IMG/VR virus record: IMGVR_UViG_3300017963_000230
Location: 1 to 64,000 of that record
Source: a virus
Length of the DNA stretch: 64,000 bases
Reading direction: 5' to 3' (one strand)
The position numbers and the translations under genes are program-made. This document shows positions 1 to 64,000 of this stretch, in pieces; within the stretch, counting starts at the first letter, position 1, and each line of letters begins with the position of its first letter. Under the pieces are notes generated by a model. It saw nothing but the letters and a program-made list of their open reading frames with translations, ran no database searches and was not told the origin of the DNA.

Positions 1-23
1 AATATTGTTTAGAAATATTATTG

Positions 24-133
24 TAGTTATGTAGTTATGTAGTAGTATAGTAATGTAGTAATACAGTAGTATAGTAATGTAGTAGTATAGTAATGTAGTA
101 ATACAGTAGTATAGTAATGTAGTAATATAGTGT
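24..133. repeat. Tandem direct repeat: perfect 40-bp unit x2 (39-78, 79-118) with partial copies on both flanks
   Basis: gtagtagtatagtaatgtagtaatacagtagtatagtaat is read twice in a row without mismatch. It is built from GTAGTA-type sub-motifs and has no ORF. Confidence 0.9.
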
Positions 134-142
134 ATATATAAT

Positions 143-310
143 GCTACATTGTAGCAGTAATACATTGTAGTATATATTGACAATAATTGTCATATACTAC
201 ATTGTAATATTATTAATAATTACAGTATGTTATAGCGTTTTTTGACAAAAATTGTCAAAAGTGACGTGAATTGTCACTTTTCAGTATATAGCATATACTA
301 CAATGTAGTA
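143..310. promoter_or_regulatory. Cluster of short palindromes (candidate operator, origin or packaging sites)
   Basis: TGACA-N5-TGTCA-type palindromes at 178-192, 243-257 and 261-277 (the last imperfect). CTACA(T/A)TGTAG-type palindromes at 143-155, 161-172, 197-206 and 296-310. Confidence 0.6.
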
Positions 311-587
311 TATAAGAAATAAATTTATATTTATATTTGTAATGATATTAAGTACTTATAAATAAATTAAAAAAAATATGCAAATATATGCTATTGTGCA
401 TGAAACTTGCTTTATATAATAGCATGACAGCGAAACAAAAAAATAAAAAGTACATAAAAGACTTGACAAAAGACTTAAAAGTATATAGACTTTTATGTAT
501 TACAAACTACAAAATTAACAACTTATTTGACGCTAAAAAATATTACTATGTCAAAAGCAATTAAAATATTAATTTCGTTATACTTAT

Positions 588-616
588 TTGCAATACTTTA
601 TTGTATTACTTATAAT
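588..616 (+). promoter_or_regulatory. Sigma70-type promoter for the first ORF
   Basis: TTGCAA (588-593), 17-nt spacer, TATAAT (611-616), about 70 nt upstream of ATG 689. Confidence 0.6.
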
Positions 617-617
617 G

Positions 618-635
618 ACAGCTTGACTTGCTTGC
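618..635. repeat. Left arm of an 18-bp perfect inverted repeat flanking ORF 689-1159
   Basis: acagcttgacttgcttgc is the exact reverse complement of 1170-1187. Confidence 0.9.
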
Positions 636-688
636 TTAATTTCTTTAACAGCTATTTTAAATAATAGCAGAAAAGCGAAGTGTGCATT

Positions 689-1159
689 ATGACAAGTAAA
701 GAAAAAAGCAAAGCAAGTAAATTATACAGTATGTTTGTTGACAGCGCAACGACTGACAACGAAAAAAGTACAGCTAAAAACAAGCTGACTAACTTGCTAA
801 AAAAACATAAAGCAAGTTTAGCTGACTTTGTTGACAACGTAAGCGCTGACAACGCTAAACTGTTTGACTTCAGCGAAAAGAAAGAAACTGAAGTCAAACG
901 AAATTACAAACTTTCAGACAATACGCTGAAAGCAAGTAATAATAAGAGGTCACGCAGAAAACTTATTATTGACATGCTGAAAGAAAACAATTTCACGAAA
1001 CGTGAAATTGCAAGCATATTGACTGAAAAGCATGAAATTGCTGACTACAAAAATAACTTGAAAGCGGTTTCGGGTACAATTTACGATCTAGCTACACACA
1101 ACGTAGCTACATTTAAAATTGACAACGAAACAGACAAAATAATTTCAGTTTTTGCGTAG
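689..1159 (+). CDS. Hypothetical protein with a C-terminal winged-helix-like segment; paralogous to the 8584-9042 product
   Basis: ATG 689 (GTG 680 is also open). C-terminal RRKLIIDMLKEN...KAVSGTIYDL resembles RRSIIIEAIKEG...VAVSGTIADL of 8584-9042. Confidence 0.6.
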   Translation: MTSKEKSKASKLYSMFVDSATTDNEKSTAKNKLTNLLKKHKASLADFVDNVSADNAKLFDFSEKKETEVKRNYKLSDNTLKASNNKRSRRKLIIDMLKENNFTKREIASILTEKHEIADYKNNLKAVSGTIYDLATHNVATFKIDNETDKIISVFA

Positions 1160-1169
1160 TCAATAACTT

Positions 1170-1187
1170 GCAAGCAAGTCAAGCTGT
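1170..1187. repeat. Right arm of the 18-bp perfect inverted repeat flanking ORF 689-1159
   Basis: gcaagcaagtcaagctgt starts 11 nt after the stop codon at 1157-1159. Confidence 0.9.
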
Positions 1188-1322
1188 ATATTTTAAACAA
1201 CTAAAAAAGAAAGCTAAAAACATGACAAAATTAATTAATTTACTAACTGAAATTATTTTGCTTGTAACAACACTATTTTTTAATAGTGTAGTTATTTACT
1301 TAGTTTTAAACTAACTGTATAT

Positions 1323-1365
1323 AAAAATAATACATGTATTAATTACATATACATGTATTATTTTT
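1323..1365. terminator. AT-rich perfect 17-bp inverted repeat hairpin (possible bidirectional terminator)
   Basis: aaaaataatacatgtat (1323-1339), 9-nt loop, atacatgtattattttt (1349-1365). The stem is almost all A/T, so a terminator role is uncertain. Confidence 0.3.
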
Positions 1366-1459
1366 AAGCAAAATGATGAAGCGGTGTTATTTACTTAATG
1401 AAGCAAATTTACTAAATATGCTTCATTAAATAAATAAACTACATGCAATAAATATGCAA

Positions 1460-1870
1460 TATTTACTGAAACCCATACAACCCATGAAGCCCGACCTCCA
1501 CCCCAGACCACGCCATATCCGCCATCCCGTATACCTCCGCCAGCCATGACCTACCGTGATCCCTATACGCCCGTGATCCCACATAGCCTGCACCCCTACC
1601 CCCACGGTCTGGTCTGGCGCGGTCTGGTCTGATGTGATTCAATCTAATCCACGCTCACCCACGCAGCCTCCCAATCGTCCCATTCTAATCCATTCGTAGC
1701 CCATGGTCTGGTCTGGTCTGGGCAGGCGTGGTCTGGTCTGATACTATCTAAATCATGAAGCCCGAAGCCTCTGCTCCTCACCCACGCCCTGCTCTGCTCT
1801 TGCCCGTAAACCTGCGTGAGTCGTTAAACTATGCAATCAGAGGGTAGGCGCGGGTTGATATGATTGATTA
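1460..1870. other. Non-coding C-rich, G-poor island with short direct repeats
   Basis: No ORF >=60 aa in any frame from 1160 to 1877. G+C is visibly higher than in the flanks. GGTCTGGTCTG(G) at 1606, 1621, 1705, 1730; CATGAAGCCCGA at 1483 and 1754; CTCACCCACGC at 1654 and 1777; TCTAATCCA at 1643 and 1684. Confidence 0.7.
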
Positions 1871-2112
1871 AGACTGTGTGGGCAGGATAGGTGTAGATGA
1901 TTATATGCTTTCGTACTCACATCTGCTCTTGCTCATACCTGGGCTCGTCGCCACACCCCATGCACTCCATGATTCGATACAATCAATCAAGCTATACCTA
2001 CCCTTATTTACTTTGTTTCTTAGCTACTACTGCGATACTAAAGGAAAGATACTATCCTTATCACGATTCGCACCTTCCCATGATGCTACTGCTATAAACG
2101 GATATACCTGAG

Positions 2113-2147
2113 TATTATCTTGTTCTCCATTTTTACTATGCTATACT
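2113..2147 (+). promoter_or_regulatory. Candidate promoter
   Basis: tattatcTTGTTC (2120-2125), 16 nt, TATACT (2142-2147). It resembles the recurring ATCTTGCA promoter family. Confidence 0.35.
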
Positions 2148-2202
2148 ATGTACTATGTGAAGTGTATAACTTTTAACTTGGATTGGAAAGGAAAGAATAG
2201 GG

Positions 2203-2322
2203 ATGGACTTATTAATTAGCTTGTTTGATATGGTACGGTGGCCTTTGGTGGTACTTATTTGTTGTGGGATGGTTTGTGGAACGATTACTGATGTGGTTGA
2301 GTCGATGTGGTCAGAAGATTAG
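2203..2322 (+). CDS. Micro-ORF, 39 aa, one predicted transmembrane helix
   Basis: ATG 55 nt after the candidate promoter. Product is MDLLISLFDMVRWPLVVLICCGMVCGT.... It falls below the ORF-track length cutoff. Confidence 0.3.
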   Translation: MDLLISLFDMVRWPLVVLICCGMVCGTITDVVESMWSED

Positions 2323-2384
2323 TGAGAAAAGATTAGGTTGCTGAGAAATTTGTGAGAAAATATTAGTGAGAAATTGTTAGAAAT
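2322..2384 (+). promoter_or_regulatory. Array of five (G/C)TGAGAAA-type direct repeats
   Basis: gtgagaaaa 2322, ctgagaaat 2341, gtgagaaaa 2352, gtgagaaat 2366, gttagaaat 2376. The same motif recurs at 5582-5639. Confidence 0.6.
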
Positions 2385-2426
2385 TTTTAATGGATAGGTG
2401 TGATAAATTTTATGGGTATGTGTAAG

Positions 2427-2474
2427 AAATATCTTGTATAACCACATGAAATGTATTACATTATTAATATGAAA
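2427..2474 (+). promoter_or_regulatory. Early promoter; copy 1 of a 48-bp perfect repeat
   Basis: aaatatcTTGTATaaccacatgaaatgtatTACATTattaatatgaaa is identical to 3747-3794. It sits 34 nt upstream of ATG 2508. Confidence 0.6.
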
Positions 2475-2507
2475 GCAAGAAAACACAAAGAAGGGAGGTG
2501 AGTAGGG

Positions 2508-2912
2508 ATGATAAAAGCGAAGCGAGAAATTTATAAGAGCAGGGTGACGAGTGCTGAAGAGGATAGGAAAGCAGCACAGAATCATGGTCTGCACCCCAAC
2601 CCTGAAACGAGTCACGAGCACAGAGTTTGGACTGTTAAGGGTGACGGTCGTAATTGTACCGCGGTCATCAGCGAGTATGAGGGCACTACACCTTACCGTG
2701 TTTCTTTCGTAATGCACCACGACAAGCACGAAGCGGTCATTATAGACAATGGGCAATGGGATTTGTTGTGCTTCGATCTGGATTATGACAGAAACGAAGT
2801 TTGGGTAGCATGTGAAAACTATTTGGATTGGGTGAAAAGGGACCATGATTTATACAGTTGCGACAATTACGAGTTTAAAGACTATGACGATCTGATGGCG
2901 GTGTTGTCGTAA
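2508..2912 (+). CDS. Hypothetical early protein
   Basis: 134-aa ORF with a GGGAGGTG SD 8 nt upstream. No motif recognised. Confidence 0.75.
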   Translation: MIKAKREIYKSRVTSAEEDRKAAQNHGLHPNPETSHEHRVWTVKGDGRNCTAVISEYEGTTPYRVSFVMHHDKHEAVIIDNGQWDLLCFDLDYDRNEVWVACENYLDWVKRDHDLYSCDNYEFKDYDDLMAVLS

Positions 2913-3048
2913 GTGGTGTTTATTTTGTGCTTGCTTGTGCATTAGAAAGAAAAGATCATGCAATGTCCGCGAAATAAGCAAGCGCAAACTAAGTAACCAT
3001 TTGCAGTTTTAACGTGCGAAAATTAAAACAAGAAGGGAGGTGGTGAGG

Positions 3049-3309
3049 GTGAAAGAAAGAACTGATTATTATGAGTTTGTTTCTGGCGACTACGGGGATA
3101 GACAATTTAGAATTGATTATACTGCTGACTGGGTTGAGGTGAGTTGGGTAGCAGATGATGGAAACGACACACATGGGTTTAAACTGAGTATTGACAACGA
3201 AAACGGACTGGTTAGTTGCTTGGAGCACACTGGAATTGAGTGTGATATGGTGGCAATGGTGGGTTTAATTATTGACTTAGAAGTGAGAGGAGAACTGGTC
3301 GATGAGTAA
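3049..3309 (+). CDS. Hypothetical early protein (acidic)
   Basis: GTG 3049 sits 8 nt after a GGGAGG SD. The track start at 3040 is too close to the SD. Confidence 0.65.
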   Translation: MKERTDYYEFVSGDYGDRQFRIDYTADWVEVSWVADDGNDTHGFKLSIDNENGLVSCLEHTGIECDMVAMVGLIIDLEVRGELVDE

Positions 3310-3676
3310 CAATTTACCACAAAAAGGCCCGCAGCTTTTGGGCGACAGCTACAAATGTAGGGTAGCGTGTGAGTTTAAGGACTATGGGTTCATGAGACGC
3401 ATGCCCACGGGCTACAGAGTAGTGGAGCGAGAAAGGTATTTCTGCACTGGGTCAAAGGGTAACAGAGTCGGTGACATTATAGAAGTTTGGTGCAGGAATG
3501 GTCGCTGGCAAAAGAAACTGCGGTACGATCATGTAGCGGCTTTTAAGGCACGGATAGTGCAGCGGTACTACACGGAGAACGAGCACATGCTGTATGGGTG
3601 CTTTCGCAATTACCATGCACGGGTTTACATTTTAGAAGGTCGCTTTGCTGGTAAGAGTGTAAGCATACGGTACTAG
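3302..3676 (+). CDS. Hypothetical early protein
   Basis: 124-aa ORF overlapping the previous stop by 8 nt. Confidence 0.7.
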   Translation: MSNNLPQKGPQLLGDSYKCRVACEFKDYGFMRRMPTGYRVVERERYFCTGSKGNRVGDIIEVWCRNGRWQKKLRYDHVAAFKARIVQRYYTENEHMLYGCFRNYHARVYILEGRFAGKSVSIRY

Positions 3677-3746
3677 GCGGGTAGCGCAGTTTAATGTGTG
3701 TTGGGGAGGTGAGGTGCAAGCAGAGTTATCCGCTAAAATATAAACA

Positions 3747-3794
3747 AAATATCTTGTATAACCACATGAAATGTATTACATTATTAATATGAAA
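3747..3794 (+). promoter_or_regulatory. Early promoter; copy 2 of the 48-bp perfect repeat
   Basis: Identical to 2427-2474 and upstream of ATG 3833. Confidence 0.6.
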
Positions 3795-3832
3795 AGCGAA
3801 AACAAAACAGCAAAAGAGGGGAGGTGAAAAGT

Positions 3833-4099
3833 ATGCGGTTTTCAATTAGAAAACAAGACGGTACGGTACAGCGTGTGGATGTTGACAGCGTTTGGGTGCA
3901 AGCGGTACACGGTGAAATGAAATGCGGAGAGGTCGTAGACGATTACAGACTGTTGTGGGAATATGACGACGGATGCTTCAAAGCGGATGAAGGATGCTGT
4001 GCAACGCCCTGGGAATGTGACCACGACCAAGAAACACGTGGTCTTGTCTATTTTCGTAACTCAAACATGTACATCACATACGACGGGTTGCTACCATGA
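3833..4099 (+). CDS. Hypothetical early protein (Cys-rich C-terminal half)
   Basis: ATG 3833 is 8 nt after a GGAGG SD. The track start GTG 3824 overlaps the SD. Confidence 0.7.
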   Translation: MRFSIRKQDGTVQRVDVDSVWVQAVHGEMKCGEVVDDYRLLWEYDDGCFKADEGCCATPWECDHDQETRGLVYFRNSNMYITYDGLLP

Positions 4100-4296
4100 A
4101 AAAGAAACTCTTTGCGCTAATTTTAGCAGGTCTGATACTAAGTGGATGCGCTAAAAACATACACTGGTTTCGGGCTACTGACGAGTGCTGTACGGATGCG
4201 TGTATTACAGCACGGACTGGTGACTTCAACCCCGCTGACCCATGCTACAGCAGCGGGCATTTAGATGAGCACATAGCATTTGATGAGGAACTTTAA
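4096..4296 (+). CDS. Putative lipoprotein
   Basis: MKKKLFALILAGLILSGC gives a signal peptide plus an L-S-G-C lipobox. ATGA overlap with the upstream ORF. Confidence 0.7.
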   Translation: MKKKLFALILAGLILSGCAKNIHWFRATDECCTDACITARTGDFNPADPCYSSGHLDEHIAFDEEL

Positions 4297-4309
4297 AAGG
4301 AGGTGCAAA

Positions 4310-4513
4310 ATGTGTATCAAAGACTTTGAAGGGTGTAGCAGGTGTGGTAATGATACGCTTGACTACGAAGGTGAGGCTGGTGCACCTGGTGTCGGTTCAT
4401 TTTGGAGATGCCCAAAGTGTGGCGTTTCATACCACAAACGCTATGGGCGCTTCACATTAATGGAGCAGGTTGACCCACTTGACTTAGTACTGCAACCATG
4501 GCAAGTACAATAG
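4310..4513 (+). CDS. Small zinc-ribbon-like protein
   Basis: AAAGGAGGTG SD before ATG 4310. CxxC pairs CSRCG and CPKCG. Confidence 0.7.
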   Translation: MCIKDFEGCSRCGNDTLDYEGEAGAPGVGSFWRCPKCGVSYHKRYGRFTLMEQVDPLDLVLQPWQVQ

Positions 4514-4591
4514 CTCATGATTACATAGCTTATGTGGAGAGGGCATAAGCTATGTGGTAAGTGCTACTGCACTGGGAAGGAGGTGAAGAAT

Positions 4592-4972
4592 ATGAGTTTC
4601 AAAGACGAGTATAATAAAGCAGAAACTGGTGGAGATTTGGACAGGGCGATAGAACGGTGCTTGACGGTGGCAGAACGGGATAAGCTGATTGAGGCGATGG
4701 AGATTGTGGAAGAGTACACTGGGCTGGACATGAGGCAGGAGTACTTGATGATGGTGCTGAAAGCGATGAAGAAGGTGGAGAAGCGAAGCAGAAGGTGGGG
4801 CATATGGGCCATGCGGTCCTCCCTGAGCCATATGGGACCTGCTGAGTCCTGGTGCAAGCGTGATGGTGAGGTGATGATCTTTGAGGACGAGCAGGAAGCA
4901 CAAGACCAATGTGATGAATACAACGATCACGCTGGTCCCAACGTAGCATATCAGGTGCGTGAGTATGTATGA
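4592..4972 (+). CDS. Hypothetical protein
   Basis: GGAAGGAGGTG SD before ATG 4592, in frame within track ORF 4532-4972. Confidence 0.7.
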   Translation: MSFKDEYNKAETGGDLDRAIERCLTVAERDKLIEAMEIVEEYTGLDMRQEYLMMVLKAMKKVEKRSRRWGIWAMRSSLSHMGPAESWCKRDGEVMIFEDEQEAQDQCDEYNDHAGPNVAYQVREYV

Positions 4973-5010
4973 AAAAATATCTTGCAGGGCGAATGGAAAC
5001 ATGCTACATT
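4973..5010 (+). promoter_or_regulatory. Early promoter (AAAATATCTTGCA family)
   Basis: aaaaaatatcTTGCAG (4982-4987), 17 nt, TACATT (5005-5010). Confidence 0.55.
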
Positions 5011-5066
5011 ATATGTGCAAGCTAAGAAATTGGTGAGCACATGACTAAGGAAGAGGGAAATAGCTC

Positions 5067-5144
5067 ATGAAATTGGACATTTACATTGGATTGATGGTAG
5101 CAATTATAGCTATCATCTCGGTTCTTCACTTTAGCCTTTGCTAA
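5067..5144 (+). CDS. Micro-ORF, 25 aa, hydrophobic
   Basis: AGGAAGAGGG upstream. Product is MKLDIYIGLMVAIIAIISVLHFSLC. Confidence 0.25.
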   Translation: MKLDIYIGLMVAIIAIISVLHFSLC

Positions 5145-5161
5145 GGAAAGGAGCGACTGAA

Positions 5162-5341
5162 ATGGAAGAGGCCCAAGAGCAACATCAATATAAACCCCGC
5201 CGTCCAAGATCTCACGAAGACCGCTACTTAAACGATCCCCGTTGGGAAACAGCTAAGAGACTCGCTTCAGAGTGCCGCTTTGCAGAGTGCAACGTGCTGG
5301 TATTGCGGATAATGAGATCGTACGGCAAAATTTACAGTTAA
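5162..5341 (+). CDS. Hypothetical protein
   Basis: AAGGAAAGGAG SD before ATG 5162, in frame with track ORF 5138-5341. Confidence 0.6.
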   Translation: MEEAQEQHQYKPRRPRSHEDRYLNDPRWETAKRLASECRFAECNVLVLRIMRSYGKIYS

Positions 5342-5354
5342 GGAGATTAGAGTC

Positions 5355-5567
5355 ATGGGAGAAAACTTACTGGTATTAGCAAAAGAAGCGTCTGGTTATG
5401 ACACAGTGATGGGTATGCTGGAAGACTCAGTAGACGGTATCGCTGTGGGAATCTGCGACAAATGCCACGCAATCCGTGACGTGGAGCCTGACGCCAGCAA
5501 CTACGATTGCTGGGAATGTGAAGGTGGCAAGGTAAACAGTGTACTGGTACTTGGAGGACTCATTTAG
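5355..5567 (+). CDS. Hypothetical protein with a Cys/His cluster
   Basis: AAGGAG SD. Contains CDKCH...CWEC. Confidence 0.65.
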   Translation: MGENLLVLAKEASGYDTVMGMLEDSVDGIAVGICDKCHAIRDVEPDASNYDCWECEGGKVNSVLVLGGLI

Positions 5568-5581
5568 GATTCTTCAACCTC

Positions 5582-5639
5582 TTTTCTCACTGCTGTTGTA
5601 GGTAGTAGTGAGAAAAGATGCTGAGAAATCCTGAGAAAA
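5582..5639 (+). promoter_or_regulatory. Second (G/C)TGAGAAA array, including a 10-bp hairpin
   Basis: cttttctcac (5581-5590) pairs with gtgagaaaag (5608-5617). Followed by ctgagaaat 5621 and ctgagaaaa 5631. Confidence 0.55.
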
Positions 5640-5649
5640 GGAAAGCAAA

Positions 5650-5874
5650 ATGCCAAAAAAGATTAGAGTCTATACAGTTAAATGCAGAAGAGGTTGCGGT
5701 AAGGTATTAGCAACCACAAATAGGTCAATCTGGGGTGTACCACAACATATACGAGAAAAGTACCAAGGTATATGCGGTGACTGTTTGACCCCAGAAGAAC
5801 ACAGGGAGATATTTGAAGCCACCCAGAAAGCGGTAGAAAGGAAATGCCATGAGACTCACACTCTCCGACAATGA
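5650..5874 (+). CDS. Small Cys-rich (zinc-ribbon-like) protein
   Basis: CRRGCG...CGDC in a 74-aa ORF. Confidence 0.65.
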   Translation: MPKKIRVYTVKCRRGCGKVLATTNRSIWGVPQHIREKYQGICGDCLTPEEHREIFEATQKAVERKCHETHTLRQ

Positions 5875-6067
5875 AGGCGAAGTCCTAAACACTTGGGAAA
5901 TTGTAGAAGATTACCCAGTAGACTTTGATTTTGAAGACCTAGATGATGACTGGGCTGAAGATAAAATTATCATCAGTGAGGTAAACAGGGCTCCACTCTC
6001 TGCCTCCTCTTATGGTCGCCAAATACTGAGAGAAATACAGAGGATGTGGGAAGTAGGAAGGAGATAG
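5849..6067 (+). CDS. Hypothetical acidic protein
   Basis: 72-aa ORF with a 26-nt overlap on the upstream gene. Confidence 0.55.
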   Translation: MRLTLSDNEGEVLNTWEIVEDYPVDFDFEDLDDDWAEDKIIISEVNRAPLSASSYGRQILREIQRMWEVGRR

Positions 6068-6069
6068 AA

Positions 6070-6282
6070 ATGCGTATCGTAATTAAATTGGACGAAAAGA
6101 TAGAAGGTTTCAAGGGAGCAGATGGTTTCACCAGAGAAAAGCTCGTAGCCGATACTCTTTATAAAGTATTTGATAAGGCGGGAGAAAGATTTGAAACCAT
6201 CAGCTTATGGATAGAAAACAGTGAGTGTAATGAACTGGTTATGAACTTTGAAACTGGTGACATTATTACTCGTCTGCGCTGA
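6070..6282 (+). CDS. Hypothetical protein
   Basis: GGAAGGAG SD before ATG 6070, in frame with track ORF 6046-6282. Confidence 0.65.
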   Translation: MRIVIKLDEKIEGFKGADGFTREKLVADTLYKVFDKAGERFETISLWIENSECNELVMNFETGDIITRLR

Positions 6283-6328
6283 AATTGCAGTTTTAATAGC
6301 GTACAGAATCGTAAATCCCACGCTTTCA

Positions 6329-6364
6329 TTTGACGAATTCTGCATGAACTTTTGCTTTTAATGC
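6329..6364 (-). promoter_or_regulatory. Conserved ~38-nt intergenic motif, copy A (minus orientation)
   Basis: Its reverse complement gcattaaaagcaaaagttcatgcagaattcgtcaaa matches the copies at 10810, 30182 and 51195. Confidence 0.6.
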
Positions 6365-6404
6365 TATGACAAGCAGTAAATAAAAACCACGAAGGGAAAT
6401 GAAG

Positions 6405-6788
6405 ATGAAGTATTGTCCGAAATGTAAGAGCAAACTGTACCCCTACGACAGCACAGATATGGAGAAATATGGTATCTGCTCTTATTGCACAACATTTGGT
6501 AAGTTACCAAAAGAGGAAGCCATTGCAGCGGGTTGGCATTTTGGTATGGGTAACTTAGGGCTCTTAGGAGGAATAGGTACTCCTGATGACCTACCAAAGC
6601 TGATAAAAGAAAGCAATGGTGACTGGAAGAAAGTAGCTAACGAGTATGATTATTTCCTCCAGTCCCTCATGGAGTCAGACCAAATGTACGATGACTGCTT
6701 GGAAGAAGTCGACCATTGGATTAAAATAATGATTAAAGGAGAGGACGAGTACTTCTTAAAAGAATGGGAGAAAAGGAAAAATGGATGA
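6405..6788 (+). CDS. Zinc-ribbon protein
   Basis: CPKCKSK...CSYC at the N-terminus. ATG 6405 is better spaced from the GAAGGGA SD than ATG 6399. Confidence 0.7.
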   Translation: MKYCPKCKSKLYPYDSTDMEKYGICSYCTTFGKLPKEEAIAAGWHFGMGNLGLLGGIGTPDDLPKLIKESNGDWKKVANEYDYFLQSLMESDQMYDDCLEEVDHWIKIMIKGEDEYFLKEWEKRKNG

Positions 6789-6849
6789 AATAATCATATT
6801 TTGGATCATTGTTTTGGCACTAATACCTTTCATAGTGAGGAATTGAAAA

Positions 6850-7206
6850 ATGGGCACACACTCTCCAGGAAGATACAGAAGAAAAGGACGTAACGCATTT
6901 GTGCCAGGAGAAACTAATCCTGAAGATTTCTTCGACTACCCTAAAAAGTCATGGTGGTATAAACATCATTTGGAAGATTTCTTAGAAGGATGGGAAGAAG
7001 CAAAAAGGAAATATGAAAAGGAGGAAAATAAAATGATAGAATTCCCAATTTACTTTGACGATCTCAATGAGGAAACACAGAAAAGGTTTCTCGAAGTGCA
7101 AGGACTGAGTAGCCCTGAAGAAGGAAACTACGACATAACTCCAATTGCTATTGTACAGCACGACGATGAAGATATAGATGAGTGTCCAACTAAAGGTATG
7201 ATTTAA
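6850..7206 (+). CDS. Hypothetical protein
   Basis: 118-aa ORF. Confidence 0.65.
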   Translation: MGTHSPGRYRRKGRNAFVPGETNPEDFFDYPKKSWWYKHHLEDFLEGWEEAKRKYEKEENKMIEFPIYFDDLNEETQKRFLEVQGLSSPEEGNYDITPIAIVQHDDEDIDECPTKGMI

Positions 7207-7211
7207 ATTTA

Positions 7212-7249
7212 TAATTTATCTTGACAGCACCGGCCTTTTATACTATACT
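7212..7249 (+). promoter_or_regulatory. Early promoter (family member)
   Basis: taatttatcTTGACA (7221-7226), 17 nt, TATACT (7244-7249). Confidence 0.6.
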
Positions 7250-7255
7250 ATAGAT

Positions 7256-7390
7256 ATGAAAACAATACGAAGAATACAAAAAAGATGGGAAGAGGTTCCA
7301 GAGTGGATTAAGGACATAATTGGATTAATTGGTTTACTTTATGCCCTTTTCGTGTTCGCTAACATCATGGGATACGCTTCATGGAAGTAA
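7256..7390 (+). CDS. Micro-ORF, 44 aa, one transmembrane helix
   Basis: Starts 7 nt after the -10 element. Contains IIGLIGLLYALFVFANIMGY. Its stop overlaps ATG 7381. Confidence 0.4.
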   Translation: MKTIRRIQKRWEEVPEWIKDIIGLIGLLYALFVFANIMGYASWK

Positions 7391-7668
7391 AAAAGAATCT
7401 ATACAAAGGCACTTTCAACTGGTTCGGAGAAGTTCACACACTCTACACTCACTCCTCCTCCTTCGCTAAAGCCCGCACTTCCCTATTCCACAAATTAGCT
7501 GACAAAGTAGGATACCATTTCGCCTACGTATCCAATTACTACAGTATTGATAAAAATTATCAAATCAATCAGGAGGTACAAAATGCCAAAGACCCTGAAG
7601 TACACGAGAAGAGACGTGGAGTTCAACAATCTCTCTTTCCTGGCACGCCCTTTGAGAACAATAGATAA
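7381..7668 (+). CDS. Hypothetical protein
   Basis: 95-aa ORF. Its 3' end overlaps the next gene by 86 nt in another frame. Confidence 0.5.
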   Translation: MEVKKNLYKGTFNWFGEVHTLYTHSSSFAKARTSLFHKLADKVGYHFAYVSNYYSIDKNYQINQEVQNAKDPEVHEKRRGVQQSLFPGTPFENNR

Positions 7669-8119
7669 AGGCGACATGAGGTTCCATGTAAACCATTTTC
7701 TGGTAGAAGAGGATCGCTCTGCTGTTAGCACAAATGGTTCTGTACTGCACTGGGTAAAACATGTTCCTTTAGTAGCTGGTTTCTATAAACCTAAAAAGGT
7801 GCATAGAAATATGCTGGAGATAGAGTTTGTATGCAAGGTGGAAGAAGCACCACTGAACTACCCAGACTACAAGGACATACTCCACGACTGGGCAAAAGAG
7901 ACAGGTCCATATGTCAGCATTGATCTTGATTCAGACGACAAGCCTGGTTACAGCAGGGCTCTTGCAACCATTATAAGAACTATGAGCAAAGAGTGTATGA
8001 ACATAACGTGGTTGGAGATACTGACTGACGGACCTTGGGAGGGATATATAAGAGACGAGAATCCCAACTACTTTCATCAAGGAGAGCGCAAAGCACTAAT
8101 AATGCCAATGAGGTTATAG
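7583..8119 (+). CDS. Truncated beta-clamp (DnaN)-like protein
   Basis: AGGAGGT SD. AVSTNGSVLH (compare ATDGHRL), NYPDYKDIL (compare FPDYRRVLP), and C-terminus ALIMPMRL (compare VVMPMRL, recalled for E. coli DnaN). Only 178 aa. Confidence 0.5.
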   Translation: MPKTLKYTRRDVEFNNLSFLARPLRTIDKGDMRFHVNHFLVEEDRSAVSTNGSVLHWVKHVPLVAGFYKPKKVHRNMLEIEFVCKVEEAPLNYPDYKDILHDWAKETGPYVSIDLDSDDKPGYSRALATIIRTMSKECMNITWLEILTDGPWEGYIRDENPNYFHQGERKALIMPMRL

Positions 8120-8121
8120 AA

Positions 8122-8322
8122 ATGGGACACTTTGTGAATAGAGGGATGAAATGTTGGGACGAGGAAATATCAGATCCTTCCTTTGTCGCCTTTGGAGACA
8201 CTCCCTTTCCTACACGGTTCATCGACGATGTGGAAGGATACTACTATTACTCTTTTGGTTGTCGAGAAGATTGCAGTACTGGAGAAGTAATAGAGGTTTG
8301 GTACAAAAGGAGAGAGCTATGA
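8122..8322 (+). CDS. Hypothetical protein
   Basis: ATG 8122, 2 nt after the upstream stop; 66 aa. Confidence 0.6.
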   Translation: MGHFVNRGMKCWDEEISDPSFVAFGDTPFPTRFIDDVEGYYYYSFGCREDCSTGEVIEVWYKRREL

Positions 8323-8513
8323 ATCATAAATTCGCTGTATCCGCAGAGTTAGCAAAGGCAAAGAGTATGGAAGATGAGGTAATAGATGCTTGGAAGAGTA
8401 TTACAGAAGCCTCCCCAGGTGCTGTACATGACATACTCAAAGATTGGTATGCTGGTAAAATATACCTCCTTGTGCCCTCAAGGGTGTATGATAAACTTTG
8501 CGATAAAATATAA
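8319..8513 (+). CDS. Hypothetical protein
   Basis: ATGA start/stop overlap and an AAAGGAGAG SD. Confidence 0.65.
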   Translation: MNHKFAVSAELAKAKSMEDEVIDAWKSITEASPGAVHDILKDWYAGKIYLLVPSRVYDKLCDKI

Positions 8514-8550
8514 AAAATATCTTGCAATCCGTTTAAATAGCTGTTATACT
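8513..8550 (+). promoter_or_regulatory. Early promoter (family member)
   Basis: aaaaaatatcTTGCAA (8522-8527), 17 nt, TATACT (8545-8550). Confidence 0.6.
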
Positions 8551-8583
8551 TAAGGAAACACTAAAGGAAGAGAGGGTGTAGCT

Positions 8584-9042
8584 ATGACTAATCAAGAGTA
8601 CCTCAACCACTTGACTGGAAAGAACCTAAGTCACCTTAAACCACTGTACGAGAAAATCTTCACGCAATCTCCCCCCGCTAAGTTTAAAAAGAAGGACATC
8701 ATCCAAAAGCTCTACGACAGGTTCAAAGAGCTCAACAAAGAGAACCCCAGCGCAGAAGAGTACAATCCTGACATCGACCCCCAGTTTGGCATCACTGAAA
8801 ACAACTACCACAAAGTTACTTCCCGTGCAGGTAGCCGACGCAGTATAATCATCGAAGCGATAAAAGAAGGAATATGGGACACGGTTACGTTGGCAGAAAT
8901 GTTGCACATGAAGAACGAGACATGGCCCTTAAAGAAGAACAAAGTAGCGGTCAGTGGAACAATAGCTGACTTGAGAAAGAACAAAGGATGGGACATCAAA
9001 GTCGATGACAAAGGAAGGATATGTGTAGCAAATGGTACTTAA
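8584..9042 (+). CDS. Putative DNA-binding protein (winged-helix-like C-terminus; paralogue of 689-1159)
   Basis: Shares the RRSIIIEAIKEG...VAVSGTIADLRK segment with the first ORF. N-terminal LSHLKPLYEKIF...KKKDIIQKL looks like a helix-extension-helix. Confidence 0.55.
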   Translation: MTNQEYLNHLTGKNLSHLKPLYEKIFTQSPPAKFKKKDIIQKLYDRFKELNKENPSAEEYNPDIDPQFGITENNYHKVTSRAGSRRSIIIEAIKEGIWDTVTLAEMLHMKNETWPLKKNKVAVSGTIADLRKNKGWDIKVDDKGRICVANGT

Positions 9043-9148
9043 AATCATAATAGTCCTAGCCTTGTGGGTACTCGTCAGCATACCATTAGGTATAATAATA
9101 GGACGCATACTAAGAGAGAAACACAATGAAACTAAAACCAGGTTATAA
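9032..9148 (+). CDS. Micro-ORF, 38 aa, one transmembrane helix
   Basis: MVLKIIIVLALWVLVSIPLGIIIG.... Overlaps both neighbours. Confidence 0.25.
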   Translation: MVLKIIIVLALWVLVSIPLGIIIGRILREKHNETKTRL

Positions 9149-9380
9149 ATACCACTACGAAAGACCTATGGTTTCTAATAAAGTGATACATGTAATTGCA
9201 ATCATAGAAGACCACGCGGTATTCTGTTGGTACAGTTATAAAAGAAGGTATTGGCAGTTCCAAATAGAATGGACTGAAATCTTAAAGGATAGTATAAAAG
9301 AAATAGGTAAAAGTCCATATAAATTTGACATATCAATCCCAAAACAGGAGGTTTATCATGGAACAACAAGTTACACCTGA
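9126..9380 (+). CDS. Hypothetical protein
   Basis: 84-aa ORF. Confidence 0.6.
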   Translation: MKLKPGYKYHYERPMVSNKVIHVIAIIEDHAVFCWYSYKRRYWQFQIEWTEILKDSIKEIGKSPYKFDISIPKQEVYHGTTSYT

Positions 9381-10191
9381 GTTCCCTGAAGTAGAACTCA
9401 CAACGGTAGAGGTGGCTGGCATTACTGCTGAGAACTACAAGGCGGTGAGGAATGTCGAAACAGACCAGATTTATGATATCGTCAGCCCTAAATACAAACT
9501 GGTAAGGCATGAAAAGGTGCTGGAGAATGTAGAGGAAGTACTGGAAAGAAATACAGTAGATTTTGGTTCCTACTCCAAGCATGTGTTCCTTTACAAAGAC
9601 GGCGCCCGCATGAGGACCAAATACAGGTTTGACGATGCTCAGGTAGTAGTTAAATTCCGTGGGAAAGATGACGTTATGAATCCCACACTGGAGGTTTTCA
9701 ACAGCTATGACCGTAGTTGTAAACACACAGTGATGCTGGGAGCATTTAGAATGGTATGCACGAACGGTCTTGTTATAGGAGAAACCTTCGCTAAGTACAA
9801 GAAACGCCACATGCCTGACCTGTACTTGGAAGATGTACAGTATGCACTCAAAGATGGTTTTACAGCTATCGACGACCAAAGGAAGCAGTGGCAGGATTGG
9901 ACCTCTACCCCTTTACTGCCTGAGAAGTTTGAAAAGGTGGAAAAGAAATTGGATCTTAATAACAAAGAGACCACGTTGCTGTTGGAAGAACCTGAAACAA
10001 GCACCAACGCTAACTTAGCCCGCTGGTTAGCTTTACATGAAATGGGCGGTAAATGGGAGAAGGAAGCAGAAGAGTATATGAATATGTGGATCTTCTACAA
10101 TATACTCACACAGTTTACCACACACCATATAGCCAGTGAAGTACGCCGTCAGCAGTTAGAAGATAGAATCAGAAAGGTTATGTTTAACTGA
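9358..10191 (+). CDS. DUF932-like phage/plasmid protein
   Basis: ACAGGAGGT SD. IVSPKYKLVRHE...NPTLEVFNSYDRSCKHTVMLGAFRMVCTNGLVIG matches the remembered DUF932 core pattern. Confidence 0.6.
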   Translation: MEQQVTPEFPEVELTTVEVAGITAENYKAVRNVETDQIYDIVSPKYKLVRHEKVLENVEEVLERNTVDFGSYSKHVFLYKDGARMRTKYRFDDAQVVVKFRGKDDVMNPTLEVFNSYDRSCKHTVMLGAFRMVCTNGLVIGETFAKYKKRHMPDLYLEDVQYALKDGFTAIDDQRKQWQDWTSTPLLPEKFEKVEKKLDLNNKETTLLLEEPETSTNANLARWLALHEMGGKWEKEAEEYMNMWIFYNILTQFTTHHIASEVRRQQLEDRIRKVMFN

Positions 10192-10200
10192 AGACCTTAT

Positions 10201-10322
10201 GGCTGACCTAACCGAGAGCTCCCTAATCACGCTGACGGGTAAGCAAAGTAGGTGAACCTCTTGGTAATTGTCCTACTGACCAGAGCCCCAATGCTCGGAC
10301 AGGTTGCAAGAGGAGGTCAGCC
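10201..10322 (+). other. Candidate structured RNA or complex terminator (nested helices)
   Basis: ggctgacct 10201-10209 pairs with aggtcagcc 10314-10322, and cctcttg 10257-10263 with caagagg 10307-10313. Inner tgtcc/ggaca and gagc/gctc pairs. G+C-richer than the flanks. Confidence 0.35.
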
Positions 10323-10327
10323 TTCAA

Positions 10328-10363
10328 ACTTATCTTGCAATATCATATTGAAATTGCTACAAT
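10328..10363 (+). promoter_or_regulatory. Early promoter (family member)
   Basis: acttatcTTGCAA (10335-10340), 17 nt, TACAAT (10358-10363). Confidence 0.6.
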
Positions 10364-10396
10364 TAATTAGAAAACAAAAAGAAGGAGGTGAAACAA

Positions 10397-10786
10397 ATGG
10401 CACTAAGATCTATGTCGGGATTTAGCAGAAAAGAGAGAACAAGCCACACCACAGAAAAGCTACTCATTTCTAATCAGAAAAACAGAGACAACGCTATGGT
10501 AGTATTCTATATTGGTTCCAAACTATGTGAGAAAGCCAACATACGTCCCAGTGACAAGCTGGACGTGCTTTGGGACGACACTACAGGTGCTGGTGCTATT
10601 GTTCAAACTGAAGAAGGTAAAACTGTAACGATCCTAAAAAATGGTAGAGGTGTTTTAAACTTCACCTGGAAAGAAGGGATGCCTATCCCTCCAGAAAGTA
10701 ATGGACCTGTTGAAGCCATAAACGTGCAGGTAGAAGAACAAAATGAAGAAATTCATTTCACATTCCCTGAAAACTGCCTGCAATAG
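10397..10786 (+). CDS. Hypothetical protein
   Basis: GAAGGAGGTG SD before ATG 10397. Confidence 0.7.
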   Translation: MALRSMSGFSRKERTSHTTEKLLISNQKNRDNAMVVFYIGSKLCEKANIRPSDKLDVLWDDTTGAGAIVQTEEGKTVTILKNGRGVLNFTWKEGMPIPPESNGPVEAINVQVEEQNEEIHFTFPENCLQ

Positions 10787-10809
10787 GAAAAATTTACTGC
10801 ATACTTTGA

Positions 10810-10847
10810 CATTAAGCAAGTAAAGTTCGTGCAGAATTCAGCAAATA
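10810..10847 (+). promoter_or_regulatory. Conserved ~38-nt intergenic motif, copy B
   Basis: cattaagcaagtaaagttcgtgcagaattcagcaaata, followed by TGCTACAAT (10862-10870). Confidence 0.6.
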
Positions 10848-10915
10848 AAAGCGTAGGAATTTGCTACAATCACAATACTTTACAGCTAATTGAAGCAGAA
10901 AGGCCCAATCCTATT

Positions 10916-11182
10916 ATGTCGCTACAACACATTGAAGATTACCACATTGACTTGGAAGCGAAAAGGCACATAATGAGGGAAGTCTGTGATGAGGCTAAAG
11001 CATTGATGATAATACTGCTGGAAGCCCCAGAAGAGTTCCTCAGCCAATTCAAATTTAATAACTCCTTTTCCCGCCGACGCCTCGAAAACTACCTCATGTT
11101 TGAAGAAAGATGGAGTGCAACTAAGGTCAAGAAAGTAATGAGTGACCTCAGGCGGGCTCATGAGAGGTTTTTAGCATTATGA
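10916..11182 (+). CDS. Hypothetical protein
   Basis: First ATG of track ORF 10829-11182. The upstream GTG would place motif B and a -10 element inside the CDS. No SD. Confidence 0.5.
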   Translation: MSLQHIEDYHIDLEAKRHIMREVCDEAKALMIILLEAPEEFLSQFKFNNSFSRRRLENYLMFEERWSATKVKKVMSDLRRAHERFLAL

Positions 11183-11349
11183 GTACACCATGGAAGAAAC
11201 TATACTTTAAATTCGAAAAAACACTACTCAAACAATTAAGCACAAACCTTCCAGGAGTAGCATGGGACAGAGCTGTACTTATTCCTATCCTGAAATGTAT
11301 AAGAAGGAAACTAAAAGATGAGATTCCTAATCGAAAGTCCAGTCTTTAG
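11179..11349 (+). CDS. Small hypothetical protein (56 aa)
   Basis: ATGA overlap with the upstream stop. Below the track cutoff. Overlaps the helicase start by 32 nt. Confidence 0.35.
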   Translation: MSTPWKKLYFKFEKTLLKQLSTNLPGVAWDRAVLIPILKCIRRKLKDEIPNRKSSL

Positions 11350-12829
11350 CAAAGGACTGGACAACGAAGCAAAACAATTCTTACGGTCAGCTCTCCGCTA
11401 CCAAGAGCCCTTCTATGTGAAAAAGAAATATGGAGGCACCACTAAGATGCACAATAAGTATATGTCCACAAAAGGTGGTGTCTTCCTAACAGGGCTCGTG
11501 CCACGGGTGAAAGACACACTGATGCAAAGAGGAATGAAGTCCATATGGACCTTCGGTGATATCATGAAGGAGATTCCACTGCCCACTACAGATCCCTACC
11601 TTGAGGGAATCACGCTAAGGGAATTCCAGGACAAACTCATACTCAAAGCCATCATGACTCAGAGAGGTGTCATAAAAGCACCTGCACGAAGTGGCAAGAC
11701 GGTGATCATGGGAGGCATAGCGAGCTGTTTCCAGAGCAAATTTCAAACTATCTTAATCCTAATGCACACAAAAGACCTACTATGGCAAACCTATGAAGAG
11801 TTCCAACGCTTTGGCTTTGAAGATATAGGTATAGTAGGAGATGGTAAGAAAGAGTATGGACATAGGATCACTATTGCTCTACATCAAAGCTATGTCAAAG
11901 CGTTAGGAACTAACGGACATACTCATCATGACCTCATAATGGTTGACGAAGCTCATCACATAGCAAGCGATGACAGCAATTATGGGAAGATACTTAAGAA
12001 TGACCTTGCTCCCTTTCGCTTTGGTGTAACAGCAACTCCTTCTCCTGAATTAGGAAAGCGACTTGCAATGGAAGGCTTGATAGGTCCTGTTATAGGTGAA
12101 ATCACTCAGGAAGAAGCTCGTGTAGCGGAAGTTGTTACGCAGGCCAAAGTAAAGATAGTTAAAGTACCCCTAAATGTGTCGGTAAAAAATATCAAAACTT
12201 ACTACGAAGCCTACAAAAAAGGAATAGTACTCAGCAGAACCAGAAACAGACTGATAATGAAAACTGCTACAGGATTATTGGATGAGAACAAAACAGTACT
12301 CATACTGGTGAGACGAGTGCGACATGGATTTGAATTAGCAAATATGTTTGAGAAATTTTCAGAGTATGAGGCTCCTTTTCTTTGTGGCGGAATAGATGCT
12401 GACACAAAAAGAGAGATGAAGCGGTTACAGAAGGACATTGAGAAAAGATTGACTTCAGATAAGGGAAAAGCCAAGTTGCAAGAAATGTATGATGAATTTC
12501 AAGACTACAAGAACTTGGAAGCAAAAATAAAAGTAAACAATCAGAAACGTCCTCACTACCGAAAAGCCCTCAATGACCGCAGCATAAGATGTATTATTGT
12601 AACCAATATATGGAATGAAGGCATTAACATACCAACGCTGGATGCTATCATTAATGCCGCAGGAGGTAAGTCAGAGATACAAACAATACAGGCTGCGAGC
12701 AGGTCGCTGACAGCGAGTGCAGAAAAGGAATATGGATTGATAGTTGACTTTTTCGATCCAAACGCAAGGTGGTTTGTTGACCACTTTGGAGAACGCATTT
12801 CACTTTATTGTGAGGAGGGATGGCTATGA
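11318..12829 (+). CDS. Superfamily 2 DEAH-box DNA helicase (UvsW/ResIII-like)
   Basis: Motif I APARSGKT, motif II MVDEAHH, motif III GVTATP, motif VI QAASRS. Confidence 0.8.
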   Translation: MRFLIESPVFSKGLDNEAKQFLRSALRYQEPFYVKKKYGGTTKMHNKYMSTKGGVFLTGLVPRVKDTLMQRGMKSIWTFGDIMKEIPLPTTDPYLEGITLREFQDKLILKAIMTQRGVIKAPARSGKTVIMGGIASCFQSKFQTILILMHTKDLLWQTYEEFQRFGFEDIGIVGDGKKEYGHRITIALHQSYVKALGTNGHTHHDLIMVDEAHHIASDDSNYGKILKNDLAPFRFGVTATPSPELGKRLAMEGLIGPVIGEITQEEARVAEVVTQAKVKIVKVPLNVSVKNIKTYYEAYKKGIVLSRTRNRLIMKTATGLLDENKTVLILVRRVRHGFELANMFEKFSEYEAPFLCGGIDADTKREMKRLQKDIEKRLTSDKGKAKLQEMYDEFQDYKNLEAKIKVNNQKRPHYRKALNDRSIRCIIVTNIWNEGINIPTLDAIINAAGGKSEIQTIQAASRSLTASAEKEYGLIVDFFDPNARWFVDHFGERISLYCEEGWL

Positions 12830-13044
12830 TAGTTATCAAAGATGCTTTTAAAGTTTCACCAAGAAAGTTCTGCATCAGATCAAAATGGGGACATTGGACA
12901 ACTTCTTTGACCCAAGAGCTTAGAGCTGCCATTGGTCACTTAGAAGAACACGAATACGTGTTCATGCGTGACACTGATTCAGAAGATTGCCGTATTTTCT
13001 TCAATGGACGCAGAGCTGACCTAGAACCTGAGGACTTCTATTAA
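12826..13044 (+). CDS. Hypothetical protein
   Basis: GAGGAGGG SD and ATGA overlap with the helicase stop (ATG 12820 is also possible). Confidence 0.6.
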   Translation: MIVIKDAFKVSPRKFCIRSKWGHWTTSLTQELRAAIGHLEEHEYVFMRDTDSEDCRIFFNGRRADLEPEDFY

Positions 13045-13943
13045 TGGATATAGAACTGTTTGATGTAAAGGCCTACCTTAATGACAGAGGTGTAAGGATA
13101 TACACTTCAGGAAAGAACTGTAGTCCTGGTTGGGTAAACATTCGCTGTCCTTTCTGTGGTGACAAGTCTAACCATCTTGGTATCAACCTAAAGTCTAAGA
13201 AATGGCACTGTTGGAAATGTCACCAAACAGGGCTTATTACTAAAGTAATAAGCATAATTGAGGACGGACAAGGGGATATATATTCCATATTAGAAGAGTT
13301 TAGATCTTCTCACATAGGCACCTATCATCCTAAAAGGAGGGATCCAAAAGGGCTGCCTAAAGAATCCTTAGACACCTTACCAACTATACATAAAGACTAC
13401 TTAAGGCGGAGGGGATTTGATCCTGTAGAAATTCAGGATAAATATTATGTCAAAGCCTGCTGGGAAGGAGGTAAATATAAATTCCGCCTTATCATTCCTA
13501 TTTATATGAACTTCAAACTGGCAGGCTTCACGGCACGAGATGTTACCTTCAAAAGTCCTATACGCTATAAGAACCAACCACAGAATGAATGTCCTGTGCT
13601 ACCAGAGCGATGGGTTTACAACATAGATAGAATTACAGGAGACACAGTGGTAATAGTAGAAGGACCTTTTGATGTATGGCGTATGGGTAATGAATTTGTA
13701 AGTTTCATGGGAACCACAGCCACTACAGCCCAAACATCAGCACTTGTGAATAAAGGTGTTAAGAGAGCGATAGTGTTGTATGACCCTGAAGAGGAGGCAC
13801 AAGAAGTGGCAGATCAGATAGCTTATGATTTAGGTATGTTTATATCCGAAGTAGAAAGAGTGGAATTAGATCTACCAGAAGGCAAAGATCCAGCAGACCT
13901 CACACCACAAGAGGCTGCACAGTTAAGGAGCGAACTGTTATGA
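13044..13943 (+). CDS. DNA primase (zinc finger plus TOPRIM)
   Basis: CPFCGDKSNHLGINLKSKKWHCWKCHQTG zinc finger. VVIVEGPFDVWRMG and VLYDPEEE TOPRIM acidic motifs. Confidence 0.8.
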   Translation: MDIELFDVKAYLNDRGVRIYTSGKNCSPGWVNIRCPFCGDKSNHLGINLKSKKWHCWKCHQTGLITKVISIIEDGQGDIYSILEEFRSSHIGTYHPKRRDPKGLPKESLDTLPTIHKDYLRRRGFDPVEIQDKYYVKACWEGGKYKFRLIIPIYMNFKLAGFTARDVTFKSPIRYKNQPQNECPVLPERWVYNIDRITGDTVVIVEGPFDVWRMGNEFVSFMGTTATTAQTSALVNKGVKRAIVLYDPEEEAQEVADQIAYDLGMFISEVERVELDLPEGKDPADLTPQEAAQLRSELL

Positions 13944-14083
13944 AATGGAGTAGACTTAGTGGAATAGACGATTATGTAGAAGGTTCTACATTTAGACAGT
14001 TATGGAAAGAACATATCAAGAAGGTAATAAAAGAAGCAGTCCAAAAGGGAAAAGATAAAAATAAAGATACAAATAAATCCTAA
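13940..14083 (+). CDS. Small hypothetical protein (47 aa)
   Basis: ATGA overlap with the primase stop. Lys-rich tail. Confidence 0.35.
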   Translation: MKWSRLSGIDDYVEGSTFRQLWKEHIKKVIKEAVQKGKDKNKDTNKS

Positions 14084-14121
14084 AAATTATCTTGCAAGCT
14101 GTCATGGTGCTGTGCTATTAT
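14083..14121 (+). promoter_or_regulatory. Promoter (family member)
   Basis: aaaaattatcTTGCAA (14092-14097), 18 nt, TATTAT (14116-14121) with an upstream TG. Confidence 0.55.
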
Positions 14122-14150
14122 GTGTACCTATACACAAGTACTGCGAAGAG

Positions 14151-14249
14151 GGATTAATAATAGTGAGCTGGGCTGCTCCTTCCACACACTAACACCCCTC
14201 TTCCTGTTAGTACCTACCAAGCAGTAGCCCGGTTCACTATTGTTAATCC
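14151..14249 (+). other. Long imperfect hairpin in a 175-nt leader
   Basis: ggattaataatagtgagctgggctgc (14151-14176) pairs with gcagtagcccggttcactattgttaatcc (14221-14249). Loop cccctcttcc is complementary to gaagaggg (14146-14153) and to aagagggggg/aagagg (14261-14276). Confidence 0.45.
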
Positions 14250-14296
14250 ACCACAAGGGTAAGAGGGGGGAAGAGGAAATCTGATGGAGTTCTACC

Positions 14297-15421
14297 ATGA
14301 TACTGAGATGTGGGCTGTGTAACAGAAAGGTAAGTACAGAGTTGGAAGGAACAATCAGAGGAAAAATTATATGCAACTCCTGCTGGGATAGCCAAATTAA
14401 GCCCTACCTTCACTCAGCGCGATGTTTCGACGGAAAGTACCTTTTTTGTCCTAATAAAGATGCATCAGAAAGCCAAACGCAAGACCTGACATGTATAGCT
14501 AAAGCTATACATAGCAAATCTAGCATTCAACATTCTGTTGTTTCCTCTTTTTTACGCCAAAAAAGTACGTCTCGGCCGATCAAAAAAAGAAGCAAATCTT
14601 ATAGGGAATACAAAGAGGAAACTCATGCTAACAGTCAAAAGATCAGGGAAGCACAGACTAAAAAAGGTCCTATAAAACCTAAAAGACAGAGAAAAGAAAT
14701 CACACCTATCTCTTGCCCTAAGGTGGTAGAGGAAATTATTAACTTTTGGAACACATTAGGACTGCATAATGCTCAACCAGGAACTAAGACCTATAATGAA
14801 AACATAAGACAGGTAAAAAGAGCTATGAGAGGTTCCCTATCCTGTGCTGAAGGAAGGAAATTTAATAAGGAAGAAATCATAAAGTCTATAACTAACTTTC
14901 ACCTGGCAGCTACTCATCCTCATTACCATCCACCTGAAAGTAAATACAAGAAATCGCTCACTAAAATACCTCTCGCTTATTATGTCTACAGTAAACATTC
15001 CAGCAGGTCCTACCTAGAGGAATATTTAGAACCTCCTAAGAAAATAGAACAACAAGAGCATCCAGAAGATAAATATCCCAATCTAACTAAGTACTACGCC
15101 AATTTCTATCTAGATAAAGTGCTCGGAGGTATAAAACCTAAAAATGGCCTCAGCCAGTACGATATGAACCATTTTGTCCGCGCTGCAGAGCGAACAGCAG
15201 AATTCTATAAAGAGCACGAAGATAAGATGGAGTTAAGAGGGGCAGGCATTTATAGCTTGCTACAATTTGGAGAGCTGGTAACCGAAGCGTTAGAGCAAAG
15301 CGTGAATGGAGATCTCCATAAATTGACGCCTGGGTGGTTCAGCAGCGATACGATGTTTGACAAAAGGTTACCAGCTTTCCTCTACTCTAATAGTATTATT
15401 GAGGACAGGAGGGATTTTTGA
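14297..15421 (+). CDS. Hypothetical protein with an N-terminal zinc ribbon and a basic linker (possible helicase partner or loader)
   Basis: CGLCNRK...CNSC, then KKRSKSYREYKEE...KPKRQRKE. Translationally coupled to the DnaB-like gene. The function is a positional guess only. Confidence 0.6.
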   Translation: MILRCGLCNRKVSTELEGTIRGKIICNSCWDSQIKPYLHSARCFDGKYLFCPNKDASESQTQDLTCIAKAIHSKSSIQHSVVSSFLRQKSTSRPIKKRSKSYREYKEETHANSQKIREAQTKKGPIKPKRQRKEITPISCPKVVEEIINFWNTLGLHNAQPGTKTYNENIRQVKRAMRGSLSCAEGRKFNKEEIIKSITNFHLAATHPHYHPPESKYKKSLTKIPLAYYVYSKHSSRSYLEEYLEPPKKIEQQEHPEDKYPNLTKYYANFYLDKVLGGIKPKNGLSQYDMNHFVRAAERTAEFYKEHEDKMELRGAGIYSLLQFGELVTEALEQSVNGDLHKLTPGWFSSDTMFDKRLPAFLYSNSIIEDRRDF

Positions 15422-16944
15422 TCCGCAGACGAGTCAAAATAGACACAGCTGATGAGAAGAACTTAATGATAGGTCTGATTATCAGTAAAAGGTTCTGTCA
15501 AACCTTCCTTCCTATGATACAGTCCCATTACCTACAAAGTAAGTACAGTAAAAGGGTGTACAAATGGGTGAGAGATTATTACAAAGAATTTGAAGATGCA
15601 CCTGGACACAATATACAGAAAATCTATGAAGTAGAGAAGGAGGAACTGGAGGAAGAAGAGCAGAAGCTGGTAGGAGAATTTATTGCAGGACTGAGTGGTT
15701 ATTATGAAGAAATGGAGAGTTTCAATGAGGAATATTTAGAGAGGCGCTGTTTAAAATATCTAAAGAAAAGATCCATAATAGACCACAAAGACAAACTGAT
15801 GAACTTAATTGACCTTGGTAAAGTTGAGGAGGCTGAGATAGAAATTTCTAACTTTAGGAAGGTCAGTAAAACTACATCAGAATGGATAAATCCTTTTGAT
15901 ATCCAACAAATAGAACAAGTGATGATTCGTGATGAAGAATACTTGTTTAAAATGCCAGGTAGGCTAGGACAGATATTAGGTCCTCTTAAAAGAACTTGGC
16001 TAATATCCCTTATGGGTCCTATGAAGCGGGGAAAGACTTGGTGGTTGGAAGAGATAAAATTCGCTGCCTTGTATAACAGGCTGAAGGTAGCTTCCATTTC
16101 ATTAGAGATGTCAAAAGAGGAAACGTCTATAAGGTCCTATCAACGACTTACCGCCCTATCTACCGAAGAAAAAAACATCTACCGTTTTCCCATATTTGAC
16201 TGCCTTAAGAACCAGCAGGGCACCTGTGACATGAAAGAGCGTAGGGGTTCTGGTTCACTAATAAATGATGAAGGCAAATTATCACCTTACAGTCCTAACT
16301 TAGATTGGACAGTTTGTACTTACTGCCTTGACAATAAATTGGGATTCTTTGATCCTGAACCTTGGTATGAAGAGCAAGAGGTTCCCACCATGTCAGTAGC
16401 TAAGGTTAAAAAGGCTACCAAATCTTTTATGATGATGTATGGAAACAATTTGCTTAGAACTATAAGCTATCCCATAAAGACTGCCAACATAGGAGATATA
16501 AAGAGGGATCTTGACTTGCTGGAATATACAGAGGATTTTATACCTGACGTTATACTGATAGACTATATGGACATTTTGGGTCCAGAAAATCCTAAGCTGG
16601 TTGGTCGTGAAGCTATAAACGATACCTGGATGACAGCAAAGAGCCTAGCACAGGAGCGGGGCTGTTTAGTTGCCACGGCTACACAGGCAAATAGAGACTC
16701 AATGGAAAAGACATATGTTAGACAAAAAAACACAGGTGAAGATATCAGGAAGTTAGCACACGTAAACTTAATGGCGGTTCTTAATCAAAAAGACTTCGAG
16801 AAGAGAAAAAATATAATGCGCTTTGGAGTGATAGCACATAGGCACAAACAATTTGACGAAACGATGACTATCAAGGTTCTTCAACAATTAGATCTCGGGC
16901 AACCTTACCTGGATGCCGCACTTGATAAAGTGAGAGGAGATTAA
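15418..16944 (+). CDS. DnaB-family replicative helicase
   Basis: TTG start after an AGGAGGG SD. Walker A GPMKRGKTW, Walker B VILIDYMD, ATATQANRD. Cys4 insertion CLKNQQGTC...CTYC. Confidence 0.8.
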   Translation: MIRRRVKIDTADEKNLMIGLIISKRFCQTFLPMIQSHYLQSKYSKRVYKWVRDYYKEFEDAPGHNIQKIYEVEKEELEEEEQKLVGEFIAGLSGYYEEMESFNEEYLERRCLKYLKKRSIIDHKDKLMNLIDLGKVEEAEIEISNFRKVSKTTSEWINPFDIQQIEQVMIRDEEYLFKMPGRLGQILGPLKRTWLISLMGPMKRGKTWWLEEIKFAALYNRLKVASISLEMSKEETSIRSYQRLTALSTEEKNIYRFPIFDCLKNQQGTCDMKERRGSGSLINDEGKLSPYSPNLDWTVCTYCLDNKLGFFDPEPWYEEQEVPTMSVAKVKKATKSFMMMYGNNLLRTISYPIKTANIGDIKRDLDLLEYTEDFIPDVILIDYMDILGPENPKLVGREAINDTWMTAKSLAQERGCLVATATQANRDSMEKTYVRQKNTGEDIRKLAHVNLMAVLNQKDFEKRKNIMRFGVIAHRHKQFDETMTIKVLQQLDLGQPYLDAALDKVRGD

Positions 16945-16945
16945 A

Positions 16946-17203
16946 ATGGATGACCGTTCAAAGATTTATCTAACAATAACTACAATCTTATTAGTACTCC
17001 TGTTCTTTTTATATGTTTATAGCTACAAAATAAATCAATGGAAATGGGAATATGTTAGAAAACACATGCACGGTAAGGTGGAAGACTACAAAGTAACAGA
17101 TGATTTAACTATACGTTGGGTTCCTGTAGATCCGAGCATTTACGTTTATACTAGAGAAGGAATTATTCATATAGACCTAAGTAAAAGGGAGGTAACTAAA
17201 TGA
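16946..17203 (+). CDS. Small membrane protein
   Basis: LTITTILLVLLFFLYVY transmembrane helix. Confidence 0.6.
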   Translation: MDDRSKIYLTITTILLVLLFFLYVYSYKINQWKWEYVRKHMHGKVEDYKVTDDLTIRWVPVDPSIYVYTREGIIHIDLSKREVTK

Positions 17204-17631
17204 TAGTAGGAAAGACATTTACATTTGATGCAGCTCATCAACTACCTAAGTATCGTGGGGACTGTAATAAGCTACATGGTCATACCTATAAGTTGGAGGT
17301 AGAAGCATATGGACCTGTAGTTACGAATGAAAGAAGCACAATAGAAGGAATGGTTATTGACTTTAAAGATCTAAAAGATTTAGTAGAAGAGGTTGTTCTT
17401 AACAACCTTGATCATTCTTACCTAAATGATATATTTGAGAATCCCACAGCAGAAATCATAGCCTTTAAGATATTTTATGAGCTAGATAAATACTTTGAAG
17501 AGGAAGAGGATAGAGGTATTTCAAAAGTAAGGCTGTGGGAAACACCAACCAGTTACGTGGAGGTACGTCATGAAGATTTACAGCATTTTCTCCAGCATAC
17601 ACGGGGAGGCAAATTGCCGTGGACAGGGTAG
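17200..17631 (+). CDS. queD: 6-carboxy-5,6,7,8-tetrahydropterin synthase
   Basis: FTFDAAHQLP...CNKLHGHTYKLEV...DHSYLND...LWETPTSY is colinear with the remembered E. coli QueD. Confidence 0.85.
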   Translation: MIVGKTFTFDAAHQLPKYRGDCNKLHGHTYKLEVEAYGPVVTNERSTIEGMVIDFKDLKDLVEEVVLNNLDHSYLNDIFENPTAEIIAFKIFYELDKYFEEEEDRGISKVRLWETPTSYVEVRHEDLQHFLQHTRGGKLPWTG

Positions 17632-18226
17632 TTGGGCAACATTCGTACGAACTGCTGGGTGTAGCTTAGGTTGTAACTACTGTGATACAAAGTATGCCCA
17701 AGATCCTAGAGTAGGCAAGGAAATGGACATTTTTAGGTTAATAGAAAGAGTGGAGAAGTATAAAGGTCCCTATTTGTTGATCACAGGGGGTGAGCCACTA
17801 GAGCAAGGGGAAGAATTGCTTCAGTTTATCTCACTGGTTAGAACTAAAGGATTCCACGTTACGGTAGAAACAAATGGAGCCTACGCTCTACCCCCACGGC
17901 AGCTCTGCACCGTGGATTGCTATGTGGTAGACTATAAGCTGCCTGGTGCAGGAGTAGGTGATGTTTTTCAATGGGCTAATACTAACGTGTTTTCCCAAAA
18001 TGACGTGGTTAAATTTGTGATATCAGACGAGAGTGACTATCAAGAGGCAAAAAGAGCTTATAGGAGACTGAAACAGAGAAATTCCAAGGCAAGGTGCGCT
18101 TTCTCTCCAGTCCTGGATAGGTTAGAACCTGCTGCTCTATACTATTGGATGCTGGAAGACAATATTTGGGACGTACAGCTCAGCCTTCAGTTGCACAAAT
18201 TGGTGAAACTTCCAGAACCTAGGTAA
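17570..18226 (+). CDS. queE: 7-carboxy-7-deazaguanine synthase (radical SAM)
   Basis: SIHGEANCRGQGSWATFVRTAGCSLGCNYCDTKY gives a CX3CX2C cluster in QueE context. 62-nt overlap with queD. Confidence 0.8.
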   Translation: MKIYSIFSSIHGEANCRGQGSWATFVRTAGCSLGCNYCDTKYAQDPRVGKEMDIFRLIERVEKYKGPYLLITGGEPLEQGEELLQFISLVRTKGFHVTVETNGAYALPPRQLCTVDCYVVDYKLPGAGVGDVFQWANTNVFSQNDVVKFVISDESDYQEAKRAYRRLKQRNSKARCAFSPVLDRLEPAALYYWMLEDNIWDVQLSLQLHKLVKLPEPR

Positions 18227-18358
18227 ACTGCCTAAAAAATATCATCAAAAAGTTTATAAACACCAATGGAAACGTTCTATAATGTAGCTATAATTAGCTG
18301 AAAGGCTGAATAACTAACTGGGCGAGAGCTCAAATATCACACAAGGAGGTAACACATT

Positions 18359-18868
18359 ATGGCATTAAGTCCGCAATTTGTAAACGCAAAAGAGCTGAGA
18401 GAGCAGATTGGTGCTCTCAATGCAACCGGTGTTCTGGAAGAGAAGTTGAAGACCGTAGGCATTAAGAAAGAGGTCATGGTCGACAGTTTTCTCAAGGCCG
18501 TAGATAGCATTCCAGAAGGCAGTGAGGAAGAAAAGAAGCTGCCGGATTCCGTCGTGGAATTCTATAACAGCATTGTCGAAGGGAAAGATCCTAGCCCTGA
18601 AGAGATTGCCGCGATGGAAGCTGCCAAGAAGAAAGGACCTAAACGGGAAGGACCTTCTAATGAGCAGTTAGCCTACGACATGGTCAAAGCTGGCAAATCT
18701 GAAAATGAAATCGCTAAGGCATTCACTGAAAGGTATCACAAGCGGGATCAGAAAGACGCTGATTTCATCAAAAAGCGAATCGACATCTACATTCGCATTG
18801 CCAAAAAGAGGATCGAAAAGGAAGAAGGTGGGGAGGCTACACCTGCCAAAGGAGAAGCGAAGGAATAA
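18359..18868 (+). CDS. Hypothetical Lys/Glu-rich protein
   Basis: AAGGAGGT SD and a TATAAT at 18288-18293 upstream. Visibly higher G+C and different codon choice from its neighbours. Confidence 0.7.
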   Translation: MALSPQFVNAKELREQIGALNATGVLEEKLKTVGIKKEVMVDSFLKAVDSIPEGSEEEKKLPDSVVEFYNSIVEGKDPSPEEIAAMEAAKKKGPKREGPSNEQLAYDMVKAGKSENEIAKAFTERYHKRDQKDADFIKKRIDIYIRIAKKRIEKEEGGEATPAKGEAKE

Positions 18869-18871
18869 TTC

Positions 18872-19459
18872 ATGAATGAAAGACTTATCAAGGATTGTTT
18901 CAAGCTGATCATCGAACAAGGGTTGGGGTTGTCGTTAGATGACCCCAACCTTGTTGGCACCCCTGAACGTATGGCAAAAATGTATCGTCATATTTTCAGG
19001 AATGCTAAAATGGAATGTAAACCAAAACTCACCAAGTTTCCAAACGAAGAAAACATTCAAGAGCTAATAATGTTAGATAGAATACACTTCGTAAGTTGGT
19101 GTAGTCATCATTTCTTACCTTTTGAGGGATACGCTTGGATGGGATATATTCCAGATAAATTTGTTATAGGTGCCTCTAAACCCTCACGCCTTATAGAGCA
19201 TTATAGTGCTTGCCCTAATCTTCAAGAATTCCTATGTATGAACTGCATTAAAGAATTTGACAAACAAATTGAACCTAAAGGAACTATACTCGTAATGCGA
19301 GCTATTCATAGCTGTATGAGATGCAGAGGAGTAAAGCAGAGTGGAGGAGCAGGAATGATAACCTCTTCTTTATCTGGAGTTCTTAAAAAGGATGCAAAAG
19401 CAAGAGCGGAAGCAATGGACTTAATCAAACTTTCAATGATGCAGGGGATGATAGAATGA
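18872..19459 (+). CDS. folE: GTP cyclohydrolase I
   Basis: GTPERMAKMY, WCSHHFLPFEGYAWMGYIP (CEHH-type motif with Ser), HSCMRCRGV. Confidence 0.8.
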   Translation: MNERLIKDCFKLIIEQGLGLSLDDPNLVGTPERMAKMYRHIFRNAKMECKPKLTKFPNEENIQELIMLDRIHFVSWCSHHFLPFEGYAWMGYIPDKFVIGASKPSRLIEHYSACPNLQEFLCMNCIKEFDKQIEPKGTILVMRAIHSCMRCRGVKQSGGAGMITSSLSGVLKKDAKARAEAMDLIKLSMMQGMIE

Positions 19460-19656
19460 ACGAAAAGAAAAAGAAACCAAAAGTAAAACTCGTTGGAGAA
19501 AATGGTAATGTATTCAACCTTATGGGAATCTGCCAGAAAGCCCTTAGAAAGGAAGGCCTTAATGATGAGGCTAAGGAGATGGTAGATAGAATTTTTCATA
19601 GTGGCAGTTATGATGAAGCATTGTCTATAATGTGTGAATACGTTGATGCTTATTAA
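19456..19656 (+). CDS. Small hypothetical protein
   Basis: 66-aa ORF with ATGA-type coupling to folE. Confidence 0.6.
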   Translation: MNEKKKKPKVKLVGENGNVFNLMGICQKALRKEGLNDEAKEMVDRIFHSGSYDEALSIMCEYVDAY

Positions 19657-19681
19657 TCAGGGGGATTAAGGAGATACTAAA

Positions 19682-20092
19682 ATGAGAAAAATAATTTGGA
19701 TTTTAGCAATCGTCTGTGTATTTGCCCTTGTGGTAAATCCCGCCTTGAGTTGTGGGGGCGGCGACGGTGGAGGTTCAGGTGGAGACGACGGTGGAGGTTC
19801 AGGTGGAGACGACGGTGGAGGTTCAGGTGGAGACGACGGTGGAGGTTCAGGTGGAGACGACGGTGGAGGTTCAGGTGGTTCTGGCGGTTCTGGCGGTTCT
19901 GGAGGTTCTGCATCTGCAGGTGCTTCTCCTGGAGCAGCAGCAGACGGAGATGTCCCAAACGAATACGTGTATCCTGAAAAAGACTACTGTGATGCCTTAA
20001 ACGAACATGAACCTACCTGGGTTATTTGGCACATCTTCCCTTTCTTAGCTGACAAGGATGGATGTGACTGGTCACTTTATTGGAGGAAGTAA
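19682..20092 (+). CDS. Putative lipoprotein or exported protein with a (GGDDGGGS)n linker
   Basis: MRKIIWILAIVCVFALVVNPALSC gives a signal peptide plus a lipobox-like A-L-S-C. Gly/Asp repeat, then a Trp/Cys-containing C-terminal domain. Confidence 0.6.
   Translation: MRKIIWILAIVCVFALVVNPALSCGGGDGGGSGGDDGGGSGGDDGGGSGGDDGGGSGGDDGGGSGGSGGSGGSGGSASAGASPGAAADGDVPNEYVYPEKDYCDALNEHEPTWVIWHIFPFLADKDGCDWSLYWRK
19757..19909. repeat. 24-nt tandem repeat (~5 copies) followed by a 9-nt GGS repeat
   Basis: Unit ggtggagacgacggtggaggttca at 19778, 19802, 19826 and 19850, with a partial copy from 19757. Then ggtggttct/ggcggttct x4. Confidence 0.9.
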
Positions 20093-20430
20093 TGCCTAAA
20101 ACATTCGTTGTAATTAGAACTCAATTTGAAGCCTTGCATTGTTGGCCTAGCGCACCGGATGAAGTAGCTTTCCTAAGAGAGGCCCATCGTCACATGTTCC
20201 ATGTAGAGATGAAGTGGATTGTTCATCATGACGATAGAGATATAGAATTCTTCATGATGAAATGGGAAGTACAGGAATATATCAATGCAAATATGACAAT
20301 GGACCTAGGGCATAGGAGTTGCGAGATGATATGTAAACAGCTCGCAGACCACTTTAAGGCTGACTATGTGAGTGTATTTGAGGATGGTGAAAATGGAGCA
20401 GAATACTACAGAACATTCGAACCAAGGTAA
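20092..20430 (+). CDS. Small conserved-looking protein, possibly a QueD/PTPS-like T-fold paralogue
   Basis: GGAGG SD and TAATG coupling. FEALHCWP...FLREAHRHMFHVEMKW has an H-x-H plus Glu pattern. The fold assignment is a guess. Confidence 0.3.
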   Translation: MPKTFVVIRTQFEALHCWPSAPDEVAFLREAHRHMFHVEMKWIVHHDDRDIEFFMMKWEVQEYINANMTMDLGHRSCEMICKQLADHFKADYVSVFEDGENGAEYYRTFEPR

Positions 20431-20434
20431 ACCT

Positions 20435-21715
20435 ATGAAAGTAGTAGTTATTGATCCCACAAGTCCAGAAGTCAACCGAGGCAGCTTCTGTTATCTTCCC
20501 TATATTGTCTACAACAGCATAGCCTTAAAACAGAACGCATGGCTAATGGAAGACTTCACTATGGCACAAATTAACAGAATACCAAAGGCAGAGGACTATT
20601 TGGTAGCTCTTTGGTCATATCCGCAGATAGATCTCTGCCTCATGCTCAATAAGTTCCTTCCTAAACAGCCTATTTTCTTTGGGTACACACCTTTAATTAA
20701 ACACCTTAAATTAAAGCACTGGTATCCTAAAGAAGAAATGATATTGGCAGGAATGTACAATTATCCTCAATGCTATGCCTCACTAAAACATCTGCTGTTG
20801 AGTGATTGTGATATGCATCTTACAAAGTATGAGGGGCAGGTATATCCACTGTTTACCTCATATGGTTGTCCAAGAGGCTGCGCTTTCTGTCCCTCTACGG
20901 TTAACTGTGGTAGGAAGAGAATAGTAATTCCCATAGAAGATGTCAAAATGATGCTCGATCACTGTATAGAAAGAGATATCAATAACATTCATTTTACAGA
21001 TGAGGACTTCTTTTTCGATCACCAAAGAGCATTTGAAATACTGAATCATGCTGCACGGTTAGGAAGTTTTAATTTTATCGCTCTAGGTGAAGTAACCACT
21101 GTAAACCGTTTTATTGACCTTCATGGTAATGAGGTGCTCACAGACAGTGGTATGAAGTTGATTGAAATAGGCATGGAGACGGCCGACCCTGACTTAGGTA
21201 AGAAGATGGGTAAAGCCCCTGTCAATAAATGCAAGGAACTTTCTGAGAAATGCTCAGTTGATATATTCTGGTTAGCCCTGACGTTCTTCCCAGGTGAAAC
21301 GCTGAAAACTCTAAACGAAACTGGAAAGTTTTTAAGAGAGCATGGTTTTAAACCTGAAGAGCTGTATGGACGGGTCCGTACTAATGGAACTGAAGGGGGA
21401 TTAGGACAATTCTTTCAGCCCTATCATGGAACTAAAGATTACTCACAACTCAAGAAGAGAGGTAAGTTCATTTCAAGTAGACCGATGCGTTTGCTTCCCA
21501 GTTACCTGCCTAACAGTTTCCTATCTCAACTCATAAAACACAGACAAGACCACGAAGATTTAGATTATTACATCAATCTTTACAGACTTCCTGATATAGG
21601 CATACCTAATTCAGGTACAGTATGGGAAAATATTCTACGCAATCTTAAAGAAGGCATCAGTATAGCAGACTCTGCAACCTTTTATGCTATACTTGCCAGA
21701 CTGGGGATAATATGA
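20435..21715 (+). CDS. Radical SAM enzyme with an N-terminal B12-binding-like domain (class-B-like)
   Basis: N-terminal MKVVVIDPTS Rossmann-like start. FTSYGCPRGCAFCPS CX3CX2C cluster. No C-terminal SPASM-type Cys cluster seen. Confidence 0.65.
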   Translation: MKVVVIDPTSPEVNRGSFCYLPYIVYNSIALKQNAWLMEDFTMAQINRIPKAEDYLVALWSYPQIDLCLMLNKFLPKQPIFFGYTPLIKHLKLKHWYPKEEMILAGMYNYPQCYASLKHLLLSDCDMHLTKYEGQVYPLFTSYGCPRGCAFCPSTVNCGRKRIVIPIEDVKMMLDHCIERDINNIHFTDEDFFFDHQRAFEILNHAARLGSFNFIALGEVTTVNRFIDLHGNEVLTDSGMKLIEIGMETADPDLGKKMGKAPVNKCKELSEKCSVDIFWLALTFFPGETLKTLNETGKFLREHGFKPEELYGRVRTNGTEGGLGQFFQPYHGTKDYSQLKKRGKFISSRPMRLLPSYLPNSFLSQLIKHRQDHEDLDYYINLYRLPDIGIPNSGTVWENILRNLKEGISIADSATFYAILARLGII

Positions 21716-22755
21716 TTTACAACATTCCAATCGAAAGTCTTGAGGAGAGGTACAGTAAACAGTGGAACAAATGGTTCCCTGAAGAGCTTAAACGATTGAA
21801 AATCGAGAGCAAAACTGTATATCCCACTCCACTATCTAACAAAATAGAGCAGGGTAGCTTCCTTGATGTCATAACTACCAATCATTTTAAAGCTAACCAA
21901 TTATCCACTATCTGTCAACTATTCTGGATGAATAAAGTAATGCCAGGCGACACATTCCTATTTCACGACCTCTGGTTTCCTGGTATTGAAATGTTAGCCT
22001 ATATGAGAGATGCACTGAAAATTGATTTCAAAATAGCTGGCATACTACATGCTGGTAGCTATGACGAACACGACATGCTCCACAGAGTAGGAATGACGAG
22101 GTGGGCACAGTGGATTGAAAGAGGATGGTTGGAGTTTATCGATCATATATTTGTAGCTACTCAATTTCATAAAAATCTAATATTAGAACAAAGAGGATGG
22201 ACACCCAGTAAACCACATGATATAGATAATAAAATACACATCACAGGTCTGCCTATCTATCCTGAGTTTGCTAATCCTAACCCTCGTCCTAGACAGGACA
22301 TATTATTTCCACACCGACTGGACATAGAAAAGAATCCTCACATGTTTGATGAACTAGAGAAAGCATGTCGTGAGTCTGATGTTGACTTCAGCAAATGGAA
22401 CTTTTTCAAGACTAAGGATATGATAAAGAGTAAACAAGAATACTACAATATGCTGAATAATGGAAGCATAGCAGTGAGCTTTGCAGAGCAGGAAACTTGG
22501 GGTATAGCTATGCAAGAGGCTGTGATGTGTGGGTGTATTCCTCTGGTACCAAACAGACTAAGCTACCAAGAGCTGTACCCTGCAGAGTTTCGCTTTCACA
22601 ATTTTGGTCAATGCGTAGGTATGATTGTAAAGATGGTAACAGATGAACAATACTTTGAAGCCATGCAAGTGATGGCTCAAATACTGGCACAAAAGTTTAT
22701 AATGAAAGGAAAGTTTGCCATAGAGAAAATGCTAACTATATTGGAGGAATTGTGA
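21712..22755 (+). CDS. GT-B fold glycosyltransferase-like protein
   Basis: SFAEQETWGIAMQEAVMCGCIPLVPN (EX7E-like motif). 4-nt overlap with the radical SAM gene. Confidence 0.5.
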   Translation: MIYNIPIESLEERYSKQWNKWFPEELKRLKIESKTVYPTPLSNKIEQGSFLDVITTNHFKANQLSTICQLFWMNKVMPGDTFLFHDLWFPGIEMLAYMRDALKIDFKIAGILHAGSYDEHDMLHRVGMTRWAQWIERGWLEFIDHIFVATQFHKNLILEQRGWTPSKPHDIDNKIHITGLPIYPEFANPNPRPRQDILFPHRLDIEKNPHMFDELEKACRESDVDFSKWNFFKTKDMIKSKQEYYNMLNNGSIAVSFAEQETWGIAMQEAVMCGCIPLVPNRLSYQELYPAEFRFHNFGQCVGMIVKMVTDEQYFEAMQVMAQILAQKFIMKGKFAIEKMLTILEEL

Positions 22756-23018
22756 AGGTACTAAGGATAGCTGTTATACTGTTAGCAACAGTGATGATAA
22801 GTCAGGCAGGTGACTTGCCCAAAAGTACTCGCCAAATATATATTGATAACAAAAGAATTGAGAGCGAAGGAATCCACACAACGAGACCTATTAGGCCTCA
22901 TAATAAGAGGAAGAGAGTGTTTATTTATAAGTGTATTGATTCTGAAACTGGAGAAGAGGTTCCCTGTCCTGAACGTGAAAAAGAGGAAGACACAACGGAA
23001 AGAACATACATGGAATGA
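22752..23018 (+). CDS. Small secreted protein
   Basis: MKVLRIAVILLATVMISQAGD signal peptide. Basic and acidic tail. Confidence 0.55.
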   Translation: MKVLRIAVILLATVMISQAGDLPKSTRQIYIDNKRIESEGIHTTRPIRPHNKRKRVFIYKCIDSETGEEVPCPEREKEEDTTERTYME

Positions 23019-24202
23019 AACTCTATAATAATCATTTCAGCATTGAAGGCACTTACGATATACTCAATCTAAGAGAAGAGCTGGGAAATGCTATAAGCAA
23101 ACCTCCTGCTACTCCTAGAATAGGAATGAGACCTCACACCGCAATTAAGCTACTTCAGGTACGGGATAGAACTGTAAGGGATTTATGGGAAAGGATAAAG
23201 TATATGGTGAAATATGACGATGTAAAGATATTTATGGACTCTGGGGCTCCTAGCCTTTATAACTCCCTTGTGAGAAACAAAGAAGGAGGTGCTCACACTT
23301 ACATGGGAAGTTACCTAAAGGACAGGAAGCATGATGACTTCAGCTTCCTTGAGATGAACGAATACAAAATCTATCGTCGCAAGTATACCATGTTTATTAA
23401 GGAGTACCTTCCTAACCTAGAAGTCTATGCCGTACTTGATGTGATTAATAATGCAGAAGCTACCTGGGAGAATCAGCAGTATATGGAGAGCAAAGGCCTA
23501 AAGCCTATACCTGTTTGGCATTTTGGATGCGAGATCAAATGGCTTGAGATGTATCTAGCTAAAGGCTATGAGTACATAGCAATAGGTGGATTGGTTCCTA
23601 ACCCTACTTCAGTTATTATACCTCCGTTGGATGACATTTGGGATTACCTGTTGACCTACGACAATGGCATCCCGCGGGTTAAAGTACATGGCTTCGCGGT
23701 GACAGCACCTGAACTTGTTAGTCGCTATCCCTGGTACAGTGTGGATAGTGCCAGCTGGGTAAAATATGGTAAGTATGGTATAGTATTGACTCCAAGAACA
23801 AAAGGAGGTAAACGTGTCTACAACGTCTCGCCCCACAGCGTTGCAGTTTCAGATAGAAGTCCGTTTAAAGAGATGCAGGGAAAACATATCTCAAATTACT
23901 CACCTGCTGAACGAAATTTCATCCTTAATTACTACCACGAAAAAGGTTTCCGACTTGGAAGTTGTAAGTATAAACTTGTCGGCAATGGCTACGACCTCCA
24001 GGATAATGAGAGATTCGTTAGTGGAAGAAAAGGAGATAAAGAACGGGAAGTTGAAATCGAAATTGAAAAGGGCCTTGCTACTGACTACAGAGTAAGAGAT
24101 GAATTGAACATACTTTACTATCTAGATTTAGAAAAGAGTCAACCTGACTGGCCTTGGGCTTTCAAGCGCCACAAAATGCCGAAAGGATTCAACTTATTTT
24201 GA
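23015..24202 (+). CDS. dpdA: DpdA-like DNA (guanine) transglycosylase, TGT superfamily
   Basis: IFMDSGAPSLYN, YIAIGGLVP, KVHGFAVTAP and YSVDSASW mirror the TGT-family motif order. Sits in a FolE/QueD/QueE cluster. Confidence 0.65.
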   Translation: MKLYNNHFSIEGTYDILNLREELGNAISKPPATPRIGMRPHTAIKLLQVRDRTVRDLWERIKYMVKYDDVKIFMDSGAPSLYNSLVRNKEGGAHTYMGSYLKDRKHDDFSFLEMNEYKIYRRKYTMFIKEYLPNLEVYAVLDVINNAEATWENQQYMESKGLKPIPVWHFGCEIKWLEMYLAKGYEYIAIGGLVPNPTSVIIPPLDDIWDYLLTYDNGIPRVKVHGFAVTAPELVSRYPWYSVDSASWVKYGKYGIVLTPRTKGGKRVYNVSPHSVAVSDRSPFKEMQGKHISNYSPAERNFILNYYHEKGFRLGSCKYKLVGNGYDLQDNERFVSGRKGDKEREVEIEIEKGLATDYRVRDELNILYYLDLEKSQPDWPWAFKRHKMPKGFNLF

Positions 24203-24276
24203 CTAATACATCAAATAATAAAACTGATTCTTCTACGAGTAAAATTCCAGTAACCACTACTACCCTACCTAAACAA

Positions 24277-24393
24277 ATGGTAATTCTAAATATCTCTAGG
24301 AAAGAAGCAAGGAGAGTAGGATGGAGATTACTGAAACTATCCTTTTTAACAATAAAAGGAAGAATAACTGTCTTAGTGGATCAATCTAAATGA
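24277..24393 (+). CDS. Micro-ORF (38 aa)
   Basis: Internal ATG of track ORF 24154-24393. ATGA overlap with the next gene. No clear SD. Confidence 0.25.
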   Translation: MVILNISRKEARRVGWRLLKLSFLTIKGRITVLVDQSK

Positions 24394-24590
24394 TACTATA
24401 TATGGCTGGCAATTTCCCTGTAATGAATGACATACAGAAGGAACGAGCTATGAAAGAGTATGTACTGAAGAATGGCTATAGTTCCTACAACAGACTTGCC
24501 AGCTTTTACCATAGAAAAGGAGCAAAGAATGTCATCAAAGTTAGTGAGGAATCCAGAGCAGGACGCCCGAAAGCTGATAATGACGATTGA
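24390..24590 (+). CDS. Small protein, member 1 of the MK(I/L)Y(F/L)AG...R(L/V)xxS(Y/F)(Y/F) paralogue family
   Basis: MILYMAGNFP...NRLASFYH aligns with the ORFs at 24741, 26125 and 29101. Confidence 0.55.
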   Translation: MILYMAGNFPVMNDIQKERAMKEYVLKNGYSSYNRLASFYHRKGAKNVIKVSEESRAGRPKADNDD

Positions 24591-24744
24591 GAATGCCCTT
24601 AAGCAGGGTGTCCGACACTTCCGAAAGTCAGATAACAAATTTCTACCCACCGTGGAGTCCATATTAATTGCTCTACGCACAGAAGGCGGCGTAAAAAAGT
24701 TATTACCTGAACGCAGAAGTAAAGGAGGAATAATCCTACCTTGA
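24529..24744 (+). CDS. Hypothetical protein
   Basis: AAAAGGAG SD before ATG 24529. Overlaps the previous ORF by 62 nt. Confidence 0.5.
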   Translation: MSSKLVRNPEQDARKLIMTIENALKQGVRHFRKSDNKFLPTVESILIALRTEGGVKKLLPERRSKGGIILP

Positions 24745-24968
24745 AAATATACTTCGCGGCAGTGGGAAGTGACCTCTGGGAGCATCATGTACGGGCCTTG
24801 CATGGTGCTACCCAGAGAGTCCTTTTTAGTTACTATGATTTAGAACATGGAGGCTTTCAATTTCGCAGAAAGAGCTGGGAGTTAGCAACAGGAATACCTT
24901 ATGAAAGGGGGAAGCTAAATGGAACTAATGGAAAAGAACGACCTGCTGGAGATACTCCAAGCAGTTAA
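24741..24968 (+). CDS. Small protein, paralogue family member 2
   Basis: TTG start after an AAAGGAGG SD. MKIYFAAVGS...QRVLFSYYD. Confidence 0.55.
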   Translation: MKIYFAAVGSDLWEHHVRALHGATQRVLFSYYDLEHGGFQFRRKSWELATGIPYERGKLNGTNGKERPAGDTPSS

Positions 24969-25935
24969 ACCTGGACTGGCAAGCAAGGGAATCATAGAAC
25001 AGTTTACTCATTTCATTTTCAGTGGCAACGCAGTGATGACATATAATGATGAAATCTGTGTAAGCCATCCTCTCCAAACTGACTTCCAATGTAGCGTCAT
25101 AGCTGATGATCTGTATAAAACCCTAACTGGCACCCGTGGGAACCAAGCTGTTAAACTTGAAATGGAAGATGATAAAATGCTCGTTAAAACGAGCAGCAGG
25201 GAGGCGAAGTTGAGCACAGAAGTGGAGAGGGATGCAGAGAAGATGATCGAAATGCTGGAATTGGATAAAATAGAAGAATGGCAGAGGCTACCAAGGGAGT
25301 TCGTAAAAGGAATGTTCCTCTGCATGTTTAGCGCCAGTAAGGACATGACAAAGGGAGCAGGCACCTGTGTATATGTAAACGACACTTACCTTGCAAGCTC
25401 TGATGAAGCACGTATCTCCCTTTATACACTTCCCTCAGGCACAGGATTCTCTACGCTGATACCAGCTAGGTCGGTAGCTGACTTGATCAATTTTGACATC
25501 ACTAAAGTTTGTCTGAAGAAGAATTGGGTGCATTTTAAGACTGGCAAAGATGTTACGTTTTCAGCAAGGGTGATGGAAGATAAATACCCTGACGTTTTAG
25601 AATACTTTGACGTTCAGGGCACAGAACTCACACTACCTACAGAGCTAAAGCCCTTAATAGAATCTGTAGTGTTTATGGCGGAAGGTAAGATTGATTTAGA
25701 CAAACGGGTTGAAGTGATTATAGAGAAGGACAAGATAAAGTGCAAGGCAGAGAAGAGCGTAGGGGAGATTGAGGACTTCGTTGACTTCGAAAGTGATAAG
25801 GAGTTCCATTTCTTCATCAACCCTTTCTTCCTCAGCCAAGTACTTGAGAAAGCAACCACAATGGTTGCCACAGATGACCTAGCTTACTTTAAGAGCGAAC
25901 GATTTCAACATATAATTAGCTTACCGGAACAATAA
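24919..25935 (+). CDS. Sliding clamp (DnaN-like)
   Basis: About 338 aa. N-terminal DLLEILQAVKPGLASKGIIEQFTHFIFSGNAVMTYNDEI resembles the clamp domain I pattern. Lies upstream of the polymerase. Confidence 0.5.
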   Translation: MELMEKNDLLEILQAVKPGLASKGIIEQFTHFIFSGNAVMTYNDEICVSHPLQTDFQCSVIADDLYKTLTGTRGNQAVKLEMEDDKMLVKTSSREAKLSTEVERDAEKMIEMLELDKIEEWQRLPREFVKGMFLCMFSASKDMTKGAGTCVYVNDTYLASSDEARISLYTLPSGTGFSTLIPARSVADLINFDITKVCLKKNWVHFKTGKDVTFSARVMEDKYPDVLEYFDVQGTELTLPTELKPLIESVVFMAEGKIDLDKRVEVIIEKDKIKCKAEKSVGEIEDFVDFESDKEFHFFINPFFLSQVLEKATTMVATDDLAYFKSERFQHIISLPEQ

Positions 25936-25936
25936 G

Positions 25937-26128
25937 ATGCAAGTTCTTTTCTACCTACTTGGATGGTTTTTCCTATTTTTAATAGGTATAGTGAGTTGGA
26001 ATGAAATACATAACTTTAGATACGATTGGATTTCTACCCAACCTCTATCTGACATTGGAGAAATTAAAGTGCTGCTTTGGTCAATATTATCCTTTGTACT
26101 TGGAATCATCTATAAGATAAGCAAATGA
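25937..26128 (+). CDS. Small membrane protein (2 transmembrane helices)
   Basis: VLFYLLGWFFLFLIGIV and VLLWSILSFVLGIIY. ATGA overlap with paralogue 3. Confidence 0.6.
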   Translation: MQVLFYLLGWFFLFLIGIVSWNEIHNFRYDWISTQPLSDIGEIKVLLWSILSFVLGIIYKISK

Positions 26129-26316
26129 AAATCTACTTTGCAGGAGTACCAGCAGGGCTACAACGCACACGGGAAGAAGGGCTGGAAGCATCTGGAATCA
26201 AAAACAGACTTGTAACCTTCTTCTACCTCAAGAAGTGCCTCATCACGCTGAAACACTACAAACGGATAGAGGAAATTAACTACAAAGGAGTGAACGACTT
26301 CAGCAATGGCAAATAA
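26125..26316 (+). CDS. Small protein, paralogue family member 3
   Basis: MKIYFAGVPAG...NRLVTFFY. Confidence 0.55.
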   Translation: MKIYFAGVPAGLQRTREEGLEASGIKNRLVTFFYLKKCLITLKHYKRIEEINYKGVNDFSNGK

Positions 26317-28951
26317 AGGTTTCTTTACATTCGAAAAGAAGGCACCACGAAAGTCAGCTCTTGATATAAAATATAACACACCAGGAGAGCCTGATTGCAA
26401 GGCATGTGGGCTACATACTTGGCCTAAGACACCTAAAATGCCTGTAGGTGGAAAGGGTGAAAAAGGAATCTTCATACTATGTGAAGAGCCTGGGGAAACG
26501 GAAGACATAAAAGGAACACAGCTGGTGGGGGAGGCTGGCACTTTCTTAGCCAATAAATTATCATCTTTAGGAATCAGTCTACATCGCGATTGCTACATGC
26601 TTAACGCTATCAACTGCCGCAAGCCCAAGAACGCAAAGCCCTCCATGAAAGAGATAAACTGCTGCCGTCCTTATGTTCTCAAAGCACTGGAAGAATATAA
26701 ATTTGACCACCTCTGGACAATGGGAGGCTATGCGATAGACAGCTTATATGGAGATAGGTTTGACAAGCGAGCAATAACAAGGTGGAGAGGGTTGCATGTG
26801 CCTGATATGAAACACATGCTCTGGGTACATCCTATGTTTCACCCCAGTTGGGCTATGAGAGGACAAAAGGATCCCAACATACAAGCTACCTTTGAAAGAG
26901 ATCTAAAGGAAGCCCTTAAATGGAAAACTCCACTACCTCTATATAAAAATTATGAAAAGAATGTTCATTTGCTTTACAAAATAAAAGAGGTTGAGGAATT
27001 AGTCCATAAAATACTGGATATGAATAATGCTATCATGTCCTTCGACTACGAAACTACAGGTCGTAAACCATTTAAACCTGAGCACAGGATTCACTGTGTA
27101 GGTCTCTCTTTTGATGAAGATGCTTATGTGTTTCCCTTAGAGAAGCCTAACTATTGGAAAGAAAATGAGCAAAATAAAGTGCTAAGGTTATGGAGAAGAG
27201 TTCTAACATGGGAACCCGTAAAGAAAATAGCCCACAATGTAGCATATGAGGACCTCTGGAGCACAATAAGAGCTGGAGTTAGACCTCGAAACTTGAGCTG
27301 GTGTACGATGAACACAGCTCACTTAATAGACGATAGGAAATACTTTACTGGGCTCAAATTTCAAACCTTCCTCAATTTTGGTGTTGAGGGGTATGAAGAT
27401 GAGATTAGACCTTACCTAGAAACGGACAACACAGTAGAGTATAATGATATTGATAATGCACCACTTGAAAAGCTGATGCTTTACTGTGGGATGGATTGTA
27501 TCTTCACTCGCAAACTGTATTTCCTACAGAAACAATATTTAGAGCAAAATTTAGAGCTTGAAAGAGCCCGCAGCTTCTACCAACGCTCTATCTACACCTT
27601 CAATAATATGCAACGGCGTGGGGTTCCTGTTGATATAAATTACTACAAAAAGGAGGATGTCAGGCTTGAGAATAAGATGAAGAGGCTGGATAGAATGATA
27701 CTAAATTCTCCTGAAGCAAAAAAGTTCAGATCTAAGACAGGTAAGCCCTTCAACCATAGCTCAGGCTCTGACGTTCGCCACTTACTGTTCAATATCTTAA
27801 AATATCCTCCTGTTAAGAAAACTAAAACAGGTCAGCAGGAGAGTGTAGACGTTGAGGTATTAGACGAGATAAATACTGATTTCACTCAGAGAATATTACA
27901 GCACAGGCGATCTAAAAAGATCAAAGATACCTACTTAGCACAATTTCTAAGGGAGGAATACAATGGACGAGTCCACAGCTTCTTTAATCTTCATATCGCT
28001 CGCACTTACCGTAGTAGCTCAAACAATCCTAATCTGCATAATATTCCGGTCCGTGAAGAGGATGCAAAACGTACTTGTAGAACTGGAATCATCCCTTCAG
28101 ATGACTTTAGATTTATTGAGTCTGACTATGGAAGCCAAGAAGTCAGAATCGCTGGATGCTATACAGAGGACCCTGAATGGATAAACTATATCGTCACCCC
28201 AGGTGCTGACATGCACCGTGATTGTGCGGCAGAGGTATTTAAGTTGGACAGTAAGCAGGTTACGGGTGCAGTAAGATTTTACAGTAAGAATCAATGGGTA
28301 TTTCCACAGTTATATGGCTCCTACTATGGTAATTGTGCAAAGCACCTCTGGAGTTCAGTTGTAGAAGGAGGACTGAAAACAGTTGAAGGTGAGCTAATGA
28401 AAGAGTGGTTAAGATCTAAAGACATAGCCTCTTATGATCGCTTTGAGACTCACTGTAAGAACTACGAACGCCGTTACTGGAACCGTTTTAAGAAAACTAA
28501 ACAATGGCAAGAAAAGGTGATTCGTGATTATGTAAAAAAGGGATATGTAACTACTTATTTTGGACATAGAAGGAGTGGCTACTTATCCATGAATGAAGTT
28601 ATCAACACACCTATACAGGCAACCGCTTTTCACTGCCTACTGTGGTCATGTAACAGGTGTGATGACATAGCAAGGGATGAAAACTGGGACAGCGAGTTGC
28701 TCAGTCAAGTACATGACAGTATGATGTTTGATACTTATCCTCCTGAACAAGAGATGGTGGTTGAAACTATACGCCAAGTAGCAGAGAAAGACATACGAGA
28801 TGAATTTGATTGGATTATTGTACCACTTATAATGGAATTTGAATTTACACCTATCAATGCTAATTGGTACACGAAAGAGGAAGTGACGATGAATAAGAAT
28901 GGTGACTTCGTAGGTGTAGAGTCAGGAAAGATATATGATTTAAATTATTGA
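26306..28951 (+). CDS. Family A DNA polymerase with 3'-5' exonuclease and an N-terminal UDG-fold (family 4-like) domain
   Basis: UDG-like CEEPGETEDIKGTQLVGEAG and HPMFHPSW. Exo motifs FDYETTG, HNVAYED, YCGMDC. Pol motifs DYGSQEVRIAG, RFYSKNQWVFPQLYG, QVHDSMMFD. Confidence 0.85.
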   Translation: MANKGFFTFEKKAPRKSALDIKYNTPGEPDCKACGLHTWPKTPKMPVGGKGEKGIFILCEEPGETEDIKGTQLVGEAGTFLANKLSSLGISLHRDCYMLNAINCRKPKNAKPSMKEINCCRPYVLKALEEYKFDHLWTMGGYAIDSLYGDRFDKRAITRWRGLHVPDMKHMLWVHPMFHPSWAMRGQKDPNIQATFERDLKEALKWKTPLPLYKNYEKNVHLLYKIKEVEELVHKILDMNNAIMSFDYETTGRKPFKPEHRIHCVGLSFDEDAYVFPLEKPNYWKENEQNKVLRLWRRVLTWEPVKKIAHNVAYEDLWSTIRAGVRPRNLSWCTMNTAHLIDDRKYFTGLKFQTFLNFGVEGYEDEIRPYLETDNTVEYNDIDNAPLEKLMLYCGMDCIFTRKLYFLQKQYLEQNLELERARSFYQRSIYTFNNMQRRGVPVDINYYKKEDVRLENKMKRLDRMILNSPEAKKFRSKTGKPFNHSSGSDVRHLLFNILKYPPVKKTKTGQQESVDVEVLDEINTDFTQRILQHRRSKKIKDTYLAQFLREEYNGRVHSFFNLHIARTYRSSSNNPNLHNIPVREEDAKRTCRTGIIPSDDFRFIESDYGSQEVRIAGCYTEDPEWINYIVTPGADMHRDCAAEVFKLDSKQVTGAVRFYSKNQWVFPQLYGSYYGNCAKHLWSSVVEGGLKTVEGELMKEWLRSKDIASYDRFETHCKNYERRYWNRFKKTKQWQEKVIRDYVKKGYVTTYFGHRRSGYLSMNEVINTPIQATAFHCLLWSCNRCDDIARDENWDSELLSQVHDSMMFDTYPPEQEMVVETIRQVAEKDIRDEFDWIIVPLIMEFEFTPINANWYTKEEVTMNKNGDFVGVESGKIYDLNY

Positions 28952-28960
28952 TGGTGAATT

Positions 28961-29104
28961 ATGGGATATGTACCACCAAGTCTAAAACCAAGCCCAGGAA
29001 TTAACTGGCACAAAATAGGTAATATTGTGTGGAGAGCTATTGGTTTAATCTGCATGACGGCCTTATTTACCACCTGTGTATTAAGGCTGTTTGATAAAAT
29101 ATGA
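28961..29104 (+). CDS. Micro-ORF, 47 aa, one transmembrane helix
   Basis: IVWRAIGLICMTALFTTCVL. ATGA overlap with paralogue 4, the same arrangement as 25937/26125. Confidence 0.45.
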   Translation: MGYVPPSLKPSPGINWHKIGNIVWRAIGLICMTALFTTCVLRLFDKI

Positions 29105-29298
29105 AACTCTACTTAGCAGGCAATCCAGGACATGGCAAAGCAGGCTTACACCGTGAGGCTTACTTCAGAAAGGTAAAAGCACGGTTGGTGATGTCTTACT
29201 TTTGGGTACGTGAAGGTGGTGACTTCAACAGATACTTTAGGAGGATGATTGATGGACACAATGGAAATGATCCAAGAAGCCTACACAAGAGTAGCTGA
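29101..29298 (+). CDS. Small protein, paralogue family member 4
   Basis: MKLYLAGNPGHG...ARLVMSYFW. Confidence 0.55.
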   Translation: MKLYLAGNPGHGKAGLHREAYFRKVKARLVMSYFWVREGGDFNRYFRRMIDGHNGNDPRSLHKSS

Positions 29299-29401
29299 TG
29301 GTCAGAAGAGAATTGACCTTTATGAGGACCACACAACGGTGAAAGCATACTGGGTAGGTAAGATTATTCGTATTGACATCAAGGAGGAACAAGATGGCTA
29401 A
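29252..29401 (+). CDS. Small hypothetical protein (49 aa)
   Basis: AGGAGG SD 7 nt upstream. Overlaps the 3' end of 29101-29298. Confidence 0.4.
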   Translation: MDTMEMIQEAYTRVADGQKRIDLYEDHTTVKAYWVGKIIRIDIKEEQDG

Positions 29402-29591
29402 ACAATACAAACACGAAGGTAAGAGGGAATATGATTTTGAAGGTAGATGTGGGAAGTGTGGAACCAGACTCTTGATTGTATTGAAAAGGATGCCGCCCTA
29501 TAGTGTAAAACTCACAGTTGTTCCATGCAAACTTCACCCAGAAGAATCAGTAATATTATGGCCACAAAGGGAGGACCTAATTCATGAGTGA
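29394..29591 (+). CDS. Small zinc-ribbon-like protein
   Basis: AAGGAGG SD. GRCGKCGTRL...VPCKLH. Confidence 0.6.
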   Translation: MAKQYKHEGKREYDFEGRCGKCGTRLLIVLKRMPPYSVKLTVVPCKLHPEESVILWPQREDLIHE

Positions 29592-30156
29592 AAAAAAGAT
29601 GCTCTTTCTCGACGTTGAAACCACAGGTATATTTGAAAGTAAACATCACATATGGGAATTAGGGTGCATACTTGATGTAGATGGGGTGCAGAAAGATAAG
29701 TTCCATATGAAGGCACGACCTCCTAAAGGTGCTCCTATTAATACAGAAGCCCTCACAGCATGTGGTAAAACAGTGGAGGAAATCTGTAACTATAAAAACA
29801 CACAGATAGAACTCAAAGAGATGTTTGAAGCATGGCTGAGTGAATGGGTTGACAAGTTTGATAGTGATGATAAAATGTTCTTTGTAGCTTACAATGCTGA
29901 GTTTGATTACAGGTTCTGCCGACGCCTCTGGATGAACCATGACGACAAATTCTTTGGTAGCTTCTTTTGGTTTCCCTATTTAGACGTGATGACAATAGCT
30001 GCCTGGGCTTTGCAAGACAAACGTGGTCTGTTACCTAACTTTAGGTTAAATACATTGGCAAAAGCGATGGGTTTTGAAATGAAAGATGATAATTTTCATG
30101 GTGCTATGTTCGACGCTCGTGTCGTTAGGCGTATATATTATAAGTTAGAAGGTTAA
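29584..30156 (+). CDS. DEDDh 3'-5' exonuclease (DnaQ-like)
   Basis: LFLDVETTG, FVAYNAEFDYRF, FHGAMFDARV. Confidence 0.75.
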   Translation: MSEKKMLFLDVETTGIFESKHHIWELGCILDVDGVQKDKFHMKARPPKGAPINTEALTACGKTVEEICNYKNTQIELKEMFEAWLSEWVDKFDSDDKMFFVAYNAEFDYRFCRRLWMNHDDKFFGSFFWFPYLDVMTIAAWALQDKRGLLPNFRLNTLAKAMGFEMKDDNFHGAMFDARVVRRIYYKLEG

Positions 30157-30181
30157 GTGGAAACATGTTAAGTATAGCGTA

Positions 30182-30220
30182 GCATTAAGCACAGGAAGTT
30201 CATGCAGAATTCAGCAAATA
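30182..30220 (+). promoter_or_regulatory. Conserved ~38-nt intergenic motif, copy C
   Basis: gcattaagcacaggaagttcatgcagaattcagcaaata, 17 nt before the SD-less ATG 30237. Confidence 0.6.
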
Positions 30221-30236
30221 AGAAAGCGAAAATATT

Positions 30237-31175
30237 ATGTCCAACATGCTATTAGACGAAAGCCTACCTGAAAAGTACAGACCCAAGACATTCGACGACT
30301 TCGTAGGCAATAAAACGCTGGTAGAAACGCTTAGGTCTTACACTAAAGATGATATAAAACACCATAGTTTCCTTTTCGCTGGTCCTAGTGGGTGTGGTAA
30401 AACAACCCTTGCTATGATTCTCAAAGACATCCTTGGCTGTCATGATAGGGACTTCCAATACCTAAATACTTCCAACACTAGGGGTATTGACACGATGAGA
30501 GAGATTGACATGCTCTCTAAGTTAAGACCTATGGGGGGTAAGGTTAAATTTTACATACTAGATGAGTGTCATAAACTCACTAATGAAGCTCAAAATGCTG
30601 TGCTCAGACTACTTGAAAAACCACCCAGCTTTGCTTACTTCGCCCTCTGCACTACCGAACCTGAAAAGCTACTCGACACCATCCGTAATCGCTGCCACAT
30701 TTATACAGTTAAAAGACTGGCAAGCCACGAAGTGGTGGGGTTGTTAAAGATAGTATGTGAGAAGGAGGGAATTAAATTTCCTGATCCTGTACTGCAAGAA
30801 ATTGCCAAAGTGAGTGAAGGCAGTTGTAGAGCGGCGCTGAAAACCCTTGACATGGTGCGCTACATAGAGAAGCCAAGGGAAGCTCTAAAGATGGTTCGTG
30901 AAGGCATTATTGGAGAAGCCACACTGAAGCAAATATGTCAAGGCTTAGTAGATGGTATAAGTTGGGCTAAAATGAGAACATATATAGTGGCTATTGAGGA
31001 CGATAAGCAGGAGAGCGCACGGGTAGGAATACTAAACTATTTAAGCAAAGTGCTGGTTGGTAGAAATGAGGACGATAGGTTAGCTGAAATAATCAGCCTT
31101 TTTATTGAACCATACTATAACACAGGAAAAAGGGCAGGTATAGTGTATTCATTATACTTGGCATGTAAATTATGA
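30237..31175 (+). CDS. Clamp loader AAA+ ATPase (RFC small subunit / DnaX-like)
   Basis: KYRPKTFDDFVGN, GPSGCGKTT, ILDECHKLT, RNRCHIY (SRC-like). Confidence 0.8.
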   Translation: MSNMLLDESLPEKYRPKTFDDFVGNKTLVETLRSYTKDDIKHHSFLFAGPSGCGKTTLAMILKDILGCHDRDFQYLNTSNTRGIDTMREIDMLSKLRPMGGKVKFYILDECHKLTNEAQNAVLRLLEKPPSFAYFALCTTEPEKLLDTIRNRCHIYTVKRLASHEVVGLLKIVCEKEGIKFPDPVLQEIAKVSEGSCRAALKTLDMVRYIEKPREALKMVREGIIGEATLKQICQGLVDGISWAKMRTYIVAIEDDKQESARVGILNYLSKVLVGRNEDDRLAEIISLFIEPYYNTGKRAGIVYSLYLACKL

Positions 31176-31306
31176 TTAGATCAATAATTACAACGATATT
31201 CTTTGTTTTTGGAATTATACTTATTGGGTTACACCTTAAAAGCATCTTCCTACCTTTAGGAATTCTAATGATTTTATTAGGTATACAGAATTTACTGGAA
31301 AGATAA
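31172..31306 (+). CDS. Micro-ORF, 44 aa, two hydrophobic segments
   Basis: ATGA overlap upstream and TAATG overlap downstream. IITTIFFVFGIILIGL and LPLGILMILLGI. Confidence 0.45.
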   Translation: MIRSIITTIFFVFGIILIGLHLKSIFLPLGILMILLGIQNLLER

Positions 31307-31809
31307 TGGAAACAGAAATGATATATGATGAAATAGATGTTGACAAGAACAACCTTGACGAAGAGTGGGAAAGACAGTCAAGGTCGAGCTTTGACTTTGG
31401 GAAAGACTTAGCAGATGCTAGGAAGGATATGGCAAATAAGAAACGCCTTATGGACTTGGCACTGGCAGACGCTATGGATTTCATTCTTCAAAACTATGAG
31501 GACTATGGATTAAATAAACAGCAGGCCAACAGCAGTACTTTTGTTCGTAACGCTGCGATGAAGAACGAAGAGTATCAAAAAGCCTACAGAGACTTTATTG
31601 ATGCAGAGCATGATGTAAATATTCTCCAGGCTGCGAGCTATGCCATGTTAGATAAGAAAATGGCGCTTGAGTATCTCACTCGTTTATTCTTAGCTGACTA
31701 CTTTACCACTGACACCACAGTAGACGATTACAGAAGGGAGCAGCTAAGGGAAAAGGTGGCTGATAATCCACGACTCAAGAGAAGGCAAGAAGATGGAACT
31801 ATTGATTGA
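31306..31809 (+). CDS. Hypothetical protein (the position suits a recombination mediator, unverified)
   Basis: 167-aa helical-looking product just upstream of the SSB and the RecA-like gene. Confidence 0.6.
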   Translation: METEMIYDEIDVDKNNLDEEWERQSRSSFDFGKDLADARKDMANKKRLMDLALADAMDFILQNYEDYGLNKQQANSSTFVRNAAMKNEEYQKAYRDFIDAEHDVNILQAASYAMLDKKMALEYLTRLFLADYFTTDTTVDDYRREQLREKVADNPRLKRRQEDGTID

Positions 31810-31993
31810 TACTTTAAGATCTATAATAGTGATATTGTTACTATTATTCTTTATATATATGGTGGTAAGACTCGTATCATATGCTTGGCATATAAGTAAA
31901 CAACAAGTAAGAAAACAATCTGACAGAGGAGGTAAAAATGGTATCAAAAATCAGAAGCAGAAAAACCCTACAACAGGATCTCCTAAAACGTAG
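31793..31993 (+). CDS. Small membrane protein
   Basis: IIVILLLLFFIYMVVRLV. Overlaps both neighbours. Confidence 0.4.
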   Translation: MELLIDTLRSIIVILLLLFFIYMVVRLVSYAWHISKQQVRKQSDRGGKNGIKNQKQKNPTTGSPKT

Positions 31994-33044
31994 CCAAGAG
32001 AGCTATGACAAAAAGGACGAAAGTGGTAGGTATGGATCATTCTTCAAGTCTAAAAGTGAACTTGGAAACAAAGAGTTTTGGAAGTGTGGAGAAGGAGAAC
32101 ACCAAATTGACATCATACCCTGGATTGCAGGCGACAATTATCCGACCAAGAGCTATGACATCAAAAGTGGTGACATTGCCATAGTACTTGACCTTTGGGT
32201 ACACTACAATGTAGGACCTAATGAGGATAGTGTAGTCTGTCCTGCTCGTAACTATGGTCTGCCTTGTCCTATCTGTGAGCACATAAATGAGATTAGAAAG
32301 CGGGACGATCTTACTGAGGATGAGATTAAAGAAAAAACATCCGAAAAGAACCCTAAGCGCCGCAGTATTTACCAGATCGTGTGCTATGACAGCCATGAGG
32401 AGGAGTCAAAAGGTGTGCAGATTTGGGACGTTGCTCATTTCTTCATGGAACGTCACTTGACCGAGCTTTCACAGAAGCCAAAGAGGGGAGGGTTTATCCC
32501 TTACGCTGATCCTGACGAAGGCAAACAGGTATACTTCAAACGAAAAGGACAGGGACAATTCAATACTGAGTACATGGCACATCAATTCCTAGACAGGGAA
32601 TATAAAGTGTCGGATGAAGTGTTGGACAGCACAATCTCCCTAGATCAAGGTATAATAGTTCTTACCTATGAAGAACTGAAACGTAAATATTGGGGTGGAG
32701 AGGATATACCTGCTACCAGTCCAGAAGAGGAAGAGGAACAACCAAAAGCTACACGGGCTACACGACGGCCTCCAGTACAGGAAGAGGAAGAACCTGAAAC
32801 TGAGGAAAGACAGCCGGATGAGGAAGAAGAACAGCAGGAACCTGAGGAACAACCTACACGCAGGAGAGTGCGGAAACCTCAGCAAGAAGAACAACCTGAA
32901 GAGGAAGAAGAGAATGGAAACAAATGTCCAGCAGGCGGTGTTTTTGGCAAGGACATAGACAAACCTCTACCTGAATGTGACGACTGCAAAGTATGGGATG
33001 ATTGTGCGGCAGAGGCAGACAGGTTGGAAAAAGGAGGTAAGTAA
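31938..33044 (+). CDS. gp32-like single-stranded DNA-binding protein with an acidic tail and an extra C-terminal Cys cluster
   Basis: FWKCGEGEHQIDIIPW, CPARNYGLPCPICEHI (compare T4 gp32 SCPVCQYI), KRRSIYQIV, long EEEE tail, then CPAGG...CDDCKVWDDC. Confidence 0.55.
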   Translation: MVSKIRSRKTLQQDLLKRSQESYDKKDESGRYGSFFKSKSELGNKEFWKCGEGEHQIDIIPWIAGDNYPTKSYDIKSGDIAIVLDLWVHYNVGPNEDSVVCPARNYGLPCPICEHINEIRKRDDLTEDEIKEKTSEKNPKRRSIYQIVCYDSHEEESKGVQIWDVAHFFMERHLTELSQKPKRGGFIPYADPDEGKQVYFKRKGQGQFNTEYMAHQFLDREYKVSDEVLDSTISLDQGIIVLTYEELKRKYWGGEDIPATSPEEEEEQPKATRATRRPPVQEEEEPETEERQPDEEEEQQEPEEQPTRRRVRKPQQEEQPEEEEENGNKCPAGGVFGKDIDKPLPECDDCKVWDDCAAEADRLEKGGK

Positions 33045-34120
33045 TGGCTAGAATAATAAGAAGGGCAAGGACTCCTTCGCAGGCAGCGGAGGAGTACTCC
33101 CAAGCAACTAAAGCAAAGGAGGAGAAAGAGGACACTCCTAAATCAAAAGACCTAATTATCAGCACAGGCAGTACACTACTTGACCTTGCTATCTTTGGTG
33201 GAAGAGTAAGAGGAGGTGGACTTCCTGGAGGTCTTATTGTAGAGATCTTTGGCGAAGCACAACTGGGAAAGACAGCAGTTCTGGCTGAAATATGTGGATG
33301 CTCTCAGGCAGCAGGAGGCACAGTTCGATTTGCAGATCCTGAGGCACGACTGGACAGGGAATACGCAGAGATTTATGGAGTGAACCTACCTGAGGACAAG
33401 TACTGGAGACCTAGCTTGGTGGAGGAAGTATTTGACGATATTAGAGAATGGAATCCACCAAACGAAGGAACCGTGAGCATTTATGGATGTGATTCCTTGG
33501 CAGCTCTTTCTTCTAAGCTCGAGATGGAGAAAGGTGATAAAATGGGCATGAGGATAGCCAAGGACTTTAGTGCTGGCTTAAGGAAAACAGGAAATATGTT
33601 GGCTCAAGGAGGGTATAAAACATTAGTGTGCACCAATCAAGTACGGCAAGGAGACACGGGACTTAAAACACCTGGCGGCAAGGGAATTCCTTTCTGGGCT
33701 TCAGTTAGAATTTATATCCAAGCCATGTACAAAAAGAAATATGGCCGTGCTCATCATATTGATAAAGAAGTTACACTGGAAAGTGGTGCGAAGGTTCCTA
33801 AAGTAATAGGCATTAACAGTATTGCCACAGTTATTAAGAATAGCAAGGACGATCCTCACAGGGAGGCCTATATTCCTATCATCTTTGGATATGGTATAGA
33901 TGATATTAGGGCTAACTTGCAATGGCAAAAGGACATGAAAAAGGCCAGCACTTATGAATGTGGAGACGGACAAACTTACCAAGCCATGGACTATGCTATA
34001 CAATATGTAGAGAAGCACAATTTAGAACAAAAGCTGAAGGAACAGGTAATTGACTTATGGCTGGAAATCGAGGACAAGTTCAAAAAGAATACTCGCAACC
34101 GCAAGCGAAAAGCAAGATAG
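33044..34120 (+). CDS. RecA/UvsX-family recombinase
   Basis: ISTGSTLLDLAIFGG...GGLIVEIFGEAQLGKTAV and IYGCDSLAAL are colinear with E. coli RecA. Confidence 0.8.
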   Translation: MARIIRRARTPSQAAEEYSQATKAKEEKEDTPKSKDLIISTGSTLLDLAIFGGRVRGGGLPGGLIVEIFGEAQLGKTAVLAEICGCSQAAGGTVRFADPEARLDREYAEIYGVNLPEDKYWRPSLVEEVFDDIREWNPPNEGTVSIYGCDSLAALSSKLEMEKGDKMGMRIAKDFSAGLRKTGNMLAQGGYKTLVCTNQVRQGDTGLKTPGGKGIPFWASVRIYIQAMYKKKYGRAHHIDKEVTLESGAKVPKVIGINSIATVIKNSKDDPHREAYIPIIFGYGIDDIRANLQWQKDMKKASTYECGDGQTYQAMDYAIQYVEKHNLEQKLKEQVIDLWLEIEDKFKKNTRNRKRKAR

Positions 34121-34962
34121 TCATCATTGACTGCCATCCTATCTGCTATGAAGCTATGCACCATTTTGGCGGTCTTCAATGGGAGGACCGCCATACTGGT
34201 GTTATTTTTCACTTCCTTAATCGCCTTCTGTCCTTTGTAAATATGTTTGACACCACTAAGTTCGTGTTTGCTTGGGACAGCAGGAAAAGCTACCGTAAGG
34301 AGAAAGTATTTCCTGACTACAAAAAAGAGAAGCACAATGTGGAAAGGACAGAAGAAGAACAAATATTATACTCTCATTGTTTTGAACAGATGCACCAACT
34401 TAGGAAAAACATACTCCCTGCACTGGGATTCAAAAATGTGTTCATACAGACAGGTTACGAAGCTGATGATATCATAGCAGACATCGTCCTAAATGATTGC
34501 TATGTTGATTATATAGTAGTGAGTAGTGATAATGATCTTTACCAACTGCTAAGCCACTGTAGGATGTGGAGACTCAACACTAAAAAGTTCTATACTCACC
34601 AAGACTTCTATAATGAATATGACATAGAACCTGAGCAATGGGTCCAGGTTAAAATCCTAGTAGGTTGCCCTGGGGATGGAGTACCTGGACTGCCAGGTAT
34701 AGGAAATGCGAGAGCCATTTCTTGGTTAAAAGGAGAGCTTAAACCTGGTAAGTTCTATCATGACATTAAATTTGCAACGGAAGAATTCATAACACGAAAT
34801 GACCTACTTGTAAACCTACCATTTCCAGGTATTAAAACACCACAGCTTGACTTTGAAGAGAATTTTGATTTAGATAATATATTCTCCATATGTGAGGACT
34901 ACGGGTTGTTTACTTTGTTGAAAAATAGCAGGTTGAGAGCGTGGAAGGAGTTAGCAAGATGA
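34057..34962 (+). CDS. 5'-3' exonuclease / flap endonuclease
   Basis: IVIIDCH, VFAWDSRKSYRK, GYEADDIIA, VSSDNDLYQL, GDGVPGLPGIG. The start is uncertain (64-nt overlap with the recombinase gene). Confidence 0.75.
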   Translation: MAGNRGQVQKEYSQPQAKSKIVIIDCHPICYEAMHHFGGLQWEDRHTGVIFHFLNRLLSFVNMFDTTKFVFAWDSRKSYRKEKVFPDYKKEKHNVERTEEEQILYSHCFEQMHQLRKNILPALGFKNVFIQTGYEADDIIADIVLNDCYVDYIVVSSDNDLYQLLSHCRMWRLNTKKFYTHQDFYNEYDIEPEQWVQVKILVGCPGDGVPGLPGIGNARAISWLKGELKPGKFYHDIKFATEEFITRNDLLVNLPFPGIKTPQLDFEENFDLDNIFSICEDYGLFTLLKNSRLRAWKELAR

Positions 34963-35477
34963 ACTATGTGGGCTTAGACCTCAGCTTTACTGAGACAGGT
35001 GTGTCTGTACTTACTGATAAAGAATTTATACTTGGTGAAACCTTAATAAAATCAAACTCTAAACAAAAGCCTGAAGAAAGAATCATCTATATAGGTGAGG
35101 AAATCTTTTACTTCCTTGACCAATTTGACTTGCCTCATATGGTATATATTGAGGACAAGTTTGTTGGCAAATCACGAAAGCAAGCCCTATACGATGGAGG
35201 CCTCTTATACTATATCATAATTGAAACCAGAAAGCACTTATTTCCATACAAGATAATCAACCCTACATCCTTAAAGAAGTTCGTAATAGGTACTAAGGGT
35301 AAGAAGAAGGGTAGCAAGAAAGAACTGATGTTGCTCCATTGCTTTAAGAAGTGGGGTGTAGAATTCGAGAATAATAACCTGTGTGATGCTTACTGCCTTG
35401 CACGGATGGCAATGGAGGACATGATGGAAAGACAAACTACCACAGGAAATATCAAAAGGGCTAAACGGAAACCCTAA
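34959..35477 (+). CDS. RuvC-like Holliday junction resolvase
   Basis: ATGA overlap. MNYVGLDLSFTETG, VYIEDKF, NLCDAYCLA acidic triad positions. Confidence 0.6.
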   Translation: MNYVGLDLSFTETGVSVLTDKEFILGETLIKSNSKQKPEERIIYIGEEIFYFLDQFDLPHMVYIEDKFVGKSRKQALYDGGLLYYIIIETRKHLFPYKIINPTSLKKFVIGTKGKKKGSKKELMLLHCFKKWGVEFENNNLCDAYCLARMAMEDMMERQTTTGNIKRAKRKP

Positions 35478-35494
35478 AAAAGCCAAAGGCTGTG

Positions 35495-35503
35495 TGCTAT
35501 AAT
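35495..35503 (+). promoter_or_regulatory. Extended -10 promoter element
   Basis: TGCTATAAT, 27 nt before ATG 35530. The same 9-mer is found on the minus strand at 59428-59436. Confidence 0.45.
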
Positions 35504-35529
35504 ATGTAATAAATACAGGAGGTTAGCCT

Positions 35530-35859
35530 ATGACTAAGGATGTCGAAACGCTGAATATGTTTGTGAAAGTTGTGAACAGCCTGTCATTCATTTTTGGACA
35601 AAAACCTAAAAACATGTACTATGTGTTGAATAAAGTAGGCAGTTTTGATGAGCTTCTTGTGCTTGCCTTAGCAGCGATTGACATGAAAATGGAAGTGGAT
35701 GAAGCCTGGCGCTTGTGTGAGGAAACCAAAACTGTTGAGGAAGAGATATTAAAGAAAAAGGAAGAACTGAAAGAGAAGATGGGAGAGGTAATTCACCTGT
35801 GGAAAAACAAAGAAGATTCCTTTGCGGCCACTGTAAACGGTTCAAAAGAGAGAACTTAA
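35530..35859 (+). CDS. Hypothetical protein
   Basis: ACAGGAGGT SD; 109 aa. Confidence 0.7.
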   Translation: MTKDVETLNMFVKVVNSLSFIFGQKPKNMYYVLNKVGSFDELLVLALAAIDMKMEVDEAWRLCEETKTVEEEILKKKEELKEKMGEVIHLWKNKEDSFAATVNGSKERT

Positions 35860-35996
35860 TAGAGTGGGAAAAGTACTGCTCAGTATCTGGTTGGACAGTT
35901 ACACCTCTCCACGTTAATTGTCGTAAAGGGGAAATAGACACTATACCCTGGGAACCTAAAAGACAAAAACCAAGGAGGATTGTTCGCTTTGATTAA
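35799..35996 (+). CDS. Small Cys-rich protein
   Basis: CGHCKRF...CSVSGW...HVNC. 61-nt overlap with the upstream ORF. Confidence 0.4.
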   Translation: MEKQRRFLCGHCKRFKRENLIEWEKYCSVSGWTVTPLHVNCRKGEIDTIPWEPKRQKPRRIVRFD

Positions 35997-36486
35997 AAAA
36001 TTATATGAATATAAACTGTGGAACTTTAATGAAGATGAGGAAAAGATACTTCATACTCTATGGAAAGAGGTGCTGTCTGAAGATAATTGGTGGCACTTCT
36101 TTTATGAAGGTAGCTATACGGTGATAAGAGTCACCCGAAAATCCAGAGGTAAGGTGAGCAACTTTCTTAAAAGGAAGGGTGTGGACTGTAGATATGCAGG
36201 AAAATGGATTGATAATATAAAAACTACCAGGGAGTCCCAAAACGAGTTCCTTTATATATTTCATGGCTACTCGGAATTAGCGATGAAAAGCATAGGTAAG
36301 AGCAATAAAGATATAGAATTTTTGCTCGATAGAGTTGTACATTGTTTTATGAATAATATGTCGAGTAACCTCAGAAGAGAAACAACAGGAGCACTTTGGG
36401 AGCCTATGCTGATAGCAAAGAATGCCATCGAAAGAGCTGTTTTTATAGGAAGGATTCTTGAACATCATGATAAAAAGAGTGAATAG
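35980..36486 (+). CDS. Hypothetical protein
   Basis: TTG start after an AAGGAGG SD; 168 aa. Confidence 0.65.
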   Translation: MFALIKKLYEYKLWNFNEDEEKILHTLWKEVLSEDNWWHFFYEGSYTVIRVTRKSRGKVSNFLKRKGVDCRYAGKWIDNIKTTRESQNEFLYIFHGYSELAMKSIGKSNKDIEFLLDRVVHCFMNNMSSNLRRETTGALWEPMLIAKNAIERAVFIGRILEHHDKKSE

Positions 36487-36649
36487 GGAAAAGAAGGAAA
36501 GGCACCTGAAGAAGATGGCTCGTCGTCACTTACAACGATACCGTTGGAAGCTGGCGGAGATAAGAAGTGGTGTCAAAACTAACCTAACTACTAAGGAAAA
36601 ATGGATCCTTAAAAAGGCCATTTGGGCAGAGAGGTTGCTTACTCAATGA
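36458..36649 (+). CDS. Small basic protein
   Basis: Arg/Lys-rich 63-aa ORF. Confidence 0.45.
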   Translation: MNIMIKRVNREKKERHLKKMARRHLQRYRWKLAEIRSGVKTNLTTKEKWILKKAIWAERLLTQ

Positions 36650-36858
36650 ACTGGATAAAGGTAACTAGAGTTCACCCCATATTAAAAGCCAGTGGAATCA
36701 TATCCAATGTAGTACTTGTAAATCTTGATAACGTAAACGAAATTTACTCCATGGATTTTGGATCTAGACTGGTATATAATGTCAAGAACCTTGCAGGAGA
36801 CGATTGGGAATGTTTAGATGTACAACAAACTCCTGAATGGATCATGAAACAATGCTAG
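36646..36858 (+). CDS. Hypothetical protein
   Basis: ATGA overlap with the upstream stop. Confidence 0.55.
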   Translation: MNWIKVTRVHPILKASGIISNVVLVNLDNVNEIYSMDFGSRLVYNVKNLAGDDWECLDVQQTPEWIMKQC

Positions 36859-37907
36859 AGACGGCTGAAATAAAATACTACCAAAGACACGAACACTCTG
36901 TACTAGAGTTTGATAAAGGCCTTAATGTCATAAAGGGCACTTCGCATAGCGGTAAATCCTCAATCTGGAGAGCTCTTAATTGGGCTCTCCAGAACCGCCC
37001 TTTAGGTGAAGGATTCCGTTCCTACTTCGCACCCAAAGGTAGCGTAACTACAACAGGATTAGAATTCAATGATGCTACCATCTTCCGCAATAAGTCTGAT
37101 AGTGAAAACAGTTACCTTGTAAATGGAAAAGAACTGAAAGCAATAAAATCTGACTTGCCTGATGAAGTACTGGAAGCATCACAGATGAATGAAGTTAACC
37201 TTCAAGGGCAGGACGATCCTTATTTTCTCATACTTGACAGTCCAGGCAGTGTAGCCCGAAAGCTCAATGAGGCAGTAGGGCTTGACATAATAGATGAAAG
37301 TATGAGTAAGGTAAACAGCATAGTATCCAAAGCTAACCTTGCGCTGAAGATAATCAACGAAGATATATTTAAAGCAGAGAATGACCTGGAGTCACTTGCC
37401 TGGATAGATGAAGTTGGTCCTAAAATACTAAGAGTAAAAGAGAACATAAATAGGACTGATAAGATTAAATACAGAATATATATTCTTAATGAAAAGATTG
37501 AGAACATAAGATCAGTTGAAGATAAGATAAAAGAGTACAGCCATTGGTTAAAAGTTGAGGATCACTACATCAATCTGATGTGGAAACTCGAAAGAAGAGA
37601 TAATATAAAGATCAAAAAAGGAAGACTCAGTTATTTATTAATGCAGGTGGACAACTACAGCAAAGCTGTGGAGAGGGGCAAAGAGTGGCTGTCAGTTGAG
37701 GATAAGTATGTGCAGTTATCACAGAAGGTTACACGAAGGCAACAGCTTTTGGTGCAAATAAGGCAGTTAAAAAGTGTATGTAAGCGTATAGACGAAGCAG
37801 AAATCGTCGTGAATTCAGCAAATAAGCACGTAAGAAATTTACAGTCCAAATATGACAGCTTGCTAAAAAGCACAAACGCTTGTCCGCTGTGTGGGAGGGC
37901 TTGGTAA
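36837..37907 (+). CDS. Rad50/SbcC-like ATPase, N-terminal half (Walker A, coiled coil, terminal CxxC hook)
   Basis: LNVIKGTSHSGKSSIW P-loop and a long heptad-rich region. Ends in ...NACPLCGRAW. Confidence 0.65.
   Translation: MDHETMLETAEIKYYQRHEHSVLEFDKGLNVIKGTSHSGKSSIWRALNWALQNRPLGEGFRSYFAPKGSVTTTGLEFNDATIFRNKSDSENSYLVNGKELKAIKSDLPDEVLEASQMNEVNLQGQDDPYFLILDSPGSVARKLNEAVGLDIIDESMSKVNSIVSKANLALKIINEDIFKAENDLESLAWIDEVGPKILRVKENINRTDKIKYRIYILNEKIENIRSVEDKIKEYSHWLKVEDHYINLMWKLERRDNIKIKKGRLSYLLMQVDNYSKAVERGKEWLSVEDKYVQLSQKVTRRQQLLVQIRQLKSVCKRIDEAEIVVNSANKHVRNLQSKYDSLLKSTNACPLCGRAW
37809..37826 (+). promoter_or_regulatory. Partial copy of the conserved motif, inside a CDS
   Basis: gtgaattcagcaaataag matches the right half of the motif at 10810 and 30182. 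Confidence 0.3.
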
Positions 37908-38134
37908 TGTACAAATGGGAAGAAGTTCATAAAGTATCACATCCGCCAGAAGGCGGAGTTACTGGTGAAGAGGTTACGGAGAAGATGGAGATACCTGAAG
38001 GTACTCTATATAAGAATATAATCGCTATTGGTGTAGGACACTTGATGACAAAAGTTACCGTCAGCCAGTCGATGGTATTTGTACCTAAAGGCATTGTAAT
38101 TGGAGAAGAATGTGAAACTACTGATAACGGGTGA
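37907..38134 (+). CDS. Hypothetical protein
   Basis: TAATG coupling; 75 aa. Confidence 0.5.
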   Translation: MYKWEEVHKVSHPPEGGVTGEEVTEKMEIPEGTLYKNIIAIGVGHLMTKVTVSQSMVFVPKGIVIGEECETTDNG

Positions 38135-39053
38135 CTGGCACCTTACGGACAAAACCCCGAGGAACCGTATTGACGATTATCCAGCTACACAGCACCGCAA
38201 GATAAGCTGGATGATAGGAATGGCTGTACAGAATAGATGCAAATATATTCTACAGCCTGGGGATATGTTCGACAGCTTCAAAGCCAGGGACAGGATGAAA
38301 ACAGATTGGATAGAAAGATGGAAAAATGTTCTATCTAATGATGGTATAAAAGTACTCACTGTTCCTGGTCAACATGACATGCGCTACCATACCAGCGACT
38401 TGAGGGATACACCTATGGGGGTGCTGGCTGCGGCGGGTGTAATAAGGATCCTAAAAGAAGAATCAATCTTAGAATTTGGAAGACCTAGCACCTTTGCAGA
38501 TAGAGTACACTTCTACGGCTCAGGCTGGAATGCCGCCATACCCGAGCCCTGTGATGCCTCTGGGCTCCATGTATGGGTCACACACCGTATGGTGGTATCA
38601 GGCGACCCCCTATGGCCAGGACAGACTGACTATGAACAAGGTGAACTTTTACTCAGAAGAACTAAATTTGACCTCATAGTTACAGGTGACAACCATAGAA
38701 GTTTCCTAATTAAGGCAAACAATAGGGTACTCATTAATTGTGGTAGCCTAATGCGATCTACCATAGATCAAATTCATCACATACCTTGCATATACATTTA
38801 CGACACAGTAGGAAGGACGGTGGAAAAACATGAAGTACACCCATTGGCTCCCATCACTGAGGTTCTCCGTGTGGATCAAGCAGCGGAAGAAAAAGAAAGG
38901 AATGAAAAGCTGGAAGCCTTCGTGGAAGGGGTCCGCAAAGACGTCCAAATCGAAGGGCTAGATTTTAAACACAATATTGATTCATACCTTAAATCACACC
39001 GTGTTAAACCGAGTGTGAGGAAGTTAATAGAAGGAGTCCTGTCAGATGGATGA
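38112..39053 (+). CDS. Mre11/SbcD-like nuclease
   Basis: LLITGDWHLTDK, QPGDMFD, VPGQHD, VTHRMV, VTGDNHRS phosphoesterase motifs. GTG 38112 is preferred after a GGAGAAG SD. Confidence 0.75.
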   Translation: MKLLITGDWHLTDKTPRNRIDDYPATQHRKISWMIGMAVQNRCKYILQPGDMFDSFKARDRMKTDWIERWKNVLSNDGIKVLTVPGQHDMRYHTSDLRDTPMGVLAAAGVIRILKEESILEFGRPSTFADRVHFYGSGWNAAIPEPCDASGLHVWVTHRMVVSGDPLWPGQTDYEQGELLLRRTKFDLIVTGDNHRSFLIKANNRVLINCGSLMRSTIDQIHHIPCIYIYDTVGRTVEKHEVHPLAPITEVLRVDQAAEEKERNEKLEAFVEGVRKDVQIEGLDFKHNIDSYLKSHRVKPSVRKLIEGVLSDG

Positions 39054-39288
39054 TATACTGAAAGACCTTGAGAAGCTAGGAAGCTCTTTAGAAGAGGCTA
39101 AGAGCAATCTCTCTAGGGAGGAAGGCAGACTGGAGGAGATGTATAAATCACTTAAAGAAGAATTTGACGTTAAGGACTATAATGAAGCTAAAATTAAGAT
39201 TGTTACCTTAACTTCAGAACTCGAGGAAATTGAGAATGAAATCCAGAAAGATTACTCGGAGCTCAAAGCTAACTACGACTGGGAATAA
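39046..39288 (+). CDS. Coiled-coil protein (possible Rad50 arm fragment)
   Basis: 80-aa heptad-rich product between the nuclease gene and the Rad50 C-terminal half. Confidence 0.5.
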   Translation: MDDILKDLEKLGSSLEEAKSNLSREEGRLEEMYKSLKEEFDVKDYNEAKIKIVTLTSELEEIENEIQKDYSELKANYDWE

Positions 39289-39313
39289 AACCCTAGTTGT
39301 AGATGAAAGCAGT

Positions 39314-39949
39314 ATGAACAAAACGGTTGCATATCCCTTCAGTACTGAGAAATTTTCAGAAATTCAAAGAAAGTACCATGAACTCAAAACTGCTCAAGAA
39401 TCCATCAGACAGCAGTATTACTCGTTACAGGTTAAGAAGGAAGAGACAGAAAGGAAAATAGAAGATGGCGCTCGTGCCCTCGCCATTATCCAGGAGGTGG
39501 CTAAAAAGACTCAAGAAAGACTTGAGTTCCACATCAGTTCTCTCGTCACTACTGCCATTGAAGCCGTTGACCCAGACTGGCCAGAGTTTGTCGTTAAAAT
39601 TACCATACGAAGAAACAGAACAGAGTGTGACTTGCTCTTCAGAGAGGAAGGTGTCGATCAACGTCCAAAAGATAGCAGTGGTGGAGGAGTCAAAGATATC
39701 GCCAGCTTTGCTCTCAGAATTGCTTACTGGTCTCTCAAAAAGAATAGACCAACATTTATACTTGATGAGCCTTTCCGTAATGTCAGCCCAGACAGGCAGG
39801 ATAAGGTCAGCGAAATGCTCAAAATGGTCTGTGATCGACTTGGACTGCAAATCATAATGGTCAGCCATGCAGAGGACATCAATATAGCTGCCAACAGGAC
39901 ATTCCATAACAGCAAGAAAGGGAAAGTGAGTAAAGTAGAGGTAATATGA
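39314..39949 (+). CDS. Rad50/SbcC-like ATPase, C-terminal half (signature, Walker B, H-loop)
   Basis: SSGGGVKDIASFALRIA, TFILDEPFRNVSPD, IIMVSHAED. The start is uncertain (TTG 39230 also lies in frame). Confidence 0.65.
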   Translation: MNKTVAYPFSTEKFSEIQRKYHELKTAQESIRQQYYSLQVKKEETERKIEDGARALAIIQEVAKKTQERLEFHISSLVTTAIEAVDPDWPEFVVKITIRRNRTECDLLFREEGVDQRPKDSSGGGVKDIASFALRIAYWSLKKNRPTFILDEPFRNVSPDRQDKVSEMLKMVCDRLGLQIIMVSHAEDINIAANRTFHNSKKGKVSKVEVI

Positions 39950-40203
39950 AAGAATTGATATTTGGTGTGGCTCTTATTATTAGTGGATTTATTCTAGGTT
40001 ACCTGGTATCTAATAATCAGATGCTTAGAGAACCCCTAGAAGGAAATAAACAGTTAGCTCAAGAGATTGCTATGCTACAAAAGGATGTGATGAGACTAGA
40101 AGCGAGTATAGCAGAAAACCTAATTAGAATAGATTACTTAGAATACTGGAGAGACAGTGTAGTGTATCGACCTGAAAAGAAACCTACTGTTCCAAAGCGT
40201 TAA
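39946..40203 (+). CDS. Membrane-anchored coiled-coil protein
   Basis: LIFGVALIISGFILGYLV transmembrane helix, then a heptad region. Last plus-strand gene. Confidence 0.6.
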   Translation: MKELIFGVALIISGFILGYLVSNNQMLREPLEGNKQLAQEIAMLQKDVMRLEASIAENLIRIDYLEYWRDSVVYRPEKKPTVPKR

Positions 40204-40243
40204 GTTCTGATTTCCACTCACGGTGGTACCTAGGGTCAGACAG

Positions 40244-40471
40244 TCACATCCAACCTTCTTCTAAAGTCATCTTTCCTGGAACAGGAGCCTGATCTTTAGC
40301 CTTAGCCCATATATCTACATTCTTTACATCCTGCCTGAGCATCACCGCATCACCTTCAGGCACATAAATGGTCTTAATTTTAGGTGCCATCCAAGTACAG
40401 CTACTTAGGATCAGAAGGCTTACTCCAAGTATCATTAATTTTGTCATGTAGTCTTTTTTCGGTGTCTCCAT
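40244..40471 (-). CDS. Putative lipoprotein
   Basis: MTKLMILGVSLLILSSC lipobox (L-S-S-C). Overlapped at its 5' end by the micro-ORF 40401-40565. Confidence 0.55.
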   Translation of the reverse strand: METPKKDYMTKLMILGVSLLILSSCTWMAPKIKTIYVPEGDAVMLRQDVKNVDIWAKAKDQAPVPGKMTLEEGWM

Positions 40472-40565
40472 TACTATGACCTACCTCCATGGTTTGAGTT
40501 TCTTTCTTTAAAAGACCTAAAAGTGATTCAAAAAAGGCCTTCAAGATTATACCTAACCACTTCAT
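40401..40565 (-). CDS. Small protein (54 aa) with a hydrophobic N-terminus
   Basis: AGGAGAA SD. MKWLGIILKAFFESLLGLL. Overlaps the lipoprotein gene out of frame. Confidence 0.35.
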   Translation of the reverse strand: MKWLGIILKAFFESLLGLLKKETQTMEVGHSNGDTEKRLHDKINDTWSKPSDPK

Positions 40566-40583
40566 TTTATTCTCCTAAATTAA

Positions 40584-40610
40584 AGTGGCTGTCTCTATCA
40601 GACAGCCACT
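40584..40610 (-). terminator. Perfect 11-bp stem, 5-nt loop hairpin
   Basis: agtggctgtct / ctatc / agacagccact, between minus-strand ORFs. Followed on the minus strand by ttaattt. Confidence 0.45.
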
Positions 40611-40633
40611 TTCGGCTGCAAGGCTGTTGAAGA

Positions 40634-40837
40634 TTAATCATTGTCCGGAATGTTGAATGACACTCTAATTAAATTGCAAATGGGTAGAAATATTTTATCG
40701 TCCCAATCTGCATCAGTGCTGGCAACTTTATCCTCGATAAAATCCAGCACATGGTCCATTAAATCCTTCAACATTTCTGGCGTCAAGAGACCAAACAAAA
40801 TACTGAACAGCTTTAAAAGGATATCCTTCATACTCAT
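40634..40837 (-). CDS. Hypothetical protein
   Basis: 4-nt overlap with the upstream gene; 67 aa. Confidence 0.6.
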   Translation of the reverse strand: MSMKDILLKLFSILFGLLTPEMLKDLMDHVLDFIEDKVASTDADWDDKIFLPICNLIRVSFNIPDND

Positions 40838-41190
40838 TCACCTCCTTTCTGTTTAGGTTGGATATGAAACGCCTTGAGTAGTACTTCTTGATTAGCCTTG
40901 ATAGTGTGTATGGTATCAAATTTCTCCTCCATTCTCGTAGCTATCCATCCAAACATCGTAATCGTTATACCTACTAATATTATCAAGACCCATCGTGGTG
41001 CCCTAGATTTAATATCTTCTCTCATTTCCTTCAAATCCTCCTTAGTTGCCGTTCTCTCGAATAATTGTTCTATATGTGCTTCATTTTTATGAATAGCAGA
41101 ACATTTGATATCATGAAATGCACAGACGGATCTATCTGATTCCCTCCTTATGTGTTTCCTTCTATCTTCTATTCCATTCCAATCACTCAT
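40834..41190 (-). CDS. Membrane protein with a C-proximal transmembrane helix (holin/XhlA-like layout, unverified)
   Basis: Helical N-terminal region, then WVLIILVGITITMFGWIA. 4-nt overlap with the giant gene. Confidence 0.55.
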   Translation of the reverse strand: MSDWNGIEDRRKHIRRESDRSVCAFHDIKCSAIHKNEAHIEQLFERTATKEDLKEMREDIKSRAPRWVLIILVGITITMFGWIATRMEEKFDTIHTIKANQEVLLKAFHIQPKQKGGE

Positions 41191-44100
41191 ACTAACTCAC
41201 CTACTTTCATCTTAACATCAACTTCCCATTTATTGTTAAGATTAGTCTGTATGCGAAAAGTGATTAGATAAGGATCTAAGTCTGGATCCCCGCTAACCAC
41301 TCTTTGACAGTATTTGTAAACATCTACCACATAGGGACTGCCTGACAATATATCAGTAACAGCATTGCCGTCCTTATCCTTAGCAGTTACGGTAGAGTTA
41401 TTGGTGTCTATAGTTTCTCCACTCTCGAGTACATCCTCAAAGTCACCATATGGCACGAAGGACTCCCAAGGTTGCTTGAAAAAGTTCTTTACTTTTGGTG
41501 TGCTGCCCACCTCAATCACCTCCTTAAATCCTAATGTTACAACATCTCTTTTATATCCTAACGTGACCTCGTCACGGGTAAATCCAATGTGGGGCTCCTC
41601 AGAGGGAGGGTATGTAGTCGTAGTGGTACTGTAAGTACTAGAAGTAGATGTGCTGGTACTTGTGGTTGAATAGGTGCTGGTTGTACTGAAGGTGCTGGTA
41701 GAAGTACTAGAAGTTGTTCCTGTTCCAGTAGTGCTCGTTGTGCTGAGAGTACTAGTGGTACTGAAGGTGCTTGTGCTTGTGCTTGTGCTGGTACTGGTAC
41801 TGGTTGTCGAGTAGGTACTTGTGCTGGTTGTCGAGTAGGTACTTGTGCTGGTACTGGTGCTGGTGCTTGTGCTTGTACTGGTGGTACTAAAGGTGGATGT
41901 GCTGGTACTTGTGGTAGAGTATGTGCTGGTGCTTGTACTGGTGCTTGTACTAGTAGTAGAGTAGGTACTGGTACTGGTACTGGTACTGGTGCTTGTGCTT
42001 GTACTGGTGGTCGAATAGGTGCTTGTGCTTGTGCTGGTTGTTGAGTATGTGCTGGTACTTGTGCTGGTACTGGTACTTGTGGTTGAATATGTACTAGTGC
42101 TGGTACTGGTACTTGTGGTTGAGTAGGTGCTGGTACTGGTACTTGTGGTTGAGTATGTGCTAGTGCTTGTAGTAGAGTATGTGCTGGTACTTGTGGTTGA
42201 GTATGTGCTGGTACTTGTGGTTGAGTATGTGCTGGTACTTGTGGTAGAGTATGTGCTGGTGCTTGTACTGGTGGTACTAAAGGTGGATGTGCTGGTACTT
42301 GTGGTAGAGTATGTGCTGGTGCTGGTTGTGCTGAAGGTAGATGTGCTGGTGCTAGTTGTGCTGAAGGTGGATGTGCTGGTGCTAGTTGTGCTGAAGGTAG
42401 ATGTGCTGGTGCTGGTACTTGTACTGGTGGTTGAATAGGTTGAAGTACTAGTGCTGGTAGTTGAGTATGTACTGGTGCTTGTACTGGTGCTTGTACTTGT
42501 GGTTGAATATGTACTGGTAGAAGTACTGGTGCTTGTACTGGTGGTTGAATAGGTTGAAGTACTAGTGCTGGTGGTTGAGTATGTGCTGGTACTTGTACTG
42601 GTACTGGTACTTGTGGTTGAGTATGTGCTGGTACTTGTACTGGTTGTAGAGTAAGTGCTTGTACTGGTACTGGTACTGGTACTGGTGGTTGAGTAGGTAC
42701 TGGTAGAAGTACTAGAACTGGTGCTAGTTGTGCTGAAGGTAGATGTGCTGGTGCTTGTAAAGGAAGTAGTGGTTGTAGAACTAGTGGTAGTTTCTCCTGG
42801 TTCTGTAGTCGTAGTGGTACTGAAGGTACTGGTAGTGCTATAAGTTGAGGTGCTGGTAGAAGTACTGGTGCTTGTGCTGGTTGTTGAATATGTACTAGTG
42901 CTGGTACTGGTGGTTGAGTATGTGCTGGTACTTGTGCTAGTAGATGTACTGGTTGTAGAGTAGGTGCTGGTACTTGTACTTGTGGTTGAGTATGTGCTGG
43001 TACTTGTACTGGTACTGGTACTTGTGGTTGAGTATGTGCTGGTGCTGGTGCTGGTGCTGGTGCTGGTTGTCGAGTATGTACTGGTAGAAGTACTGGTAGT
43101 TGAGTATGTGCTGGTGCTTGTGCTGGTACTTGTACTTGTGGTTGAGTATGTGCTGGTGCTTGTACTTGTGGTTGAGTATGTGCTGGTAGAAGTACTGGTG
43201 CTGGTACTTGTAGTAGAGTATGTGCTGGTGCTTGTACTAGTAGATGTGCTGGTTGTTGAGTAGGTGCTGGTGCTTGTAGTAGAGTAGGTGCTGGTTGTTG
43301 AGTAGGTGCTGGTAGAAGTACTGGTGCTGGTACTTGTAGTAGAGTATGTGCTGGTGCTTGTACTAGTAGATGTGCTGGTTGTTGAGTAGGTGCTGGTAGA
43401 AGTACTGGTACTGGTGCTTGTGGTTGAATAGGTACTGGTACTTGTACTGGTACTGGTACTTGTGGTTGAATAGGTTGAAGTGCTTGTACTAGTAGATGTG
43501 CTGGTGGTTGAATATGTACTAGTGCTTGTACTTGTGGTTGAGTATGTGCTGGTGCTTGTGCTGGTACTGGTACTTGTGGTAGAGTAGGTACTGGTACTGG
43601 TACTTGTGGTTGAGTATGTGCTGGTGCTTGTGCTGGTAGTTGAGTATGTGCTGGTGCTGGTGCTTGTAAAGGAAGTAGTAGTTGTGGAACTGGTGGTAGT
43701 TTCTCCTGGTTCTGTAGTTGTAGTGGTACTGAAGGTACTAGTTGTACTGAAAGTGCTGGTGCTTGTGCTTGTGCTGGTACTGGTACTTGTAGTAGAGTAT
43801 GTGCTGGTGCTGGTACTTGTAGTAGAGTATGTGCTGGTACTTGTGCTGGTACTGGTACTTGTGGTTGAGTATGTGCTGGTGCTTGTGCTGGTTGTTGAGT
43901 ATGTGCTGGTAGAAGTGCTGGTTGTTGAGTATGTGCTGGTAGAAGTGCTGGTACTGCTACTTGTGGTTGAATATGTACTAGTACTTGTACTTGTGGTAGA
44001 GTATGTGCTGGTGCTTGTACTGGTACTGGTACTTGTGGTTGAGTATGTGCTGGTGCTGGTGCTGGTTGTTGAGTATGTACTGGTGCTGGTGCTTGTACTG

Positions 44101-46142
44101 GTACTTGTGGTTGAATAGGTGCTGGTGCTGGTGCTGGTTGTTGAGTATGTACTGGTGCTGGTGCTTGTACTGGTACTGGTTGTTGAGTATGTGCTGGTAG
44201 AAGTGCTGGTTGTTGAGTATGTACTGGTGCTGGTACTGGTACTGGTACTTGTAGTTGAGTATGTGCTGGTACTGCTACTTGTGGTAGAGTATGTGCTGGT
44301 ACTAGTGCTTGTGGTAGAGTATGTGCTGGTGCTTGTGGTTGAATAGGTACTGGTGCTTGTGCTGGTACTGGTACTTGTAGTTGAGTATGTGCTGGTAGAA
44401 GTACTGGTACTGGTGCTTGTGGTTGAATAGGTACTGGTGCTTGTGCTGGTACTGGTACTTGTAGTAGAGTATGTGCTGGTACTGGTGCTTGTGCTGGTAC
44501 TGGTTGTTGAGTATGTGCTGGTGCTTGTGCTGGTACTTGTACTTGTGGTTGAGTATGTGCTGGTGCTTGTGCTAGTGCTGGTACTTGTGGTTGAATATGT
44601 ACTAGTGCTGGTGCTGGTGGTTGAGTATGTGCTGGTGCTTGTGCTGGTTGTTGAGTATGTGCTGGTACTTGTGCTGGTACTGGTACTTGTGGTTGAATAT
44701 GTACTAGTGCTGGTACTGGTACTTGTGGTTGAATAGGTTGAAGTACTTGTGCTAGTAGATGTGCTAGTGGTTGAATAGGTTGAAGTACTTGTGCTTGTTC
44801 TGGTACTTGTACTGGTAGTTGAATAGGAACTGGTACTTGTACTGGTACTGGTACTTGTGGTTGAGTATGTGCTGGTACTGGTGCTTGTACTGGTACTTGT
44901 ACTGGTAGTTGAATAGGTACTGGTAGAAGTGCTGGTGCTTGTACTGGTGGTTGAATAGGTTGAAGTGCTTGTACTGGTACTGGTGCTGGTTGTACTTAAG
45001 GTGCTAGTGCTGGTACTTGTTTGAGTGCTAGTACTGGTGGTAGAATAGGTACTAGTAGAAGTACTGGTGGTAGAATAGGTGCTGGTAGTTGAATAGGTGC
45101 TGGTACTTGTACTGGTGGTAGAATAGGTGCTGGTTGTTGAGTAGGTGCTGGTACTTGTACTGGTCGTAGTAAAAGTAGTGGTAGTGGTAGTGGTAGTAGC
45201 AGCCTCCCCTTCACACTCTAATAGGAACTCCAAAGTTTCTGAGGCTGTAAGTTCATCATCAGTGGTTATTAATATTTCACCACCAGGCAACCATACTAGT
45301 TGATAATTATTAGTACCTCCATACTGTTGTATATTACAAGTAGAAGGAGGTTCGGTAGTTGTAGTACTAGTTGTACTAAAGGTAGTGGTTGTACTGAAAG
45401 TGCTGGTGCTTGTGCTGGTAGTTGAGTAGGTGCTTGTACTGGTGCTTGTGGTAGAATAGGTGCTGGTACTTGTACTTGTTTGAGTGCTGGTACTTGTACT
45501 TGTTTGAGTGCTTGTACTGGTACTTGTGGTTGAATAGGTGCTGGTACTTGTAGTACTAAAGGTGGTAGTGGTAGTACTCGTGGTAGTGGTAGGCGAGGAA
45601 ATCGTGATCGTGGGCGTCTCGTCAAATGTCGATAAATTCGGGTCTTTAACCCTAACCTGTATCAAACCACCATTGACAACGTTCACAGAATTAATCTGGA
45701 GGCAGACCTCCATCTCACAGAACTCATTTCCCCCGAAGTCGATGGTGTCAGCAATCGTGTCGTTGGTTGCGCCGTCACTCAGCTCACCGAAATCTCCGCT
45801 GGACGATGCACCTCCGTCATAAACCCGCTTGTTATTGTCAAGGTCGCCGTCAGTATAGTAGGTGGTAGTCGAGAAGGCTATTTCGACTGATGTGGTTGTT
45901 ACTTGAGTCCAAGAGCCATAGCTTGACCCCGTGCCGGTGGAATCGTAGCGGTATTCCAGTTCGAACATCGGGTTAGCTTCCGCCTTGTTGTTCGACTCCA
46001 CAACGGCAAAACGGATGCGGAAGTTCTCATCAGTATTCTGCGTCCAATCATTATTAAGCGAGGCTTTCGTGGTTGCGCTACCAGGAACGGCATCGTCTTT
46101 GTAGCCCTGAAAGTCCTCCTGTGTATAAATTGGATTTGTCAT
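41187..46142 (-). CDS. Giant mucin-like Ser/Thr-repeat protein (1651 aa) with globular N- and C-terminal domains
   Basis: Uninterrupted ORF, ATGA-coupled on both sides. About 180-aa N-terminal domain, more than 1300 aa of STSTSTYSTT-type repeats, about 140-aa C-terminal domain. Confidence 0.85.
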   Translation of the reverse strand: MTNPIYTQEDFQGYKDDAVPGSATTKASLNNDWTQNTDENFRIRFAVVESNNKAEANPMFELEYRYDSTGTGSSYGSWTQVTTTSVEIAFSTTTYYTDGDLDNNKRVYDGGASSSGDFGELSDGATNDTIADTIDFGGNEFCEMEVCLQINSVNVVNGGLIQVRVKDPNLSTFDETPTITISSPTTTTSTTTTTFSTTSTSTYSTTSTSTSTQTSTSTSTQTSTSTSTYSTTSTSTSTYSTTSTSTSTFSTTTTFSTTSTTTTEPPSTCNIQQYGGTNNYQLVWLPGGEILITTDDELTASETLEFLLECEGEAATTTTTTTTFTTTSTSTSTYSTTSTYSTTSTSTSTYSTTSTYSTTSTSTSTYSTTSTSTQTSTSTSTLSTTSTSTSTSTSTYSTTSTSTSTSTSTYSTTSTSTSTSTSTSTYSTTSTSTSTSTSSYSTTSTSTRTSTSTSTYSTTSTSTSTSTSTYSTTSTSTSTSTYSTTSTSTSTSTSTYSTTSTSTSTYSTTSTSTSTYSTTSTSTSTSTSTYSTTSTSTSTSTSTYSTTSTSTSTSTSTYSTTSTSTSTSTSTYSTTSTSTSTSTSTYSTTSTSTSTSTSTYSTTSTSTYSTTSTSTSTYSTTSSSTSTYSTTSTSTSTSTSTYSTTSTSTSTYSTTSTSTSTSTSTYSTTSTSTSTYSTTSTSTSTSTSTYSTTSTSTSTYSTTSTSTSTSTSTYSTTSTSTSTYSTTSSSTSTSTSTYSTTSTSTSTYSTTSTSTSTYSTTSTSTSTSTSTYSTTSTSTSTYSTTSTSTSTSTSTSTFSTTSTFSTTTTTEPGETTTSSTTTTSFTSTSTSTYSTTSTSTSTYSTTSTSTSTYSTTSTSTSTSTSTYSTTSTSTSTYSTTSTSTSTSTSTYSTTSTSTSTSTSTYSTTSTSTSTSTSTYSTTSTSTSTSTSTYSTTSTSTSTSTSTYSTTSTYSTTSTSTYSTTSTSTSTSTSTYSTTSTSTSTSTSTYSTTSTSTSTYSTTSTSTSTSTSTYSTTSTSTSTYSTTSTSTSTSTSTYSTTSTSTSTSTSTYSTTSTSTSTYSTTSTSTSTSTSTYSTTSTSTSTYSTTSTSTSTSTSTSTYSTTSTFSTTTTTEPGETTTSSTTTTSFTSTSTSTFSTTSTSSSTSTSTYSTTSTSTSTSTSTYSTTSTSTSTYSTTSTSTSTSTSTYSTTSTSTSTYSTTSTSTSTSTSTYSTTSTSTSTSTSTYSTTSTSTSTYSTTSTSTSTSTSTFSTTSTSTSTFSTTSTSTSTFSTTSTSTYSTTSTSTSTFSTTSTSTSTYSTTSTSTYSTTSTSTYSTTSTSTYSTTSTSTYSTTSTSTSTYSTTSTSTSTSTYSTTSTSTSTSTSTYSTTSTSTSTYSTTSTSTSTSTSTSTSTYSTTSTSTSTSTSTYSTTSTSTSTFSTTSTSTSTSTSTSTSTYSTTSTSTYSTTSTSTSTSTSTSTFSTTSTLSTTSTTGTGTTSSTSTSTFSTTSTYSTTSTSTSTSSTYSTTTTTYPPSEEPHIGFTRDEVTLGYKRDVVTLGFKEVIEVGSTPKVKNFFKQPWESFVPYGDFEDVLESGETIDTNNSTVTAKDKDGNAVTDILSGSPYVVDVYKYCQRVVSGDPDLDPYLITFRIQTNLNNKWEVDVKMKVGELV
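41612..45595. repeat. Ser/Thr-coding low-complexity repeat tract with a ~909-bp super-repeat
   Basis: (a/g)gt(a/g)ct-type periodicity. The identical 24-mer ggtagtttctcctggttctgtagt occurs at 42786 and 43695. A non-repeat island lies at ~45199-45352. Confidence 0.9.
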
Positions 46143-46456
46143 TTAATGTACGGGTCTTTCCTTGCCGTATCGAATATTTTTTGCCATTGTTTAGAGGGTA
46201 TGGTGCGCCCCGCCTTCACGATTATTTCTCCCTTATAATGTGCCATGTAGTCAATTAAACCTATCATGTCCACACCCACCCAGAAGCCGTCTTGGAAAAT
46301 ATACCAGTCGCTACCGTTCTGGTGATATTTTCTCTCGGTGTGCAAATCATACTGAATAATGTCTTGCACGTCCCAGAACGGTGCCTCCCTAGGGGAGCCC
46401 TGTTCGTCGTTAAAGCTACTGTCGGTGTAATATATTTTCCATTTTCCTTTGCTCAT
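46139..46456 (-). CDS. Hypothetical protein
   Basis: 105 aa, ATGA-coupled to both neighbours. Confidence 0.7.
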   Translation of the reverse strand: MSKGKWKIYYTDSSFNDEQGSPREAPFWDVQDIIQYDLHTERKYHQNGSDWYIFQDGFWVGVDMIGLIDYMAHYKGEIIVKAGRTIPSKQWQKIFDTARKDPYIK

Positions 46457-49400
46457 TGTAAGTCCACCAGCGGCACATGCAGCGGCTTGCCAAATGCCGT
46501 CCAGATTTGTGGTGTAAATCTGTCCTTGGTTATATAAAAAGCCCCGATCAGACAGTCAGCAGAATTTGCTCCACTTTCATCTGCACCCAGATACATTGTT
46601 CCTGTCGTCTTTGACCAACTTCCACCTGAATCTTCATGATCTAATAAGATTCCATTTACATAGAAATCTATATAATCTGAATCATCCCAAGCAAGTTCAA
46701 CCCAGTACCATACTCCTGCTGTTGGCGTTAATGTGCTTGCCAAATATCTTGTTACTCCATCAGATTGCCAGATAGCATAGAAATAACTGCTCGCACTTAT
46801 ATACAAATCTATATAATCTGTTGCATCTCCAAACCCTAAAAAGTACTTGGATGCTGTGACAGTCTGAAAATTAACCCACATACCTATTCGCCCATAGCTG
46901 CCATCAAAATTATTTGCATCTATTGAAAATGAAGCTGAGTGGCTCCCCTCTGCCGTAGTGTCAAAACTTTTTGTTCCAATAATCTTATCGGCGGTTGTCA
47001 GCACACCTGACCCATTCAGGGTGACTGTATAATTCGTGCCGAGGTTTGCACCACCCTTGGCTGCCCCCGCCCCTGATGCCTGACAATCCCAGAAAAAAGT
47101 CAAATCAGCATGTGGGTTGTTAATGTCTGCCAACAGCCCTTCGCCGTTGCCGATGAAGTAGGCACCGAAGGGCAGCAGACACTCACTAAAGGTTTTGACA
47201 TCGTCAATGATTATATCAGCAGGATAAGTACGATTTATTCTTGAACCAATCTCGAAATTTACAGGATCGCCTGATCCAGCTGTTCCAGTATTAATTTTAC
47301 TTGCTGCACATACCCCATCATAAAAAATAAACCACTCATGCCTTAAAAGATCCCATGAAAATAAAATCACATGACATCTTTTAAGACTATAATTATCATA
47401 AGTTTGTGGTGCTGAACCTTGCCAAATAGCTGATCCTCCAACGGAACCACCTGTATTCCAATTATCAGGCGTTGGATTATAAATGCATGTAAAATAATCA
47501 TCGCTACTTATGTAGAGTTCAAAAAGACCTTGTCCATCAACTGTATCATAATCAAATTGGGGTAAAAGTTTTATCATAAGTGACCCACGACAAAAAAACG
47601 CATTATCATGTACAGTCCCGCTTCCAAATGTCATTTCAATATGTCCAGCACCGTCCTGAGTATCCAAATTCCTACCCCTGCCAAACACCTGAACAGAATC
47701 TCCACTTGTGTTGGTATTCCTGTCACTTCCATCTGAAATGTTGCTCCAAGTGCCATCTGCATTGTTTGCAGTTTGATCTGTAAGAGTGGGGCTTGCGGCG
47801 TTCTCATCACATTTTAAATGGCACAGCAAAATATCTGTCGGGCTTGCCACGGTTCCATACTGAAAAGGCCAATCATGAATTGCAAATGCAGGGCGTATGC
47901 GGGTTGTATCTAAAGTCAATTTAACTGCATCGTTTGTATCCACCTCATAATGGTGTGCTCCATCTGAATGCAGGGTGCCGCTTGAAATCCTTGCCGGTAA
48001 AATCATGTCGGTGACATCATCACCTTTGCTTGGGCTTTGATCCAAGATGGCGTCTTTATATTGATCACCCATTGCAAGGCGGTCAGTGGAGTCATAGATT
48101 TTTGTGGAGCCTTCGCGGTCTTCTGTATCAAATATCCAAACATTTACAATCTCATGTGTACCTGGCTCAATAGTGCAGTTATCCCACCCTATTCGATATT
48201 GCCTTGTACTACTATGATATTGGCTTAAACTGCCTCCTGTTGATGATTCCGATAAGTTAATTAAAATATGATCCAGCTCATCAGCATCAATTCCAACATA
48301 GTCAGCACTCCCATGCTCTCCTGTACCTGTTGATTCAGAGCCACCATTTTCATAAATTGCTGTATCGTTCGTTAAAACTCCACTTCCTATATAATTCATA
48401 GGGAAGCCATTTTGACCATTGCTATCAATACTAATATTTCCACCAGAAGTTATCCATTTACTGTGCTGCACAATACGGTCTGAATAAATATAAAGATAAA
48501 TTTCAATGGAATCTGAATTGGTCAATACAGTAGGAGTTGAATTATAAAAGTTTCCTCTAAATCTCAAAACTACCCTGTTTGCATTTGATTCAATTATTTC
48601 TATAATTGAATTTGGGTCGTATCCTAAATTGTAGACACCTGAAGAAACAACGACTTGAGCGGGATAATAATAATTCCATGTAGTCGCACTATTGTTGTCA
48701 CAATTTAAACCACCAGTTTCTGTCGGATCAAATAATATACTAAATCCATCACAATAAACTGTTACTGTGCTGCCGGATTCTTCGATTGACAAATACGGAT
48801 CAACCACAAGCCCCACGCCTTGCTCATAGCGTTCAAGTGGAGTCCTTGCGTCTGCAACGTCTATTTGTTTTCCATCCGGCTCAAATGTCCACCAATGCTG
48901 AGTCCATCCTGGTTCTGGGTCTCCCTGTGATCCATGATTGACATTGCCCTCATAGTCTGAAACAGAAAACCACAAGCCTTTATGAACAACAGGAAACAAT
49001 GGATCAGATTCATCAACCCATCGCAAAGCTGAATCCTTAACCCTACATTGCCAACGGATTCGGGCATTGAAACCTGGCGTGTCCAGATAAAACGATAGCT
49101 TGGTGTTTTTAAAAGCCCAGTGAACATCCATGCCGAAAACCGCATCAGTTATACCAAGTGCCGGAATGTCTTTGACTACATAACACCTGAAAAATGGAGT
49201 CACTGGAACCGTACCTTCGTCTGTTTCAATCTCAGTTATCTTCTGCACGTTGGAATCAGCAAAAGAAAACAACTGCCCTTGCCAGTTGTTGGGTGATATT
49301 TCTACCTGCCCTTCAAGCTGGGCTTCAGCTACAAGGTTACCTTTCCAATAAATCTGAATCGTGTTCGACAGGACCACGATGTCGGCAGTCCCATCGAACA

Positions 49401-49542
49401 CCTTTTTGCGGAAAGCCTTGGCGGGTGCATAGTCTGTGACTTCTTGATTTACATCTTTGTAAATCGGATCACCCTGTTCATCGACTCCACTTTGCAGAAA
49501 ATAATCCTGAGGGTTTTGTTCTTCTGATTTTACAAGTCTCAT
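46453..49542 (-). CDS. Large fibre/adhesin-like protein with two LamG/ConA-like lectin-fold regions
   Basis: C-terminal YFLGFGDATDYIDLYISASSYFYAIWQSDG...WYWVELAWDD...FYVNG, plus an earlier FELYISSDDYFTCIYNP...HVILFSWD...IFYDG pattern. Visibly higher G+C than the glycan island. Confidence 0.6.
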   Translation of the reverse strand: MRLVKSEEQNPQDYFLQSGVDEQGDPIYKDVNQEVTDYAPAKAFRKKVFDGTADIVVLSNTIQIYWKGNLVAEAQLEGQVEISPNNWQGQLFSFADSNVQKITEIETDEGTVPVTPFFRCYVVKDIPALGITDAVFGMDVHWAFKNTKLSFYLDTPGFNARIRWQCRVKDSALRWVDESDPLFPVVHKGLWFSVSDYEGNVNHGSQGDPEPGWTQHWWTFEPDGKQIDVADARTPLERYEQGVGLVVDPYLSIEESGSTVTVYCDGFSILFDPTETGGLNCDNNSATTWNYYYPAQVVVSSGVYNLGYDPNSIIEIIESNANRVVLRFRGNFYNSTPTVLTNSDSIEIYLYIYSDRIVQHSKWITSGGNISIDSNGQNGFPMNYIGSGVLTNDTAIYENGGSESTGTGEHGSADYVGIDADELDHILINLSESSTGGSLSQYHSSTRQYRIGWDNCTIEPGTHEIVNVWIFDTEDREGSTKIYDSTDRLAMGDQYKDAILDQSPSKGDDVTDMILPARISSGTLHSDGAHHYEVDTNDAVKLTLDTTRIRPAFAIHDWPFQYGTVASPTDILLCHLKCDENAASPTLTDQTANNADGTWSNISDGSDRNTNTSGDSVQVFGRGRNLDTQDGAGHIEMTFGSGTVHDNAFFCRGSLMIKLLPQFDYDTVDGQGLFELYISSDDYFTCIYNPTPDNWNTGGSVGGSAIWQGSAPQTYDNYSLKRCHVILFSWDLLRHEWFIFYDGVCAASKINTGTAGSGDPVNFEIGSRINRTYPADIIIDDVKTFSECLLPFGAYFIGNGEGLLADINNPHADLTFFWDCQASGAGAAKGGANLGTNYTVTLNGSGVLTTADKIIGTKSFDTTAEGSHSASFSIDANNFDGSYGRIGMWVNFQTVTASKYFLGFGDATDYIDLYISASSYFYAIWQSDGVTRYLASTLTPTAGVWYWVELAWDDSDYIDFYVNGILLDHEDSGGSWSKTTGTMYLGADESGANSADCLIGAFYITKDRFTPQIWTAFGKPLHVPLVDLQ

Positions 49543-49591
49543 TTAATCACCGTATTGATAAAACAACTGGAACTTTCTATAAGCTCTTTTG

Positions 49592-50020
49592 TTACCTCAA
49601 GTTCTTCGGCTTGCCCGGTGGAACGTGATGCACGATACCGAAAGGGTTTGGCGTATATTCCCCATTAGTATCCGACCAGTTAACCTCACTCTCTTCTAAT
49701 AAAGTTCCTTCTGAATCAAACCTAACAGCACTAACACCTACTAAATAGCGACCTTCGGTATTCAAAGTAATAACATATTGTAAATCAACAATAGGTGTAG
49801 TAGTGAGCAAAGAAGGATTCTCTTTGTTAGGATCGGTCTTAAAATTAGCCAGGTAGACATTGTACTTAATTACATCTCCAGCAGGTATTACTGTACCATC
49901 CTCCAAGGTAGTTACAGCATCCCAGGCAACAGTTGCCTGGTTGGTTTTTTGCCAATCTAATGCGTAAGCACTAAAAATAATTACCAATGACAGAATTACT
50001 ACATAAATAGATTTTTTCAT
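49592..50020 (-). CDS. Secreted FN3-like domain protein
   Basis: MKKSIYVVILSLVIIFSAYA signal peptide. ATVAWDAV...IKYNVYL...YLVGVSAV beta-sandwich pattern. Confidence 0.5.
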   Translation of the reverse strand: MKKSIYVVILSLVIIFSAYALDWQKTNQATVAWDAVTTLEDGTVIPAGDVIKYNVYLANFKTDPNKENPSLLTTTPIVDLQYVITLNTEGRYLVGVSAVRFDSEGTLLEESEVNWSDTNGEYTPNPFGIVHHVPPGKPKNLR

Positions 50021-50244
50021 TTTTTACCTCCCTTGTTAAATCTTGACTCAATCACAAAGTCAAGCAAATAGATTAATTTACGTTTCTGATAATCTTCCAA
50101 TTCCTCATCCTGTTGTATCTTCACCCTTATTTTATAGAATAACTTTCTGGTCAGGCAGAAGCGTCTGGGGGCATCCACTTCTTTACCCAATCCTCTATAC
50201 TGACCTTTTGACGCCTTTGAATATGATCTCTGTGGCGGCGACAT
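50017..50244 (-). CDS. Hypothetical protein
   Basis: 4-nt overlap with the downstream gene, but a 94-nt overlap with the 3' end of the GT-A gene. Confidence 0.35.
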   Translation of the reverse strand: MSPPQRSYSKASKGQYRGLGKEVDAPRRFCLTRKLFYKIRVKIQQDEELEDYQKRKLIYLLDFVIESRFNKGGKK

Positions 50245-51167
50245 TTCAGGTCTACATTCCTATAAATAGAGTGAAGAACTTCAGGTTTCCCCTTGAGACC
50301 CCCATTAATAGCTTTGAGTGCATAATCCCTTCCTCCATAAAGGTAACAAGCGATGAGCTTATTGCGTACATAGTCATCATAAAGGTAATGATAGCTTCTC
50401 CTTTCACCATGATGGAAACAAGTACCATTAGGATAGATCCATTTATTCATTCCCAAAACGGATAGGGTAAAATTAAAAAAGTTCTCACCTCCTCCATATA
50501 TACCAAGCTCAGGAGACCAACCTCCTAATGCTTCATATACTTTTCTTGATACGAGTACTCCACAACAACTCATGCAGGGAACCTCAAAAGGATCTCCTTT
50601 GTCTACACGACAGGGTGTGAATTTGTAGTCAAGTAACCCATGTTCAAACCACTCAACATTAAGTTTGTATATCAACCTACGAGATTCTAATATTTTATAA
50701 GTGAGTGGTAAGTGCATTGATCCGTTTATCTTTTCCTCATTCTGCTTATAGTACTGGAGCATACCATAAAGGCTGTCACGAGCAAGGATAACGTGTGAAT
50801 CCACAAAAAATAAATAATCACCAGTGCTGTGCTTAACACCCACCCTTTTGGCATTCCAATGGGACAGCCTTTCAGAATACTCTGCATGTTTCAACCATGG
50901 GTTCTGTTTCTGAGCTGTAGCTTTAATGGCTTCGGCTCCCTTATCCTCTTCCCAAGGTAGGTTCTGAGTCTTTCTTTGATTCACAAATTGATCACAATAA
51001 TTGTTTACTGCTACGATCTCGAAGTCTACCCTGTCACGCAGCTCTCCTGCGATGGATTGCAAAGTGAATATCAGCTGTGGATATTCATTTACATACGGTA
51101 TAATTACTGAAAGTTCTGCCATTTTATCGTATTCCTTTCTTCTCCTGCGAGATTGTCGTAAAGTCAT
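50151..51167 (-). CDS. GT-A glycosyltransferase with ppGalNAc-transferase-like motifs
   Basis: LSVIIPYVNE, YLFFVDSHV (DxH), GGWSPELGIYGGGENFFNFTLSVLG...CFHHGERR (compare WGGENLEISFRVWQCGG...VGHVFRK of animal GalNAc-Ts, recalled from memory). Confidence 0.6.
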   Translation of the reverse strand: MTLRQSRRRRKEYDKMAELSVIIPYVNEYPQLIFTLQSIAGELRDRVDFEIVAVNNYCDQFVNQRKTQNLPWEEDKGAEAIKATAQKQNPWLKHAEYSERLSHWNAKRVGVKHSTGDYLFFVDSHVILARDSLYGMLQYYKQNEEKINGSMHLPLTYKILESRRLIYKLNVEWFEHGLLDYKFTPCRVDKGDPFEVPCMSCCGVLVSRKVYEALGGWSPELGIYGGGENFFNFTLSVLGMNKWIYPNGTCFHHGERRSYHYLYDDYVRNKLIACYLYGGRDYALKAINGGLKGKPEVLHSIYRNVDLKCRRHRDHIQRRQKVSIEDWVKKWMPPDASA

Positions 51168-51194
51168 GTAATTACACGTTAAAATTGACGCTGA

Positions 51195-51233
51195 TATTTG
51201 ACGAATTCTGCACGAACTGTGCTTGCTTAATGC
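51195..51233 (-). promoter_or_regulatory. Conserved ~38-nt intergenic motif, copy D (minus orientation, upstream of a minus-strand gene)
   Basis: Reverse complement gcattaagcaagcacagttcgtgcagaattcgtcaaata, 28 nt before the SD-less ATG at 51167. Confidence 0.6.
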
Positions 51234-51244
51234 TTCACTATGCT

Positions 51245-52120
51245 TTATTTATTTCCACTAAACAATTTCCTTCTGGGTCTTGCTGGAGTACTTTCAACAT
51301 CTGTGCTTGATACACTTTTAGAAGTGGTAGAAGATTTGGTAGAGGGTTTTCTAAATACGATACCATACTGACCAAAAAAATACCTGCGCTTGTGTATCAT
51401 ATCCCAGGACCCCGTTCTATCTAATAAATCAAATCCTGTACTCTTTGCCAAGTCTTCCATATACCACATTGACATCTGTATGTTAATGCCACGAACTTTA
51501 GTTTTAGGTCCGCCTTCACGATATCCTGGTCCTTCTTTCTCCTTTTCGATGTCTTTCAGTACCTCAGACCAAGGCTGGTGAAGAGCTGACCTTAGCATTC
51601 TGGAAAAGAAAACTACTCCAACTCCTCCTGGTTTCATAACACGGTAAACCTCTTTCAAATAATTTCTGATATTTTCCACCGTTCCTAAGTGCATAAACGT
51701 AACCCAACTGTGGACAAAATCAATACTCTCTTCTGGAAGTGGAATTGTTTTACCATCTCCTACTACTAATTCTACCTCTTCGTCCTTAATTCCCCTCTTA
51801 TTGAGTTCTTCCATAACAAAGTCGGCTTCTTCATGAACATCTAAACCATATGCCTTGTCAAAATACAATGAGGCAGCCAAAACTTGTCCACCACTTCCAT
51901 AACCTATATCTAAAGAAGTCTTGGTATTAAGTTTCTTAAGATACTTTTTGGCACTTGGAAGCATAAGCCTGTTGAAAACATCCTCTGCCTTTTCAAAAGC
52001 CGCATCCGTAGTTTCATTTTCACCTTTAGGTCCATCAAACCAACTAAAGAACTTATCTCTTCCCTGTTCCCTTAATAATTTAATCTCATTACGGAAACCT
52101 TCTGGATTGCAATAATTCAT
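51245..52120 (-). CDS. Class I SAM-dependent methyltransferase with a Ser/Thr-rich tail
   Basis: SLDIGYGSGGQ, VHSWVTFMHL, MKPGGVGVVFF. C-terminal STKSSTTSKSVSSTD. Confidence 0.65.
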   Translation of the reverse strand: MNYCNPEGFRNEIKLLREQGRDKFFSWFDGPKGENETTDAAFEKAEDVFNRLMLPSAKKYLKKLNTKTSLDIGYGSGGQVLAASLYFDKAYGLDVHEEADFVMEELNKRGIKDEEVELVVGDGKTIPLPEESIDFVHSWVTFMHLGTVENIRNYLKEVYRVMKPGGVGVVFFSRMLRSALHQPWSEVLKDIEKEKEGPGYREGGPKTKVRGINIQMSMWYMEDLAKSTGFDLLDRTGSWDMIHKRRYFFGQYGIVFRKPSTKSSTTSKSVSSTDVESTPARPRRKLFSGNK

Positions 52121-52121
52121 T

Positions 52122-53048
52122 TCATACCTCCTTCTTTAAATAATTTATCAATTTAATTGCAGACCTATCATAGCTAAAAGATTTCTTGAACTTTTCTCTC
52201 CCATTCTTCCTAACCCGATCTATCAATAAAGGATTATCTAATAACCATTTAAGTTTAGAATGAAAATTATGGGAGTTCCAAGATATATAATCTTCCCCAT
52301 CTACTAAATCTTCATTAGGCAGAAAGTGGATATCCTCCAAGGAACAATGAGCATACAGCAAAGCACCAGCTTTTAAGCAATCTGCGTAAGATCCTGAATA
52401 CTGTCCAAAACCACAGCAGCCCACACTTATTAGAGTTCTTCTTAATTCTTGAATATAATTCTCTCTACCTTCCACCCTTTTATAACTAACATCAGGAAGA
52501 TCTTTATTAACTTTCAATATTTTACGAACCGACTCCCTAACATAATGAGGATAATATTCAACTCCTATTTGACCATGCTTGAAACTTATTGAAATGTCCC
52601 TATCGAATTCATCTCTATACACCTTAGCATCAGACAAACTTAAACTGGTATTCAATATTACATAATCAATTTTAGGGTAGTACTTACCTGTAAATGCTTT
52701 TATAACTGGAGGGTAAGGAGTTATATCATCAAATCTAGTGTATCCATCCTTGTTACCATCATCATGGGTGTCGTGTAGTATCTTAACCCCTTTAAACTTT
52801 AAGAATATGTTATCAAAATAGTCCACCGTTTCCTTATTAAACTTTTTAGGATTGTACTCATCAGGAAAAGTTTCATAAATAAGTACATCATAATCTTCCT
52901 CTAACATACTTTCCTTAAATCTTGAAAAGTAAACTATGGAGGAAGATATATCTGGAAATAAATTCATTTCCCTTACTACATTCTCAAGATAATATCCATT
53001 CGCTCCTTTGTGAAAAAGATAAAGTACCTTCATTCTTCCTTTTCCCAT
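52122..53048 (-). CDS. Putative glycosyltransferase (CgeB / Glyco_trans_1_2-like C-terminus)
   Basis: CLKAGALLYAH...LVDGEDYISW...LKWLLDNPLLIDRVRKNGREKF resembles the GT-B C-terminal pattern. Confidence 0.4.
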   Translation of the reverse strand: MGKGRMKVLYLFHKGANGYYLENVVREMNLFPDISSSIVYFSRFKESMLEEDYDVLIYETFPDEYNPKKFNKETVDYFDNIFLKFKGVKILHDTHDDGNKDGYTRFDDITPYPPVIKAFTGKYYPKIDYVILNTSLSLSDAKVYRDEFDRDISISFKHGQIGVEYYPHYVRESVRKILKVNKDLPDVSYKRVEGRENYIQELRRTLISVGCCGFGQYSGSYADCLKAGALLYAHCSLEDIHFLPNEDLVDGEDYISWNSHNFHSKLKWLLDNPLLIDRVRKNGREKFKKSFSYDRSAIKLINYLKKEV

Positions 53049-53758
53049 ATCATAAAGTGAGCTTTATTACCTTTCTTTTTCCATCCATTCTTAACAGCCC
53101 ACTCCCTCCCCATATCTCGTATATAATTAGGCTCTCCTGGATGACCATATACCCCATACTTCCAATGCATCACCTCGTTTACCAATGCTTCATTACCCCC
53201 ATGAAATTGCTTTTCAGGATTACGATCGGTGAGTAGATGTTGGCGACAGGCTTTAACGAAGGATCCCTTTATAAGGGAAGGATGACCACAGAAACCTACT
53301 GCTTGTTTAATTTCCTCTGGGCATTCATAATAAGTGCCATTCCAGGGAAACCAACGATCCCAGTTCTTCATACCATCCTTGCCACACTTAAACTGAGGTA
53401 GGCGCAGAAGTGCAAGATCTTGATATGATTCTAATATTCCCATCATATGTCGTAAGTCCACCCTTTGCAACAATTCCCAATCGTCTTCCAGTTGTAAGAT
53501 CCAATTATTTTCTACCTGATCCCAACACCACTTAAAAGCATCACTAAAATTAGGCTCTGCTGGACAGCGAGCAATAACGGGTTCTGCGAACCAATAGCAT
53601 AATTCTATCGACTTATAGCTGTCCTCATTTACTCCTACAGGATCCACATTAATAATAATTCTAAAGTCATGGTTCCATAAAAGGTTTTCTAAAAAAGAAT
53701 TAAGAGTCTTGAATAGTAATTCACGCCTTCTGCAAGCTGTGATTGTAACATCTATCAT
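53030..53758 (-). CDS. GT-A-like protein, paralogue of 56816-57538
   Basis: ITACRRRELLFKTLNSF and ILQLEDDWELL, versus ITYQRPDYLGRTLTSF and VMHLQDDWLST in the paralogue. Confidence 0.4.
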   Translation of the reverse strand: MIDVTITACRRRELLFKTLNSFLENLLWNHDFRIIINVDPVGVNEDSYKSIELCYWFAEPVIARCPAEPNFSDAFKWCWDQVENNWILQLEDDWELLQRVDLRHMMGILESYQDLALLRLPQFKCGKDGMKNWDRWFPWNGTYYECPEEIKQAVGFCGHPSLIKGSFVKACRQHLLTDRNPEKQFHGGNEALVNEVMHWKYGVYGHPGEPNYIRDMGREWAVKNGWKKKGNKAHFMIWEKEE

Positions 53759-53766
53759 GATACCTC

Positions 53767-54396
53767 CTATAGATATCTTTGAGCCATTATATCAAACCTA
53801 CTTAATGCCTCATTGTAAATACTTCTATCCTCTTGATTTATTTCATCAAGTATTCTCCTGGTACGTCCACTAAACCTAAACTTCTTCCTACCAGGAGTTC
53901 TGTTGGCATGCATCTTATGTATGATTTCAAATCCCAAAATCTTTTCTATTATTCTCATACTTTCTTCATGCCTCTCTGTAATACCTACAAAAGCAAATTG
54001 ATCTAAATCCCCGCCTGTCATTAGATGCATATAGTTAGGAAATTGACGGGCGAACCAAAATATATTCTTTGATTTAATTCCCTCAGCCCCGTGCTTCCAA
54101 ACAGAGTAATAGGAAATCAATCTGTCTACAGGATCCCTAAGGAAAGTAATCATAGGCCACCCTAAATGCTTATACTTATTGGCTGTAAAATGACCAATAA
54201 CGCCTACATGGTAGTTTTCGTCAAAACCACCAGGGTAACCCTTTTCAGACCTATCAGTAAATTTTATCATTCCCAAGTATCTGTCTTTCCTAAAATGACG
54301 ATCCCTAAATATCTTATCTTTAAACTTTTCCCTTACCGTAATATTAAAAGAAGTGCCTCCACATTTAGGTATATGAACAAAAACAAACTTCCTCAA
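53767..54396 (-). CDS. Sulfotransferase-family protein
   Basis: FVHIPKCGGTSF (5'-phosphosulfate-binding-type loop) and FLRDPVDRLISYY (3'-phosphate-binding-type motif). Confidence 0.6.
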   Translation of the reverse strand: MRKFVFVHIPKCGGTSFNITVREKFKDKIFRDRHFRKDRYLGMIKFTDRSEKGYPGGFDENYHVGVIGHFTANKYKHLGWPMITFLRDPVDRLISYYSVWKHGAEGIKSKNIFWFARQFPNYMHLMTGGDLDQFAFVGITERHEESMRIIEKILGFEIIHKMHANRTPGRKKFRFSGRTRRILDEINQEDRSIYNEALSRFDIMAQRYL

Positions 54397-54992
54397 AACG
54401 GCTTTATCCTTTCAAAATACATCATGTTATCGTAATAGGCTTTGATTCCTTTCTTGTCTTTCCAAGGTTTTAACAGATTCTTTACTCTATCCTGAATAGA
54501 TTGCCCGTTAATAAAACCTCTATTAACAAACTTGAATACCCAATAGGTGTAAGGCTGACAGTTGACATGACCGTGACCTCCTTGTCCAGGAGGAGCGGCT
54601 GAAATTAGAACTCTTTTGGAGAGATTGGTTAAATTCTCAACAAATTGATCTGCACACTCTTCATCTATATGCTCTGCTACCTCTAAACAAATTGCAAGAT
54701 CAAAACTTAGACCTAAGTTAAGTGGAAGTCTCAGGTCTTTGATGAAAACTTTATCTTTAGGAACCAAAAGGTAGGGAACTACATTATCCGTACCCTCTAT
54801 CCCATAGCACATTATCTTTCTTTTGTCAAACTCTTTTATTAGATCTCCAACAGCACACCCTGCATCTATCACAGATTTAGGATCTAATACTTTACAAATA
54901 GCATCACATACAGCCTTTGCTCTCCACTCTAAACTGCTTCTTCTTGCAAAATATCTTCCTTTATACATTGTTCTTAAATCAATCATTTTCAA
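54393..54992 (-). CDS. Class I SAM-dependent methyltransferase
   Basis: VIDAGCAVGDL, DLAICLEVAEHI. Confidence 0.6.
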   Translation of the reverse strand: MKMIDLRTMYKGRYFARRSSLEWRAKAVCDAICKVLDPKSVIDAGCAVGDLIKEFDKRKIMCYGIEGTDNVVPYLLVPKDKVFIKDLRLPLNLGLSFDLAICLEVAEHIDEECADQFVENLTNLSKRVLISAAPPGQGGHGHVNCQPYTYWVFKFVNRGFINGQSIQDRVKNLLKPWKDKKGIKAYYDNMMYFERIKPF

Positions 54993-56118
54993 TATATTCC
55001 TTTATTAAAGGTTGAATATCTGGTTTAGGATTCTTTCTAATTACACGGAACAGTCTTTCCATTTCAGGTAATATTACATCATAAAGACCATTACGCTTTT
55101 GAAAATCATCATAACACCTCTGCTTTATTCCCTTTTTACGGAAGGTAAGGATTGCATTCCTAAGTTCATGAGCTATGCTGCTTATATCATCAGGGTTTGA
55201 AGATACATGACAAAAAGGATTATCTTTCCAAATAGAAGGACAATGGCGGGCAGTCCCCGCCAAGAGTATAGGAGTTCCACAGGCCAGCGATTCTATTGGA
55301 CCCCTATCATTCTGCCCGCCTTGTCCCATAAAGACAGAAAGGTGGCTTTGGTTTAAAACCTCAGCCACCTTTGTGCGGTGGAGCATACCAGGACAGTGTA
55401 CTGACAGACGGGCACTATTTATAGTTGAACCTATCTGGTTTGTTTTGACCCCGTGAGTTACACGACCTGGCATTATACAGTGGAGGTCTTGATTAAAAAG
55501 CCTTTTATACTCCGCGATGACCTCAATGGTTTTCCACTGACCTTTCTTGTCGTGGACGTGCGATGCACCAACGCAGATATCATACCTCTTCTTAATATCA
55601 GGAAGAGGCCGGAAGTAATCCGGATTTATAGGCTTTTTGAAGTAGTAAAAAAATCTACCTCGGGAATCATAACGATGCTTCCCATAAAGGTCGTCAAAAA
55701 CAACGTCCCAGAACTTCCACCGTGCCCTACCTGTATTGGCTGCGTAAACCAGCAACCAACGCCTTTCTTTCTTCATACGGTTTAAAAAGTTAAACCAACT
55801 TCTAAATCCACCTCTTGCCCAAATTATATCATCTGATCTCAAGAACTGATGTGCATATCCTATCTCAGGAACTACATAACACTTAACATGATTAAAATAA
55901 GTGGTATAACCTGGACTGCGAGAGGATTCGATAAAAATAAGAAGGTCATCTATTATACCCTGATTAAGCATTTCGCGGAGCATATACAGGTACCCTTCGC
56001 TAGGCAATCCATTTTCACCTGTAGCATAAAAATTATTAGATTGAGCGTGAGGATCCCAAGGCACATTAGATCCTTCTTGTGCTGCTCCATCACTATTAAA
56101 TAAGAAAATCAACCTCAA
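54979..56118 (-). CDS. GT-B fold glycosyltransferase-like protein
   Basis: GQGGQNDRGPIESLACGTPILLAG is a typical GT1/GT4 C-terminal pattern. Confidence 0.5.
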   Translation of the reverse strand: MRLIFLFNSDGAAQEGSNVPWDPHAQSNNFYATGENGLPSEGYLYMLREMLNQGIIDDLLIFIESSRSPGYTTYFNHVKCYVVPEIGYAHQFLRSDDIIWARGGFRSWFNFLNRMKKERRWLLVYAANTGRARWKFWDVVFDDLYGKHRYDSRGRFFYYFKKPINPDYFRPLPDIKKRYDICVGASHVHDKKGQWKTIEVIAEYKRLFNQDLHCIMPGRVTHGVKTNQIGSTINSARLSVHCPGMLHRTKVAEVLNQSHLSVFMGQGGQNDRGPIESLACGTPILLAGTARHCPSIWKDNPFCHVSSNPDDISSIAHELRNAILTFRKKGIKQRCYDDFQKRNGLYDVILPEMERLFRVIRKNPKPDIQPLIKEYIEND

Positions 56119-56828
56119 GGTGCAAACCTCTTAACCGCTTCATCATATATTATTAGATCTTTTTTATTGTATTTTCCGATTATATCTCTTTCCTTTTTAC
56201 TTATCTCCGGGTAGTCTCTAAAATTATAAATAGGATAAGCATTTGGAATAGGCATACCACTCCACTTACCAAATCTCTGTAAGCTCTCATCGTAATACTC
56301 TGTTATGCCTATAAAGTCGAATTTATCTAAATCTGTTCCTCCAATAAACTTACTAATAGGATTACGAGTGCCTTCGTACCTAGCAAAATCTATTAGAGTC
56401 ATCTCCTCCTTTATTATCTTTATGTGTATTTCTGGAGACCTGGCAGTAGTATTATGAATTTTAAGAGAATAGAACTGACTTGCAACCATATCTATAGGAT
56501 TCCTTACCCATGTGACCATAGGCAATCCTAAATAATCATACTTAGTATGATGAAAATGCCCATGTATTATGTCAAATAGAGTAGCATTAGGAGGAGGAGA
56601 GGCTTTTATTATATCAGGAATATACCTCTTACTTGTTTCATCATGAAGCACATTTAAAATACCATACCAATAAAACAGAAGGTTGCGAAAAGTAGTCCCT
56701 CCTGTTCTTGGTATGTGAATAGAAATAAACTTATGAATGATGGAGGATCTATCTTCCATCCTAGGATACCATTTCTTTAACTGTATAGAGAAAGGGGTAG
56801 GTTTCTTCTTTCTACTCATCTTACCCAC
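56115..56828 (-). CDS. Sulfotransferase-family protein (second copy)
   Basis: SIHIPRTGGTTF and WVRNPIDMVASQFY. Confidence 0.6.
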   Translation of the reverse strand: MGKMSRKKKPTPFSIQLKKWYPRMEDRSSIIHKFISIHIPRTGGTTFRNLLFYWYGILNVLHDETSKRYIPDIIKASPPPNATLFDIIHGHFHHTKYDYLGLPMVTWVRNPIDMVASQFYSLKIHNTTARSPEIHIKIIKEEMTLIDFARYEGTRNPISKFIGGTDLDKFDFIGITEYYDESLQRFGKWSGMPIPNAYPIYNFRDYPEISKKERDIIGKYNKKDLIIYDEAVKRFAP

Positions 56829-57538
56829 CTATCCTTTCCCCTAATTTCTGTTGTAGCCCTCTCTTCTCCTATGTGCATAAAACAGTTTCCTCTCACCTGA
56901 CCAGCAAGTAAACCTAATTTATGATATTTCTCCATCGCATCGTGCTCTTCAGTTACAGGTAGCATACGCTTTAAAACGGAGGTTCTAATGATAGTAGGAT
57001 TAAAGGTAAAATGAGCATTACCAATAACAATACGACAGTACTTATTGAACTTGGTATCCCATTTCTTCCATTTGATAGTCTTTTTAGAGATTCTATTTAC
57101 AATACTCACCTTGCTCCACGTAGCCGACCTAAGCCGTGCATACCCAACATCCTCCCTTTCTTCAAACAGTTGAAAGATACCTTTGTTATTTTTATATCCA
57201 GAGAAGTCATCCTCATAAAGGTAGTGAGTAATAGGCTCCGTACTTAACCAATCATCTTGTAAGTGCATTACAAGATCCGTACCTTCTTCTAAAAGCTCTT
57301 GATTTAAAAGGGAATAACCCCAAGCACAACCATGATTACTTTTAAGGGAAATAATCCTATCTATTCTCTCTTTAAACCTATCTAGAACTCTCATCGTAGC
57401 GTCATCCATGCCCTGCACAAGCACCACTACTGGTCTAAATTCTTCTAAGCAATCATAATTAACATTAAAGAAGGAAGTGAGTGTTCTGCCTAAGTAGTCA
57501 GGACGTTGGTACGTTATAATTCCCAAGGGCACTCTCAT
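56816..57538 (-). CDS. GT-A-like protein, paralogue of 53030-53758
   Basis: See 53030-53758. Shares the N-terminal beta-strand/Arg motif and the xQxxDDW motif. Confidence 0.4.
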   Translation of the reverse strand: MRVPLGIITYQRPDYLGRTLTSFFNVNYDCLEEFRPVVVLVQGMDDATMRVLDRFKERIDRIISLKSNHGCAWGYSLLNQELLEEGTDLVMHLQDDWLSTEPITHYLYEDDFSGYKNNKGIFQLFEEREDVGYARLRSATWSKVSIVNRISKKTIKWKKWDTKFNKYCRIVIGNAHFTFNPTIIRTSVLKRMLPVTEEHDAMEKYHKLGLLAGQVRGNCFMHIGEERATTEIRGKDRWVR

Positions 57539-57539
57539 A

Positions 57540-58124
57540 CTATTCCTTTATGAAAAAGCGAGTGGTACAGCTTTTAAGTTTAAGATGAGTATTAGCTGGA
57601 TGTCCTCTGAACATATCAAGCACCTCTTTAACGCAAGGATTCTCAGGATGAACTTCATATCCCCAATCATGAACACCCATCACATCTCCTTTATTTAACA
57701 GCTTACCATAATAACAGATTTCTCTGTCCTTGTTACCATTATCACAATAAAGGAGTTTCTTTTCAGGTCTTTCAAGTAAGGCTGACAGCATGATATTCTT
57801 CCTGTCTATAACATCTGACCTTATAAAGGATACCCTCTTACCAAAACCATGGTTTATAAGGAACTCCAAATCCTCCTTAGTGACTTTACCTTTAGCACGT
57901 ACTAAACTCGTCCTAGCATCCATATTGTCAAAGGTAAAAAGAGTAGCCTTAGGATCAGCCTCATGCAATAACAAGGTAAGTCCATAATAAAAAGTACCCA
58001 ACTCCACTATTACCTTAAACTTACTATCCCTTACCACCTTCTGTATTATAGGGAAGCTGTCGAGTTCATGACTGATAAGAGCCTTTAGTCCTTTAACTCT
58101 TTTACTCTCGTACCAATTTCTCAT
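57540..58124 (-). CDS. Putative SAM-dependent O-methyltransferase (TylF / Methyltransf_24-like)
   Basis: VIVELGTFYYGLTLLL and LLYCDNGNK. Confidence 0.4.
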   Translation of the reverse strand: MRNWYESKRVKGLKALISHELDSFPIIQKVVRDSKFKVIVELGTFYYGLTLLLHEADPKATLFTFDNMDARTSLVRAKGKVTKEDLEFLINHGFGKRVSFIRSDVIDRKNIMLSALLERPEKKLLYCDNGNKDREICYYGKLLNKGDVMGVHDWGYEVHPENPCVKEVLDMFRGHPANTHLKLKSCTTRFFIKE

Positions 58125-59383
58125 CTATATTTTAACTCCTGCATTGTGGGTGCGTAGTACTTACGGTAAAGATTATCATAATTATAGGTTCTGCGGCAGT
58201 GTGTCTTGATTTTCAATGCCTCATTCTCTTTAAATCTGCCTATGATGATAAAAGCTACATCACGAAAGAATTTATCTGGATCTTCAATCTTTAAATCATG
58301 ACTAAAGCTACCAAAGTCAAAATAGAGGCAATTGGCCTTAGTAATCTCTATTTGCTGATGCAAAGACTTATTTAGCACCATATAGGTTCCAGACAAAGCC
58401 GCCTCTGGTACTACAAGACCAAAAGACTCTTCCCTAGTGGGGAAGATAAACAGGTTGCTACAGAGAAACAGCTCACGGATCATATACTGGGGAATGCCTA
58501 CATCAAACTTGGGGCTCTCGAAGTCGCTGGTAAAGGCGAAGTCTACTTGATCAATCAATCCTTTCATTATCGCATGTTGTCTATATTTATCAGTATCTTC
58601 TTTCTGTTGTTTACCAGTAGCCCACTGATTAGCTACGAGAAGGAACACTTCTCTTCCATGAGCTTTAAGCTCAGCAAAGATACTCATTACATAACGCAAC
58701 CTTTTGGCTGCCAGTCGATCTACTGAAGCAGGTAGTAATTGAACGAATTCTGCACTCAGTATGCCTGGATATTTATCAATCAGCCTCTTGGTGTCGTCAC
58801 TAAATTCAAACCATGTACGGATATCTTTAATGTGAGGTATACAACGAACATCATGAATCTGCCCCTTATAGTGCTCTGCTACCCTAATACGGTCAGTTTC
58901 GTTTGGATAGATGAGTTTATGATTTGGACCGTATTCCCCTATATTCCACCAATCTCGTGGACCACCTGAAGGGATACTGTGTATCCAGTGCATCCACACT
59001 ACCTTTGGTAGATTGGAAGTAGCTTCCTTTATAGCTTCACCATAAGGCATATTCCAACCAATGAAAACAAAGTCATGAGTATAAACTACATCAAATTCCT
59101 CTTCACCGAGTATCTTGACGAACCTTTTGGCTGTCTCAATTTTGATAATCTTATGCTCGTCTGACAGGTCCCTCACAGAATGATAATCTTTGAGGTGAGT
59201 AAAAGGTATTTCCTTCCTTAATTGTACGTTACCTGGAAAGTCCTCTCCATGATACCTTTCATTTACAAAAAGGTGAACTTCATGGTCATAACGAGCGAGC
59301 ATCTCTACCTGATCCTTAACAATACCCGTAAGACTGTAACCTGGTTGAAACTCTTGAAATGTTGTCATGATTGCAATTTTCAT
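58121..59383 (-). CDS. GT4-like GT-B glycosyltransferase
   Basis: MKIAIMTTF...EVHLFV N-terminus and LFIFPTREESFGLVVPEAALSG (EX7E). Confidence 0.7.
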   Translation of the reverse strand: MKIAIMTTFQEFQPGYSLTGIVKDQVEMLARYDHEVHLFVNERYHGEDFPGNVQLRKEIPFTHLKDYHSVRDLSDEHKIIKIETAKRFVKILGEEEFDVVYTHDFVFIGWNMPYGEAIKEATSNLPKVVWMHWIHSIPSGGPRDWWNIGEYGPNHKLIYPNETDRIRVAEHYKGQIHDVRCIPHIKDIRTWFEFSDDTKRLIDKYPGILSAEFVQLLPASVDRLAAKRLRYVMSIFAELKAHGREVFLLVANQWATGKQQKEDTDKYRQHAIMKGLIDQVDFAFTSDFESPKFDVGIPQYMIRELFLCSNLFIFPTREESFGLVVPEAALSGTYMVLNKSLHQQIEITKANCLYFDFGSFSHDLKIEDPDKFFRDVAFIIIGRFKENEALKIKTHCRRTYNYDNLYRKYYAPTMQELKYR

Positions 59384-59427
59384 CTTCCTACTCCTTTCTT
59401 CATTTGGTTAATGATTGACGCTATATG

Positions 59428-59436
59428 ATTATAGCA
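59428..59436 (-). promoter_or_regulatory. Extended -10 element for the glycan-island operon
   Basis: Minus-strand TGCTATAAT in the 61-nt gap, 45 nt before ATG 59383 (GAAAGGAG SD). Confidence 0.45.
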
Positions 59437-59444
59437 TATATCCG

Positions 59445-62400
59445 TTAACTCTGTGTAAACTCAAAATTGTCGAACCAACAATTATATCCTGATTTTAAAT
59501 AGTTATGATAATGTAAATTAACCTTAAAAGAGCTTCCAATTGCTGAAAGAATCGTACTAGATACCGACTGCTGTGATCCATACTGGGTATCGTCTACATA
59601 TAACTCAATCCATTCTTCATCAAAATTAAGGACAATTTCCACATTATGTCCATTTGTTTCATCGTATGTAAATGATTCATTAATAAGAGTGTTTCCACTA
59701 CCACCACTAACTTCTGTAACAGTTATTAATCCACTAGTATCTGACCTCATTGCCAATCTTATTTTATCTCCAGCAGAACCCATATCAAGTTCACATCTGT
59801 TATAATCCCAAGAACCAGTATAGTAAGTTGGACTCGCCTCGACTATTTCAAAACCTTGTATATAATTAATTAGACCATCATCGTATGGATTGTTTGTAGG
59901 TTTAAACCAAAATTTGAAAGACCATTGTCCCGAAGCATCCAAAGCATCTTTCAAAAGTGCATTACATCCATAATTTCCACCTGCTGTATTAAGATCTAAT
60001 TCTAATTGTCCACTTGTATATTGAGCATGATTATTACTATTAGAGTTATCGATCCATTTATCAGTAAAAGTACCGGAACAATCATCTTCAAAGTCAGGAA
60101 CAGGAGGGGGCTCGGTTGTAGTGGTAGTGCTGAAGGTGCTGGTTGTAGATGCTGTACTAGAACTGGTACTTGTGGTAGATGAGGTGCTGGTTGTAGATGC
60201 TGTAGACGATGTGGTACTTAAGGTGCTGGTTGTAGATGCTGTACTAGAACTGGTACTTGTGGTAGAGTAAGTGCTTGTGGTAGAGTAAGTGCTAGTACTG
60301 GTGCTTGTGCTCGTGCTTGTGCTGGTTGTTGAATAGGTACTAGTGCTTGTACTAGTTGTTGAATAGGTACTAGTGGTCGAGTATGTGCTGGTGCTTGTGC
60401 TAGTGGTTGAGTATGTGCTGGTGCTTGTGCTGGTGCTTGAATATGTGCTGGTACTTGTGCTAGTAGATGTACTGGTACTGGTGGTTGAATATGTACTGGT
60501 GCTGGTACTGGTGCTGGTACTTGTGCTTGTGGTTGAATAGGTGCTGGTACTTGTACTGGTACTTGTAGTAGAGTATGTACTGGTGCTGGTACTAGTTGTG
60601 CTGAAGGTGCTGGTGCTTGTGCTGGTTGTAGAGTATGTACTGGTGCTGGTGCTGGTGCTGGTTGTGCTGAAGGTGCTGGTACTTGTGCTTGTGGTTGAAT
60701 AGGTGCTGGTGCTGGTACTGGTAGTTGAGTATGTACTAGTTGTGCTAAAGGTCGAGGTGCTGGTACTGGTTGTGCTATATGTACTGGTAGATGTAGTTGT
60801 ATAGGTAGTTGTAGTGGTTGTAAGAGTACCACAAGTTAATAATTCTACCTCATGCAAATAAACATTAGTACTATCAAAAGCATCAGTAAATCTAAAACGC
60901 CAATACTTATGATGTAATGTATTATCTAATATATCATAAGTATTCCATCCTCCCTTAGGATTCTCTCCAGAATAATGAGTAGTTTCCTCCCCTGCAAAAT
61001 TACCTGTAGCCGAAGATAAGATTGACAATCCTGTAGGCCTATAAGAAGCGTTGTTAAAAAGTAATCTAACCCTATGCACAATCCAAGCTGATGTCATTTC
61101 AATCTGTATCCAATTTGGAAACAGATCTACTGTAGCCTGCCAATAAGTACTATCATTATCGTCAAAAGCATTATCTGGGTCACTACCAGCCTGCGTTGAA
61201 AAAGCCGAAGCAGTTCCTCCTGATGTATGATCACTACTCCAATTATCACAAGGTACAGTTTGAGTGGTGGTAGTAGCTGAAGATGTAGTAGTGGAGTATG
61301 TGCTGGTGCTGGTGCTGGTGCTGGTGCTAGAAGTAGAAGAAGATGTGGTTGTTATAAAAGTACTTGTGGTCGAGTAGGTTGATGTGCTGGTACTGGTGGT
61401 AGAGTATGTACTAGTCGTAGTGAATGTACTGGTGCTGGTACTGGTGGTAGAATAAGTGCTGGTTGTACTATAGGTAGAAGTGCTGGTGCTTGATGTAGAT
61501 GTACTGGTTGTGCTGAAGGTGCTGGTACTTGTACTGGTAAAGGAAGTAGTGCTCGAATGAGTACTAGAAGTGGTGCTCCCAGTAGTTCCTGTAGTGCTAG
61601 TAGTATAGGTGGTCTCTGTACTACTCGTGCTCATTGTAGTGCTGGTACTACTACTGGTTGTTGAAGTGGTACTAGAGAAAGTAGTAGATCCAGTAGTAGT
61701 GGTGAAACTACTTGTGGTGGATAATGTGCTGGTTGTGCTATAAGTAGATGTAGTGGTAGAGGTTGTTGTTTGACTTGCGGTGGTTCTTGTATCCCAAAGC
61801 AGTATATCAGTTACATTGAATGGTGTGTCGTCTCCAGCACTTAAGGTAAAGGTAAAGTAATCTATATCTCCTCTATTCACCCAATTAGGGTAAATCACAG
61901 TACCTGAAGCATAATTACCTTGCCAGCATTGACCATTAGTGGTCATTATTTCAAGATTTGGACTGCCTCCATGATCATGGATGATTTTAATCTTTTCAGG
62001 TCTGAAGTTAATCATCCAAGTACCAATAGCTCTTAGACGACCACCATTTGAATCTGCATTTACATTGAAATCCCAATCACCATTAACAGAATCCCATTCA
62101 ACTTCGATGTCAGTTTCAGGATCTATATGATCAGGTTCCCAACGAGTATAATTAAAATACTGTAGCCACTGACTACGCCAATCTACATAGAAGGTAGGCT
62201 TCTCCGAACCACTATTATAGTCATAACTGCTAAACATACGATGGGATCCGGTGTCAGAACTATTGTCGTCTATCACCAATATAATAGCATTGCCGCTCGC
62301 CCAACCACTCCTGTCTATCACTGTTTGAAGTATAGAAGCTAGGTTAGGAGTGCTATAGCCTGTACCGTCGCCCCAAGCAAGTAGATCGCTTTGGTTTATA

Positions 62401-62597
62401 CCAGAAGTTAAACTGAAGGCATCTAACTCTGTCTTATTAGCTGGTGCACTAGGATTATCAGCATTTACAAAATAATAGGTAACATTGGCATTTGAAGCAT
62501 TGGTAGCTCCATATGCTATAAATCGAGCGAAAGCCAAATTGATACTGCTTCCCTGAGGAATATTCACACCTGTAAATCTAATAAATGCTTTCGCCAT
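59445..62597 (-). CDS. Second mucin-like protein: N-domain, S/T tract, discoidin (F5/8 type C)-like domain, S/T tract, LamG-like C-domain
   Basis: Start moved to the TAATG-coupled ATG 62597 (track start 62615). NAFDDNDSTYWQAT...NWIQIEM...VHRVRL discoidin pattern. C-terminal QLELDL...WSFKFWFKP jelly-roll pattern. Confidence 0.75.
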   Translation of the reverse strand: MAKAFIRFTGVNIPQGSSINLAFARFIAYGATNASNANVTYYFVNADNPSAPANKTELDAFSLTSGINQSDLLAWGDGTGYSTPNLASILQTVIDRSGWASGNAIILVIDDNSSDTGSHRMFSSYDYNSGSEKPTFYVDWRSQWLQYFNYTRWEPDHIDPETDIEVEWDSVNGDWDFNVNADSNGGRLRAIGTWMINFRPEKIKIIHDHGGSPNLEIMTTNGQCWQGNYASGTVIYPNWVNRGDIDYFTFTLSAGDDTPFNVTDILLWDTRTTASQTTTSTTTSTYSTTSTLSTTSSFTTTTGSTTFSSTTSTTSSSTSTTMSTSSTETTYTTSTTGTTGSTTSSTHSSTTSFTSTSTSTFSTTSTSTSSTSTSTYSTTSTYSTTSTSTSTFTTTSTYSTTSTSTSTYSTTSTFITTTSSSTSSTSTSTSTSTYSTTTSSATTTTQTVPCDNWSSDHTSGGTASAFSTQAGSDPDNAFDDNDSTYWQATVDLFPNWIQIEMTSAWIVHRVRLLFNNASYRPTGLSILSSATGNFAGEETTHYSGENPKGGWNTYDILDNTLHHKYWRFRFTDAFDSTNVYLHEVELLTCGTLTTTTTTYTTTSTSTYSTTSTSTSTFSTTSTYSTTSTSTSTYSTTSTSTSTFSTTSTSTSTSTYSTTSTSTSTFSTTSTSTSTYSTTSTSTSTSTYSTTSTSTSTSTSTSTYSTTSTSTSTSTSTSTYSSTSTSTSTYSTTSTSTSTYSTTSTYSTTSTSTSTYSTTSTSTSTSTSTSTYSTTSTYSTTSTSSSTASTTSTLSTTSSTASTTSTSSTTSTSSSTASTTSTFSTTTTTEPPPVPDFEDDCSGTFTDKWIDNSNSNNHAQYTSGQLELDLNTAGGNYGCNALLKDALDASGQWSFKFWFKPTNNPYDDGLINYIQGFEIVEASPTYYTGSWDYNRCELDMGSAGDKIRLAMRSDTSGLITVTEVSGGSGNTLINESFTYDETNGHNVEIVLNFDEEWIELYVDDTQYGSQQSVSSTILSAIGSSFKVNLHYHNYLKSGYNCWFDNFEFTQS
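60111..60822. repeat. Ser/Thr-coding repeat tract B
   Basis: TSTSTYSTTSTSTSTFSTT-type repeats, the same dialect as in 41612-45595. Confidence 0.85.
61262..61785. repeat. Ser/Thr-coding tract A (less regular)
   Basis: TTSTTTSTYSTTSTLSTTSSFTTTTGSTTFSS.... Confidence 0.8.
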
Positions 62598-63991
62598 TAC
62601 AAATACTCTCTCCACTCAATTGCAGTGGTTCCATATTTTAATTTATATGTATTAGGAGTTACATCTTCGTTTTCCCATACCCACGCTAAATGATTATTAA
62701 GATCACTATCTACAGCATTACACTCAGCAGATTCGTCCTCTTCGTATCCCCCTTCTATATTTATATTTGCTCCATACCCTCTCCAAAGTGTCACGTAACA
62801 GGTGCTATAACTGCACCAACGTCCTACAAAACTAGGCACATTGTTTTCTGCATTTATAGGTAGCATTTCCATATCTAATGCTGTATACCAATTATCTCTA
62901 CAATCCCCAGCCTCATCCCATTTCTTACCAGCATCTTCATATATCCTTCGAACCCAAGTTCCTTCTTCATCCTTATACCACCTTATGATTCTAGAATTAA
63001 ACCTATGTATTCCACCACAGGCAGCTTCTTGATGATACTCATTACCAGCCCACATTATATGAACTTCATCTCCTATACCTAATCCTATATTGAAAGTACC
63101 AAAGATTTTTATATCTTCATTTTCTGGATGATGAAGCCAAGACTCTGTTACCCAAGAACCAGATGCATTAGTCCTATAATAAATACTGGTAAGATTGTTA
63201 GATCCATATACACAATGGATATAACCATTACTGTCTATCACAAAATCATAATCCACATTACTAGAAAATTGACCACCATAAGACCAATTACCAGTGTTAG
63301 GGTTCCTCGAAAACCATCTTACAGGATATACACCTGTATAGTCAGTAAACATCACATGTTCTGTATCATCTTCCTCTATAAAATATTCAAAATCCAATAC
63401 TAAATAAGAACTTAGATCTGATACTGGAGTTTCTAATGACCAAGATCCTCCACTTTTCTTTGCCCTGCAAAAATCAGCATTATAGATTCCACTTTCTCTA
63501 TTCTCAGACCAGTAAACAATAGGGTCGTCATTACTATCTATCACTATACCCATGTCTCGATTAATCTGCCTATAAGTACCGTCATAAGGAATCTGACGGA
63601 TCAATTCCATTGGTGACCACGATCCTCCTATTCTATTGATATAATATAATTCATAACTTCCAAGTACTCCTACAAGAGGATTTAACTTTCCAAAGAATAA
63701 ATGAGGAACATCATTAGAATCCAAAGCAATATCTACATACCTCAAACGATTCTCACCAGAATCAAATATCTCCTCAACCTTAACAATAGTAGTGGTAAAA
63801 TAATAACCATCATATATTTCACTTGGAAGCCAATGATCTTTGTAAGCACGAGCCCTTATATGATAATTATACTCAGAAGTGATCAAAGGAAGAGCAGAAG
63901 AATAAAGATAAGAATTTTCATCTGGATCACTTCCATCTAAAGTATAATAGATAGAACATCCAGAAGGGTAAGCTACTAACTCTACATCCAC
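62597..63991 (-). CDS. BNR/Asp-box-like beta-propeller protein with an N-terminal YYTLDGSDP-type domain; 5' end probably beyond the window
   Basis: GCSIYYTLDGSDP (chitobiase/hexosaminidase C-terminal-like). Repeated GGSWS, SGGSWS, TGNWS, SGSWV, EGTWV and IDSN(D/G) strands. The frame is still open at 64000. Confidence 0.55.
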   Translation of the reverse strand: MDVELVAYPSGCSIYYTLDGSDPDENSYLYSSALPLITSEYNYHIRARAYKDHWLPSEIYDGYYFTTTIVKVEEIFDSGENRLRYVDIALDSNDVPHLFFGKLNPLVGVLGSYELYYINRIGGSWSPMELIRQIPYDGTYRQINRDMGIVIDSNDDPIVYWSENRESGIYNADFCRAKKSGGSWSLETPVSDLSSYLVLDFEYFIEEDDTEHVMFTDYTGVYPVRWFSRNPNTGNWSYGGQFSSNVDYDFVIDSNGYIHCVYGSNNLTSIYYRTNASGSWVTESWLHHPENEDIKIFGTFNIGLGIGDEVHIMWAGNEYHQEAACGGIHRFNSRIIRWYKDEEGTWVRRIYEDAGKKWDEAGDCRDNWYTALDMEMLPINAENNVPSFVGRWCSYSTCYVTLWRGYGANINIEGGYEEDESAECNAVDSDLNNHLAWVWENEDVTPNTYKLKYGTTAIEWREYL

Positions 63992-64000
63992 ATCCTCACT

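Follow-up and report, generated by a model that had tools for sequence, protein, structure and literature searches.

The window analysed here, a 64,000-nucleotide stretch of viral DNA (positions 1 to 64,000 of IMG/VR record IMGVR_UViG_3300017963_000230), encodes a GT-A glycosyltransferase that resembles the polypeptide GalNAc-transferases of family GT27 (ppGalNAc-Ts) and most likely works in the cytoplasm as a peptide O-HexNAc transferase, with mucin-like phage fibre proteins as its substrates. The phage enzyme is GT27-like and not a canonical member of GT27: it has neither a lectin domain nor a membrane anchor, and the characteristic motif of the family is kept in part. The gene is strongly associated with genes for Ser/Thr-rich proteins, and in many phages it belongs to a conserved sugar-transferase cassette beside giant Ser/Thr-repeat proteins, which suggests that phage fibres carry mucin-like brushes of sugar. 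No prior description of a phage GT27-like enzyme was found in the literature searched.

The open reading frame at 50151..51167 on the minus strand, which the preliminary description took as the gene, is real; it spans 338 aa and contains GDYLFFVDSHVILARD, GIYGGGENFFNFTLSVLG and TCFHHGERRSYHY. However, the start at 51167 adds 15 codons that are probably untranslated. Because MAELSVIIPY is the N-terminus of all homologues and of an independent gene call (P0001, 323 aa, 100 % identical), and the purine-rich AGGAGAAGAAAGGAA is located directly 5' of the Met16 ATG, we set the start at Met16 (ATG at 51122), which is likely the true one. The resulting coding sequence (50151..51122, minus strand; 323 aa) begins at the family start and is the one to which the AF2, Foldseek and hhalign results apply. 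In the encoded protein, MAELSVIIPY forms beta-strand 1 from the outset, without an anchor or stem. No transmembrane segment was detected in this protein (maximum Kyte-Doolittle(19) value of 1.02), the ricin lectin domain is absent from its 323 aa (no PF00652 match), and residues 248-322, beyond the catalytic core, are modelled as helices only.

A phmmer search of the PDB with the single protein sequence retrieved GalNAc-T10 first (E 7e-6) and also matched T12 and T4, and a profile of the family matched 7 distinct ppGalNAc-T sequences (E 1e-4 to 5e-3). In the profile search, the C-terminal half of the family was aligned by GT27 chains only, and the matches to TarP, TarS and heparosan synthase were confined to the N-terminal, nucleotide-binding half. 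The AF2 model of the protein (pLDDT 94.7, pTM 0.92) was compared to the PDB using Foldseek, and all of the best 50 matches (50/50) were ppGalNAc-Ts, namely T1, T2, T4, T7, T10, T12, TgT3 and PGANT9, with E-values of 2e-16 to 2e-12, TMq of 0.59-0.76 and about 340 aligned columns. The neighbouring generic GT-A protein, p242, which served as the control for both the fold search and hhalign, yielded a mixture of GT-A families with E-values of at least 7e-10, and GalNAc-T2 appeared first at rank 48. In the hhalign comparison, the family matched a 27-sequence GT27 profile with a probability of 97.9 % (E 6.5e-13) over 222 columns that take in the DxH, GGE and third His, against probabilities of 0.5 % and 0.2 % for the controls. 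The choice between GT27 and generic GT2 that the preliminary description had posed thus falls in favour of GT27: the best matches are not polyprenol-phosphate or polysaccharide GT2 enzymes devoid of similarity in the GGEN region. These profile and model comparisons support the GT27 reading of the phage enzyme at a pairwise identity with GT27 of about 15 % (range 13-20 %). General family annotation does not discriminate between GT27 and generic GT2 because it names GT2 or sub-threshold families: the Pfam label of every member is plain GT2 (PF00535), the NCBIfam matches (PgaC and others) fall far short of acceptance (for example, 17.6 bits where the cut-off is 422 bits), and the PHROG match to 'GtrB-like O-antigen conversion' is weak (E 0.008).

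Across 40 family members with 45-80 % identity, D108, H110, Y209, G211, G212, E213, N217, H237, G239, R242 and Y244 are invariant (40/40; numbering from Met16). The predicted DxH metal-binding motif, D108-S-H110 (50793..50801, minus strand), aligns with the DSH of GalNAc-T10, in independent alignments, and with the GT27 profile. The counterpart of the WGGEN of the Gal/GalNAc-T motif is G210-G-G-E213-N214 (50481..50495, minus strand), in which the invariant G211, G212 and E213 are followed by a variable N214, so that GGGE(N) pairs with the WGGE(N/Q) of GT27 enzymes. In H237-H-G-E-R-R242 (50397..50414, minus strand), where H237, G239 and R242 are the invariant positions, H237 pairs with the His of GHVFR/GHIFR/GHVYR (T10, TgT3, PGANT9 and the GT27 profile), that is, with the third Mn2+ ligand of GT27, and Y244 pairs with the conserved Tyr downstream of that His. 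The counterpart residues in GALNT1 are D209, H211 and H344 (PMC4202792). By alignment, the invariant motifs map onto the Mn2+ triad and the sugar-binding GGE of GT27. The motif line-up proposed originally is therefore reproduced for DSH, GGE and the His but does not extend to the remainder of WGGENxExSFRxWxCGG, which is not retained past GGE; the W is replaced by Y, and position 214 is N, H, Q, D or P among the members. The Gal/GalNAc-T motif model PF02709 has no match in the window protein and weak matches in 2 of the 40 members (E 0.055), and its threshold is passed by a fusion member, P0243.

The GT27-like gene belongs to a cassette with a conserved layout, [S/T-rich]->GT4_420->(GT379)->MT199->p242->GT27-like->[S/T-rich], as derived from 67 related loci, and ends the cassette at most of these. 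All the cassette genes in the window are on the minus strand. The most conserved partner, present in 53 of the 67 loci and usually directly downstream of a Ser/Thr-rich gene, is GT4_420, a GT4-type GT-B glycosyltransferase (58121..59383). The other partners are p242, a generic but divergent GT-A glycosyltransferase that carries an EDD motif (53030..53758; 40/67 loci, usually directly upstream of the GT27-like gene), the SAM-methyltransferase-like MT199 (54393..54992; 40/67) and GT379, a weak GT1/GT-B-type glycosyltransferase (54979..56118; 36/67). Accessory genes are those for MT291, a SAM methyltransferase of class I whose C-terminal tail is rich in Ser/Thr (51245..52120; 8/67), and for a sulfotransferase-like protein (Sulfotransfer_2; PHROG galactose-3-O-sulfotransferase; 53767..54396; 3/67). 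The island also contains p308 (52122..53048; 4/67) and three small genes for soluble, poorly conserved proteins, p237, p240 and p194 (56115..58124). No island protein contains a transmembrane-like segment (maximum KD(19) of 1.3 or less), and the conserved cassette proteins are all predicted to be soluble. We saw no flippase, polymerase, lipid-carrier or nucleotide-sugar genes in the window, and no GtrA/GtrC/Wzx/Wzy-type partners of the GT27-like gene among the window ORFs scanned. PDB searches with single sequences of GT4_420, p242 and GT379 gave no matches, nor did the p242 profile; the GT4_420 profile gave weak, generic matches of the BshA type and none specific to GtfA, so that a 'GtfA-like' assignment is neither supported nor excluded.

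The preliminary description regarded the GT27-like gene as set apart from the other island genes. In the window, 122 nt do lie between it and its upstream neighbour and 130 nt between it and its downstream one, but most relatives have it directly adjoining or overlapping p242, the upstream GT-A gene, or the methyltransferase gene MT291. Given that relatives carry the gene contiguous with the cassette, we attach no general meaning to the separation and dropped it as a functional clue. The upstream element ascribed to this gene is real. The core of this conserved, promoter-like element of about 45 nt ('motif D') is located at 51196..51218 on the minus strand and precedes the Met16 ATG by about 75 nt; the window contains 4 copies of the 23-nt core, AGTTCRTGCAGAATTCNNCAAAT, vs 0 expected. 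The other copies are at 6328-6350 (minus strand), 10824-10846 (plus strand) and 30197-30219 (plus strand), the last one just before a clamp-loader gene at 30237. A scan for sigma-70 promoters and terminators around the GT27-like gene found no more than chance.

The repeat proteins of the STSTSTYSTT type that had been noticed next to the gene are bona fide. The largest of these candidate acceptors, a mucin-like protein of 1651 aa (41187..46142, minus strand), contains about 1,290 aa of such repeats between globular N- and C-terminal domains (74 % Ser+Thr), and a near-identical contig gives a different repeat length, 781 aa. Another candidate acceptor, a fibre- or adhesin-like protein of 1056 aa (59445..62615, minus strand; 45 % Ser+Thr), has two Ser/Thr-repeat linkers that part an N-terminal domain, an F5/8-type-C (discoidin) domain and a LamG/ConA-like C-terminal domain. 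A fibre-like LamG-domain protein of 1029 aa (46453..49542, minus strand) is encoded between the GT27-like gene and the gene for the 1651-aa protein. The repeat proteins combine discoidin and LamG modules and have PHROG matches to virion and tail proteins, and the genes that flank the cassette on the same strand encode fibre-like proteins in which LamG, discoidin and Fn3-associated domains occur.

Comparative genomics strengthens the proposed link between the GT27-like gene and its Ser/Thr-repeat neighbours. Ser/Thr tracts were found at 36 of the 67 related loci vs 7 of 120 random viral loci (Fisher p 1.7e-13), and a stricter criterion (at least 18 of 20 residues Ser/Thr) gave 34/67 vs 0/120 (p 6e-19). 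The random loci come from viral contigs sampled by an arbitrary 14-mer, irrespective of genome module. The density of tract residues per 100 kb is 947 at the related loci against 42 at the random loci, an enrichment of about 22-fold. Nearly all the tract-bearing ORFs at the related loci (51 of 52) are on the strand of the glycosyltransferase genes, and by their non-repeat parts these 52 ORFs fall into 32 unrelated clusters. Part of this signal belongs to the lineage because PolA-anchored loci drawn from it also show a moderate enrichment, with 159 tract residues per 100 kb. A PolA query consisting of a single sequence yielded one locus and a 2-sequence PolA alignment yielded 80; these 80 loci belong to the same phage lineage and were dropped as an independent control. 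About 40 % of the related loci have no Ser/Thr-rich ORF within +/-10 kb, many but not all of them being truncated.

In our assessment, the findings are best, and with reasonable probability, explained by a soluble, cytoplasmic, Mn2+-dependent GT-A enzyme of the GT27/GT60 type that transfers HexNAc to the Ser/Thr tracts contained in fibre- or adhesin-like phage proteins; we infer the protein nature of the acceptor, the donor used, the place of the enzyme at the start of the pathway, a retaining mechanism and the glycan-brush function. Late in infection, the enzyme would move HexNAc (GlcNAc or GalNAc) from a host UDP-sugar to the Ser/Thr hydroxyls of the dense tracts in these proteins, after which the co-transcribed cassette enzymes, namely p242, GT379, GT4_420 and the methyltransferases, would lengthen and decorate the glycan, the sulfotransferase-like protein joining the decoration in the phage represented by the window. 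This would yield stiff 'bottle-brush' spacers, mucin-like and resistant to proteases, that hold lectin-type modules (discoidin, LamG) out from the virion.

An initiating role for the GT27-like enzyme competes with the possibility that it elongates or branches glycans within the same protein-glycosylation pathway and that the GT4-type GT-B enzyme (58121-59383) is the initiator, by analogy with bacterial serine-rich-repeat glycosylation, in which the GT4 enzyme GtfA puts on the first GlcNAc. We consider this rather unlikely, even though GT4_420 is the most conserved partner, typically adjoins a Ser/Thr-rich gene and is linked to Ser/Thr genes even more tightly than the GT27-like gene, which comes last in the cassette at most loci; furthermore, GT27 itself includes glycopeptide-preferring isoforms. 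Against such a division of labour, the GT4_420 profile is generic, with nothing GtfA-specific, and all solved close structural relatives of the GT27-like protein are peptide-directed initiating transferases. Moreover, several loci (for example L010, L040, L063 and L065) pair the GT27-like gene with Ser/Thr ORFs with no GT4_420 detected in the stretch examined, and the tandem GT27-like paralogues present in L010, L042, L059 and L062 recall the isoform families of initiating enzymes. An acceptor other than protein in the host envelope (teichoic acid, LPS, capsule or EPS), modified for serotype conversion or superinfection exclusion in the manner of the prophage TarP or GtrB, appears improbable. 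The GT2 class in Pfam, the weak PDB matches to TarP and TarS and the PHROG match to O-antigen conversion proteins all point that way, but TarP and TarS align with the nucleotide-binding half alone, the hhalign match to GT27 is specific, and the enzyme lacks transmembrane and amphipathic membrane segments, as well as any flippase or GtrA/GtrC partner among the window ORFs scanned. Besides, the gene is located among virion-type genes in a lytic-looking genome, with no integrase seen among the ORFs scanned, and this reading makes the link to Ser/Thr tracts, enriched as strongly as described above, a coincidence. A membrane or lipid-linked polysaccharide pathway, specifically, was rejected given the lack of transmembrane segments in the cassette proteins and of partner genes among the ORFs scanned; the DxH motif is also unlike the DxD of polyprenol-phosphate or membrane GT2 enzymes and of processive polysaccharide synthases.

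Some phage enzymes of the GT-A and GT-B types are known to glycosylate DNA (Pyle et al. 2024, as cited in PMC12619734), raising the question whether the GT27-like enzyme glycosylates hypermodified phage DNA bases, such as 5-hydroxymethyl pyrimidines, as an anti-restriction device. The window does encode a radical-SAM protein and a UDG-PolA fusion, and the upstream element is common to replication-module genes, such as the clamp-loader gene; nevertheless, such an activity seems highly improbable. The cassette always shares its strand and side with the virion and fibre genes and lies outside the replication module, no hydroxymethylase, kinase or base-modification gene was recognised among the window ORFs scanned, which take in some but not all of the small ones, the structural neighbours are peptide transferases, and the association with Ser/Thr-rich proteins would be left unexplained.

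Compared to the GT27 enzymes of animals and apicomplexans, the peptide O-HexNAc transferase proposed here shares a GT-A catalytic domain that superposes on nearly the whole phage protein, the triad of DxH and distal His, the GGE and the conserved Tyr after the His, as well as the association with dense, mucin-like Ser/Thr domains and the occasional tandem paralogues. It differs by its phage origin, sequence divergence, incomplete WGGEN-type motif and lack of the C-terminal ricin-type lectin domain, the N-terminal membrane anchor and the stem, and it would work in the cytoplasm, unlike GT27 enzymes, which work in the Golgi lumen. The architecture of the phage enzyme, a GT27-like core and no ricin domain, may also suit GT60, the eukaryotic family of protist polypeptide alpha-GlcNAc-transferases that includes the Skp1 HyPro transferase Gnt1; Gnt1 is cytoplasmic, and UDP-GlcNAc is a donor available in all bacteria. 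Several BFVD structural neighbours of the phage enzyme are labelled 'Glycosyltransferase, GlcNAc'. GT60 is related to GT27 and is without the ricin domain (PMC8724618). The Pfam matches of the 40 members at E <= 1 are GT2 families, no sequence match to a GT60 member was recovered, and no GT60 structure was seen among the best PDB matches of the AF2 model.

To our knowledge, reports of virion glycosylation in phages come mainly from mycobacteriophages, whose hosts are Actinobacteria, and concern short C-terminal glycans; the glycosyltransferases involved are not known to have been described as GT27-like. The window has the traits of such a system, with genes for soluble glycosyltransferases located among, and co-oriented with, virion-type genes. 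In the mycobacteriophage system of the Che8/Corndog type (Freeman et al. 2023, Cell Host Microbe, as cited in PMC12619734), phage glycosyltransferases encoded among structural genes likewise modify, in the cytoplasm, structural proteins of the phage itself, and the proposed role of the glycans is to shield the virion; these glycans are near the C-termini of capsid and tail-tube subunits, not on kilodalton-scale Ser/Thr repeats (PMC12619734). The serine-rich-repeat adhesins of bacteria (GtfA/GtfB; Fap1, GspB, PsrP) offer a parallel: their very long Ser-rich repeats are O-glycosylated in the cytoplasm by the products of a gene cluster with several glycosyltransferases, both GT-B and GT-A, to give a fibrillar glycoprotein adhesin. 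However, that system employs a GT4 (GT-B) initiator with the GtfB chaperone and accessory SecA2/Y2 export, none of which was identified in the window, whereas the signature gene of the phage cassette is the GT27-like GT-A and the proteins are phage-encoded. The S/O-glycosyltransferases of RiPP glycocins (SunS, ThuS) are also GT2-type GT-A enzymes acting on peptide Ser/Cys, and P0360, a distant member of the GT27-like family, is a fusion with a PqqD/RRE domain, a peptide-binding module typical of RiPP enzymes. The substrates of SunS and ThuS, unlike repeat domains, are short structured peptides, and neither enzyme is present among the best 50 Foldseek matches in the PDB.

Mucin-type O-glycosylation, in which GT27 or GT60 enzymes add the first sugar to Ser/Thr-rich domains, is seen as an invention of eukaryotes that is based in the Golgi. 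More tentatively, we suggest that a widespread lineage of tailed phages, probably with sediment or anaerobic hosts, may perform genuine mucin-type O-glycosylation, initiated by a lectin-free enzyme of the GT27/GT60 superfamily and elaborated by a portable cassette of four glycosyltransferases and methyltransferases, with or without a sulfotransferase, on hundreds of fibre Ser/Thr residues, and that this phage clade may represent prokaryotic or viral relatives, perhaps even the source, of the eukaryotic polypeptide HexNAc-transferases. If this is the case, the phage proteins would be the first 'mucins' of prokaryotic viruses, and the enzyme would be a compact, soluble, lectin-free relative of ppGalNAc-Ts from the prokaryotic world that bears on the origin of the family. 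Bottle-brush fibres would be expected to affect host adsorption, adherence to biofilm or mucus and shielding from proteases and immunity; a small cytoplasmic peptide O-HexNAc transferase could enable the production of mucin-type glycoproteins in bacteria, and the combination of the cassette with Ser/Thr tracts could serve as a signature in metagenome searches for such phages.

The family itself is essentially phage-restricted, with 67 loci in IMG/VR vs 8 MAG contigs among 185,579 species, and the carriers of the gene are a lineage of tailed phages with genomes of about 85 kb. Among 1.84 billion proteins, 786 representatives were found at E <= 1e-3, and the matches listed were in-family proteins only. 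Ser/Thr tracts are absent from the first 14 kb of the cultured Tunturiibacter phage Tunturi_4, in which a distant homologue, gp2, is encoded between the terminase and portal genes.

The open reading frame 50151-51167 (-), in which the preliminary description recognized motifs of animal polypeptide GalNAc-transferases (ppGalNAc-Ts), is present with the strings quoted there and encodes 338 aa. An independent call of this gene (P0001) yields a protein of 323 aa that is 100% identical to the window protein. Because both P0001 and the homologs start at the second Met ('MAELSVIIPY'), directly 5' of which lies the purine-rich AGGAGAAGAAAGGAA, the coding sequence most likely spans 50151-51122 (-). In an alignment of 40 family members with 45-80% identity (residue numbers count from Met16), the invariant residues are D108 and H110 of the DxH motif, Y209, G211, G212, E213 and N217 of the GGGEN region, and H237, G239, R242 and Y244 of HHGERRSY; the Asn of 'GGEN' is not fixed (N/H/Q/D/P).

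All 40 members match PF00535 (GT2) in Pfam, and matches of the family to NCBIfam and PHROG profiles are far below the threshold. PF00535 is also present in the animal GT27 enzymes, so that the 'GT2' label cannot discriminate. In a single-sequence phmmer search of the PDB, ppGalNAc-T10 ranked first (E 7e-6), and T12 and T4 were matched as well, with the alignment passing through the GGEN region. The family profile matched seven distinct ppGalNAc-T sequences in the PDB, and only these matches spanned the C-terminal half, those to TarP, TarS and heparosan synthase being restricted to the N-terminal nucleotide-binding half. For the AlphaFold2 model of the protein (pLDDT 94.7, pTM 0.92), the best 50 Foldseek matches in the PDB were all ppGalNAc-Ts (E 2e-16 to 2e-12), including human T1, T2, T4, T7, T10 and T12, Toxoplasma T3 and Drosophila PGANT9, with TMq of up to 0.76 over about 340 columns, that is, the whole protein. 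The control, p242, a divergent GT-A encoded nearby (53030-53758 (-); AlphaFold2 pLDDT 93.8), retrieved a mixture of GT-A families (SpsA, K4CP, GnT-I, TarP, EXTL2) at E 7e-10 or weaker, with GalNAc-T2 reaching only rank 48.

An equivalent of the profile comparison suggested in the preliminary description, for which hhalign was given a GT27 profile built from 27 catalytic domains of animal GalNAc-Ts, favors GT27 over generic GT2: the family aligned with the GT27 profile at Prob 97.9% (E 6.5e-13, 222 columns), compared to 0.5% for the family against p242 and 0.2% for p242 against GT27. The alignment pairs DSH with DSH, GGGE with WGGE, and H237 with the His of GHVYR, and the aligned D/H/H residues of the phage family correspond to the Mn2+ ligands D209/H211/H344 of GALNT1 (PMC4202792). 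Because the specific sequence and structure tests and the controls all favor GT27, the pattern that was expected to contradict this assignment, namely, best matches to polyprenol-phosphate or polysaccharide-chain GT2 enzymes with no similarity across the GGEN region, is absent: the ppGalNAc-Ts are the best matches, and the GGEN region is aligned. Together, the profiles and the structural model show a GT27-like GT-A enzyme of the predicted Mn2+ type.

Nevertheless, we describe the phage enzyme as GT27/GT60-like rather than as a member of GT27, given the absence of two hallmarks, a partial motif, identity of 13-20% to GT27 enzymes and a lectin-free layout resembling that of GT60. The ricin-type lectin domain is missing, with helices (residues 248-322) following the catalytic core, and so is the membrane anchor/stem (maximum KD(19) 1.02). 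The proposed line-up with the Gal/GalNAc-T motif stands in that GGGE aligns on WGGE, but the motif is only partly kept, and PF02709 misses the window protein; one family member, P0243 ('GIWGGGENF'), scores above the Pfam threshold for PF02709. What mainly sets the pp-alpha-GlcNAc-transferases of protists (GT60) apart from GT27 is that they lack the ricin domain (PMC8724618); the phage enzyme resembles these in architecture, but no direct GT60 match was recovered.

The GT27-like family is compact and viral. Among 1.84 billion clusters, we identified 786 representatives at E <= 1e-3 and 120 at E <= 1e-30; IMG/VR contains 67 loci with the gene, and a set of one genome for each of 185,579 species only 8 contigs, all from MAGs, five of them in Desulfobacterota-type bins. 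These cassette-bearing contigs (L071-L078), binned as Desulfobacterota-type, Thermoplasmatota and Thorarchaeota, are probably mis-binned or host-associated phage contigs, and the recurring bin assignment is a weak hint at Desulfobacterota-type hosts. The sole relative in isolated phages, gp2 of Tunturiibacter phage Tunturi_4 (23.5% identity), keeps DNH, GEE and H..KRGY and is encoded between the terminase and portal genes. Four loci (L010, L042, L059 and L062) carry 2-3 tandem paralogs, reminiscent of the isoform families of initiating GalNAc-Ts that differ in peptide/glycopeptide preference. Two members, P0242 (601 aa) and P0243 (740 aa, with a C-terminal extension of about 165 aa), are natural fusions of an N-terminal generic GT2 domain with a GT27-like domain, which suggests that the two activities may act in succession on the same substrate. 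Another, P0388 (709 aa), contains an intein- or homing-endonuclease-like insertion of about 300 aa that opens with 'GCVDDQTELLTKNGW' after 'KIWG', the GT sequence returning ahead of the YGGGEP motif.

The window is a tailed-phage genome with near-identical contigs of 85-88 kb. The replication/recombination module (1-40 kb, +) encodes helicases, a primase, a radical-SAM protein, a clamp loader, a gp32-like SSB, UvsX/RecA, FEN, SbcCD-like proteins and a family-A DNA polymerase with an N-terminal domain of the uracil-DNA-glycosylase superfamily (26306-28951 (+)); this UDG-PolA fusion has more than 460 relatives in IMG/VR and marks a large uncultured phage lineage. The 41-64 kb region (-) encodes very large proteins resembling fibers or adhesins and contains an island of tightly packed genes (51245-59383 (-)). 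Besides p242, the island encodes two GT-B glycosyltransferases, a sulfotransferase-like protein, two or three methyltransferases and several unknowns. In the 67 loci, the GT27-like gene is accompanied by the GT4-type GT-B GT4_420 (58121-59383 (-)) in 53, p242 in 40, the methyltransferase MT199 (54393-54992 (-)) in 40 and the GT-B GT379 (54979-56118 (-)) in 36, in the kept order GT4_420, (GT379), MT199, p242, GT27-like. The sulfotransferase-like gene (53767-54396 (-); Pfam Sulfotransfer_2, PHROG 'galactose-3-O-sulfotransferase') is found in only 3 of the 67 loci and hints at sulfated glycans on the phage, for which host PAPS supply would be needed. The methyltransferase MT291 (51245-52120 (-)) ends in a Ser/Thr-rich tail, …KPSTKSSTTSKSVSSTDVESTPARP, a possible linker or site of self-glycosylation. 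No cassette protein contains a TM segment, and no lipid-carrier, flippase, polymerase or nucleotide-sugar genes were recognized among the window ORFs scanned. The region's only signal- or TM-like segment is the strongly hydrophobic N-terminus, MKKSIYVVILSLVIIFSAYA (KD 2.1), of a 142-aa protein encoded between the GT27-like gene and the LamG fiber gene (49592-50020 (-)).

Two neighboring proteins are rich in Ser and Thr: a mucin-like protein of 1651 aa (41187-46142 (-)), of which STSTSTYSTT-type repeats (74% Ser+Thr) make up about 1,290 aa, and a 1056-aa protein in which two such linkers part the N-terminal, F5/8-type-C (discoidin) and LamG-like C-terminal domains. In the otherwise near-identical contig L001, the mucin-like protein (14981-17326) has 781 aa; either the repeat array is truly hypervariable or its repeats collapsed during assembly. 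Searching within 10 kb on either side of the GT27-like gene for tracts with at least 60% Ser+Thr over 40 aa, we found these in 36 of the 67 loci, compared to 7 of 120 loci (0.96 Mb) on viral contigs drawn by an arbitrary 14-mer and unmatched for genome module (Fisher p 1.7e-13); the density is 947 vs 42 tract residues per 100 kb (length-normalized Poisson p 4e-12), and stricter tracts (at least 18 of 20 residues Ser/Thr) occur in 34/67 vs 0/120 loci (p 6e-19). Enrichment is intermediate at PolA-anchored loci from the same lineage, and thus, lineage accounts for part of the signal; about 40% of the loci are tract-negative, some of these being truncated. Tracts occur in 52 ORFs, of which 51 lie on the GT strand. 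These ORFs often directly adjoin either end of the cassette and, after repeat masking, form 32 unrelated clusters; the end domains of the window's repeat proteins are each kept in at most 4 of the 67 loci. Tract composition varies, with poly-Thr and TS repeats at one end of the range and 'TTTTTVAP' units resembling mucin PTS repeats at the other. Among the genomic arguments that the putative acceptor of the GT27-like enzyme is a protein, the recurrence of tracts in non-homologous proteins adjoining a conserved cassette is the strongest. The distant member P0360, in which a PqqD/RRE peptide-binding domain is fused to a GT27-like domain with all motifs intact, gives an additional, thin hint in the same direction.

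The cassette is soluble, lies in a phage structural context and is associated with Ser/Thr-rich proteins. We propose that, in the infected cytoplasm, the GT27-like enzyme would draw on UDP-HexNAc from the host and O-glycosylate the Ser/Thr residues of fiber-protein repeat domains; p242, GT379 and GT4_420 would lengthen the glycan, and the methyltransferases and, in the window phage, the sulfotransferase-like protein would decorate it, yielding an extended mucin-like spacer that bears the discoidin and LamG modules. The leading alternative retains this pathway but, by analogy with GtfA, makes the GT4 enzyme the initiator and the GT27-like enzyme the elongator, an assignment of roles that we consider unlikely, if worth keeping in mind. 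Modification of an envelope polymer fits the data poorly and appears improbable; glycosylation of DNA, also a poor fit, is highly improbable. In our full-text literature search, neither a GT27-like enzyme nor mucin-like glycoproteins were found described for phages, and the nearest known concept, as cited in PMC12619734, is mycobacteriophage virion glycosylation (Freeman 2023). We rate the proposed fiber O-glycosylation as akin to what is known of polypeptide HexNAc-transferases and of virion glycosylation in phages; it can be expected to surprise glycobiologists and phage biologists and is directly testable, the enzyme being small and soluble.

The conserved upstream DNA element named motif-D in the preliminary description is real. 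It is an intergenic sequence of about 45 nt, with the core AGTTCRTGCAGAATTCNNCAAAT and the layout GCATTAAGC..AAGTTCRTGCAGAATTC..CAAATA, and is present in the window in 4 copies vs 0 expected: 6328-6350 (-), 10824-10846 (+), 30197-30219 (+) and 51196-51218 (-). The last copy lies about 75 nt 5' of the GT27-like start; others precede replication genes, such as the one immediately ahead of the clamp-loader gene (30237). The element may act as a promoter or regulator site specific to the phage, in which case the GT27-like gene would be co-regulated with early/middle genes rather than with the late fiber genes. The reported separation of the gene from the island holds for the window, where the gap is 122 nt, but not for the relatives, where the gene usually abuts p242 or MT291; the gap and the promoter-like element are therefore a local feature.

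Follow-up and report, generated by a model that had tools for sequence, protein, structure and literature searches.

The window analysed here, a stretch of 64,000 nucleotides (IMGVR_UViG_3300017963_000230:1-64000), comes from a tailed phage with a genome of about 87 kb that is known from metagenomic contigs alone. On its minus strand lies an island of 11 genes (50151-59383), running in the same direction as the late module's tail-tip and fibre genes and encoding at least three clear glycosyltransferases with two to three weak candidates, two to three methyltransferases, and two sulfotransferases. Its genes overlap or are tightly spaced on one strand, and translational coupling links the island to the tail-tip and fibre genes. 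The two ORFs to which the original prediction assigned sulfotransferase motifs are both present on the minus strand with those motifs: ST1 (53767-54396; 209 aa, TTG start), a canonical Sulfotransfer_2-type sulfotransferase with HIPKCGGTSF and RDPVDRLIS, and ST2 (56115-56828), a divergent Sulfotransfer_2-type sulfotransferase with HIPRTGGTTF, RNPIDMVAS, and a basic stretch of about 30 aa extending its N-terminus. ST2 is 237 aa long from a GTG start and 234 aa long from the ATG at 56819, three codons in, which gene callers pick.

The remaining island genes, all on the minus strand, differ widely in how well they can be assigned. The first and best-conserved gene (58121-59383) encodes a GT4-type (GT-B) glycosyltransferase of 420 aa (Pfam Glyco_transf_4, 29.1 bits, and Glycos_transf_1), 57-83% identical over four lineages and a candidate initiating transferase. 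A search of deposited phages gave no sequence similar to it, and searches of all PDB sequences by phmmer and with a four-sequence profile returned neither GtfA nor any other significant glycosyltransferase match. Next come a 194-aa protein with no assigned family (57540-58124) and a weak GT-A/GT2-like candidate glycosyltransferase of 240 aa (56816-57538; Pfam Glycos_transf_2 E = 0.043, under the cut-off), whose gene overlaps the start of ST2 by 13 nt. The 194-aa protein matches nothing in Pfam, NCBIfam, or PHROG; it has a class-I methyltransferase-like GxG segment, recognized by eye only, a below-significance similarity to a Methyltransf_24 protein of the relative L008, and syntenic counterparts in L001-L004. 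The sulfotransferases had been described as interleaved with glycosyltransferases, and the interval between them indeed holds a 379-aa GT-B/Glycos_transf_1-like glycosyltransferase (54979-56118; Pfam Glycos_transf_1 E = 0.003, under the cut-off; PHROG 2170 E = 0.005), whose orthologue in L008 is hit by PF00534 and PF13692, together with a 199-aa SAM-dependent methyltransferase (54393-54992; Pfam Methyltransf_23 E = 1.5e-5) whose gene overlaps ST1 by 4 nt. Beyond ST1 lie a 242-aa protein with an "EDDW" motif (53030-53758), which has no family match and resembles the 240-aa protein only weakly, around DDW (E = 0.077), a 308-aa weak GT-B C-terminal-like candidate (52122-53048; Pfam Glyco_trans_1_2 E = 0.08), a SAM-dependent methyltransferase of 291 aa (51245-52120; Pfam Methyltransf_11 E = 2.1e-16), and, as the last island enzyme, a GT2 family glycosyltransferase of 338 aa (50151-51167; Pfam Glycos_transf_2 E = 5.4e-10, 39.9 bits, over the cut-off) that reaches the GtrB-like PHROG 22739 at just E = 0.008. 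We found no membrane segment in the island enzymes (19-residue hydropathy maximum ≤1.29), which are predicted to be soluble, and no flippase, polymerase, phosphoglycosyl-transferase, or NDP-sugar gene in Pfam, NCBIfam, and PHROG scans. Likewise, scans of the window ORFs and the flanks L020 and L023, with about 11 kb of the genome outside the scan, gave no PAPS-supply gene (SAT/APS kinase), and sulfotransferase activity would therefore depend on a PAPS-making host.

Extending the sequence past the window bears out the proposed structural-gene neighbourhood, since tape-measure and tail genes then precede the island. The order is a tape-measure protein (PF10145, PHROG 3547), proteins of 244, 871, and 625 aa, a Ser/Thr-rich protein, and the island; the contig L020 shows the whole 625-aa gene with the three genes upstream of it, and the C-terminal 464 aa of this tail-module protein lie within the window (62597-64000, minus strand; Fn3_assoc E = 8e-11, CHB_HEX_C_1 E = 1.7e-9). 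Ser/Thr-rich and lectin-domain proteins also follow the island, and portal, terminase-like, and wall-hydrolase genes are found further along the same strand. The replication module, encoded on the opposite strand, contains a 7-deazaguanine DNA-modification cassette.

The likeness to mucins proved stronger than the original prediction supposed, as mucin-like Ser/Thr-repeat proteins flank the island. On one side is a multidomain tail-module protein of 1056 aa (59445-62615, minus strand; F5_F8_type_C E = 2.4e-9, Laminin_G_3 E = 3e-4) composed of an N-terminal domain in common with the 625-aa protein, a Ser/Thr tract, an F5/8 type C (galactose-binding-like) domain, a second Ser/Thr tract, and a ConA-like domain; 442 of its residues fall in Ser/Thr-rich tracts, and orthologues are present in L004 (963 aa) and L022. 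On the other side, the translation of 41187-46142 (minus strand) gives a protein of 1651 aa with a Ser/Thr content of 74%, in which small globular N- and C-terminal domains enclose a (STSTSTYSTT)n-type repeat tract of about 1,313 residues. The tract is made up of 50% T, 39% S, and 6.7% Y and is encoded by degenerate DNA repeats (65-88% matches). Two further minus-strand genes lie nearer the island, one for a fibre-/receptor-binding-like protein of 1029 aa (46453-49542) with a C-terminal ConA-like lectin/glucanase domain (Pfam Laminin_G_3 E = 1.6e-9) and one for a 142-aa protein (49592-50020) that has a signal or anchor segment near its N-terminus (residues 4-22, where hydropathy peaks at 2.10) and whose L022 counterpart occupies the same position (123 aa, weak fn3 match). 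Tract lengths vary among assemblies (781 vs. 1651 aa; 996, 1050, and 1056 aa), so exact sizes are uncertain. The Ser/Thr-rich proteins have no PHROG structural match, and their assignment to the tail follows from gene position.

Family, fold and active sites of the two sulfotransferases

Profile searches agree with structure prediction and fold search in placing both ORFs among the sulfotransferases. ST1 passes the gathering threshold of Pfam Sulfotransfer_2 PF03567 (28.9 bits, E = 1.6e-6; threshold 22 bits) and matches PHROG 3347 (E = 5.9e-7). ST2 by itself stays under that threshold (15.5 bits, E = 0.019), but the profile built from its family (A2) aligns full-length with heparan sulfate 6-O- and 2-O-sulfotransferases, reaching HS6ST3 at E = 1.5e-17 and HS2ST at E = 6e-10. 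AF2 models (pLDDT 92.4 and pTM 0.89 for ST1; pLDDT 88.5 for ST2) predict an alpha/beta fold with a central parallel beta-sheet, as in solved sulfotransferases. In Foldseek searches of the PDB, sulfotransferases account for 46/50 top matches of ST1 (best HS2ST 4ndz, TM 0.66-0.67) and for 50/50 of ST2 (HS6ST, TM 0.52-0.54), and the matches of both models are almost all PAP-bound sulfotransferases. Both are minimal versions of the enzyme, with a core of about 200 aa.

The PAPS-binding residues on which the original prediction depended are kept across the 26 family members aligned; neither of the two outcomes named as refuting that prediction, a missing sulfotransferase fold or unconserved PAPS-binding residues, was seen. 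The 5'-phosphosulfate-binding (PSB) loop is a strand-loop-helix that has a conserved Gly and a catalytic Lys, replaced by Arg in Mt Stf0, and the 3'-phosphate-binding (3'-PB) strand-turn-helix has the PF03567 consensus PxxRxxS (PMC11625862). Key residues of ST1 are K11 in the PSB loop HIPKCGGT, G68-H69 with the catalytic base, R87, and P89-xx-R92-xx-S95 in the 3'-PB element; the PSB-loop His and second Gly (H8 and G14 in ST1 numbering), G68-H69, R87, and P89 are invariant, S95 is nearly so, and R92, conserved in at least 90%, makes R87-D-P89-V-D-R92-L-I-S95 fit PxxRxxS. The corresponding residues of ST2 are R41 (HIPRTGGT), G90-H91, R109, and P111-xx-M114-xx-S117. Arg replaces the PSB Lys in 20/138 motif-bearing relatives, and the same substitution occurs in Mt Stf0, which is active (PMC11625862). 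The 3'-PB element of ST2 (R109-N-P111-I-D-M114-V-A-S117) retains the first Arg, the Pro, and the Ser but has Met in place of the motif Arg, so that PxxRxxS is lost; its orthologues P0028-32, P0036, and P0038 have I, L, or Q at this position, and the loss is a conserved deviation under purifying selection. The invariant Gly-His of both proteins aligns to the "HGH" of HS2ST in a profile alignment, and this catalytic base His is common to HS2ST, HS6ST, and SULTs. The active site of ST1 is thus canonical, whereas that of ST2 departs from the canonical site. Purifying selection is strong on both (dN/dS 0.15 for ST1 against its L005 orthologue, 0.10 for ST2 against L025). We consider ST1 very probably an active sulfotransferase and ST2 probably one; both would be functional Sulfotransfer_2 (HS2ST/HS6ST-like) enzymes using a PAPS-type donor.

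The description of the two ORFs as paralogues holds as to homology, as ST1 and ST2 share 32% identity over their full length (BLASTP, E = 4e-19; phmmer 59 bits), a likeness far above chance. However, they are distant members of one family: when ranked by score against ST2, more than 150 unrelated 50%-identity clusters are nearer to it than ST1 is. ST1 and ST2 represent two old subfamilies and no recent duplication, which implies two distinct sulfation positions or sugars.

Candidate acceptors and alternative readings

Gene context points to the mucin-like Ser/Thr-repeat proteins as the likeliest acceptors, with the 1651-aa protein proposed as the main glycan acceptor and the 1056-aa protein as another. 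The layout with Ser/Thr-rich proteins is kept in three divergent phage lineages, recurring in L004-L006 (ST2 56% identical) and in L022 (ST2 40%), and in L008 both sulfotransferases lie within a glycosyltransferase/methyltransferase island. Because the three lineages are related, this synteny may in part reflect common descent. Sulfated glycans are a reasonable inference from this context, and we infer a carbohydrate acceptor, the Ser/Thr-rich proteins as its carriers, and a biological role, the link to these proteins being one of guilt by association.

Under the proposed mechanism, late in infection and in the host cytoplasm, the conserved GT4 would start O-glycosylation of the Ser/Thr tracts of the flanking tail proteins from host nucleotide sugars, the remaining island glycosyltransferases would lengthen the glycan, and the methyltransferases (with SAM) and ST1 and ST2 (with host PAPS) would cap it. 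The tail fibres would thereby carry a brush of mucin-like, polyanionic glycoprotein, which may serve to shield, to prevent aggregation, or to promote adhesion to mucus or polysaccharide matrices. On balance we lean toward this whole chain, that is, host-PAPS-dependent sulfation of O-glycans built on tail Ser/Thr-repeat proteins. If it is true, the phage coats its tail fibres with sulfated sugars. To our knowledge, sulfated sugars on phage tail fibres have never been demonstrated, and we know of no other case of two sulfotransferases inside a tail-module glycosylation island.

One alternative, which we regard as unlikely, is that the 11 genes form an auxiliary ("moron") cassette remodelling host surface polysaccharide (LPS, capsule, EPS, or teichoic acid), so that the sulfotransferases act on host glycans and the Ser/Thr-rich proteins are flexible fibre linkers. 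The possible gain would be a block to superinfection or progeny that are not trapped on debris. Phage glycosyltransferases are classically linked to serotype conversion (Markine-Goriaynoff 2004, as cited in PMC12619734), virome studies count sulfotransferases among viral AMGs (PMC12285232, PMC10829341), and sets of GT2, GT4, and methyltransferase genes are typical of polysaccharide loci. Yet the island sits in the late tail module with Ser/Thr-rich proteins on both sides in three lineages, its enzymes lack membrane segments, Pfam, NCBIfam, and PHROG scans gave no GtrA/GtrB-type, Wzx/Wzy, ABC-transporter, or priming phosphoglycosyltransferase gene, and 11 genes would be a big investment for a lytic-type late operon.

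It is considerably less probable that the target of the island is phage DNA (through glycan hypermodification), a lipid, or a small molecule, or that one or both sulfotransferases are inactive PAP/PAPS-binding scaffolds. Virus glycosyltransferases can glycan-hypermodify DNA (Pyle 2024, as cited in PMC12619734), and the non-canonical active site of ST2 would suit a scaffold. Against these readings, the catalytic His and the PSB and 3'-PB residues are conserved under the strong selection on both sulfotransferases, the island lies in the tail module and not with the DNA-modification cassette, and we saw no hydroxymethylase. Nor do we know of any sulfated DNA. That the enzymes sulfate side chains of the repeat proteins (the Tyr of STSTSTYSTT, or Ser/Thr) and not sugars is very improbable: the window tracts do have regularly spaced Tyr (5-6.7% of residues) and a Sulfotransfer_2 (PF03567) match does not reveal substrate or acceptor (PMC11625862), but in relatives that keep the sulfotransferases the tract Tyr is not conserved (0.9% in L004 and 0-0.5% in the long tracts of L022, with Phe/Leu or Ala/Val instead), the best sequence and structure matches are the carbohydrate sulfotransferases HS2ST and HS6ST and not TPST-type enzymes, and the two genes are interleaved with five to six glycosyltransferases.

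Comparison with known systems

ST1 and ST2 share with HS2ST (3f5f/4ndz) and HS6ST3 (5t03) the fold and the order of PSB loop H-x-x-K/R-x-G-G-T, Gly-His, and R-x-P-x-x-R-x-x-S helix, at 16-17% identity and TM up to 0.67. The HS2ST and HS6ST core is about 290 aa long, with large substrate-binding insertions, and these enzymes have a Golgi anchor, while the phage enzymes (209-237 aa) lack both the insertions and the anchor and would be cytoplasmic and soluble. ST2 further differs in its PSB Arg and missing 3'-PB Arg, and the acceptor is certainly not heparan sulfate.

Sulfotransferases had been thought rare in phages, and tblastn with ST1 and ST2 against 50,697 phage records indeed gave no match. 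However, proteins of the same fold (about 190-260 aa) are annotated in several phages, including cyanophages P-SSM7 and ACG-2014f, Roseobacter SIO1 (gp5.1), Ralstonia phiRSL1, and uncultured Caudovirales (PHROG 3347), as well as in many giant viruses; the annotated phage proteins are 12-20% identical to ST1 and ST2 and escape tblastn. Distant relatives also occur in giant-virus MAGs (L013, L017) and among BFVD matches.

Seroconversion and O-antigen cassettes (Gtr, Wzx/Wzy) need a membrane flippase, glycosyltransferase, or polymerase, whereas the island has none. Serine-rich-repeat (SRRP) adhesins of Gram-positive bacteria are glycosylated in the cytoplasm by GtfA/GtfB and further glycosyltransferases (PMC6973325, PMC5207161, PMC5578698) and likewise combine very long repeat proteins with neighbouring soluble glycosyltransferases, GT4-type enzymes (first-acting in SRRP), and extra decorating enzymes (O-acetylation in SRRP). 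In contrast, the phage GT4 has no detectable GtfA homology, an accessory Sec system is lacking, the repeats are Thr-rich and not Ser-rich, decoration would be by methyl and sulfate and not acetyl groups, and the products are viral tail proteins and not cell-wall-anchored adhesins. The island may thus be called SRRP-like by analogy at most.

Mycobacteriophages Che8, Corndog, and Myrna offer a phage precedent, as their glycosyltransferases O-glycosylate virion proteins and the glycans shield the virion (Freeman 2023, as cited in PMC12363180, PMC10877033, and PMC12619734). There too, phage-encoded glycosyltransferases are set beside or within structural genes and modify the phage's own proteins in the cytoplasm, as proposed here. 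The acceptors described in these citing papers are C-termini of capsid and tail-tube subunits, whereas the candidates here are giant Ser/Thr-repeat tail-tip or fibre proteins, and the same citing papers name no sulfotransferase.

A further parallel is offered by the fibril-glycosylation clusters of Megavirinae (Moumouvirus australiensis, Cotonvirus), with a predicted sulfotransferase (Ma461) and SAT/APS kinase (Ma457), and with methyltransferases in the related Tupanvirus cluster (PMC10117803). In both systems a virus-encoded cluster of glycosyltransferases and sulfotransferases is proposed to decorate outer virion proteins, and in both sulfation is predicted. Megavirinae infect eukaryotes and have genes for nucleotide-sugar pathways and for making PAPS, neither of which was found here; the tailed phage, at about 87 kb, instead has two sulfotransferases and mucin-like Ser/Thr-repeat proteins adjoining the cluster. 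Given that annotations of sulfotransferase-fold genes exist for some phages and giant viruses, and that one such gene has been described in a giant-virus fibril cluster, the phage island is a variant on a known theme and not wholly new.

Two sulfotransferases of one family

Both sulfotransferase genes named in the original prediction are present on the minus strand, and both carry the motifs claimed for them: ST1 (53767–54396, 209 aa) reads HIPKCGGTSF and RDPVDRLIS, and ST2 (56115–56828, 237 aa; 234 aa when begun at the ATG that gene callers choose) reads HIPRTGGTTF and RNPIDMVAS. Between them lie genes for a methyltransferase (54393–54992, minus strand) and a GT-B-like glycosyltransferase (54979–56118, minus strand). 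ST1 scores 28.9 bits on Pfam Sulfotransfer_2 (PF03567), above the curated 22-bit cut-off, and matches PHROG 3347, "galactose-3-O-sulfotransferase" (E = 5.9e-7); ST2 scores below that cut-off (15.5 bits, E = 0.019), and NCBIfam has no model for either protein. PDB searches with single sequences were weak or empty, whereas a profile built from an alignment of 26 relatives matched zebrafish HS6ST3 (5t03, E = 1.5e-17) and HS2ST (4ndz and 3f5f, E = 6e-10) end to end. AlphaFold2 models of ST1 (pLDDT 92.4, pTM 0.89) and ST2 (pLDDT 88.5, pTM 0.84) matched almost exclusively PAP- or PAPS-bound sulfotransferases when searched against the PDB with Foldseek. The best matches of ST1 are HS2ST structures (TM 0.66–0.67), and 50/50 top matches of ST2 are sulfotransferases, with HS6ST at TM 0.52–0.54. 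Profile searches, structure prediction and fold comparison all agree, and the predicted sulfotransferase fold therefore stands; the enzymes themselves are an ordinary family assignment.

ST1 and ST2 share 32% identity in a full-length alignment (E = 4e-19), and each has separate orthologues in related phages. We reject a recent (tandem) duplication: their mutual phmmer score is 59 bits, and over 150 unrelated 50%-identity clusters lie nearer to ST2 than ST1 does. At E ≤ 1e-3 the family comprises 2,011 clusters, of which 629 remain at E ≤ 1e-10. Some relatives of ST2 on metagenomic contigs (among P0037, P0039, P0042, P0044 and P0093) are tandem sulfotransferase-domain proteins of 472–527 aa with 2–3 matched stretches, and the same set includes 747-aa fusions and one 865-aa protein with six matched stretches.

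Marks of the sulfotransferase family include a 5′-phosphosulfate-binding (PSB) loop with a catalytic lysine "or arginine" (as in the active Mt Stf0), a serine on the 3′-phosphate-binding (PB) helix (PxxRxxS in the PF03567 consensus), and a histidine or glutamate as catalytic base (2024 review, PMC11625862). PAPS dependence, part of the original prediction, is consistent with our alignments, in which the His and Gly of the PSB loop and the Arg, Pro and Ser of the PB motif are invariant or nearly invariant. In ST1 numbering, H8, G14, G68-H69, R87 and P89 are invariant and R92 and S95 nearly so, and the G-H pair aligns to the "HGH" of HS2ST. The ST1 active site is fully canonical (K11, H69, R87, P89-xx-R92-xx-S95). 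The ST2 orthogroup shows a paired deviation, in which Arg (R41) replaces the PSB Lys and Met the Arg of PxxRxxS; orthologues P0027–32, P0036 and P0038 share it, with Met, Ile, Leu or Gln in place of the motif Arg. ST2 retains H38, G44, G90-H91, R109, P111 and S117. Of 138 motif-bearing relatives, 20 carry a PSB Arg, and the PB Arg is retained in 117/125 PSB-Lys versus 12/21 PSB-Arg sequences, counts that are not phylogenetically independent. The paired change could represent charge relocation or compensation, or altered donor handling. Purifying selection on both genes is strong, with dN/dS of 0.10 for ST2 (against an 81%-identical orthologue, dS 0.96) and 0.15 for ST1 (against a 72%-identical orthologue, where dS of 1.4 is near saturation).

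An enzyme island in the tail module

ST1 and ST2 belong to an island of 11 minus-strand enzyme genes (50151–59383) that overlap or lie ≤8 nt apart within sub-blocks. Read from 59383 to 50151, it encodes a GT4 glycosyltransferase (420 aa), a 194-aa protein with no assigned function, a weak GT-A-like protein (240 aa), ST2, a GT-B-like protein (379 aa), a methyltransferase (199 aa), ST1, a 242-aa protein with no assigned function, a weak GT-B-like protein (308 aa), another methyltransferase (291 aa) and a GT2 glycosyltransferase (338 aa). Hydrophobic segments are found in 0/11 of these enzymes. The window ORFs scanned include no genes for nucleotide-sugar synthesis, flippase, polymerase or priming transferase, and no PAPS-supply gene occurs in these ORFs or in the flanking contigs L020 and L023, a coverage of all but about 11 kb of the genome. 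GT4 gave no informative PDB match, whether searched alone or through a profile from four lineages, and the idea that it is a GtfA-like initiating enzyme thus found no support. Comparison of the 240-aa and 242-aa proteins, one beside each sulfotransferase, as possible paralogues was not significant (E = 0.077), nor was that of the 194-aa protein with a Methyltransf_24 protein of the related locus L008. A promoter and terminator scan of the island found no enrichment over shuffles and thus no sign that it is transcribed separately.

From 63991 to 40834, the minus strand forms a single tightly packed block. On an identical contig reaching past the window, the upstream order is a 1453-aa tape-measure protein (PF10145, PHROG 3547), a 244-aa gene, an 871-aa gene, a 625-aa CHB_HEX_C_1/Fn3_assoc protein, a Ser/Thr-rich protein and then the island; beyond the window start, the same strand carries terminase-like, portal-like (a faint match) and peptidoglycan-hydrolase genes. 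With tape-measure, tail and packaging genes on the island strand, the structural-gene neighbourhood originally proposed is therefore real, with the island placed where the late module encodes the tail tip and fibres. L023 encodes NlpC/P60 and Peptidase_C92 domain proteins (18–443 and 4004–4567, minus strand) amid head and packaging genes; these may be virion-associated wall hydrolases. A metagenome scan with a 464-aa fragment returned nothing.

The window is a phage genome, and its plus strand encodes helicases, a DnaB-like helicase, a family-A DNA polymerase (≤26% identity to any deposited phage), a clamp-loader-like ATPase, RecA-like and SSB proteins and an exonuclease; no tRNAs were found in the window. 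It also carries a 7-deazaguanine-type DNA-modification cassette (17200–24202), comprising QueD/PTPS (17200–17631, E = 1e-32), a QueE-like radical-SAM protein (17570–18226), FolE GTP cyclohydrolase I (18872–19459, E = 3e-42), a second radical-SAM protein (20372–21715) with a 347-aa neighbour of no assigned function, and a DpdA-like queuine tRNA-ribosyltransferase (23015–24202, PHROG 887, E = 8e-37), all on the plus strand, as is a DUF932 protein in the early region (9325–10191). The divergent junction of the structural (minus) and early (plus) modules at 1–2300 (low GC of 0.335, almost no ORFs) probably has a regulatory role or contains an origin or terminus. At the convergent junction, an 85-aa ORF with an N-terminal TM segment and coiled coil (39946–40203, plus strand), a 75-aa lipobox ORF (LLILSSC; 40244–40471, minus strand) and a 118-aa ORF with one TM segment (40834–41190, minus strand) are possible spanin- or holin-like lysis genes, and spanin-like ORFs near 40 kb are a weak hint of a diderm host.

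Ser/Thr-rich proteins as candidate acceptors

Proteins with long Ser/Thr tracts flank the island. The 1651-aa protein (41187–46142, minus strand; 74% Ser+Thr) has small globular ends joined by about 1,313 residues of (STSTSTYSTT)n-like repeat (T 50%, S 39%, Y 6.7%), and the 1056-aa protein (59445–62615, minus strand; 45% Ser+Thr) has an N-terminal domain, a tract, an F5/8 type C domain (E = 2.4e-9), another tract and a ConA-like domain, the last also found in a 1029-aa protein. Repeat DNA is degenerate (65–88% matches), a pattern that suggests selection acting on composition more than slippage in recent time. Tract proteins vary in length between assemblies of the same phage (781 versus 1651 aa; 996, 1050 and 1056 aa), so their exact sizes are uncertain, and the differences reflect either a mucin-like VNTR polymorphism or the collapse of repeats in short-read assembly. 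The 1050-aa protein gave no match in an exact look-up. A 142-aa protein (49592–50020, minus strand) separates the island from the 1029-aa lectin-domain protein; it has a signal sequence that looks cleavable, or an anchor (MKKSIYVVILSLVIIFSAYA), and a counterpart in the related contig L022 with a weak fn3 match; a secreted or membrane-anchored protein is odd within a tail module.

This arrangement recurs in related phages. In one (JGI samples 3300041079, 3300041084 and 3300041086), ST2 is 56% identical and the order 625-aa protein, 963-aa Ser/Thr-rich protein, GT4, ST2, glycosyltransferase, methyltransferase, ST1 is kept. The more distant L022 (62.9 kb) has four Ser/Thr-rich proteins and only one sulfotransferase, 40% identical to ST2, in the order Tal-like, CHB_HEX, Ser/Thr-rich, GT4, sulfotransferase, methyltransferase, GT2, then more Ser/Thr-rich proteins. 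At a fourth locus, L008, both sulfotransferases are adjacent in an island of glycosyltransferase, methyltransferase and radical-SAM genes, where the contig ends. The radical-SAM enzyme and a GT17-family match beside them (2832–4067, plus strand) indicate that lineages differ in what their islands contain. Of the island genes, GT4 is the best conserved (57–83% identity).

On balance, we lean toward a mechanism in which the island enzymes would O-glycosylate the Ser/Thr tracts in the host cytoplasm, after which the glycans would be capped with methyl groups from host SAM and sulfate from host PAPS. We favour it because of the tail-module position, the soluble enzymes and the lack of export or lipid-carrier machinery, and because of the recurrent Ser/Thr-rich flanking proteins and three precedents (mycobacteriophages, SRRP adhesins and Megavirinae). 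The main rival, that the island remodels host surface polysaccharide, draws on the presence of sulfotransferases among virome AMGs, and we judge it improbable. Direct Tyr sulfation of the repeat proteins is disfavoured, and we reject it because Tyr is not conserved in the tracts of relatives: periodic Tyr is lineage-specific (5–6.7% here, 0.9% in the related locus L004, 0–0.5% in the long L022 tracts), whereas the sulfotransferases are conserved. A DNA or small-molecule target, or inactive sulfotransferases, is unlikely in view of the island's location and of purifying selection.

Cytoplasmic glycosylation and capping may be extended, more tentatively, to a virus-encoded "mucin", in which tail-tip or fibre proteins with hundreds to more than a thousand Ser/Thr repeat residues would be densely O-glycosylated by the island; the glycans would be O-methylated, and ST1 and ST2 would sulfate them at two positions. 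Such a product would be the first sulfated glycoconjugate of a phage virion and a convergent copy of animal sulfomucins, used as a shield, or to stick to or pass through matrices of polysaccharide and mucus. A new active-site solution would also be found in the ST2 clade, in which the PSB Lys becomes Arg with simultaneous loss of the PB-helix Arg.

Relation to known systems

The original prediction called sulfotransferases rare in phages, which holds only in part. Searches of phage records with ST1, ST2 and GT4 (tblastn) and of 50,697 phage records with the island's nucleotide sequence returned nothing, results that bear only on deposited close relatives. Sulfotransferase-fold genes are nonetheless already annotated in phages: BFVD lists such proteins from uncultured Caudovirales, cyanophages P-SSM7 and ACG-2014f, SIO1 (gp5.1), phiRSL1 and many giant viruses, at 12–20% identity, and IMG/VR gave eight distant loci (2/8 in giant-virus MAGs), all too distant for BLAST. 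Sulfotransferase-fold genes are thus not new in viruses, and we know of none of the annotated ones that has been characterised.

The first demonstration that phage virions are glycosylated is recent and comes from mycobacteriophages, in which the glycans change recognition by antibodies. For giant viruses, sulfated glycans have been predicted; viral glycan sulfation has, to our knowledge, never been shown. If correct, our reading would extend virion glycosylation in chemistry, to polyanionic sulfated glycans, and in architecture, to tail-fibre brushes. This would be relevant to how phages adhere to mucus, EPS, or the sulfated polysaccharides of algae or cyanobacteria, to their evasion of immune and defence systems, and to engineering them. 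The sulfotransferases are compact (about 200 aa) and soluble, and their family spans over 2,000 sequence clusters; given defined acceptors, they could serve as minimal carbohydrate-sulfating enzymes.

Precedents are found in mycobacteriophage virion glycosylation (Freeman 2023, as cited in PMC12363180, PMC10877033 and PMC12619734), in SRRP adhesins (PMC6973325, PMC5207161), and in Megavirinae fibril clusters, where a predicted sulfotransferase accompanies SAT/APS kinase, a prediction its authors describe as unvalidated (PMC10117803). We rate the present system as belonging with virus-encoded virion glycosylation; what is unusual is the combination of two divergent sulfotransferases, a complete decorating island, a tail-module position and mucin-like carriers, conserved across lineages.
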